Made by a program: the position numbers and the translations under genes
NCBI RefSeq assembly: GCF_048593235.1
Contig: NC_133619.1
Span: 642,484,558-642,548,557 of the forward strand
Length of the DNA stretch: 64,000 bases
Direction of reading: 5' to 3'
From: Sminthopsis crassicaudata
Taxonomy: Eukaryota
The notes under the pieces: model-generated
Seen by the model: the letters and a program-made list of their open reading frames with translations, nothing else
What the model was told of the DNA's origin: nothing
Databases searched by the model: none
Shown: positions 1 through 64,000 of the stretch, piece after piece
Layout of the letters: the number at the start of each line of letters is the position of its first letter
Position numbering within the stretch: the first letter of the stretch is position 1

Positions 1-16699: not shown

Positions 16700-17960
16700 C
16701 TCGGGGCCCTGGCCGGCCGGCCGCCCCCGCCCACTGTCCGCCGCCGCCTGCCGCCTGCCCGCCCCGGCCCCGGCTCCGGCCCCGGCCCGGCTCCTCTGCG
16801 TTCCGGCCCCGGCTGCTCCGCTCAGCGCCGCGCCGCGCGGCCCGTCTCGGCTCCCGTAGCTCGCTCGGCCCGTTTCGGAAGGGCTCGGCTGCCCCCGGAA
16901 GCGTTCGGCTCCGCTCGGGTGCCTTCGGAAGTAGGGTTCGGCTCCGCCCCGCCCCCTGCCCGGCGGCCGCTCTCGGTCCCGCCCCCTCCTCGTCCTCTGC
17001 CCCAGATCGGGTTCCGGGCTGCCTTCTCTTTCTTACTCTATCTCTCTCTCCCTCTCCCTCTTTCTTTCTCGCTTATAAGACTACCTGTCGGCCTCGATCT
17101 GGGCCAGGCCCTCAACCTGGGCGGTCGCGGAGGGCCTCGACAACGGTCTCGGGGCGCCCCGCCGCTTCGGTGATTTCCGCCGTCACCTCCCCCGCTTCGG
17201 CTCTGGCCGCAGTCGGCCCCGCGGCGCGCATGCGCAGACGCGGCGCGCAGCCCGGGGCCGCGCTCGGCCATTTCCGGGCGGGGGCTTCGGGCTCTTCCGG
17301 AGGAGATTGTCCAGAGAGCTGCTGACCGAGCTTGCTGGGGGAGGGGTGCGAAGGGAGGCTGTTGGACGGCGTGGGGCAGTGCTTCAGAGGCCAACAGCGC
17401 CTCAGGAAGACGGAAAAGGCAGTTATTAGTCTCCAGGGAGCCCGGAGTGCGCACACACACAGTGGGGGGAGGGGAGAAGGGCGCGATGTGGGGGGGTGGA
17501 CTGTCAGCTGTCTGTTTAGACCAGCTCCGCCAACGCGGGAGCTGCACGCGAGAGACGGTGCCCGCCTATTGGAAAAGACCCGGAGAAACTGCAAGCCCAG
17601 CCAATAGTTGTTGGGCACTAGGCAGCGGGGGCGGGGTCAAGGAGCTAACCTTCTAGTAATCATCCGGAAATGCGGAGTAGGAGGGAGAAGGACAGAATCT
17701 TAGCGGTAGCTTCCTGCCTTTCAGTCTCCATGACAACCGCACACCGGGGAGGAGCTGCAGGTGAGGTGCCGCAAGAGCTCTGGACTCTCGGCTTAAACCG
17801 TGGCAACACGCCAGCCCTTTAGGCCGCGAGAGTAACGCGCGCCGTCCCAGAAGCGGTTAGCGCCGGGACCGAGACTGAAGGTGAGAAGGCCGCGAGCCGG
17901 GAAATAGAGGAGGGCCGTCTCCATAGCAACCCCGCCTCTCCTGTGCTTAAGAGCAGAACC
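16700..17960. promoter_or_regulatory. UBE2M CpG-island promoter, probably bidirectional
   Basis: CpG-dense. ETS/YY1-like CCGGAAATGGCCG on the minus strand near 17270. RFX X-box-like motifs at 17724, 17798 and 17917. Plus-strand donors at 17761 and 17881. Confidence 0.7.
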
Positions 17961-20339
17961 TCCGAGCACTGTGGGAAATGGCAAGGAGTCTGCGCGCAGA
18001 CTCCTGGGTAGTGTAGTCCAGGGGTGGGCGCGTGATGAGGGCAGAGCGATGGAGAGCTTGTACCTAGAGTAGGGGGTCGTGGGCGCGGAGGCCAACAGGT
18101 GACGGTATTCCCCCAGAGCCTCGGCTCGGGGTTCCAGCGCCTTGCCCCTTTCGGGGGAGGGCCCCTCACTTTTTGGCATTTGGGAGACTGGGGAAGACTT
18201 CGGAGTCTGGCTGCAGGGGAGGACTGCGGCGATAGGTGCGCACATGCCCACTGTCCAGCATACAGTCGGTCCCTCACAGGTGCTTGTGGATAAACTTGCA
18301 CTGCCGGGCCAAGGAAGTGCATTGGACCGGGACCTCAGAAGTTGGGGGAAGGAGGAGAGGGGCTGGAACCCTGCCTACCTGTCTCAGTTTTCTCATCTGA
18401 CAGAGTCAAGATCCACAACCAAAATGCGCCTTCTGGTGGTGGGCTGGCAGGGGAGCCCCCCCATCTGGGGTAGTGGAGGGGAGACGGGACACAGCAGGGG
18501 AGAAGTGGAACCTCTGCCAGGAAGGGGGGTCTCCGGTCCTGTCAGGGGGGCCACGTGAGATCTGGGGGAGCACGGCAGGGGTGGAGAGGAAGCTACCAGG
18601 ATGAGAGGTCTCTGGGCAAGGGAGCCCCGTACCCCAAGGCCAAATCTCACTTGGAATGGGGAAGCTGCCAAGTGAGCAACACTAGTCTCATTAGCCCCAA
18701 GGGCTAGTCCTTCAGGACTAGGACAGGTCCAGATCTCTCCAGCCAAAGTCCCTCCCGAGGGAACCCCAACCCCTCGAGAGAAAATACTATTTCCCCTCCA
18801 GTCCCCCAGGCCTAAATCCTGGTTGTGCCAGAGCCCAGGCCAGCAGTCTGCTGGCGACTCCTTGTCTCCTGTCCCAGGAGGTGGCTTCCCCAGGCTCCGG
18901 GACTTGAGAAAGAAGGGGGTATCCTCATCTTGGGAATACCTGCCAACTCCCCCATTGTGGCCTGGGTTCCCTGGGTCACAGGCTGACCATGGCCCTATTC
19001 TGTGACCTCTGTTTGGGGTGAGCAGGGAACTGGGCAGGGGTCAAGGATGGGACAGAGATGAGATGGGGGGCCGGGTGGAAGAAAGGGACCGTGGCTGAAG
19101 GCCGCCAGCCCTGACCCCCCCCCCCAGGTCTGGTCCCCGCCCCGAGGGGGGCCACCGGCCGGTTGCCACCTTGGGGTTTGACCGTCTCCTCTGCCCTGCC
19201 CCAGCCCACTCCCCATGTGGGCTCTTTGCCCTCTCGCCTTGGCAGCTTCCCGGAGGGCGAGTCCACATAGAGGGAGCTTTGGCCTGGATCCTCCCCTGGA
19301 CGATCAAGCCAGACTGGTGGAAAAGCAGGACTTGCTGAAGGGTGGTTCCCAGGCCGAGCATCCAAGAAAGGGCGGAGCTCTGCGTGACGTCAGGTCACCT
19401 TGGCAGCGGAGGAGCCCCTCCCCCTCCTCCTGGTGGGGGACCTGAGTCACTGCGGGGGATGATGTCCCAATGGTCATATGGAGGGAGGTGGTCACGGGCC
19501 CTCCTGGGTAAAGCTCCCGACCGGACAGACTCTTCTCCCTGAGACTGAGGGAGTCTTGTGCCTGGGGGAGGGCTGAGCATGATTCCCATTTCAGAGCTGA
19601 GGAAACTGAGGCTGCCCTGCATAAGGGGAGGAGTTAGTCTAAGTCTAGAGGGGTGGAGAGGAAGGAGAGACGAGGGCTCCAGAGTGAAGGAAGGAAGGAG
19701 GAGGAGGGAGGGACAGGGCTCTGGAGTGATGGGAGGGAGGAGGGGGAAAGAGGGGCGGGGCTCTGGAGTGAAGGCAGGGGAGTGAGCTCTGGAGGAATGG
19801 CTTCACAGGGTTGAGGGCTATCTGCTGCAGAAGGTCATGGAAATTGTCTCCCAGCATCCATCCCCTTGTCCATAGATTCTCCCCGCTCTGGAATTGCGCA
19901 AGCGCCCTTAAGGCATCTTCCCATCCCTATGGGATAAAGAGGTGAAAATGAACCATCCCTGTCCCCCCAGACTCCCATCCCCCCCTCAGGATGGGCTTCT
20001 TCCAGCTCTTCCGTGGACAGCTGCTAGGGGGCTGGCCGCTCCTTTAGCCCAGTGTGGAGAGTGCCCTGAGGGGTCTTTGCCTGAGGACTCCCAGAGACAG
20101 GAAGGGAGCTGCCCCATCCCCTCCCCCTCTCTGACCCAATGGGGCGCGCCGTGTGGGGCGTGCGGGGGGAGTGCTCCGGCGCATGGGAGCGCGCCACTGA
20201 GGCAGGCGCGGAGGCGGGCTAGGGCAGGGCCGCGCTGCACCTCAGGAGCTAGGTGGGCTATCCTGCCTCTAGCCTGGAGCTGCCCACTGGCGGAAGCTTC
20301 TCCTGCTCACGCTCTGTGTGCAGAAGGCTGCCCCGGTCC

Positions 20340-20520
20340 CCCAGTTATAAAGGGGAGCTCTGTGGGTCGCTGGGGTCAGTGCGGGAGCCCCAAGCCTTGA
20401 GCCAAGGGGCTCCGGGCAGGGAGGGGTCTGAGCGGCTGCGCTCCTCGAGGCTGGTAAAGGGGACGTGAGCATGCGCACGGGAGTGTGTGTCCGCTCCCGG
20501 AGGCGCGACGTCAGTGGTCA
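20340..20520 (+). promoter_or_regulatory. Orphan TATA-Inr core promoter with a candidate first exon
   Basis: TATAAA at 20346, TCAGT initiator at 20376-20380 (A+1 at 20378, 32 nt after TATA), donor GTAAAG at 20454, local CpG enrichment. Confidence 0.45.
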
Positions 20521-21217
20521 TCCCAACCCTGCAAACGGGGAGGTTTTGGAGCTTGGACCCTAGTGGGGAAAAGCATGAGCGAACAAGGGAAAAGAAATGC
20601 CGCTGCCCCGGCTGGCCTGTGTCCGGCCCGGGTCAGAAACGGTGGGAGGAAGGCCGGCCGCTGCCCCAGCCTGAGGCCCCGCCCACCTGACCTCCCCGAA
20701 GCACCCGCAGGAGCTCTTCGCCGGATTTCTTTTTCGATTTCATTTTTCTCAATGAACAAAACTTTCCTTTGCCACTTGGCGCCTCCCCCAGCCAGTCTGC
20801 CCCTCGGGCCGCCTCTGGCGGGAGCTGCTAGCCTGCTTGCTGAGAGAGCTCCCGGGATCAGGCCTGGCCCGGTGTTCCGCAGCCTTCTGGGAGTCTCCAA
20901 CCTCTGCTCCGGCACCGCCGGGATCCTTCGCTGCCTCTTTCCTCGGCGGGATCAGGACTTCCCTGGCCTGGTGACCCTTGAAAGGCCCCTGCCCCCCAGT
21001 CTTCTTCCTGAGACCCCGCCCAGCGGGCCCTGGGCGAGCTACCCGCGTCTCCTCTGCCAGGCTCCTCCCTGCACGCCGCAGTCGCGCTCTTTCTCCCCAA
21101 CCATTCTTGGACCCACTCCCCCAGTGGAGGTCCCCAGCCTCACCCCCCCACCTGATCCAGTGGTCTTCTCTTCCTGGGTAGAACACCGATTCCTTCCATC
21201 TTCCCCAAAAGTCTGTC

Positions 21218-21369
21218 CCGTCATCCCTCCTCTCCCTCGCCTCCAGCCTCTCCCTCCGGCATCCCTCCTCTCCCTCGCCTCCAGCCTCTCCCTCCGTCAT
21301 CCCTCCTCTCCCTCGCATCCAGCCTCTCCCTCCGTCATCCCTCCTCTCCCTCGCCTCCAGCCTCTCCCT
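21218..21369. repeat. 38-bp tandem repeat, 4 copies
   Basis: ccgtcatccctcctctccctcgcctccagcctctccct at 21218, 21256, 21294 and 21332. Confidence 0.9.
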
Positions 21370-21529
21370 CCCTCCTGCCCTGCAGACATGGCCCTCACGC
21401 TCCCCCAGTCACCCATCCCCAATATCGACCCGGGTCTGGCCTGCCTTTTGTGGCCGGTCTCCTTGAGAAAACCGAACATGGTGAGAACCTTCCATTTCTT
21501 TCCCCCCACTCTCTCCCAACCTCCCCATT

Positions 21530-23160
21530 CCACTCAGACCGCTCTCTCCAGAGGAACTGATGACCTCTCGGTGGCCATTTCAGCGGCCTTTTCTTAGTCT
21601 CTCTATGGCCTTGGATTCCATTGGTCAGTCTCTCTTGATTCTCTTCTCTCCTAAGTTTTCAGGACCACCTCCCTCTTTTTCTCCTTCCTCCATTCTTTTT
21701 TCTCTCTCCTCTCTCCGTCCCTTGGTGTCTCCTTCCCTTCCCTCTCCACTTTTCTCCCTCCCCCTTTCTTTTCTCTCCCATGGGTTCAACGACCATCTCT
21801 GTGCTGCCGATCTCTAGTCTCACATCTTTTTGGCCCAGCATGTTGAAAACTGGTTTCATTCTGCCCAAAATTTTCCGGTTGTCCAGGGTACTCCTATGCT
21901 CCCCACCCCCAGGCTCTGACTCCTATCTCTCACCCCCCCCACAGCCCTGCCATCTCCAAATCGCTGCCACGGTGTGCCAGTTTTACCGTCATAGTAATGA
22001 GGGAAAGGAAAGGGGGAACCCCATTTCTCGGCGCACAGATAATCCCATGAGGCGCAGTGTCCCCTGTAAATGAATTTACAGGCCCAAAAAACCTAGATGA
22101 ATAAATAAAAGGTTTATTGTAGGAATTTGGAAGTAAAGCTCAGTTAGAAAGACGCAGGGCCAAAGGTGGCCGTTGGCGGGCAGGGACCCTTACATGGCTG
22201 GAAGGATACCATGTGTTGGCTGGGAGGGCTCCTGCAATGAGGGTGTTCCGGCTCACCTCTTTTATACCCAAAAGATGGTGGGCGGTGCCCCAGTTCTGGC
22301 AGGCTCTCCCTGGTGAGGGCTGGGGGAAGCTGAGCTGAGAGAGGGGCTGGGTGAGGATATTCAAAGGGTGCCTTTGACCAGGATTTGTGAATCAAGGTCA
22401 GCCATGGGTTGGGCATTTAGGAATTTTAAAGGGACCCCAACCCTCATCAATAGCATCTCCTGGCATGCCCCCTTCTCCCCAGCCTGGCGCAGACCCTCAT
22501 CACCTGGCTATTGCTTAGCGGCTCCAGGTCTTTCTCCGCTCAGCCACCAATGGGATTTTCCAACCTCGGCACCTCTCCTGGATCAAATACAGAACCCTGG
22601 ATGAGCTTTCCTCGGTGCTCCTGCCTTTGCCATCTTCTTGCACCTTACTCTCATTTCCCACCTAGCTCCTCTGGATTTCATGATATCCAGAAACTCGTTT
22701 TGGGAGATGAAGCCAGCTCTGTAACTCAGCTCTGAAAATCATTTCCCATCTGGCTGTAGGTGGTAAGCTCCTCAAACTCAGAAATGGTCTTATGTCTTTC
22801 TGTGGCTTCCCTAGTACTTAACACACATGGTACGTGCATCCAGTAGGCACTTAATAAATGCTTAATGATGACCCTACATTTTCCCGTGTACTTTCCGACC
22901 CATCAACACTAACCTCCTTGAAGTTCTCTGGGCTCTAGATGGTTTCTCTGTTCCTCATGCCTGGAACCTTCTTCCTTTTCCACTGCAATTCCTGAGCTCC
23001 CCGACTTCCTTTAAGTCCCCACCCCTCTATATTTCATCAGCTTCCTCTTTGTAGCTTGTTTCCCACTAAAGAGTGGGAGCTCCTTGTGGACAGGGCCTAG
23101 CTTTGGCCTTTTTATTTTGAGCACATAGCATAGTGCCTGACACATGTTAAAACTTCCATT
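21530..23160 (+). mobile_element. LINE-2 remnants split by an LTR
   Basis: RT remnant SHGFNDHLCAAD (L2 HGFNYHLYADD-like). L2 3' tail taggcacttaataaatgct near 22845. Confidence 0.65.
21995..22449 (-). mobile_element. Solo LTR (ERV1-like) with 4-bp TSD ATAG
   Basis: Termini TAATGAGG...CCTCATCA flanked by atag on both sides (21991-21994 and 22450-22453). Homologous to the LTR at 424-1040. Confidence 0.8.
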
Positions 23161-23176
23161 AATAGTAATAACAATT

Positions 23177-23312
23177 GGGGCAGTTGGGTGGCGCAATGGA
23201 TAGAGCACCATCCCTGGAGTCAGAAGGACCCAAGTTCAAATCCAGCCTCAGGTACATCATTAGCTGTGTGACCCTGGACAAGTCACTTAATCCCAACTGC
23301 CTAACCAAAAAA
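23177..23312 (+). mobile_element. tRNA-derived CORE-SINE (marsupial WSINE1/MAR1-type)
   Basis: ggggcagttgggtggcgcaatggatagagc...gttcaaatcc (A and B boxes), the core gctgtgtgaccctggacaagtcac, and an A-rich tail. Confidence 0.85.
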
Positions 23313-23479
23313 GAAATTACTATCTTTTATATAGCTTTATGGTTTTGGAAAGCTCTCGTTTGATCCTTACAACAACTGTGGGAGGTAGGCACTAGTATCC
23401 CCATTTTACAAATGAGGAGACTGAGGCAGTCAGAGGCCCAGTTTAAGTAAGTGTTTAGGTCCAGCAATTTGTGCATTTT

Positions 23480-24720
23480 GAAATGGATTAACTGACTGAT
23501 TGAAGTGCCTGAAACGTGTGGTGCAAGAGGAGCTTGGGAGAGTCCTGGACTCTGTATCTTTATCTGGGAATCAATGGCCTGAAGGAAAATGGAATCCCTG
23601 GGATCTGAGGAGGTTCCCCAATGAAGCAGAGGAGAGGGAGAAGTCCTAAGACAGAGCCTTGAGGGGCACCCATTCTCTTGGAGATCTGGCAAAGCAGCCC
23701 AGGTCGGGCCGCACGGGCAGGAGGAGGGGGAGAGGGGTGGTGTGGGGACCTTGAGAGAGCAGGGGCTTCCCAGGGTCCAGAGAAGAAGCCCCGACCACTG
23801 GCATCATTAGGGATGGCTAAGGAGAGAGGCAGTGGAGGCGGGCACGCACCTGGTTTGGATGGCCTTCTGGCTAAGGATGGTTTGGGGGAGCTGCTGCCAA
23901 GAGGGAGTGCCTGCTTTGGGGATTTTCTCCGTCTCTGTCCGTCACCATGAATTCCATTCCAGGGACTGGGCCTGGGCCTGGTTCTGGCAAAGGATAATCT
24001 GCAAGAAGACAAAGGAGCCAGAGATCCAACGTGGAGGGTGGCAGAGGCTTCAGCTGCTGCACAGGGCTGAGAGGGAAGCCACAGGAAGGGCAGTGGCCCA
24101 GGAGCAGATGGGGAAAGGTCAGAGGTCCACGCAGGGAAGAGTGGGATGAGGTCTCAGAGAACAAGGGAGGGGACTCTGGAGATTGGCGGCACAGTCAAAG
24201 TCCAGCGCTGAGGCGGAGCACAGGGATGCCTCGTAGAGACTGGGTAGATTGAGAAAGTTGAGAATTTGAGGGGAGAGGGAGGGAAGGGGGTTATGAATGG
24301 GGAACTGAGATGGAGAGAAGGACCCTGAGCTACTCACTGAACTCGTTCTGTGAGGAAGGAGAACCTCCTCTAGAAGACCACCAGGGTCTGGAGGGGCAAT
24401 TAAGGGGGAGAGGCTTTAGCAGCAGGGGGCTGCGGGCAGCAGGAGAAAAGCCCCTGTTTCATCTGTGAAAGGATAAGACAAGCCCCTCTCAAGTCTGTGG
24501 TGTAATAAGTTCTTAGCCAGTGCCTGGCACATCCTTCCCTGCCCTGCAAAGAGCAGCTACGGCAGCAATGTCCAGAGAAAGGGTGCAGTGGATGGAAGAT
24601 GGAAGCAAGATGAGGGGGAGCTTGTGAATTATGCAGCAAGCCTTCCGGAAGGCACAGTGGAAAAGGCTAGCAGAGTTAGTGGGGAGCAATGGAGTGAACA
24701 ATTACAATTGTTTATTAAAA
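23480..24720 (-). mobile_element. Decayed LINE-2 ORF2 (reverse transcriptase region)
   Basis: Minus-strand GAPQGSVLGLL matches the non-LTR RT motif GVPQGSVLGP. Confidence 0.65.
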
Positions 24721-24734
24721 GCCTTTTCTTTTTA

Positions 24735-25675
24735 AAAATATGATTAATTTTATAATTATAATTTTTTTGACAGTACATATGCATGGGTAATTTTTTTTAC
24801 AACATTATCCCTTGTATTCACTTTTCCAAATTTTTCCCTCCCTCCCTCTACTCCCCTCCCCTAGATGACAGGCAATCCCATATATATTAAATGTGTTACA
24901 GTATATCCTAGATACAATATATGTGTGTAAAACCAAATTTCTTGTTGCATAGGAAGAATTGGATTCAGAAGTTATAAGTAACCTGGGTAGAAAGACAATA
25001 GTGCAAACATTTTACACTTGTTTCCCAGTGTTCCTTCTCTGGGTGTAGCTGTTTCTGTCCATCATTGATCAACTGGAACTAAATTGGATCTTCTCTATGT
25101 TGAAGATATCCACTTCAGTTAGAATATATCTTCATACAGTATCGTTGTTGAAGTGTATAATGATCTCCTGGTTCTGCTCTTTTCACTCAGCATTAGATCA
25201 TGTAAGTCTCTCTAAGCCTCTCTGTATTCCTCCTGTTGGTCATTTCTTACAGAGCAATAATATTCCATAACCTTCATATACCATAATTTACCCAACCATT
25301 CTCCAATTGATGGACATCCATTCAACTTCCAGTTTCTAGCTACAACAAAAAGAGCTGCCACAAACATTTTGGCACATATATATATGTCTCTTTCCCTTCT
25401 TTAGTATTTCTTTGGAATATAAGCCCAGTAGTAGCACTGCTGGATCAAAGGGTATGCACAATTTGATAACTTTTTTGGCATAGTTTCAAATTGCTCTCCA
25501 TGGCTGGATTCTTTCACAACTCCACCAACAATGCATCAGTGTCCCAGTTTTCCCACATCCCCTCCAACATTCATCATTATTTGTTTCTGTCATCTTAGCC
25601 AATCTGATAGGTGTGTAGTGGTATCTCAGAGTTGTCTTAATTTGCATTTCTCTGATCAGTAGTGATTTGGAACAC
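24735..25675 (-). mobile_element. Marsupial LINE-1 3' end
   Basis: T-rich tail then the L1 3' UTR and ORF2 C-terminus (cccagtagtagcactgctggatc, cactacacacctatcagattggc on the minus strand). Confidence 0.85.
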
Positions 25676-25786
25676 TAAAAGCTGTTTATTTTCAAAACAT
25701 GCATGGATAATTTTCAACATTCACCCTTGCAAAACCTGGGGTTCCACATTTTTTTCTCTCTTCTCCCTCTTCCCCAGACAGCAAGT

Positions 25787-28437
25787 TATTATGGGCCAGA
25801 ACTCTGTACTTGAAACAAGGATCCTTACAAAGTGTTAAGACAGTGGAATTGAGAAGACAATAGTTATCTAGTTTAACATGGTGATTAATAGTTCTCTAGT
25901 TCAGTATGATTGATTTAATCTTACAACAAATAATGGTTTCCTAGTGATATGATTGGTTTGTACTCAGTATACTGCATATAAACTGGGAAAAACTCAGCCA
26001 GAGACAGACTCAGAAAGGCTCAAAGACATATTCAGAGGAGACAGAGGACTGGAGGCTAGAGCACAAGCCCTTGGGCTGAGAGAGACTTCAAGGCAGAGAC
26101 CATTGTGGTGGTTTTCCTGCCTCTCCCCCAGAAATAAGACACATTTCAGAGGACTTCCAGAAAGCTAGCCCAGGCCTCGGGCAAGGAAACTAGATTGTGA
26201 AAGAGATAATAAAGAATTTGGATTTTTATCTCTGACTATTCTCATGCTGAAATGAAGGCTGGTCCAGAGACCTCCAGAAAACTAACCAGAATACTACATT
26301 TTGGTGCCCGAACAGGGACTAAGGACCTACGTCTGTGACCCAGAAATTAGGGTGAGTACAAAAACAGACAAGAACGAAACTTTGTTAAGGGCTAAACTAA
26401 TAAACTAAACATTATAGCTGAAATGGGACCAACCAGTAAGTAAAGGTCAGTATGCAGACACTTCAGCACAGATTAATTACTTTTTGATAGCATTTGAGCA
26501 AATTGCTGCTGCTCCCTCCCAGGAAGACAAGATAGAGGGGAAGCCTTCACAAAAATAGAGCAAAGTCCAAATGAATCCTTTGCTGATTTTGTGAGATGTC
26601 TGCAGACAGCTGTCAAAAGAACCATTGGAGAAAATGCAGCAATAGAAATTATGATGACAATTTGCTAGAGAAAATGCTAATGAGGTTTCTAGAAGAATTA
26701 TTCTAGGACTACACAAGGATGCTCCTTTAGAGGAGATCATAAGAGGCTGAGGCACAGTGGGCACAAATGCCTTTTATACCCAGGCTATGATGCTGAACAT
26801 GGGAAGACAGGGTCCCTCTTGGCAAGGGACTTCCAGAGAGACTTGTCAATGCTTTCAGTGTGGTAAAGTAGGGCATCTGAAAGCTCAATATAGGCATAGA
26901 GATAGAGTGAGAAGACAGGATGAGAAAAGGCCCCAAATCCCATGTCCAAAATGCAAGAAGGACTTCTACTAGGCCTCAGAATGTAGATTGACTCAGGAAA
27001 ATGAGAGGTGGGGCCCGGTTCCAAGACCTCAAACAAAAAATAGGTGTTGCATGATGGCAGCTGAGGTTACATCCAGAAAGTCTTTATAAGTTCAGGACTC
27101 TGATATGGTCATTCATCAGAGAAGCAATCAGATGGGAGAAAGGGATTACAACTGGGGAGAATAAGGCTTTTTAACCCAACAGAAGGGCAGTGTCCAGTGC
27201 CAGCAGGTTCAATATAATCATCAGATGATGTGGAGAGATCCAGAAAGTAGTGACTGGTAGGGACTAGATAGGTTAACTGCTTAGGGGAGAGGATTTGCTT
27301 GTATCTCTACAGATGGAAAAGGAATCAGATGGGTTCCAATGAGCCAATTTGCTTTGTCCATTGGAGAGAAACAAAAAACAGAAAAAAACCTCAAAACAAA
27401 GAATAAGACTTAAGAAATATCTGACACTGAAAGAGCATGGTTAATAATGAGACTGTTTATAGAACATTAAAACCAGCAGGAATCATTGGCTTCCCTGAGA
27501 CATGATAAGATTGTTTCAGGACTTCAAAATCTACAGGAATCATTGGATTCTGTGACACATGAAGCAGTGGACAATAGATTGGTTCTGCACTATTTCCAAG
27601 ACTTATGGACATGTATAATTCCTAATGCTGATTCATGTTGTTTGTTACATCACTACTAACCTGTGTTACTATGTGCTTACGTAATACCTCTCATGTTTGA
27701 TTTATATATACCTGTTTCAGGTGAGACCCTTCAGAAACCTGCTAAACTAGTTTGATTTCCCATTTCCCTTTAGTATTTTCATCTCCCTTTTCTGAAGTCA
27801 GTCAGGGCATGACCACCTATGTTCTAAAACAAAAGAAAAGGGGAGATGTTATGGGCCAGAACTCTGTACTTGAAACAAGAATTCTTACAAGGTGTTAAGT
27901 TAGTGGAATTGATTAGACAATGGTTATCTAGTTTAGCATGGCGATTAATAGTTCTCTAGTTCAGTATGATTGATTTAATCTTACAACAAATAATGGTTCC
28001 CTAGTGATATAATGATTGGTTTATACTCGGTATACTGCATATAAATTGGCACAAACTCAACCAGAGACAGACTCAGAAAGGCTCGGAGACAGACTCGGAG
28101 AAGACAGAGGACTGGAGGCAGGAGCTCAAGTTCTTGAAGCCAAAGAGAGACATTCATTCTATCTCCCACATTTGTGGTGGCTGGAGGCAGAAGCACAAAC
28201 CCTCAGACTGAGACTTCAAGACAGAAACTGTCTTGGTGGTCCTCCTGCTTCCTCCACAGAAACCAAGACACATTCCGGAGGACCTCAAGAAAGCTAGCCC
28301 GGGCCCCAGGCAAAGAAACTAGACTGTGAAAGAGATAAGTAATTTGGACTTTATCCCTGGCGGTTTTTGTGGTGATTACTCTACTGAAACGAAGGCTGGT
28401 CCAGAGACCTCCAAAAAAAAACAACTAGAATACTGCA
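25787..28437 (+). mobile_element. Internally deleted ERV2 (betaretrovirus-like) provirus. LTRs at 25787-26298 and 27847-28437
   Basis: Two homologous LTRs. PBS TGGTGCCCGAACAGGGAC at 26302-26319 (17/18 to tRNA-Lys). Gag CA remnants, NC knuckle CFQCGKVGHLKAQ, integrase C-terminal GRGFACIS...IRWVP, and a polypurine tract before 27847. No pro, RT or env seen. Confidence 0.9.
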
Positions 28438-28499
28438 AGAAAGTCATCTAATATATGTAAAACATGGGCAATTCTTCTGTACATTTTTGTTACACAAAA

Positions 28500-31400
28500 A
28501 AAATCAGATCAAAAAGGGAAGAAAAAAAGAAAGAAAACAAAATGCTAACCAACAAAAAAAGTGAAAATGCTATGTGGTGGTCCACCCTCAGTCCCGACGA
28601 CCTCTCTGGGGACAGATGGCTCTCTCCATCACAAGACCATTGGAGCTGGCCTGTATCATCTTGCTGGTGAAAAGAGCCACTTCCATCAGAATTGATCTTC
28701 ATATAATCTTGTTGTTGCCATATCCAATGATCTTATGGTTCTGCTCATTTCATTTAACTTAAGTTCTGTAAGTCTCTTCAGGCCTCTCTGATATCATCCT
28801 GCCGGTCATTTCTTACAGAACAATAATATTCCATAACATTCATATACCAAGACTTGTTCAGCCATTCTCTAATTGATGGGCTTCCACACAGTTTACAGTT
28901 TTTTGTCTTTACAAAAAGGGCTGCCACAAACATTTTTGGACATGTAGGTCCCTTTCCTTCAAGATCTCTTTGGGAGGTAACCTCAGTAGAAATACTGCTG
29001 GGTTAAAGGCTTTGCAGAGTTTGATTGCCCTTTGGGCCTTCTGGCCTGAAGCGAGGCTCAGGGATGGGATCTCAAGGGGACAAAAGAGGGTGGGTGAGGG
29101 AGGTGCACATTTTCAGGGTGTGTATCTGCAAGTTTTTAGAAACACTTTTATTTAAAATTTTGAGTTCCAAATTTTCCTTGAGACAGTGAACAATTAAATG
29201 TAGGTTAGAATGTGCAGTTATGTAAAACATTTCCATATTCATCATTTTGTACAAGACTCCTCAAAAGAAAAGTAAAAAATAGTGTGTCTGTATTCAGTCA
29301 GTATTAGTTCTTTGGAGGTGAATAGTATGCTTCCTCACGAGTCCCTTGGGATTGTCTTAGATCATTGTGTTGGTGAGTGAAGTCATTCACATTGCATCGA
29401 ACAATATTGCTGGTACTGTATCCAACGTTCTCCTGGTTCTGTTCACTTCCTTCCCCACTGGCTTTTCCAAAAGCTTTTTCATTTCTTACAATAGTATTCC
29501 ATTAAAATCGTGTACCACAACTAGCTGTTCCTCAGTTGACGGGCCTGGCCTCCCTTTCCAATTCTTAGAGCTACTTTCAATAGTTTTGTTTGGAGCCAAA
29601 TTTTGGCACAAAAACTTCCCCCTGACCCTAACTGCCAATCAGTTCCCTGCACTATTTGGCCCACTGGCTTTGGTGAGATAAAGACTTGAGCAAATGCTCT
29701 CCCATAGCATCCTTTATTCTTCCTTCTTTTATAACAAGTGTTGCTATAACCATCCTCATACATACAAGACGGGTACTTACTGGGCCAGAAGGCGTGCACA
29801 ATTCAGTTTTTTTTTTAGTATAGTATCAAATGGCTTTCCAAAACAGTGAGACAAATTGTCAGTTCCATCAATAATGCATTAGAGTATGTCCTTCCTTTCA
29901 CAACCTTTTAAAAGAGTTTCTGCTTTCCTCTTTTATCATCCTTGCCAATCCGATGAGTGTGAGGGCATTTCTTTAGCTGTCAGCAGAAGCATTTTCCCCA
30001 TAACTTTTGGTAGCTTAACTTTTGTCATTTGTAGGGAATCTATATTCTTTAGCCAGCCACTTATCTACTAGAGAATTATTTTCTTTTTTTGTAAAATGTT
30101 TATTTCCCCTTTAATTACATGTAAAAAGTTTTTGACATTTAAAAAATTTTTTGATTTCCAGATTTTATCCCTTCCTCCCCTCTTTATCTCTTTGAGATGG
30201 GGATTTGATCTGGATTAAATATGTACAATCATGCTAAATTATTAGACTTTTATCAGATAAAGTGGCCATAAATTTTGACTTTACTCATTTTCCTTCTTAT
30301 TCTTAATATATTTTATTTGTATGCATGACTCAAGATCATTCATTTCATCTTTTATTACAAGTACTCTTGTACCATTATTGTGAGAGATCTCTGCTTTCTC
30401 TTCTTCTTGGAAAGACAAGGAATGTTGTGTAGTTGCCCATATGGATCCCTTGGGAGTTTGTTGTGGTAGGTGGTGTTGGTCCTTACCTCATTTCTACAGG
30501 GAAGCTTTAGTCTACTAGTAAATATGCTTGGATTGATCCAACATGGAGCGTCTCTGTTTAAACGTTTGGGGATTTTGTTTCCCAAATCTGATTCATTAAC
30601 TTTTCTTTTTTTTTAAAAGCAGTTCCAAATACTTTTGATGATTACCATTTTGAATTATAGTTGGAAATCTGGTCGTTCTAAGCCTCCTTCCTTCCTGACA
30701 TTTTTGTTTTCACCAATTCCCTTGAAATTCTTGCCCTTTTCCCCCAGATAACAAATGTATTAAATTTTGATAGTTTTATTGGCATGGCATTACTCTTGTA
30801 CATTAATTTACTTTAATTATATTGCCACAACCCGCCCAGGGAATGGAAGAGTTCAATAATTGGATTCTTCTATTATTTCTTTAAAGAGTGACTTGCTATT
30901 TTATTGACTTCTCTTAAGTCTTGACTATATCTTAGGAGGGGGAATTCCCAGAGATCTCATGGATTTTGTAATTATTTTGAATTGACTTTCTTTTTCTGTT
31001 TCTTCCTGCTGGGGTTTAGAAGTGCTGATGATTTGTTCATCCAGGTCCATGTTATGTTCTGCTTCACTGAGTTTTTCGCTGTGATTTTTTAAAAGTTAAA
31101 TCTCTAGGGTTTTCTAAATAACCCAGCATGTCACCTATATGTTTTCTCTTTGCCATTGTTTTGCCTGCCAATGGTTAAATTAGTTAAATATTTACTATGT
31201 AACAGGGAGACAACAAACATGTATTAAGAGCTTAATATGTGCCAGATGCTGTGCTAAGTGCGTACAAGACAGAAGGAAGCGTGGCCACCTGGGTCAATCC
31301 CCAAAGTGGAGGCCCCGGGAAGAAATTCATCAATGGGAGAAGGGGCCAACTTATTTTCAAATTAAACAGAAGTAGTGAAATTTGCTTTTACCCCACATCA

Positions 31401-33940
31401 CTGAAACCCATCCATCTCTGGCATTTTGTTATTGTGTGAAACTGAAATTTCATACTCCATTTTTTGCATTAATTATTGATTGATCAAGGATTTTTTTTTA
31501 AAAGAATTTTATTTAATCACTAGGATTGATTGTATAGGCCTCAGTGGTAGAGTTGGTAAATTGGTAACTTCCCAAACCCAAGAGCTACAATCTGACCACA
31601 AAGAATCTTTTTAAATTTTTGCTCACAAGAAAGGGAGGGGGGAATAGGAAGATTTGTCAACTTGGTCTACCATGACATTTTTCAGAGAATGTTACTCAAC
31701 TGAATGTTTTCCCCATTGCTATGAGTTGAAATGAAAACTCACCTAGTCTTAGTTTACTTTATATTCCTGGATTATTTTTGGTGCCTTATTGGCAAAGGGT
31801 GAACTTTATTAATAAAATGATCATGTTTGGAGTTTGTGCCTCAGTTTGTCTTTTTGTCAATCACAGTATTTTATTGTGATAATTATGGAGGTTAGTTTCA
31901 AATTTTTGATAGATTTATCTGCCATTATGAAAAGTCTGTTTATTCTTAGTAAGCTTTTTTTTTTTTTTTTTTACCTAAATGTATTATATTCTGTCAAAAG
32001 CTTTTTCTACATCATTTAATACTTACTGGTTGCTATTATTATTACAGTTTATGTTGTTCTATTTATAGTTTTGCTAATATTAAGCCAACTAGTATTCCTG
32101 GTATAAATCTGACCTGGCTATAGTAATTGATCAGTATATTACTGTAGCCTCTTTGCTAATATTTTATTCAATATTTTGTCTCAATATCCTTTGTAGATAT
32201 TAATCTAAAATTTTCATTTTCTCCTCTTTTTTTGCTTTAAGTTATCAGGGCCACAGTTATTTCATAAGTTTTTGCTAGGATGCTTCACCCTCCTTTTAAA
32301 TAATTTACTTAGTATTAGAGTGATTTGTTCTTTCAATGTTTTGATAGAATTCACCTGAAAATCCATTCATTTGTAAACCCTTCTCCCCATCTTTGGGAGT
32401 TCCTTTATGGCTCATTCAATTTTTTTTTTTTTTTGAGCTTGTACTTATGCTAGGTGGTTTATTTTTGTAAGCATTCATCTCTCTCGTGAGTTTTGTTGGC
32501 ATATAATTAGGCACAACAGATTGTTTCCATTTTATTTTTTAATATCCTTTTTTAAATCCCAAATTCTTTTCTCCTCTCTGACCCATATTCCACCCATTTA
32601 GAAAGCAAGCAATATGATACCTATTTTCCATGTGAAATTAGGCAAAATGTTTCCATATTGGTCATGTTATTTGAAAGAAAGAGGTCTTAATATGCACTCA
32701 AGAGTTCATCAGTTCTCTCTCTGGAAATGGATAGCATTCTTCTGAAAGGTAGACTATCCTGTGTTCTTCTGATTTGCTTATAGTATCACTCTTGATGTCT
32801 AAATCATGAACCCATTTCAACCTTATCTTGGTATAGTTTGACAATAGTGTGTTAGGTGTAGGTCAATGCCTCGTTTCTGCCATACTAAGTTGTTGAGAGC
32901 CAAGTTACTGTAAGATTATTACCACCTCCTGGCCCTCAATTAGTTTCCAATTTTCCCACCACTTTTTGTCAGATCGAGAGTTCTTATCCCAAAAAGGTTT
33001 GTCAAACACTAGATTACTATAGTCATTGACTATTTTGTCCTGCAATGCTAACCTGTTCCACTGTTCAACTACTCTGTTTCTTAGCCAGTACCAAATGATT
33101 TTGATGACTGCTGCTTTATAATGTAGGTTTAGGTTTGGTACTGCTAAGACATCCTTTGTATTTTTTTTTTTTTTCACTAATGCAGATAGCATTTTTTTCT
33201 TGTCTTGAGATCTTTGGAATTTTCTCGGATGATTGTCTTGATCAGAATAGCCAAGTCTTTCACAGTTGATCAGCACACAGTGTTGCTCTTACTGTGTACA
33301 ATATTTCCTTGGTTCTGCTCACTTCACATAAATAAAAAGTTTTCTGAAATCATCCTGCTTGTCATTTCTTGTAGAGTACTCCCAGGAAGCAAGAGACTTC
33401 GGTAACTGGGATGTTCCCCTCCTCCTAAGATTAGTCAAGGGTGCATTTAATCTTGAAATCATGAGAAAACAGGATCCAGCACAATTACTGGGGCATTGCA
33501 AACTTTACACAAGATTTGGGTTTTCAGAAACTCAAAGTGTGCTTCAGAGAATTAGACAGAAAACAGGAACCAAAGCAACCAATGCTTTTCATAACATATG
33601 GTTTTAAGATATGTAAGCAGCATCTCTCAATAAATGGCTCTGTTGAATTATCAGCAACCCCATCTCCCAATTTTCAACCGCCATTAGCCTATTTGTGTTG
33701 TGCTGGTCACAATTTCTTACATCACAATAGTAGTCTATCACAAGCATATATCAACTTGTTCAGTCATTCTCTAATTGATGAGCATCTCTTCAATGTCCAA
33801 TATGGCAAAATGGTTTTTTAATAATTTTCCTTCATCTGTTTTTTTCATATAATTTTTCATTGTTCCTTTTGACAATTTCTCTCCTTAAATATTAACTTAG
33901 CTAATGGCTTGTCTGTTTTATTCATTTTTAAAACTTTAGG
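28500..33940 (-). mobile_element. Mosaic of old LINE-1 fragments
   Basis: Minus-strand ORF2 remnants VPNLNLHYKAAVIKIIWYWLRNRVVEQWNR (32905-33276) and KMNKTDKPLAKLI (about 33900). T-rich plus strand. Confidence 0.7.
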
Positions 33941-36479
33941 CAGTTGGATTTGACTTTTGGCTGATGCCCTGCTCATAAGTGTCCCATTGGCATTCTTCTT
34001 GTGGGGCAGCTGGGTGGGTGAGATGCGCAGGGAATGCAGACCCCCAAACCTGTTCCCAGGCCATGCCCTTCTGACCACTCTTCTTGCTGGGTTTCTGGCT
34101 GGGCCTCTTCTCTGAAGCCCTGCCCAACTGCCTCCATAGTCTGAGGGTTCTCTGGGACCCAAGAGTACAGCTGTCTGGGAGATCGCTGCTTTTATTCTCC
34201 TCCCTAACTTCAGATTCTGAAAGACCATTAAGAGTGTGTAAGAGCCCCCCATTGGACCCTGCTGCTTCCCTCCCATGCTGGTCCCCACACTCTGACCTGA
34301 CCTTGAGCGCATCAGCTGTCCTCACCTGCTTCCATCCTCACCTGCTTCCACTGCCTGTCCCCACCAGGCAGGCACCTCACGGCTTTCGGATTCTCATCAC
34401 CTCTGTACTTAGCCCTTCCGAGTCTGGGGCCTGGAATCACGAAGACCCGAGCTCAGATCTTCACCAGCTCTACAATTCCCTAAAGCTTCGCCTGCCTCAG
34501 TTTCCTACACTGTAAAATAGATATTATAATAACACCACCTATCCATCCCATTGTGAGGATCAGATGTTCGTAAAGCACTTAGCACAGTGCTGGGTTCATG
34601 AGAGATATTTAATAAATGTTTATTCCTTTCCCTGGGAAACGAAGGGGCCAAAGCCACACACAGCAGGCCAGAGAGAGGAGGACAGAAGACGATGTTTGCA
34701 AAAAGAAGTCCCCTTTCTAAGGAGGGCTCACATCTGCCAGTGCTGGTCCTGGAATGGTCATCGTCTTGAAACTTGGGGACCATGATCACTCTGTGGGGCA
34801 AAGAACTGGACTTCTGTGGTGGGGCCAGGAGTGCAGTGCCCATGGATGACAAGAAACAGGGCTGTGAAAGGGACAGCCCAGGGAAATAAAGAGGGATGAG
34901 GATCCTGGGGACACTTTGCCAAAGGCCGAGCCTTCCAAGGCACAAGTCATGAAGGTCTTGCCAAACTCAGGGCACCGGTGCTTGCTCTTTTGGCAAAAGG
35001 GAAGGGGTCTGAAAGAGCGCCCACCCTGACGGACCATGAAAAGGAGGCAGGAATAGACCACAGGGCATTAGCAGGAAAGTGTGTCCCAAGTGTCACCACT
35101 AACCCGCTGGAAAAGAGAAGAGCCTAGAATGTCAGAATGAGAAAATGCCACCACAAAAGGAGAGAAAGAAACCCTCCACAAACACACACAAAACTAAGTC
35201 AGCGGACTCAGCTCTTGTCCAGAACCTCAGGGCGCTGCCTCATCTGGATGTCTCCTCTCAGGAACGGGGGCTCCCTTCGGACGTTCCAGGTTTATATGAT
35301 GCAGTTGATTTTCTCACACTTGCCACACTTGCATAATCACATTAAGGTGGGTATGTATATTATCTGAAGGGCTCACAAGAACATTTGGACATTAAGATCC
35401 AGTTCCATCTGGGAGAGGCAGGAGCTGACGACCAAACACTCTCTTAGGCTAGGGGGGCCAGGGAGGACAGACAGGCGGGAAAGTTGTACAAAGGGTGGCC
35501 GTGTCTCGTCGGGATCAGGTCTCCAGATGTCGTGTGCAGACCTCTGGTGTTTGTCCCCGATCCCTTGTGAAGCCCTGCTGGCTCTGAGACTGTGCTGACT
35601 GTGGCCTAACACCGAGAAGAGCCAGCCCCCTGGCATCTGGAGGTGGAGGAACCCTCAATCACAGCAAGTGGAGAAGTTCTGTTTGTGGCGCCAAACTCAC
35701 TTTCCAGGGATGTCCACACTGATAGCGAGGCTGGCTCAGTGTTTAGGAGGCTCTGAAGGACAGTGTGGGAAAGGAGAGGTATTCGGCTGTACGATATGCT
35801 TCCTTCATAGGATAACTCTAAAGGGGCCTGTTTCTCTAGTTCCACATCTAGATGTTGGAAACCTCAGAAACTTTCAGTCCATACATCTTTTGTTGTTTCT
35901 ATCCTAACCTAAATCCTGTACTTGATAAATGTATGATAGAATTCACTTTTAAATCTCTATGATTCCAGTGCTTTTTCCTAGGAAGCTCCTTTTTGGCCTG
36001 TTCTGATCAGATATTTTAAAAATGGTAAAAATATTTCCACTTTCTGTACCCATAGAATTAACGTATAAAATTCAATTAATGCTTAATTGATAAAAATCTT
36101 AGAGCTTATTACCAAATCTTAAAGCCTGAATTTCCATGATTTTGGAGGAAAATCATATGCAATCTCTGTATATAGTTCCATATAGTTTTCTAAAGAAAAG
36201 TCTAATCCTTTTTCTTTTTCCCCAAAATTTACTATTGCATTTAATTAAAAAACTTACAAACAGCTTATTACAAACTTATTATCTTGTCTAATCATTTCCC
36301 TCTTTAGAGGATATCATTCCTCCTTGATAATATGACCATAAACACATTAAAATTTTAAGATGCTCACACTTGCATCCTATTATAATTCAGAAATGTTCCA
36401 ATAGATCGATATCAATCTATTACTTAATAGCTTTAGTGTTGGACTTGCAAAACGTTTTGATTAGAGAACTGTGCTAAGG

Positions 36480-36790
36480 CAATTCCAATAGACTTGTGAT
36501 GAAGTGCCATCTGCATCCAGAACTATGGAGACCATAGATCAGAGTATTTGCACCTTCATTTTGTTATTGTTTTACTGCTTTCCTTTTTGATCTGATTTTT
36601 CTTCTGTAGCATGATGAATATGTTTAGAAAAATTGCACACATCGCTTGCTATTTGGGGGAAGGGGAGGAAAGAAGAGAGGGAGAAAATTTTAAAACCCAA
36701 GGTTTTGCAAGGGAAAATTCTGAAAACTATCTTTGCATGTATTTTGAAAAATCAAATACCATTAAAATAAAAAAAAATAAAGAATTTTGC
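36480..36790 (+). mobile_element. Marsupial L1 3' UTR fragment
   Basis: atagacttgtgatg...catctgcatccag...aggggaggaaagaagagagggagaaaattt, ending in an A-rich tail. Confidence 0.6.
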
Positions 36791-37779
36791 TTTAAAACTT
36801 TGTATGATATAAGTGCATCTTCAAATTGGCACATATAAAAATCACTGATCTTATTAACCTTTGGCATTTCAAAAACACTTTAAAGTTATCAGGTATGGAA
36901 CAGTTACCTTCAATTAGGGAAATAATAATGGTGATGATGATGTAGCGCTTACCCATGCCCACTGCTGTATTCCGTAGGCCAGATGCCTATATTATTTTGA
37001 TCTCACAATAGCCATTTTTTTTTTCTCTTTATAAATCAGTAAACTAGGGCAAACAGATAAAACAACTTGCCATAAGTCACACAGCTAATATCTTTCTGCA
37101 TCTGGAGTAGAGAAGGCTGCCTGGGTGCTGGCGTTCCCGTTCCTGGGGGGATGGGGCAGTGTGTGTGTGTTCCACTATGCTGGGGCTGCTGCCCTCCCCC
37201 CCTTCCACTAGCTGGGGCACTTCTCCAGCACCTTGTTTTGTTTAGGCATTTGGGGTTAAGTGACTTGTCCAGGGTCACACAACCAGGGAGTGTTGTGTCA
37301 CATTTGGTCCTCCTGACTTTAGGGCTGATGCTCTATCCACTGCACCGACTGGCTGCCCCCCCTCCCCCATTTTCTTAAGCTGATCTGAGCAAAAAAGGTT
37401 GTAATGGCCTGGTTAGCAACCCCCACAATGCCTCCCCACCCATGATTCTCCAAGCTTTCAACATCTACCTGAGACTTTATATAAAAGGGACCATTTTTGC
37501 CCAACCAGGATAAAAGCTGAAAAGTCGAGGCTCGATTCTGGGCTTTCCTCAGTGCCCTCCAACAATGGAGCCATTAATCTTCTCAGATATGTTTAAAACT
37601 TAAAAACAAGCCATAAGATGAATGCCAACACTGTGCAGAGAGGTTCCTCGGAACTTTCTAAGCTGTTTGGGAAGGGAGAGAGCTTCAGGAATCACCCCCC
37701 GCAATTCCCAAATGACTCTTTGCCCTTAGGAGGGAAATTCCGAATTCGAGTTCAGGCTCCCACCCCTGCAGCTGGATCC

Positions 37780-38850
37780 CCTCCCCCACAGCCGAGCGGC
37801 GCCAACCGCAAAGTGCGGGGCTGGCCTCTGCTCTCGGCTCCCCTCGCTGCCCAGTTCCGGGGCTCGGATGGCCACGGCCCGCGGATAACCCGCAAACACT
37901 AGGCGAGTGGACTTGGCTGGGGCGTGGGGAGAAGCTTCGAAGGGTCAAGCCACACGTGCAATACGGGTTATTTCCGGTCACTGCGAGGGTAGCGACGGCA
38001 TTCCCGCTGCTTTCCCATCCCTCCTCCATCAGTTCTTCCGACAGATGCTAGAGCCACCGCCAATACAGCAAACTGCAAGGCGCGAATAGGTTTGGGCGCA
38101 TGCGCTCCGTAAAGCCGCAGGCCAACTGACGCTGGGCTTTCTGGGACACGTAGTCTACAGGGATCGTCCCAGGAGGCGACTGCTCTCCGCCTACATATCC
38201 CAGAAGTCTGCAGGCGTCAGGAGAAGGTTCCGTCTGGTCTTCGCCCACGGGGATGGCGCTTTTGCCCCCTGTAACACCCCTACTTATAGGATACCCAAAT
38301 TCGCAGAGAGACGCCATTTTCCCATGGAGTGATGTAACACACTAGAGCGGCAATTCTGCCTCGCGCCGGCGTTTCCACGGCAACCCCCCCCCCTCTCGCC
38401 TTCAGTTGGGAGGGTCACCATAGCGGAATGGAGAAATGAGGGGTCGCGGTTGCATGTGCGCGTGCGCATGCGCTGCCGAGCCCAGAGGCCTGCTCTGGAG
38501 TCCGCAGGTGAGGGCGGGGGAGCGTAGTCCGCGGGCCGTCGCAGTCCGCCTGGTTACTGGGCCGAGGCGGTGGAGGAGGGAGTCCGAGACCCGTGACCCA
38601 TGGAAGGTGGGGGTTCTGAGAGCCCTCGGAGTCTCATCCGAGGGACTGGAAAAGGGGCTTGGAGAGAGGCGGGCGGAGGGCACCGCCCGCTGCGCGCGCA
38701 TCCCCCCGAAGGGCGGAGGTGAAGCGAGCATCCGCGGGAGGGAGGGGGGCGCTGCAGCGCGCGCCCCTAGGGAGGGGGAGGGGCGGAGGCGGGGCCCCTT
38801 CCGCCCCTGCTGCTCTGCGCTTTAGGGGAGCCCCGCAGGCTTAGGGGGAG
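37780..38850. promoter_or_regulatory. CpG-island promoter of the first Tigger-derived gene, with bidirectional signatures
   Basis: NRF1-like GCGCATGCGC at 38096 and 38464, ZNF143/THAP11-like CTACnnnTCCCAG motifs near 38140-38200, YY1 CGCCATTTT at 38312, X-box GTTTCCACGGCAAC at 38371, plus-strand donor gtgagg at 38508. Confidence 0.7.
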
Positions 38851-40052
38851 GCCAGGTAAAAGTCGGGGAGTTGAATGCTGTGCCCTGAGAGGAGGCTGCC
38901 GAGGCTCTGAGAGGAGGGAGCCCCTGGGCCTTGTCCCTGTGCCCCCCGCGGGTGGGGTCTTTGGAAGAGCCCTGCTTTGGGGGCATGCCCCTCTGGGGCA
39001 CCCGGCCCACTCCCTGCAGGCCCCCCACGTGCTGCTGGGGGGAGGGGCCGCTCCCGTTAAGGGCCCTGGGGAGGCAGAAGAGGGGTTACCTGGAGCAGCG
39101 GCCGGGGTCTCCCCGCTGGGGCCTCTGGAAACCAGGGGCCTTTCATGTGGGCCCTGAACGTGGGAGTTTGGGACGGAGGGATGAGCCTGGGGCTCCAGAG
39201 GAGGAGACCCCCAGAACGGCTCGGTCGGAGTGGATGAGCAGAGAGGCAGGTGGAGCGAAGGCCAGCACTGGCGGCCAAAGCTTTTTATTTTCAAAATATA
39301 CACGCGGATGATCTCATCATTGATCCTACTAAACCTTGTGTTCTCCTCCCCCCCCCCCCCATGGGGGTAACTGATCCCTTCCTCTATGCACACAAGCGCA
39401 GGCATCCCGCTGCGCGAGGAAAAAAAGAAAGCAGGCGGGACAAACTACAAGAGCGGGTTGTGCCCAGACCCGCGGCTCTGTCTGGCACCCATGGCTCCCT
39501 CCAGCACAGGACCCCCATCACCTCATCGTGCATCTGGCCGTGGCCATGGCACTGACCTAATTCTTCCGATTCTAATAAAAAAACTATTTGCAGTGACCCC
39601 TTTTGGAACACTCAGCGGCCGGGACTAGTTAGACGCTTGGTTCCAGGGTGCCCCCGCCCCCCTGGAGTGGTCACAGTCCCAGCGCTTGTGTGTCTCCTCC
39701 AGGCCCAACGGCTAGCAGGATTAGTTAGAATTGATTAGACACCTACTGTTTGTACTGGGGATCCAAAGAAAGGGGGGCTTGCAGCCAAGTCTCGGGGTGG
39801 GGACCACTTGCAAACTGTTCGTGCAAAGTCGGAGGAACTGGAGGCAGGAAGCCCAGGCGAGATTTGCAGCGGGTCCCTGGGATGGGCTCCTCAGCCTTGG
39901 GTGCCCGTGGCAGGCGGGACGGGGAGAACGGGCGGCATCCGGCTCCTTGCGTGCCAGTAACCTTTCTGTCTTTTTCACAGAGAAGGAGTAGGCGGCGAGG
40001 CCCCGGGAACCGGTGAGGAGAGGAGAGAGTGCAGGCTCTCCGGGCCAACGGA

Positions 40053-41651
40053 ATGGAGAAGGGGCCTGGCCCCAGGGCGCCAGGGAAGAGACTGCTCGGG
40101 GGCCCCAAGAGAGACCGGAAATCGATCACCCTGCACGTCAAGCTGGAAGTGCTGAGGCGCTTTGAGGAGGGGGAGAAGCTCACGCAGATCGCCAAGGCCC
40201 TGGGGCTGGCCACCTCCACCGTGGCTTCCATCCGGGTCAACCGAGAGAAGATCAGAGCCAATTCCCAGGCCGCCACGCCCCTCAGCGCCACCCAGCTGAC
40301 CCGCTGCCGCGGCGTGGTGATGGGCAACATGGAGCGGCTGCTGAGCCTGTGGATCGAGGACCAGAAGCAGCAGCAGCTGCCCATCAACACCATGCTCATC
40401 CAGGAGAAAGCCAAGAGCCTGTTCGAGGCCCTCAAGCAGGAGCACGGGGAGAGCGCCCAGGCGGAGACCTTCGGAGCCAGCAACGGCTGGTTTGCCCGGT
40501 TCAAGGCTCGGCACAACGTGCTCCTGACCGACGAGCCCGCCGTGGCGGACACGGAGGCGGCGCGCAGGTACCCGGACACGCTGAGAAAGATCATAGCCGA
40601 CGGCGGGTACACCCCGCAGCAGGTCTTCAACGTCGACGAGACGGGGCTCTTTTGGAAGCGCTTGCCCGAAAGGACGTTTGTGTCTCTGGAGGACCGAGCC
40701 GGGCCGGGCTTCAAGGCCTCCAAGGACCACCTGACCCTGCTCCTTGGAGGCAACGCCGCCGGGGACTGCAAGCTGAAGCCTCTGCTGGTGTACCCCTCGG
40801 AGAACCCGCGGGCCCTGAAGGGCTGCTCCAAGCCCAGCCTGCCCGTGATCTGGAGGTCCAACCGCAACGACTGGGTGACCATGAGCATCTTCCAGGAGTG
40901 GTTCACCAATTTCTTCTGCCCCGCCGTGGAGAGGCACTGTGCCGAGAACCAGCTGCCCCACAAGGCCCTGCTGATCCTGGACAGCGCCCCGTGCCATCCG
41001 GCCCACCTGGACGACCTCTCCGCCAACGTCAGGGTGGAGTTTCTGCCCAAAAACACGTCAGCCTTGATCCAGCCCATGAATCAGGGGGTGATCGCCACCT
41101 TCAAGGCCTTTTACCTGAAGAGGACGCTCTGTCAGCTGCTCCACGAGACCAACGGGGACGAGAAGCCCAGCATCCGGGAGTTCTGGCGCAGCTACAACAT
41201 CATGACGGCCGTGGACAACATCGCCGAGTCCTGGCAGGAGCTCAAGCCGGCGACCATGAACGCCGTGTGGAGGAAGATCTGGCCCGAGTGCGTGCGCGCC
41301 TCCTCCGAGGCCGAGGCTCAGATCCAGCAGAGCGTGGTCGCGTTTGCCGGCCACGGCGCCTTCGGTGCGGCGGCGGAAGATGACGTGGTCCGCCTGCTCC
41401 GGTCCCACGGGGGAGACCCGTCCCGGGGGGGCCGAGAGGAGGAGCCGCTGGGCGCACCCTTCCCGGGATCCCCCCCGGAACTGACTACCAAGCACTTGGC
41501 AGAAGCCCTCTCCCACTTCGACCGGGGGCTGCAGATCCTCGCTGAAAACGACCCCAATCGGGAGCGGAGCCTGAAGGTGCGTCGGGGGGTGAATGGCGCG
41601 ATCAGCTGCTATCGGGAGCTGTACAGGGAGAAGAAACGGGGCGTGAAGTAG
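40053..41651 (+). CDS. Domesticated Tigger/pogo transposase-derived protein (CENPBD1/TIGD1-like), copy A, 532 aa, single coding exon
   Basis: CENP-B-type HTH domains (KRDRKSITLHVKLEVLRRF; GASNGWFARFKARH) and a DDE_1 domain (FNVDETGLFW; LLILDSAPCH; IQPMNQGVI). Acceptor at 39980/39981, AATAAA at 41958, intact frame with GC-rich third positions, no TIRs seen. Confidence 0.92.
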   Translation: MEKGPGPRAPGKRLLGGPKRDRKSITLHVKLEVLRRFEEGEKLTQIAKALGLATSTVASIRVNREKIRANSQAATPLSATQLTRCRGVVMGNMERLLSLWIEDQKQQQLPINTMLIQEKAKSLFEALKQEHGESAQAETFGASNGWFARFKARHNVLLTDEPAVADTEAARRYPDTLRKIIADGGYTPQQVFNVDETGLFWKRLPERTFVSLEDRAGPGFKASKDHLTLLLGGNAAGDCKLKPLLVYPSENPRALKGCSKPSLPVIWRSNRNDWVTMSIFQEWFTNFFCPAVERHCAENQLPHKALLILDSAPCHPAHLDDLSANVRVEFLPKNTSALIQPMNQGVIATFKAFYLKRTLCQLLHETNGDEKPSIREFWRSYNIMTAVDNIAESWQELKPATMNAVWRKIWPECVRASSEAEAQIQQSVVAFAGHGAFGAAAEDDVVRLLRSHGGDPSRGGREEEPLGAPFPGSPPELTTKHLAEALSHFDRGLQILAENDPNRERSLKVRRGVNGAISCYRELYREKKRGVK

Positions 41652-43979
41652 AGGACTCTGCCAGTGTCTTCTCTTCCTTGAGGGTGGGCCAGACCTTCAG
41701 ATGGCCCGTCCCCATCCTCGGGGGCCTCCCGGGGCTGGAGGTCCTGCCCGGCGTGGCCACGGAGATCCTGGAGCCTCTGCCGTGCATGGAAGGAGAGAGC
41801 CGGCATACAAAGCAGGTAAATTGTCAGGAGGAGAATCGGAAAGCGGTCCTCGAGGCTGGGTGCTAGCTGCCGGGACCAGTGCGCGGTAGGAAGCTGAGGG
41901 TCTCGGGGAGGGGGGGGCCACAATCCCGCGCACGGCTTCGGACTTGGCTGTTAAGTAAATAAACCCATGTTTGGTTGACAAATCTGGCTCCTGAGATCGG
42001 CCCGGCCAGCTGGCTGCCACATAGCAGGGCAGAGAAAAGCCGCAGGGGATCTGAGGGCCCCCCGAGCAAGCAGCAGGCGAGGCTGCAGCAAAGGCCCTGT
42101 GGCGGGCTCTGGGCACACCGGGGCTTGGTCTGATGGGAGGGAAAGCCGAGGGTATGAATCATGACGGCCGCCACCAGGAAGAGGGTCGGCAAGGTCCGAG
42201 GAAAACGTGGGAGAGTGGAGGGGAAGGCTTTGGGGAGGAGCTGGCGCCTGAGCTCAGGAAAGGATGGCAGACAAAGGGTTGGGTTCCCAAGACGGGGTCC
42301 CACCATGAGCCAGGGCTGTGGTCCAGCAGAGGAGGAGGGGGAACAGTCCCTGTTCTTTGCACTACTGACCGACCTGAGAGCCAGAAGAGCCAATGGGAGC
42401 CGAAGGACTCCTTCCCTGTGAGGATGGACTGCGGCGGCCGTGTCCGAGATTATTCTGCTTGTCTCCACAGGGAGGGAAGAATGGCAGTGAGCCAGGAGCC
42501 CCGGAGGAGAGGTCGCCACCACTTGTGAGGTCACTGCAGCCTGAAGCTCCCCGAGGGCCTCCGACTTATTTTTGGTTCCTCCACATCGTAGTTTTCCTGT
42601 GTCCAGGGTCAATGAAAAGAGATAGGAATGGAGGGTAAAAAGCCATCAGCTTGGTACTGACCAAGAAACAGAGGGTGAGGGAGCCCAGCCGACAGGCAGG
42701 AGAGCATGTGAGAACGGCTGTTCCCCCTGTGACGGAGCATGGAGGGAGGGCAAGACGCCCCTGGCTCCCCAGAGTCCATCTCCCTCTCAGTCTTGAGCCT
42801 CCTTTGATCTTCATCGCTGCCGACCCGTCTTGGCCATCGCGGCCCTGATGTCTCCCAGGCTCCCTCCTCAGTTCTTCCTGCTCCTCCTCTCGCACTTATT
42901 TCGGTGTCGTTGCTGCTCTGCCTCCTCAATGTGACTCTCTCGCCTGAAGCAGCCCCTTAATTGGGGGATGGATGGGGAAAGGGAGATGGTGGGAGAAATA
43001 TAGCCCAAGTCCCATGACATAGCCCTAACCAGGTTGATCTCTTGCCCCTCAGAATCTTTACTTTGTTGCTCAGTTGTCACCCTTGGGTCTGACTCTGTGA
43101 CCCCATTTGGGATTTCTTGGCAGAGATCTTGGAATGTCCAGCTCATTTTAGAAATGAGGAAACGGAGGCAGAGGGGCTTAAGTGACAGCTAGAAGGGCTC
43201 TGAGGCCGGATTTGAACTCACAAAGGGAAGTCTCTGGCCCTGCACACTGTGGCACCGCCGCGCTGCCCAGAAATCCCTGATTCTTCTAGGTTAAAATACA
43301 GACAGCCTCCATTTCGGGGCTTGAAGCGCTGAGACTGAGCAGCCACAAAACCCAGGAGAGAGTGAGTCTCTGCATCCCCAGTGCCTACCCCAGTGCTCAG
43401 ATAGCGTATGCAGAATTAAATGGCATCTCCTTCCAGTCTTTTAAAGTGAATTGTTTTTAGATAGTAAAAATAAGCCTTCTCTCCTTCCTTTCTCCTCCCT
43501 CTGAAATGAGAGAGTAAGAAAATAAAATGCCTGTGTGAACACACAGAAGAAAGCCTGCGTCTGTCCTCGGAGGTCTGTAGTCGTCTGCACTCTTAGGGAG
43601 TCACTGGCTGATTACCATGAGTTCCTAAATTTTTCAAAGCCGTTTTGCCTTCAGTGCTCTCCTGGATACGTTCACTTCCCTTGGTCTCTGTCCCTACACG
43701 TCTTACCAAGTCTTCCTGAAACCCACTGAGTATTCCTTCCAGTATAATGGTATCCTGTCACATTTACCCACCACAACGTTTCTCGCCAGTCCCCTCGATC
43801 TCCAGTTCTTTGCTCCTACTGGCTACATATTTTGGTACATCATTAGGACTTAGCTTGGGACTGAGCCCTTCCTTAAATTGCCCTCTCATCTCCCCTCCTT
43901 CATGCCTTTTGTTCTTTTTAGATCATCAAGACTTAACTCCTCAGAAGCCCTTTATCTAACTGGATTCTGTAACTCCTGG

Positions 43980-44950
43980 GACACACGTGGATCTCCTCTC
44001 CATTTTAGATAGTAAGCCATTTATCTTTGTGTCGTCCCTTATGATTGCACAATCATTTCTCTTGATTCCTGTGTTTGTGCTTCAGAGTTTCTACACATCT
44101 CTGTTCTTTTATTCATAATTCTTGGACCTGTTTTCCCCCCGGTAGAATCAGACTCAGATTTTCTGTGTGAGTTATTCTTCATTTGTAAATCAACATTGTA
44201 CGTCTTCTGGATATTGGATCCAAATTTTTTACTCTTTATAGTGATGCCTGATAAATCAGGTGTAATCCTAAGTATGGCTCCTTGACATTTGAATGCTTTC
44301 TTTCTGGCTTCTTGTGGTTTTTTTCCTTGACTTAGAAACTGGATTTTGGCTACAATGTGCTTTGGAGTTTTCATTTTGGAATTTCTTCCAGATGATGATA
44401 GGTAGATTCTGTTTCTATTTTGCCTTCTATTTCTAAGCGATTTTATGATTTCTTGAAATATGATTTCTAGCTTGTTTTTTGGGGTCATGACTTTCAGGTA
44501 GTCTAATAAATCTTAGATTTTTCTCTCCTGAATATGTTTTCCAGGTCAGTCATTTTTGCTATAACAAAACTTAATTTTTTCTGTTTTTTCAGTCTTTGAT
44601 TTTATTTTGATAATTCTCACCATCTTATCCCTTATTGTTAGTTTTTAGTTGACTCATTCTAACTTTCAGGGAGTTTGATACTTGGGCAAGATATTGCCCT
44701 TTTTGTGCCAAACCATTAATTCCCTCTCCAGTTATGATTTTTTTTTCCTTAGCTCTCATTTCTTTTTCAATGTTTTCCTTTCCTTTAGAACTTTCATTTA
44801 TAAAAAAAATTTTAAACTCATTTTAAAAAGCCTTGATTTTTCTCTTCCAGTAATTCTAGTTGAACTTGTGTCTAAGCTGTGTTTTTCTTTGAAGCTTTGC
44901 TATAGATGTTTTGGATCCCCTCCTTTTGGGTTTGTGTCTTGATCATCCCA
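43980..44950 (-). mobile_element. LINE-1 ORF1 remnant
   Basis: ORF 44039..44488: LEIIFQEIIK...KTPKHIVAK...EARKKAFKCQGAILRITPDLS (L1 ORF1p RRM/CTD-like). Confidence 0.8.
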
Positions 44951-45099
44951 GTCACCGTAATAGCTCTTTATGGTGGGATTCTTGGAGCTGACTTTGGGCT
45001 TTGTTTAGGGCCAAGCCCCACGCACTTCTGGTTGACCTATATGGTCTTGCTGCTGCTTTCTTGGGGTTGTTTGTCCTTTGTTTTTAAAGAAGATCGATA

Positions 45100-46140
45100 T
45101 GAGCAGACATTTTTCAGATGAAGAAATTGAAATCATTTCTAGTCATATGAAAAGGGTCTCTAAATCACTGTTGATCAGAGAAATGAAAATTTAGACAACT
45201 CTTGAGATACCACTGCACACCTGTCAGATTGGCTAAGATGACAGGAAAAGATAGTGACGAATGTTGGAGGGGATGTGGGAAAACTGGGACACTGATACAT
45301 TGTTGGTGAAACTGTGCATGGATCTAACCGATACATTGTTGGTGAAACTGTGCATGGATCTAACCATTCTGGAGAGCAATTTGGAACTATGCTCAAAAAG
45401 TTATCAAACTGTGCATACCCTTTGATTCAGCAGTGTTCCTACTAGGCTTATATCCCAAAGAGATTTTAAAGGAGGAAAAGGGACCCACATGTGTAAAAAT
45501 ATTTGTGGCAGTCCTCTTTGTAGTGGCAAGAAATTGGAAACTGAGTGGATGCCCATCGATTAGAGAATGGCTGAATAAATTATGGAATATTATTGTTTTG
45601 CAAGAAACGACCAGCAGGATGATTTCAGAAAGGCCTGGAGAGACTCACATGAACTGATACTGAGTGAAATGAGCAGAACCAAGAGATCATTATACACAGC
45701 AACAACAAGGTTATATGATAATCAGTTCTGATGGCCGTGGCTCTGAGACGATTTTCATACCAGTTCCACTTGGTCAGTGATGAAGAGAACCATCTACTCC
45801 CACAGAGAGAACCATGGGAACTGAATGTGGACCACAACATAGCACTCTCACTCTTTCTGTTGTTGTTTGCTTGCATTTTGTTTCCTCATTTTTTTTTTCC
45901 TTGTGGTCTGATTTTTCTTGTGCAGTGAGATAATTGTATATGTTTACATATATTGGATTTAACTTATATATTTTTTAATATGTTTGACATATATTAGATT
46001 ACTTGCCATCTAGAGGAGGAAGTGGGGGGGGCAAGGGAGAAAATTTGGAACGTAAGGTTTTGCAAGGGTGAATGTTGAAAATTATCCTTGCATATGTTTT
46101 GAAAATAAAAAGCTTTAATTTAAAAAAATAAAATAAAAAG
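45100..46140 (+). mobile_element. LINE-1 3' end containing a perfect 36-bp tandem duplication (45294-45365)
   Basis: ORF2 C-terminal remnant LLGLYPKEILK...TCVKIFVAVLFVVARNWK, then a 3' UTR and A-tail. Confidence 0.85.
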
Positions 46141-48059
46141 AGGACCAATGGCATCATGAAGTGATTTGTGTTTGAATCGTATTTAAGTGAGGTTGAGTTA
46201 CAAAAAGTTGTCAGCCTCGCTTTCTTTTCCTGAGTCATCAGATTCTGGTGGCAAAGAACAGGGGGAGCCTGCTGGCAGTGGCCCAGGACGCAGTGAGGAC
46301 CTTGATATCCTCAGCATCCGAGCGAGCGCTGAGCCCTCTGATGCGCTGCTTCATGGCTGTTTGGACACGTGGCTCTCCTCTGCCCACGCTCCTGGGGAGA
46401 AGTCTCCCACGCTTGGGGCGATCATTTGGATCACTTGCTGGGATGATTTTCTTGGGCATGGCTGCTGAGTGCACTGGAGCTTCTTGGAGCCACAGCCATG
46501 GTGGAGGAACCGTCCTGAAAAGGGCTTGGCAAGGCCTCACACTGGAGGTGCTGGCCCACTGAACCCCTCAGGGCAGCTCGTTCTGGAGAAGTTGCTTTTG
46601 GTCTGAGCAGCACACCTGTGGGCTTGTGCCTATATGGAGCCCCAGTACACTGCTGCTGGACTTAGCCTTTTCAACCCAACTGGGAAGTTCTGCTGGGATG
46701 GTTCTGAGGGATAGAACTACAGACTCCCCTTTGATTTGAGATTCCTACAGGCTTTAGACTGGACTGGAAGTTGGAACTGAGGCTCCTGCTCTGCTTCTGG
46801 AATTAGCTTCTGGACCAGCGTCTTGCTTAGGACCCAAGCTAGACACCAGGATTGCTTCTTAGTCCAGCACCCCTGATTTGGTACAGATCCCCGGGTAATG
46901 AGTGACAGCTCCTGCACCCTGCACCAGTTTAGCGTCTGGAACTTTCTCAGCTGTCCTTGGGCAGAACACCACCTTGGTTCATCTCGATGCAGACAGACCT
47001 GAGCTAAAGAAATGGACTCACTGGGTTTTTTTGCTCCTGGATTGCTCTGTCAGTGTTTTCTAGATCTCTGTAGAGGTGTGGAAAGCTCCTCAAGGCTCTT
47101 TCCACTGGCTCACATCTGAATCTTAAGACTTGTGAAGTTGGACTTTTTGAATCTAAGAATCTATTTCTATTAAATTTCATTGTATTAGGATTTGCCTAAT
47201 ATTGTCATTTGTCTTTTTGGATCCCGATTCTGTAACTTCACTTTTTTTTTTTTTTTATTATATAGTGTTTTATTTTTTCAAATACAAGCAAAGATAATTT
47301 TCAACATTCAATTTCATCTTAAGCATCAGAGAATTATAAATAGATTCCAAGTTGAAATTGAGCCCCTTAAAAAAAGGGGGAGATATAATCTGGCCTGTGT
47401 TTTTAAGAATGTCCTGTTGATAGTTGCATAGAATAGTGAGATCAAACTCCAATAGAAACAGAGGCTACTAAGCCATGGATAAGGGTCCCTTCAGGTCATA
47501 TTTTGACTTAAACCATACATATTTATTTTATTCTTTATTAAAACATCGATGCATTAAAATATGAAAAAGAAAAAAGTGAGCCCCTAATAACTATTCAACC
47601 TATTCCAAATCCACTCAAATCTATCAAAGTCTGAGGGAAATTAGGTTTTCCTGCCTTTCTCTTTTTTTTTGTCAAAAAGCCCAAGATGGCAGAATTTCAG
47701 CCTCATCTTTTTGTTTTGAAATGCCGCTGTCTGCCGCCTTGATTCCACCTCAGCACAAAGGACGCTTTAGCCAGGCAGAAGGAAATGCAAGGCCTGTGTC
47801 GGGATGCACCTCATCCCCCTCCCCCTCATGGCCTGTTCCTCCTCTGCTTCCAGGGGGACATCCATCCCAGTCTTCCTCTATCTACATGCTGGCATGGTGG
47901 GCCAGCTTCTTGAGTCTCTGGGTGATCCCTCATCTTCAAGGGGCCTGGAACCTCCACCCCTCAACATCCCTTCTCCCCTCATTCATGAGAAGCAGATACA
48001 GCTGGGACGTGAGACCTCTGAAACATACCTGCCAGAAAGCCCTTCAGAGCCATCTGGAC

Positions 48060-49230
48060 AGTGTGTGTCCAAGTCGAGCTTTCTGCATGCGCCCACGTGC
48101 ATGCACACACACATGCGCACACACAGAGCAATGCACACACATGCACATACCAATGCGTGCACAGTGTACATATACATGTACGCATGCACAGCAATGCACA
48201 CACTATACATATATATACCCACATACACATGCGCACACACAGAGCAATGCACACACATGCACATACCAATGCGTGCACAGTGTACATATACATGTATGCA
48301 TGCACAGCAATGCACACACTATACATATATATACCCACATACACATGCGCACATATACAGCAAGGCACACACATGAACATACCAATGCGTGCACAGTGTA
48401 CATATACATGTACGCATGCACAGCAATGCACACAGTATACATATATATACCCACATACACATGCGCACACACAGAGCAATGCACACACATGCACATACCA
48501 ATGTGTGCACAGTGTACATATACATGTATGCATGCACAGCAATGCACACACTATACATATATATACCCACATACACATGCGCACACATACAGCAAGGCAC
48601 ACACATGAACATACCAATACGTGCACATGCAGTGTACATACACATGCCCACATGCACAGCAATGCACACAATATACATACACATGTGCACACAGACAGCA
48701 GTGCATACACATGCACATACCAATACATGCACACACAGTGTACATACACATACCCACATGCACACACACACAGCAATGCACACAGTATACATATACATGT
48801 GCACACATAAAGCAATGCACACACATGCACATACCAATACGTGCACACACAGTGTACATACAGATACTCACATACACGCACACACAGCAATGCACACAGT
48901 ATACACACATACACATGTGCGCACACAGCAATGCACACATGCACATACCAATACATGCACACAGAGTGTACATACACATACCCACATGCACACACAAATG
49001 CGCAGTGTACATACATGCACCCATGTGCTTGCACATGCACATAGCAATGTACACATAACATTGTAATACATGCACATGCACACACACAAAAGGCACACAT
49101 GTGCATATCCCTACACAGAGACACATGTGTTCAATGCATGCACACAGCAATGCACAAAGCACACATATGCATGGGTACAGCAATGCATACATGTGTGCAC
49201 ACATCACACAATACACATGTACATGCACAC
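48060..49230. repeat. Alternating purine-pyrimidine (CA/TA-rich) compound repeat, 116-bp unit with alternating variants
   Basis: agagcaat/acagcaag anchors at 48125, 48241, 48357, 48473 and 48589, degenerating towards 49230. Confidence 0.9.
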
Positions 49231-50669
49231 TGTCTCTGCTGAAAGCAGGGACTGTCCCACGTGTGTCTTTGGATGTCTCTTCGGTGCTTGGCCCAAAGCC
49301 AGCAGGTACTGAAAGGCTTTTTCTGTCATCCATTTGCAGCCTTTTATGCCTCTGACCATACACACACCCTGGTCCCTTCTGACGGCTTGCTGTAATCTCC
49401 ATCCCCCTGACCCTTCTCCTTGCCTGGCTCCACCCTTCATGCCCAGTACCTTATGTAACCCCACTCCAAAGCTCTCCCTCCATCCCCCAGACATCCTCAA
49501 TCTCCTGCCTTCAGGACTTCCTGTCACAGGGAAATCCAAGGGGAAACACCTTGATTGATCTCCAGAAATGGGCAGTGTGGCAGGGTACAGGCACACTGGA
49601 TGTCTGCACTTGGACCCCCATTCCCATGAGAGCGTGAGCTCCCTGCATGTATTCCCAGTGCTTAACAGGTCCTGACTCTAACCCTAAATGCACGCCTGGC
49701 GTATAGCATGGATCCCTAATTCATGCTTCCCTCACTACTAGTCCTGGCGTGCAGAGTTGGCCATGGTCATTGCCCAAGGGCCACCAGCCTGCCAAAGAGC
49801 CTCTCTGTACCTGATGGATGGACGGCGTCGGCTGCAGGGCCAGTGTGGCTACTGCACCGACATGTGCCCTTTGAGATCCCGAGGTTCCCTCTGTACCCTT
49901 TGGTCCCCCAACATAGAACCAGGGAGGAATTCCATCATCAAGGAAATGGATGCTAGTGTAGGAACCCAGCTTGCACTTGGATCCAGAAGGCAACCAGTGA
50001 TGTGGTTGGTCTTTGGATCCTCACTCCTAAGCCCCCACTGGTGTGCTGCTTATAAACAGTCAACCAGGAGGCGCAACTCTGTAAAACCATGACGGGCAGG
50101 CTCTGGCATCTGAAGGGAGAGTGGGTTCAGACTTACCCTTAAGCTGAGGAGCTCCAGGGATGACCAAAGCAAGTCCTTACTCTGGCACGGTGGAGCCTGG
50201 GAGGCCGACTTCCGCTTGCCTGCCGCTGCTGGGGTTCTCTTGAATCCAGAGCCGGGCCTAGCCCCTTGCAGCTGCTTCCAACCCCACGTGACTTGTGTGT
50301 CCCCCAAGTGTCCTGGCTGGTGGGGTGGGAGGGAATTCTGGGTCTCTGCACTAAGAGACCAGCAGAGCTCTATTCCCTGACAGAACTTGCCTCTGGGGTG
50401 CTTTTTGGTTTCTAGGATCTTTTCGGTCTTGCTCCACTCCTTGTGACCCCGTTTGGGGTTTTCTTGATGATTGGCCATTTCCTCCTCCCTCTCCTTTTGC
50501 AGATGAGGAAACTGAGGCAAACCGGGACCCAGTTTGCCCAGCTCGCATTGAACTTCCGGACTCCAAGCCCAAGGAAGCTCTGCACAAAGTTCTGCGCTGG
50601 GGGTCACTTGGCAGGTGGACAATATGGGGGGAGGGCCGAGTAGCCGAAGTCAGGGCAGGAGGCCATCCC

Positions 50670-51400
50670 TTCAAGCCGAACTACATCTCCCATCAGTCAC
50701 TGGGCCCGAGCGGCACACACACGCTGTGGCCTCCCAACTTAAAAATGCGTTGCCATAGAGACGAGTCATGGGGCGAGGACAAAGCTCCCGGAAGTGACGC
50801 GAGGGATCGGAAGTGCCCGATCCTCCGGTCCGGGGCGCGGGGTCACTGTCCGTTCGCGACGGCGGCGGACCTCCGTGCGACGTCTCCGGAGGCGGTGAGT
50901 CCAGTGTCGGGACCTGGGGAGGCTGGGCCTGACAGCGGGGCCAGGAAGGGGCCCAAGTAGCGGAGGTCTCCGTGGAGGCCGCTGGGAATTGGAGTCCTGA
51001 GGGTGATGCCCTCCCCCGGGTTGGTTCTCACACCAGGTGAGGGCGGGGGAGGAGGAGGTCCTAGGACCCTGGGAGCCGGGGGCGTGACGTCACCTCCGGC
51101 ACCAGGGCCTCTGCTCGCGCGCCCCCTGGCGCCGGAAGGCGCTTTAGACTCTTATTCAGCCCTAGCCTCGCTCCCCACGTGGCCGCCAGGTGGCGCCAGT
51201 CGGCACCCAGCCCTATCTAGGTGCCAGTCTAAGCACCCATTGTCCTGGACCTGAGAACCCCAAGAGGTCTCCTGACTGTGGGGTCGCTGTGCGGAGCGTC
51301 CCCTCCTGCCCCCGCCCTCGGGAGGTGAGGGCAGCCAGGAGAAGCGCCGGTCCGGCGTTGGCGGCCGCCGTCCCTGGGTTTCCGGGCTCCCGGATCCCAT
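50670..51400 (+). promoter_or_regulatory. CpG-island promoter and non-coding exon 1 of the SCAN-domain gene
   Basis: ACTACATCTCCCA (ZNF143/THAP11-like) near 50680, tandem ETS CGGAAGTG near 50789 and 50808, strong donor gtgagt at 50895. Confidence 0.7.
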
Positions 51401-53709
51401 TTGGGGTTTCTTTGGCAAAGGGACTGCAGGGTTGGCCATCTCCTTCCCGAGCCCAGCTTACAGATGAGGAAACTGAGGCAAATGGGGTGGGTGACTGGCC
51501 CGGGATCTCCCAGCTGAGGCGCCTCTGAGGGAGGGGCCCCTGGGGGCGCTGGGCAGGCGCTTAATAAATGTACAGAGCTTGAATGGGAGGAGAGGGCTGA
51601 GGCGGGAGGGGGGCCCCTGAGCACCCCCGCCCCAGTGGCCGATGGGAAACGATGAGGTGCTTGTCCTGGGGCAGACCCCCCATGGAGGAGTGGGGGGTAT
51701 CAGCAGAGGACGGCCCAGGTTTGGGGAGGGGAGGGCACTGTGGAGGAGGAAGCTTCTGAAGACCTGAGGCTGCCTGGGAAAAAGAAGCCCCACCCGGTGG
51801 TTCAGGTCCTCACATTCGGGAGCCGCGATGAAGCACCTAGTGTGTGCCCGGCGCGTCCACAAGCATTAAGTGCCGGCTCCTGGTACAGTCTGTCCACAAG
51901 TGTTTCCTAAAAGCATCCGCTTTGTGCCAGCTTCTAGGGTTACAAATACACTGTGTTCTCAAGAAGCAGAAACAATTAGACATTTGGCCCAAGGGCCTCC
52001 TTTCCTCCGCAATTAACACCCAGAAAACCCGGGTCCGGCCCCAGGCAGCACCACGGAGCCCCGGGTTACAGCGCGAGCGCTGCGGCTCGGCTCCCTCGCC
52101 TCGCAGCGCTTTCCACGGATGTCCTCACGGATAGCGAGACTGGTGCACGCAGTGCCAGAGCTAGCTCAGCGTTTGGGAGCCTCCGAAGGGAAGGGCGGGA
52201 GAGCAGAGGGATGAGACTGACCGCCCGACGGAAGAGCTACGGAAACCTGGCGCCGAGAAATCGCTTTGCTTCGTTTGAATGGTCTTGGCCGCAGATCGCC
52301 TGGCAGGAGAAGGTGACCCCCGCCGAGGTCCTTTCCTGCACAAACCGCCAAGCGTCCCACCTCCCTGCACAGCTCCCAGCCCCTCCCCCCCACACTGTGC
52401 CAAAGGCGATTATTTCCTGAAGAACTGGCACGTGGCGAGCACTCACAGGGTGGTCAGGAAAAGTGCGCAAGGACACTCTCAAGGGCTCTCTGAAGAACCT
52501 TAGGATCGATTGTGTGTCGTGGCGGGCCCTTGCCTGAGAAGGTGCCAGGCAGAAGAGCAAAGCAGAAGTGGAGCTGCACAGTAGAACGGCAGATGCACCA
52601 AGTTAGAGAAGCCAGCCGAATGTCTGTAAGGACTATTTGTGGGCGACCTGTGGCAGAGCATCCCCGGCTCTTACGGTCTGATTAGCCAGTCAGACCCTGT
52701 GGACCTCGACCCCGACACTGTGCTGTCATTTCGGTCCGGATCCTGATGTAGCGGTGCCATCTTTGTCCTCTTCGAGAGTGGCCTTTGATAAATGCAAACA
52801 AGAATTAGTTTGGCAGGAGGTTTAGAAAAGAAGTGTGTAGTAAATAAATGCAAATAATGACCTAGGACGAGAGGGCGTTCTAGATGGGGGTCATTGAATT
52901 CAGTTCCCTCCCATACAGCTGAGGAGATTCATGGACCTCCACCATCCAAGGCATTATTTGAATCCTGCCACAGAGTTAGGGAGAAAAACACTTCTCAAAC
53001 TTTTTAGTCCCTGGGTCCCTTTACACTCTTAAATAAAATTGAGGACTCTCCCTCAAAGAGCATTTGTTTGTGTGGGTTATGTCTGTCAGTATTGTAATTT
53101 TATGTATTACTCTCAAAATGGTTTGATCTCAAGGGTCTCAGAGACCCGTGTAGGCCCCAGCACTGAGGCACAAACACTTGGCGGGGGGATTCTGGAGGAA
53201 GAGAGATTCTTTGAGCTGGAGGTGAGGAGGGAAGGCTTTGCAGCATAGGCGTGGAGGTGGTCGAGGAGCCCTCTGTGTGTGAGGAGTGAGAAGGGTAGGA
53301 TGGGGAGGGAAGGCAGGAGGCTCAGGGGAGTGATTCGAATCAGTGGGAGCTTCTGGAAAATCACTTGGAAATCACTGGGCATTTATGAAATGCCTGCCTC
53401 GTGCCGGGCATTGCCAACCTTTGCTTTCAAGGACAGCACAAAATGCAGCTCAAAGCAGGGAGACGAGTCGGGAGGCTTTGGCAGAAATCCCAGAGAGGCT
53501 CCGAGGCCCGATGTGGCCTCTCAGGGGATGGAGAGTGGGGCTGTTACTAGAGTTCCAGAGTGGTGGGAGGGGACGAAAGGGAGAGGCCCTAGAGCCTCGA
53601 ATGCCAGACCAAACTTCTCTGGGAGGCACTAGGGAGCCAAGGCCCCTCCCTCACCAAGTGGCTGATGTCTGGTTTCTGCTCCCCTAGGCAGAATCCTGAG
53701 CCTTGGACC

Positions 53710-54115
53710 ATGGCTGTGGCCCCACACCCTCAGGGTCCCATTCCACAGGAGGAGGATGGGCTTCTGATTGTGAAGATCGAGGAGGAGGAAGGGAACCCTT
53801 GGGAGTCGCAGCTCCTCACGCAGAGGGCTGGAGAGACCCCCGAGCTGGTGGACCACCATCAGCGTTTCCGCGCTTTCCACTACCAGGAGGCAGCAGGGCC
53901 CCGTGAGGCGCTGAGCCGGCTCCGCGAGCTCTGCCACCAATGGCTGAGGCCAGAAATACGCACTAAGGAGCAGATTGTGGAGCTGCTTATTCTAGAGCAG
54001 TTCCTGAGCATTCTACCCCCGGAGACCAGGCCGTGGGTGGAGGCCCAGTGCCCTGGGAGTGGGGAGGAGGCTGTGGCCTTGGTGGAGGACTTGGCCCACA
54101 TGTTTCCTCACAGTG
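53710..54115 (+). CDS. SCAN-domain first coding exon (ZSCAN/ZKSCAN type)
   Basis: MAVAPHPQG...[13 protein letters not shown]...[51 protein letters not shown]...[12 protein letters not shown]. Acceptor at 53687/53688, strong Kozak accATGg, donor gtgagc at 54116 (phase 1). Confidence 0.93.
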
Positions 54116-55559
54116 GTGAGCACAGCTGGGCAGGGGAAGGCTAGGAGAAGGTGTGACGGGTGCCAGGACCTGCCAGGATCCTGCCTGGGAGCCCCGGCTC
54201 TTGGACTCATGCTGTGACTTGCATCCTGTTGGGGTTAGATCAGGGCTCACATCTCCCCTCAGATACCTGCTAGCTGGGGACCCTTTTAGCTTAGCTTCCT
54301 CAGCTATGAAATGGAATAATAGCATCCACCTCACGGGACAGGGGAGGATGGAGTCAGGCTGCATCAGAGTTAGCTATTTATCCTCGCCACCATCTTCATT
54401 GCCCTTCTTCTCCCTTTCCTCCTCCCCTCCTTCTCTTCTCTTCCTCTTCTTTTTCTCATTTTCTCCCTCATCCCCTCTTTCTTCCCCTTACCTTCCTCTT
54501 CTCCTTCTTCCTCTTCTGCCCCCTTCCTCCTTCTTTCCAAGGTGCCCCCGAAGGAGTCCCTTAGCTTAGGAAACTATAAGAGAAGAGTCATTGGGATTCA
54601 AGGCCGTGCCCTTGGCAGGAAAGGGAAGAGGACAAGTGCTTATTAGACGCCTGTTCTGGGCCAGGCACTTGACCAAGCTGATCCCTTGGGGTGGAAGCAA
54701 ATCACTTCAGAGCCTCCGATCCCATAAGGTGGACCTGCTTGGAGACCGGACCTGCAGGAAAGCCGCCGGCCTCCGTCCCTTGGAAAGCTCGTGCATTCTG
54801 GGTCTGGGCAGGATTCCTTCAACCCCAGCCTGCAGTGCAGCATTTCTGGAGACAGGGAACGTGTTACCTCACAGGGCTAGAAAGCTCAGCCTGCCTCTTC
54901 CTCCCTCCCCCTTGTGGCATTCACTGTATCAGAGCCTGGCTCTGTCCACTAGCAGCACCTCCTTTCCATAGTGGGGGTTCATTATGTCCAGAGCCTCTGG
55001 TTGTATTGGGGTCCGTGAGCATTTATGAGTCCTCATGGTGGACAGAGACCCAGGAACTTCTGCTTGAGCATCTCCAGGGATGGGGTAATGGTTAGGGTTC
55101 ACTCCCCCTCCCCCGCATTGGCCCTAGTTTGGCCCTCTGGGGTCAGACAGCACATTCCTCTCTCCCCCTCAGTGTGATTCTGCCTCTGACTCTGTCTCAC
55201 TTTTGCCTGCAGTGGGGCTATTGGGAGCCCATCTATGGTATAACAGGGAAGCCATTCAGTTCTAGAGGTGGATGGATCCCAAGGTCTTGTCTGCCAGTCC
55301 CCTGCATCAGCGTCCTCCAGGGAAGTGGGCTACAGGAAGATGTCTGCAGGCCGTTTCCATCCCAAAGCAGTCTTTGGACGAACTGCCACCTCTCCCTTCC
55401 GAACAAGGGGCGTCAATGCCCCCTCTGCCCTTCCCTCCTTCAGAGAGTGGGGCTCCAGAGCCAATGTCTCCTTTGTAGGGGAGTTCGGTGGACCTCCTTT
55501 GGCTCTGCCCATCTCTTGCCCCTGGAGACTGTGCTCAAGGTGGATGACCAGCTTGCTCA

Positions 55560-56830
55560 GGGTCCAGCTCTCTCTTCTCCTGCCATATTAATTCACTTGA
55601 GAATCTTGTTCTCTCATGTGGATTTCATGACAGTTTTTATTCTGAGGATTCTCAGATCTACTCATCCTGCCCCAATCTCTTTTAACCTCAATCTCTCATC
55701 TGCAGTGGCCATTCACAGGTCTCTACCTGGATGTCCAGTAGACATCTTAAACTCATCATGTCTAAAACCAAATTCATTATCCTACCCCCAAACTCTTTCT
55801 CCTCCCACTTTCTTTGGCACTACAGAGAGCACCCCCATCCTCCAAGGCCCTTAGGATCCCAGCCTAAGAATCTCCCTAGACTCCTTGGTCTCTCACATTT
55901 CATATATAATATGGCACCATAGTCCATCATCTCACCTCTGCAGTATCTCTGGTCCATTTCACCTCTGTATCACCTCTGGTCCATTTCACCTCTGCAGCAT
56001 CTCTGGTCCATTTCACCTCTGGTCCATTTCACCTCTGTATCACCTCTAGTCCATTTCACCTCTGCAGTATCTCTGGTCCATTTCACCTCTGGTCCATTTC
56101 ACCTCTGTATCACCTCTGGTCCATTTCACCTCTGCAGCATCTCTGGTCCATTTCACCTCTGTACCATCTCTGCATCATCTTTGCACCATCTCTCAAATAT
56201 GCTCCCTTATCTCTCCTGACACTGTCCCCACTCTGGCACACACCCTTGTCTTCTCAGGCTTAGTTGGTGGTCTCCCTGCCTTGGGCATCTCCCCATTTCG
56301 CTCCTTCTTCCAATCACCAAAGGAATTTTTTTTACAGTGTAGGTTTGACCATTTTAGTTCCCCACTAAATAACCTCCAGTATCTTCCTCTCACTTGCAGG
56401 AGCAAAGACAAAATGCTCTATTTGTCATTCAAAGCCCTTCATCACCTGCCCTCTCACCTTTCCATGACATTTCACTTTTTGGCACATTCTTTTCCATCCC
56501 GTGTCCCTGGTCTCCTCGCTGTCCCATGAGCACTTCTTTAGCCAACCCCAGGCCTATAATGCTGTCCTCCTCTGTTCTGACCACTGGCCTTCCCAGATTC
56601 TTTGAAGTTTCAACTAAAACTCCACCTTCTGCAGCCTTCCCCCATGGCTCTTAGGTTCAGAGCCTTGCCTGTTCATTATTTCCTATTTGACCTTTATATA
56701 TAGTTGTGTGTATGTTGTTTCCTTCATTAGACTGTGAGCTCCTTGAGGGCAGGGACTATTTTTTGCCTTTCTTTTATATCTTAAATGCTTAGCACTGTGC
56801 CTGGCATTGAGTAGGTGCTTAATTTGTGCA
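55560..56830 (+). mobile_element. LINE-2 3' region with an internal short tandem repeat (about 55935-56170)
   Basis: ctctacctggatgtcc...catcttaaactc...atgtctaaaacc; terminal gtaggtgcttaat; repeated ctctggtccatttcac. Confidence 0.7.
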
Positions 56831-57389
56831 TGCTGACTTGACTCATGTGACCTTGGCCGAGTCCCTTTACAGCTTTTGGCTGCTTCAGTTATTTCTATCA
56901 CATGAGGGAGACATACATGATGCCTTCTGAGATTCCATTGATCTTGGGGAGTCTTAGCCCAATTCTGTTTTAATAACTCTTCATTTAGCCAGTGCCAGGT
57001 GCATAGAAGGAGCTTGCTCATTATTTGATCTCATCTGTGTTGTATGTAAACAGTGTAGATGGATAGAGAACAAGTCCTGGCTGTGGGCAGTGGGGCTCTG
57101 GGCAGTTCCCACCGCTCTCCAGGCTCAGGGGAATGTTCTGAGACCCTGAATTATTGATGGAACAGCTACACTACTCCCAGCAGTGAAATCACTGGTCTGG
57201 GCAAGAATATGCCAGGTACCCAGTGGAATGGCCTCCCGTCTCCCAAGGAATTTAGGAAAGTGCACTGAGTCTGAAGTCGGAAGACCCTTCTCCCTAACCC
57301 ATTTCCTAACCTGTAAAATGAGTTTCCTCCCAGGTCTTTCTAAATCAGAGATCCTTTGGTGCCATTATATTCCCCTGTGAGATACCGTG

Positions 57390-57845
57390 TGGATACACAC
57401 ACAATACAGTACACATATGAACACCCCCACATAATACGCACATGCACAAGGTCATGCAGTGCCCACATGCATGCACACACATACACGGTGCACCTACATG
57501 CCATACACACATGTGATCCCGCAATTCAGCACAGAGGTATACACGTGACCACACACAGCACAACAAGGTCATGCAGTGCACACATGCATGCACATGTACA
57601 TGGTGTGCGTATATGCCATGCACCCATACATGTAAACACACACCAAGCACAGAGATGTACACCTACATACTATACAATGCACAACAGGCTTACATAATAC
57701 AACACAGGTGCACCTTCACAGTACAAATGTATACACAATGTACATGTGTACACATACAACACACAGGTGTGTGCCTACACATATACATGTGTGTACAGTA
57801 CAATGCATGTATACATACATGTAAAACATGCCCACAAGCAGACAC
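57390..57845. repeat. Degenerate (CA/TA)n-rich tract
   Basis: Nearly continuous purine-pyrimidine alternation. Confidence 0.85.
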
Positions 57846-59160
57846 AGGAGGGGAAAGCTCCTTGAACGCAAGGACCAGCCAGTGCAGCATGCACGAGGGG
57901 CCTCTCCCATCAGCCCATCTCTCCCCACCTCACTGTCCCCCATCAGGCTGGAGTTGCTGCTTTTTGTTTTTGTAAGCCAAGGGTTTGGTCACAGTAAGTG
58001 CTTAATAAATGTTTTTTGGCTCGACCTGGGGGTCAAACAAGGATTCTGAAGAGGGAGGGCCATGCCAATTGGGGGGATGGCCCAGCAAAGCGGGGAGATG
58101 GGAAGTGGAATGGGACAGTTTGGGCCCGGGAACATATGAAGGGTTTGCTGGGCAGTAGGCATAGACTAGAGAGAGCTTTAAATGGAGCCCTGAGAGTCCG
58201 GTCCGGATTGGAGTGGGGAGGGCCGTGGGGATGGACAGCAGTGCCTGAAACGGTGTCGGGGCAGCTGGGGAGTTGGGCTTGGTTGTGAGTCAGTAAGGGT
58301 GGTCGGGGGTGGAGGCTGAAGATGCCGGCAAGGGAACCTTCCCTCCAAACTGAACATCAAATGTGAGGGGGGGCAGGATGCCCCCTCCTCCGGGCCCCTG
58401 AGACCTAAGAGATGGGATGCTACTCGATGAGGAAACAGGCTTGCTCCTTCCCTAATCTCGGCCTCCATTAAAGGGGCAGAGGTCCTACACAGGGCTGGGA
58501 TTGATCAGGCTTACTTTTCCTTGTTCCAGACACCTCAGAGATAGGTGCTTCCAGCGGCTGAGCTCTGCCTTCCTCTCCCCTCCCCACTTTTCTACCTTCT
58601 CCCTCCTCTCCCCCCTTCTTTCCCCCTTCCCTCTCCTCCCTTCCCCTTCTTTCCCCTCCCCCTCTTTTTCTTCTTCCTCTCTTCTTCCTCCCTTCTCTCA
58701 TCCTTCCCCCCTTTCTCCCTCCTCTTCTCTCTTCCCCACTCCAGGGAGGCCTAGGACAGACCTTGGCCCCCGAGGGCTGGTTCGGGCCAAGACGTTGGCC
58801 CCAGTCAGAAGCTGGGTCTGCTCTGGTTGTATTGGAGGCAAGGAAGACCGAGGAAATGAGTGCCACTGGAGCCAGGCAGGCAGAGAGGGGGATGAGAGTG
58901 GGGAGTCACAGAAAGCAGCCCCTCAGGCCATGGGATTTCCCACAGGGAAGGTGGCCCTTGGACCTGGGCTAGGGCTGACCATTGGGCTTGGCTGCCTTGA
59001 AACGGTGGGGATATCCAGGGTGGGTCTGGATAGGGAGAAATGGCAGTGACCAGAGCGCACAGGCAATGGGGGGCCAAAACGGCTGCAACCAGCCCCCCGA
59101 ATCGCAGCTGGGCCATCTAACAGCTCCCATCTCCTCCCCACCCCCCAGCTCTGCTTTCAG

Positions 59161-59234
59161 CCCAGGTTCCCGCCCATCCTGCAGATATGGGGAGCCTCAG
59201 AGACCAGGAAGCCAAGCTCTCTGACAAATGCCAG
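59161..59234 (+). CDS. Putative 74-nt linker exon of the SCAN gene (AQVPAHPADMGSLRDQEAKLSDKCQ)
   Basis: Polypyrimidine tract plus CAG acceptor, consensus CAG|GTGAGT donor, phase 1 in and phase 0 out. The peptide resembles ZKSCAN inter-domain exons. Confidence 0.65.
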
Positions 59235-59811
59235 GTGAGTGCTGCTTCCCTCTCTGCAGCCTCAGCCCGTTTCCTCTTACCTGAACGAACCAAACCACAG
59301 GTTCTGAAAAGCCCAAGGGATCACGTCCATTGGATGCAGCAAACCTAGAATGCTGGGAAAACCCAGGAGGTTCCTCAGGCGAGGGAGGGGACCAAGCTTC
59401 TGGGCCCAGGGCCCCTGGAGCAGAGCCAGAGAAGCCCAGGGGCCGTGGGTCAGGGCCCCCAGAGTATGGACCAGATGAGTGCACAAGGACCGTGGGTCAG
59501 GGCCAGAGCCAGGGCAGCGCAGACCTCGGGGTCTTTGGCTCTTGTAGACCCTCCGGCCTGTCGGCACCTGCCCTGGGCACCCTCCATCCCCTGGTGGTCT
59601 GGGCAGATGTGTCTGTGTGAGGCGGCATGTTAGCGAATGCCTGGGCATCTGGGATTTACAGGAGGTCTGACCTCTTAGCCCCCATGCGCCCCCTTTCCTT
59701 CCTCTACTGTGTGCCAGGCACCATGCTGAGCCCCGAGAATACAAGTCAAAGCAGAGAGGAAAGGGCTGGGGGGAGATGAAGGGGGTGGACTCAGGGCTGG
59801 AGAGGCTTTCG

Positions 59812-59838
59812 GGGTTAGGGTTAGGGTTAGGGTTAGGG
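59812..59838 (+). repeat. Short interstitial telomeric repeat (GGGTTA)4GGG
   Basis: Read directly from the sequence. Confidence 0.85.
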
Positions 59839-62800
59839 TTCAGTTTTAGCCCAGAGAGTTTGGGATTGGGGGATGAGTATTTCTTGGTGCTGGTGGGACA
59901 CAGAAGAGGCCACAGGAGGCCTCGATCCCCATCCCAGGCCCTGGTGGACCATAAAGTACAAACTCTGCACTCCCCCGGTGGCCCTTCCCCAAGATGGTCG
60001 CTCTCTTCCCCCTGGGGGAGGCCCCACAGTTGGGGGGAGGCCCCTTTAGGCTCTGACATTCCCCTCACCGGGTTGACCATACTTTGAGCCAAGTTGTGTG
60101 TGTGTGTTGGGGGGGGGTCATCCCTCCTTTCCGTATGCAGGGAGTCAGGTCCCCGTCCTCCAGGGCTCTGTCCTCCCCACTCCCATTGTCCCCTCCCTTC
60201 CTCTTTCCCTGTTCTACACCCAGTACTCTCCTTTTCATACCTGAGTCCCTACGAGCTTCTCTGGAAGCTTTGCAGGGACCGCAGGCTCAGCTCTCCATCT
60301 GGGGGGTCTCTGTTGGCACTGGGAGGGCCCCCTTTTTGGCCTCCTCTCGGCCATCACCCCGACCCTCTCAGCTGTGATATCCCCACAAGGCAGAAGCTTC
60401 CAGGTCTTGTGGGAGCTCCTTTCAGGAGGGGATCAGGAGACTTTGTTCTGGCTTTGTTTTACCCTCTTCTGGTTCTAATAGATCCAAACCTTTCTTTAAC
60501 CATGTTTTCCAGGGACTCTGGGGTTTCCTTAGTTGGTCTTTCCTTGCTCTGGGTAGCAAATCCCTGTGCTATCTGATTTGTGGATGCCATTTGGAGAAGG
60601 CCCTAGTCTTCCCCATTCTTCCTTCTGGAAGCTTGAGTAATTTATCTCTTGCTCCCTTCCACATATTAAGGTCTTATGCAAAAAGACATGATTTTCTTTG
60701 GGTTTCTGCTCCGAGTTGGCAGGGGTTGCTGTTTCTTTCCCAGTTGGACCCGGGGCGTCTCTAGGCTAACAACAATTCTTTGTGACACTCGGTCCCTGCT
60801 TTGGGTCATTCATCTCTCGGGCTTTGTGCCAGGGTCAGGCTCCGTCCCTTGCCATTTGTGCTGGTCGGTGCTGTTTAGTCGGGGTCGCCTCCTCCTCCTC
60901 TGGCCCCCCCTGCTTTGAGGATTGGATCCTTCTGAGGACAGAGTGCTAGGGATCTCAGAAGCAACCAGAGCTGCTGCTCTGAGAATTTTCTGACGATCAG
61001 GGCCTGATTCCTAGACTGTGGGGGTTTCTAGCCTCTCCAGGAACTCTGAAAGGCCTTGGCAGGAGACTCTGGCCGGATTTTTTGGTGGGATTCTGGGCTG
61101 GGACTTAGCGGAGTCTCAGGAAATCAGAGGCAAGCATGGTTGGGGCAAGCGTCTTGCTAGAGCCGTTATATGGGCAACAAGTGGCCAGCCTCTGTTCCAA
61201 TAGCTGCCCTGGAGTCAGCCCAGTCTTCTGACCCATAGAGATCTTTGAGAAGCTCAACTGAGCTACACAGTGTGTTAGTTTTTCCCCAAGCAGGTCATGA
61301 AGTCACTGATGAAAACCCCAAGGAAAGGGGTTTGTTCTATGAGGTAGTGAGCTCCCTATTTCCAGAAACTTTCAAGGAAGAGCTTAATGACCATTGGGTA
61401 GGGTTCCTGCAGAGAGGGTTCCTCCCCGAATTATGGATCCCTGGGGTCCCTTCCACTCTGGGGTTAGGGGGATCTGGAAATTCTAGTTCAAGGTAGGATT
61501 GGTTTCCTGGAAGTTTTTGAAAGGCAGATGTCCATGTTTCCTCCCTTGACCTCTCCAGAAAGCTAGAACCATTTCCCTGGCCTCCTTAACAAAACCCTTC
61601 CCATGTCTATCTGTACTCTTCGGTTCAGCCAGCAGAGGCAATGTGCTCTCCTGGACACGGGTCAGTTCTTCCCCCACATAGCATTGGGCGTCTCTTCCCT
61701 TGTGGCTGGACTCCCTTCCAGGCGGCTCTCCTACCCTGCCTCCATCCTGTCACCCCCTGCTTGGAGTCTGCTCTGATTTCTTTGGGTTGGGAGAGCAGGG
61801 AGCTGGGTCTGTCCACCACGGGCACAGTCTGTCCTTCCCTGTCCTTTTGGCTGAAGGCATCATCAGATCTGGGCTCACCAGCTGTTTATTAATGCCCTGA
61901 TCTCCCATTTTCCCAGATGCCATTGCAAAGGTGGGAAAAGTGCCCTGGGTGGGGAACCCGCTGTCTGCCCTTTGCCTGGTCTCAGAGATAATCTTCCTCC
62001 TGCTGCCTCTCTCTGGCCCCAAGGGACCCCATTGATGCCCTGCCCCCGAGGGAGTTGGGCCTTGGGCCACAGAACCAGAACAGTTAGGGCCAAAAGTACT
62101 GCCCTTCCTCTATGAAAAGCCCGTTTTATCTTAGAGAGATTCTCCTTCCGCTGGGGAGGGGGTCCAGCATTCCCTCCCTTTCAAGGGAGGGAAGACTCCC
62201 CAGAGAGTTGGAGGAAGGCTGGAGCCTGTCCTTCGTGGAGGGAGGTTGTCAAGATACCAGTTTCAATCTGAATTTAGGGAAAATGTTCTCACTTTGCTCA
62301 CTTTCCCACCAGGGAATAGGTCACCTTTGAGGGTGATGGGTTGCCTAGTCAGAGAGTCCCCACCCCCAGGCTTAGACCAGCCCTTCTCAGGGAGCTTCAA
62401 GTGGGGATTCCTTCACTGGAGGGCGGGGGCTGCTGTTGGCTGAGGCCGCAGGCCTGTGCATAGTAGGGCTTTCCACCGGCAGAGCACTGATTTAGTCAGA
62501 TTTGGATTGACCAAATAGCAGCTGTGTGGCCCTACTTGTAAGATGAGAGGGGCAACGGGGGCCCCTGAGATCCCACCTTAGTTCATTCCTAGGCTCGTGC
62601 CAACCATGAAAAAGTATTTCCCGAATGAATGAAGAATGGATGACTTGGGGGGGGGGGGCAGATCAAAGAGCTCGAGTCGGGCCCCTACCATTTTTAATCT
62701 CGTTGCTTGTTAAAGATTCCTTACGAGGCCGCTTTTTATTCCCGGCCAGCCCTGTAGAAGGTCCCGTAAGGAGTCCGGCCCTCTCACAGGAAGCAGAATT

Positions 62801-63053
62801 GGCAAACTGTTTTTCAGAGAGTTGAAGGAAAAGCCCCAGCCCACCCCCATCCTGTTTGGTGCAAGACTTTCCAAAAGGTTTGCTGCATTTTGAAGTGTGA
62901 CTTTCAACTCCCACAGGAAGGTCGTAGGAAATTAAAACTGGGTAGAAATGTACTTAAGGCCATCTGTGGCCCGTTACGTTCTTCTGTTTAAGAGACTTCT
63001 CCCAAGCCCCTCAGAACTTGAGATCAATAAATGCTTGTCTCCCCATTTTGCAG

Positions 63054-64000
63054 CGGGTCAGAGATGGGGCAGTCCTGGGCAAAGGGAGGGGAAAGAACTA
63101 TTCAGTTGAGCCCCTAAGAGATGTTGACATGGACCAGGCCTCCCTGCGGGCCAAGAGGTCCCTGAGTGAGATCGACAGCCGGAGGACCAAGAGAGACCGC
63201 AAGGCCATTAATTTACACGTTAAGCTGGAAGTGCTGCGCCGCTTCGCCGCGGGAGAGAAGCTCAGCCGCATCGCCAAGGCCATGGGCCTCTCCACCTCCA
63301 CCGTGGCCACCATTCGAGACAACCGGGAAAAGATCCAGGCCAGCTCTCTGGCTGCCACGCCACAGGTGGCCACCAAGCTAACCAGGAGCCGGAGCTTGGT
63401 GATGGAGAACATGGAGCGGCTCCTGAGCGTCTGGATCGAGGACCAGAACCAGCGTGGTGTGCCGGTCAACGTCTCCACCATCCAGGTCAAGGCCAAGAGC
63501 CTATTCCAGGACCTGAAGCGGGAGCAGGGCCAGAGCGCCGAGGCCGAGACCTTCGGAGCCAGCCGAGGCTGGTTCACCAGGTTCAAAGCCCGCCACAGCC
63601 TGCCCAACCTGGGCACGAGCAGCGAAACCATCAGCACGGATCCAGAAGCTGCAGCAAAGTACCCGGAGGCCCTGAGGAAGGTCATCCAGGAGGGGGGCTA
63701 CACGCCCCAACAGGTGTTCAACGTGGACGAGATGGGACTCTTCTGGAAGCGCCTGCCAGACAGGACCTTCATCTCGGTGGAGGAGAAAACCACGTCCGGC
63801 TTTAAGGCGGCCAGAGACCTCCTGACCCTCCTCCTGGGGGGCAACGCCGCGGGCGACTTCAAGCTTAAGCCGCTGCTGGTCTACCATTCCGAGAGCCCCC
63901 GCGCCCTTAAGGGCTTCTCCAAGCCCAACCTGCCCGTGATCTGGCGCTCCCACAAGAAGGCCTGGGTGACCATGAGCCTCTTCCAGGAGTGGTTCGTGCA
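63054..64000 (+). CDS. Tigger/pogo transposase-derived exon, copy B (CENPBD1/TIGD1-like). Internal ATG at 63129; cut off by the window edge; predicted terminal exon of a SCAN-transposase fusion
   Basis: Hand translation, no stop from 63054 to 64000: RVRDGAVLGK...DVDMDQASLRAKR...KRDRKAINLHVKLEVLRRFAAGEKL...GASRGWFTRFKARH...FNVDEMGLFWKRLP...LLGGNAAGDFKLKPLLVY. Acceptor ccccattttgcag at 63053. The ORF track misses it because no stop falls inside the window. Confidence 0.9.

What the first reader, a model, noticed from the sequence alone, without database searches (positions are those of the whole stretch)
53688..64000. Predicted SCAN-pogo/Tigger transposase fusion gene
Seen in the sequence: a CpG promoter with non-coding exon 1 (donor 50895); a SCAN exon with a strong ATG (53710-54115, 406 nt, phase 1); a 74-nt exon with consensus splice sites (59161-59234, phase 1 to 0); and an acceptor at 63053/63054 followed by 25 stop-free codons in frame with the transposase ATG at 63129. 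The first two exons total 480 nt, or 160 codons, so direct splicing gives SCAN + linker + CENP-B HTH + DDE in one frame. No C2H2 exon or recognisable KRAB-A exon lies between them, so the transposase exon sits where a ZSCAN gene has its zinc-finger array. An alternative route (58745-58950, then 59166-59234) also keeps the frame. Established: host-transposase fusions such as PGBD1 (SCAN-piggyBac), SCAND3/ZBED9 and POGK (KRAB-pogo) exist, and SCAN domains mediate dimerisation. Inference: this is a lineage-specific chimeric transcription factor that binds Tigger-TIR-like DNA through its HTH domains. It could recruit KRAB-bearing SCAN partners, and so TRIM28 (encoded about 45 kb away), by heterodimerisation. 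I cannot say whether it has already been catalogued.
Basis: partly seen in the sequence, partly recalled or inferred. Interest (0 to 1): 0.92.

Follow-up and report, generated by a model that had tools for sequence, protein, structure and literature searches.

The report
Known ancient SCAN-Tigger transposase fusion gene
The predicted gene is real: a protein-pairing SCAN domain is spliced onto a tamed, catalytically disabled Tigger transposase. It is not new or lineage-specific, because a published catalogue already lists it for marsupials, and my comparisons show the same gene in whales, moles and sea cows.

Summary
The window carries a CpG promoter and exon 1 (donor 50895), a SCAN exon (ATG 53710, donor 54115), a short linker exon, and an acceptor at 63054 that opens in frame into an intact Tigger1-type transposase ORF running off the window.

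One correction: models in related species use a linker acceptor 12 nt upstream (59149, 86 nt, not 74). The frame is kept either way.

The "lineage-specific" reading fails.
- Gene models in a close dasyurid relative, koala, possum, a whale and a mole have the same intron positions and phases.
- The third acceptor is almost identical between whale and this marsupial.
- Trees of the transposase part and of the SCAN part both group the marsupial and eutherian copies.
- The fusion therefore predates the marsupial-eutherian split.

Both halves are under purifying selection (omega 0.19 for SCAN, 0.07 for transposase, against possum). The third catalytic Asp is Asn (DD32N), so the protein is most likely a DNA-binding factor that pairs through SCAN, not an enzyme.

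Cosby et al. (bioRxiv 2020, Table S3) already list a SCAN-Tigger fusion, TIGD-G8, in koala, Tasmanian devil and wombat. They date it at only 60-80 My. What is new here is the older age and wider spread.

The parts
50500..50895 (+). CpG-island promoter and exon 1. The exon start is not defined. The donor is at 50895. In one isoform model of a close relative the exon-1 ORF from 50745 is coding.
   Evidence: CpG o/e 0.76 and GC 0.64 at 50500-51000. Donor GCG|GTGAGT. The N-terminus of P0039 matches the ORF 50745-50895. There is weak DNA conservation against possum over 50675-51210.
53688..54115 (+). SCAN exon. The acceptor is at 53688 or 53692, the start codon at 53710, and the donor at 54115 in phase 1.
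   Evidence: Pfam SCAN E 5e-40. Splice sites checked. The phase-1 donor G|GTGAGC is the same in possum, mole and whale. Omega is 0.19 against possum.
59149..59234 (+). Linker exon of 86 nt, phase 1 to 0.
   Evidence: Models P0040, P0033 and P0034 include the four extra residues. The exon is 88.7% identical to possum and is the best conserved island in the intron region.
63054..64000 (+). First 947 nt of the terminal exon: a 25-codon lead-in, then a Tigger1-type transposase (two HTH domains and the start of DDE_1). The ORF is still open at the end of the window.
   Evidence: The acceptor and its pyrimidine tract are nearly identical to the whale's. DNA alignment to whale starts 53 nt upstream of the acceptor. 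Omega is 0.07 against possum.
40050..41651 (+). Copy A: a tandem paralogue, intact at 533 codons, Tigger-derived, without SCAN. It is 70% identical to copy B at the protein level.
   Evidence: Pfam DDE_1, HTH_Tnp_Tc5 and CENP-B_N. Comparison with copy B. It belongs to its own clade spanning marsupials and eutherians at 100/100. Its triad is D, D, N. No inverted terminal repeats above chance level.

Best explanation
This is the dasyurid-type orthologue of an old therian host-transposase fusion gene.

Structure: a host CpG promoter and a SCAN exon are spliced, through an 86-nt linker exon, onto the whole coding region of a domesticated Tigger1-type (pogo) transposase. The splice uses an acceptor 75 nt upstream of the transposase-homologous region.

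The gene is one of three therian paralogues that share the loss of the third catalytic Asp:
- CENPBD1;
- 'copy A', which lies 22 kb upstream in this window;
- this SCAN-fused 'copy B'.

Shown here: the architecture, the in-frame splice sites, orthology across marsupials and eutherians, purifying selection on both halves, and the D,D,N triad (seen in the relatives' full-length copies).

Inferred: the protein does not cut DNA. It binds DNA through its two transposase helix-turn-helix domains. It forms homo- or heterodimers with other SCAN proteins, and so acts as a transcription or chromatin factor.

It most probably equals TIGD-G8 in the catalogue of Cosby et al.
For: - Frame and splice sites in the window.
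- Annotated fusion proteins with the same exon order in a near relative (P0040), koala (P0033), possum (P0034), whale (P0053) and mole (P0105).
- Exact exon models: the SCAN exon ends in phase 1 with G|GTGAGC in all four genomes. The linker is 86 nt in marsupials and 80 nt in eutherians. The third acceptor tract is nearly identical in whale and window.
- Careful tree of the transposase part: clade B 100/100, with marsupial and eutherian halves. Clades A and C (CENPBD1) show the same split.
- SCAN tree: marsupial and eutherian fusion SCANs group at 93/90, apart from ZNF274, ZSCAN22 and ZNF446.
- The tandem order copy A then SCAN-B is the same in window, mole and whale.
- Omega against possum: SCAN exon 0.19, transposase 0.07.
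- In whale and mole no Met precedes the first HTH inside the transposase exon. The window's ATG 63129 is Thr in possum and koala. The full DNA-binding domain can therefore only be made from the SCAN start codon.
- Third catalytic residue: Asn in copy A and in marsupial B, Thr in whale B, Ser in mole B. Putatively active Tiggers have Asp.
- Literature: TIGD-G8 is listed as SCAN + Tigger, 'fusion only', with all introns supported by RNA-seq in 2 samples and dN/dS 0.0675.
Against: - The window ends at 64000. The second and third catalytic positions and the stop codon of copy B in this genome were not seen.
- No RNA data for this species were available.
- Equating the gene with TIGD-G8 rests on matching species, domains and dN/dS, not on a checked gene identifier.
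- The linker (omega 0.49, 29 codons) and the 25-codon lead-in (omega 0.74) are only weakly constrained.
- Mole against whale gives omega about 0.37-0.39, so constraint is looser in some eutherians. The mole has also lost the second Asp.
- DNA binding, dimerisation and any regulatory role are inference.
Confidence: 0.85

Rival explanations
1. There are two separate genes: a short SCAN-only gene and an independently expressed domesticated Tigger gene. The fusion models would then be gene-prediction artefacts.
For: Copy A shows that such a transposase gene can stand alone without SCAN. The window's copy B has an ATG at 63129. The linker and the lead-in are weakly constrained.
Against: The acceptor tract and the open frame upstream of the transposase homology are conserved from whale to marsupial. 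ATG 63129 is not conserved, and whale and mole have no Met before the first HTH. The linker exon is the most conserved intronic island. The catalogue reports RNA-seq support for all introns and 'fusion only' transcripts.
Confidence: 0.06
2. This is a young, lineage-specific fusion, as the first reader proposed and as the catalogue's date of 60-80 My for Euaustralidelphia implies. Similar fusions would then have arisen independently in eutherians.
For: Cosby et al. list the marsupial entry (TIGD-G8) and the cetartiodactyl entry (TIGD-G1) as separate events. Cetartiodactyls really do have a second, independent Tigger spliced to the same SCAN exons.
Against: Whale isoform P0053 and mole P0105 carry a transposase of clade B, not the younger element. 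Intron positions and phases are identical and the acceptor is nearly identical. The SCAN domains group together. The tandem order with copy A is the same.
Confidence: 0.05
3. The SCAN exon belongs to an ordinary ZSCAN zinc-finger gene whose C2H2 exon lies beyond the window. The transposase exon would be an intronic passenger that is normally skipped.
For: The window stops inside the transposase exon, so downstream DNA of this genome was not seen.
Against: No C2H2 or KRAB-like motif was found in the 10 kb downstream of the orthologous gene in possum, mole or whale. No annotated orthologue carries zinc-finger Pfam domains. The transposase exon is under strong purifying selection.
Confidence: 0.03

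Closest known systems
TIGD-G8 (SCAN-Tigger host-transposase fusion; Cosby et al., bioRxiv 10.1101/2020.05.07.082677, Table S3)
   Same: The domain set matches: SCAN plus HTH, HTH_Tnp_Tc5 and the DDE core. It is a marsupial gene listed for koala, Sarcophilus and wombat. It is described as 'fusion only' and made by splicing. Its dN/dS of 0.0675 compares with 0.07 for the transposase part here.
   Different: The catalogue dates it to 60-80 My and limits it to Euaustralidelphia. Here, orthologues with the same introns appear in a whale and a mole, and a sea-cow protein falls in the same clade, so the fusion predates the therian split. Identity with the catalogue entry is inferred; the gene ID was not checked.
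CENPBD1 (Tigger-derived domesticated gene; Gao et al. 2020, PMC7386202)
   Same: It is the sister clade of copies A and B in the tree, at 100/98. It has the same domains. The spacing of the last two triad positions is the same (32), and it too has lost the third Asp: DD32G against DD32N. It arose in Theria.
   Different: CENPBD1 has no SCAN exon and lies at a different locus. Gao et al. set the 'TIGD1-like' sequences aside as pseudogene-like with narrow distribution. Copies A and B are annotated under that name, yet they are conserved in marsupials and eutherians.
PGBD1 (KRAB/SCAN-piggyBac) and POGK (KRAB-pogo)
   Same: Both are therian-age fusions in which a host regulatory domain is spliced to a whole transposase, and both are under purifying selection.
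   Different: PGBD1 has a different transposase superfamily. POGK has a different pogo family (Passer) and a KRAB domain in place of SCAN. Both are retained in humans; no primate or rodent orthologue of the present gene appeared among the listed hits.
TIGD-G1 (SCAN-Tigger fusion of Cetartiodactyla; Cosby et al., Table S3)
   Same: It uses the orthologous SCAN and linker exons of this same gene (P0122, P0125, P0126).
   Different: Its transposase is a separate, younger Tigger element sitting in intron 2 (L003 13833-15464). It has an intact D,D,D triad and recognisable inverted terminal repeats, and it falls outside clades A, B and C. It is absent from the window.

Membership tests
Host-transposase fusion gene (as defined by Cosby et al.) | A host domain and transposase domains in one reading frame, joined by splicing | tested here: met
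   The spliced CDS 53710-54115 + 59149-59234 + 63054-64000 is open and aligns end to end with models from five other species.
Host-transposase fusion gene (as defined by Cosby et al.) | Fusion transcripts observed | not testable with these tools
   No RNA data were available here. The literature reports all introns supported in 2 RNA-seq samples for TIGD-G8.
Host-transposase fusion gene (as defined by Cosby et al.) | Purifying selection and syntenic orthologues | tested here: met
   Omega is 0.19 (SCAN) and 0.07 (transposase) against possum. The tandem order with copy A is the same in mole and whale. Orthologue clades appear.
SCAN domain proteins | A SCAN box above the Pfam gathering score | tested here: met
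   PF02023, 135.6 bits against a cut-off of 27, covering model positions 5-85 of 90.
SCAN domain proteins | Homo- or heterodimerisation through SCAN | not testable with these tools
   Inferred from established knowledge of SCAN domains. No interaction data.
pogo/Tigger-derived domesticated genes (TIGD/CENPBD1 group) | CENP-B-type HTH plus HTH_Tnp_Tc5 plus DDE_1 | tested here: met
   Copy B has HTH_23, HTH_Tnp_Tc5 and the start of DDE_1 within the window. Full-length relatives and copy A have all three domains.
pogo/Tigger-derived domesticated genes (TIGD/CENPBD1 group) | Single-copy orthologue without terminal inverted repeats | tested here: inconclusive
   No repeats above chance level flank copy A, nor the B exon in possum and whale. 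The 3' flank of copy B in this genome lies outside the window.
Active Tigger transposon | An intact D,D,D catalytic triad | tested here: not met
   The third position is Asn in copy A and in marsupial B orthologues, Thr in whale B and Ser in mole B. For copy B of this genome, only the first Asp lies inside the window.
ZSCAN / KRAB zinc-finger transcription factors | A C2H2 zinc-finger array, with or without KRAB | tested here: not met
   A motif scan of all six frames of the window and of three orthologous loci, including 10 kb downstream, found none. The orthologues carry no zinc-finger or KRAB Pfam domain.

The most novel reading that the evidence does not exclude
The catalogued marsupial fusion TIGD-G8 may in fact be a therian-wide gene at least about 160 My old. 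On this reading it is one of three paralogues (CENPBD1, copy A, SCAN-fused copy B) descended from a single domestication that had already lost the third catalytic Asp. It would have been overlooked because it appears to be missing from primates and rodents, and because its relatives are labelled 'TIGD1-like' and were set aside as pseudogene-like. In Cetartiodactyla the same SCAN and linker exons later captured a second, still DDD-intact Tigger element in intron 2, which makes this locus a reusable transposase trap.
Probability: 0.65. Interest if true: 0.5.

Novelty: already known. Interest (0 to 1): 0.35.

Why it matters
The gene adds a well-supported case of exon shuffling between a host dimerisation domain and a transposase. 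The analysis here moves its origin back before the marsupial-eutherian split. It also links two catalogue entries (TIGD-G8 and TIGD-G1) to one host gene that captured transposases twice. If the gene is truly absent from human and mouse, it is a conserved mammalian regulator that the main model species cannot reveal.

Tried and rejected
- Exact-sequence look-ups of P0040 and P0033 found no contig. Possum, mole and whale loci were used instead.
- The journal version of Cosby et al. is not held. The preprint table was used.
- An inverted-repeat search around copy A gave only short pairs of 75-93% complementarity, of the kind expected in GC-rich DNA.
It lacks conservation and support from any model, so I do not count it as an exon.
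- The extra upstream acceptor used by model P0040 (near 62917) runs into a stop in this window, so that isoform is not conserved.
- The long overlapping ORFs at 47.7-49.4 kb are a 116-nt CA-rich minisatellite, not a gene.
- The C2H2 and KRAB scans used regular expressions only, so a very degenerate motif could be missed.
- I ran no further search on opossum or monotreme distribution. The age question was already settled by the eutherian orthologues.
Full report
**What is in the window**

The region holds a CpG island. At 50500-51000 the GC content is 0.64 and the CpG observed/expected ratio is 0.76. An exon there ends at the donor 50895|GT.

The SCAN exon has acceptors at 53688 and 53692. Its ATG at 53710 sits in an ACCATGG context. 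It ends at 54115 in phase 1 with G|GTGAGC. Its ORF matches Pfam SCAN at E 5e-40.

A short exon ends at 59234 with CAG|GTGAGT. It has two tandem acceptors 12 nt apart, at 59149 and 59161, and both keep the frame.

The acceptor TTTTGCAG|CGG lies at 63053/63054. It is followed by 25 open codons, then an ATG at 63129. A Tigger-type transposase ORF then runs to the last base of the window. Pfam finds HTH_23, HTH_Tnp_Tc5 and the start of DDE_1 in it.

The window contains no N. It has no C2H2 array, no KRAB-like motif and no second SCAN exon.

A second Tigger-derived ORF, copy A (40050-41651), is intact and lies 22 kb upstream. It is 70% identical to copy B at the protein level.

**Do the exons belong together?**

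A protein search with copy A returned annotated proteins that carry SCAN plus the transposase domains. They come from:
- a very close relative of the window's genome (P0040, with isoforms P0038 and P0039);
- koala (P0033);
- brushtail possum (P0034);
- Rice's whale (P0053);
- a mole (P0105).

The acceptor in use is therefore 59149, and the exon is 86 nt.

P0039 starts in the exon-1 ORF at 50745 and uses the 50895 donor.

P0040 also uses an extra acceptor further upstream of the last exon. In the window that route meets a stop, so it is not conserved.

I solved exact exon models on genomic DNA of possum (L002), mole (L001) and whale (L003):
- In all three, as in the window, the SCAN exon ends in phase 1 with G|GTGAGC.
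- The linker runs from phase 1 to phase 0. It is 86 nt in marsupials and 80 nt in eutherians.
- The last exon starts in phase 0.
- The whale's third acceptor tract differs from the window's at only a few bases.
- Possum has the same tract at 31027, plus the downstream in-frame acceptor that its annotation uses.

DNA alignment of the window to whale begins 53 nt upstream of the acceptor. Against possum, the linker exon is the best conserved island between the SCAN and transposase exons, at 88.7%.

Whale and mole have no Met between the acceptor and the end of the first helix-turn-helix. The window's ATG 63129 is Thr in possum and koala. The complete DNA-binding region can therefore only be translated from the SCAN start codon.

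**Age and relatives**

A careful maximum-likelihood tree of the transposase part gives three clades, each holding marsupials and eutherians:

| Clade | Content | Support |
|---|---|---|
| C | CENPBD1 | 100/99 |
| A | copy A and its orthologues | 100/100 |
| B | SCAN-fused copies of marsupials, whale and mole, plus a sea-cow protein | 100/100 |

A and B are sister clades (100/94).

A tree of SCAN boxes groups the marsupial and eutherian fusion SCANs at 93/90. They sit apart from ZNF274/NRIF, ZSCAN22 and ZNF446.

In mole and whale, copy A lies directly upstream of the fusion gene on the same strand, as it does in the window. A bat gene model runs from copy A into the SCAN exon of clade B.

The fusion therefore predates the marsupial-eutherian split. 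It is not lineage-specific.

No primate or rodent member of clade A or B was among the listed hits. That is only an absence from a truncated list, not a test.

**Selection and catalysis**

Nei-Gojobori estimates for the window against possum:

| Region | Codons | Omega |
|---|---|---|
| SCAN exon | 129 | 0.19 |
| Transposase part | 290 | 0.07 |
| Linker exon | 29 | 0.49 |
| 25-codon lead-in | 25 | 0.74 |

Mole against whale gives about 0.37-0.39 throughout. Copy A, mole against whale, gives 0.15.

At the three catalytic positions, putatively active Tiggers from octopus, sawfish and turtle have D, D, D. The domesticated copies differ at the third position, and in some cases at others:
- All copy A orthologues, the marsupial B copies and the sea-cow B protein have D, D, N, with 32 residues between the last two positions.
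- Whale B has D, D, T.
- Mole B has D, A, S.
- CENPBD1 has G or S at the third position.

This agrees with the DD32G reported for CENPBD1. For copy B of this genome, only the first Asp is inside the window. Loss of a triad Asp is expected to abolish cutting; this rests on established knowledge of DDE/D transposases.

**Mechanism**

Shown here:
- a host promoter and SCAN exon are spliced in frame to a full-length transposase;
- that transposase is conserved and has lost its catalytic triad.

Inferred:
- the two HTH domains bind specific DNA;
- SCAN mediates homo- or heterodimers with other SCAN proteins;
- the retained DDE fold serves a non-catalytic role.

TRIM28 itself lies at about 7.5-11.3 kb on the + strand, with a B-box and a PHD finger. 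An earlier scan note places its C-terminus at 11161-11241.

**Comparison with the literature**

Table S3 of Cosby et al. lists TIGD-G8. Its entry reads: SCAN + Tigger; Euaustralidelphia; 60-80 My; koala, Sarcophilus and wombat; fusion only; all introns supported in 2 RNA-seq samples; dN/dS 0.0675. This fits the present gene, although I could not check the gene IDs.

The same table lists TIGD-G1 (SCAN + Tigger, Cetartiodactyla). The 765-769-residue isoforms of whales, hippo and deer splice the same SCAN and linker exons to a different Tigger element in intron 2. That element is at L003 13833-15464. It has an intact D, D, D triad, lies outside clades A to C, and is flanked by a 25-nt inverted repeat at 88% complementarity. 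This is probably TIGD-G1.

Gao et al. 2020 set 'TIGD1-like' sequences aside as pseudogene-like with narrow distribution. Clades A and B carry that label in the databases, yet they are conserved genes.

**Verdict**

The fusion-gene reading is right. The lineage-specific reading is wrong.

The gene is already catalogued and is annotated in several genomes. This scan's own notes hold nothing earlier on this gene; the only related note concerns TRIM28 in the same window.

Noticed in passing
window 40050-41651 (+): Copy A is an intact 533-codon Tigger-derived gene without SCAN, with a D,D,N triad and GC3 of 0.90. It has its own orthologue clade across marsupials and eutherians, and omega is 0.15 between mole and whale. 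Databases label it 'TIGD1-like', a class that Gao et al. 2020 dismissed as pseudogene-like.
   Followed up: partly
L003 13637-15937 (Rice's whale, intron 2 of the fusion gene): A second, younger Tigger element with an intact D,D,D triad and 25-nt inverted terminal repeats (88% complementary). It is spliced to the same SCAN and linker exons in the 765-769-residue isoforms of whales, hippo and deer, and is probably the catalogue's TIGD-G1. So the same host gene captured a transposase twice.
   Followed up: partly
window 59147-59161: Two tandem acceptors lie 12 nt apart (AG|59149 and AG|59161). Both are in frame and differ by four residues.
   Followed up: partly
L001 2142-2504 (-), mole: The gene upstream of copy A on the opposite strand has a SCAN box that groups with ZNF446 in the SCAN tree. 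This fits an origin of the captured SCAN exon among neighbouring SCAN genes.
   Followed up: partly
window 48104-48996: A CA-rich minisatellite with a 116-nt unit and about 7.8 copies. It explains the long overlapping ORFs on both strands and the strong strand skew there.
   Followed up: yes
window 55928-56172: A tandem repeat with a 27/70-nt unit in intron 1 of the fusion gene. A related array lies on the opposite strand 4 kb downstream of the possum gene (L002 about 36811-36992).
   Followed up: no
window 7561-10447 (+): B-box and PHD-finger exons on the + strand are consistent with TRIM28 lying about 43-46 kb upstream of the SCAN exon.
   Followed up: partly
P0031 (Hipposideros armiger model): This bat gene model joins a copy-A transposase to a C-terminal SCAN box of clade B. 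It looks like a read-through prediction, and it shows that the tandem order is also kept in bats.
   Followed up: partly
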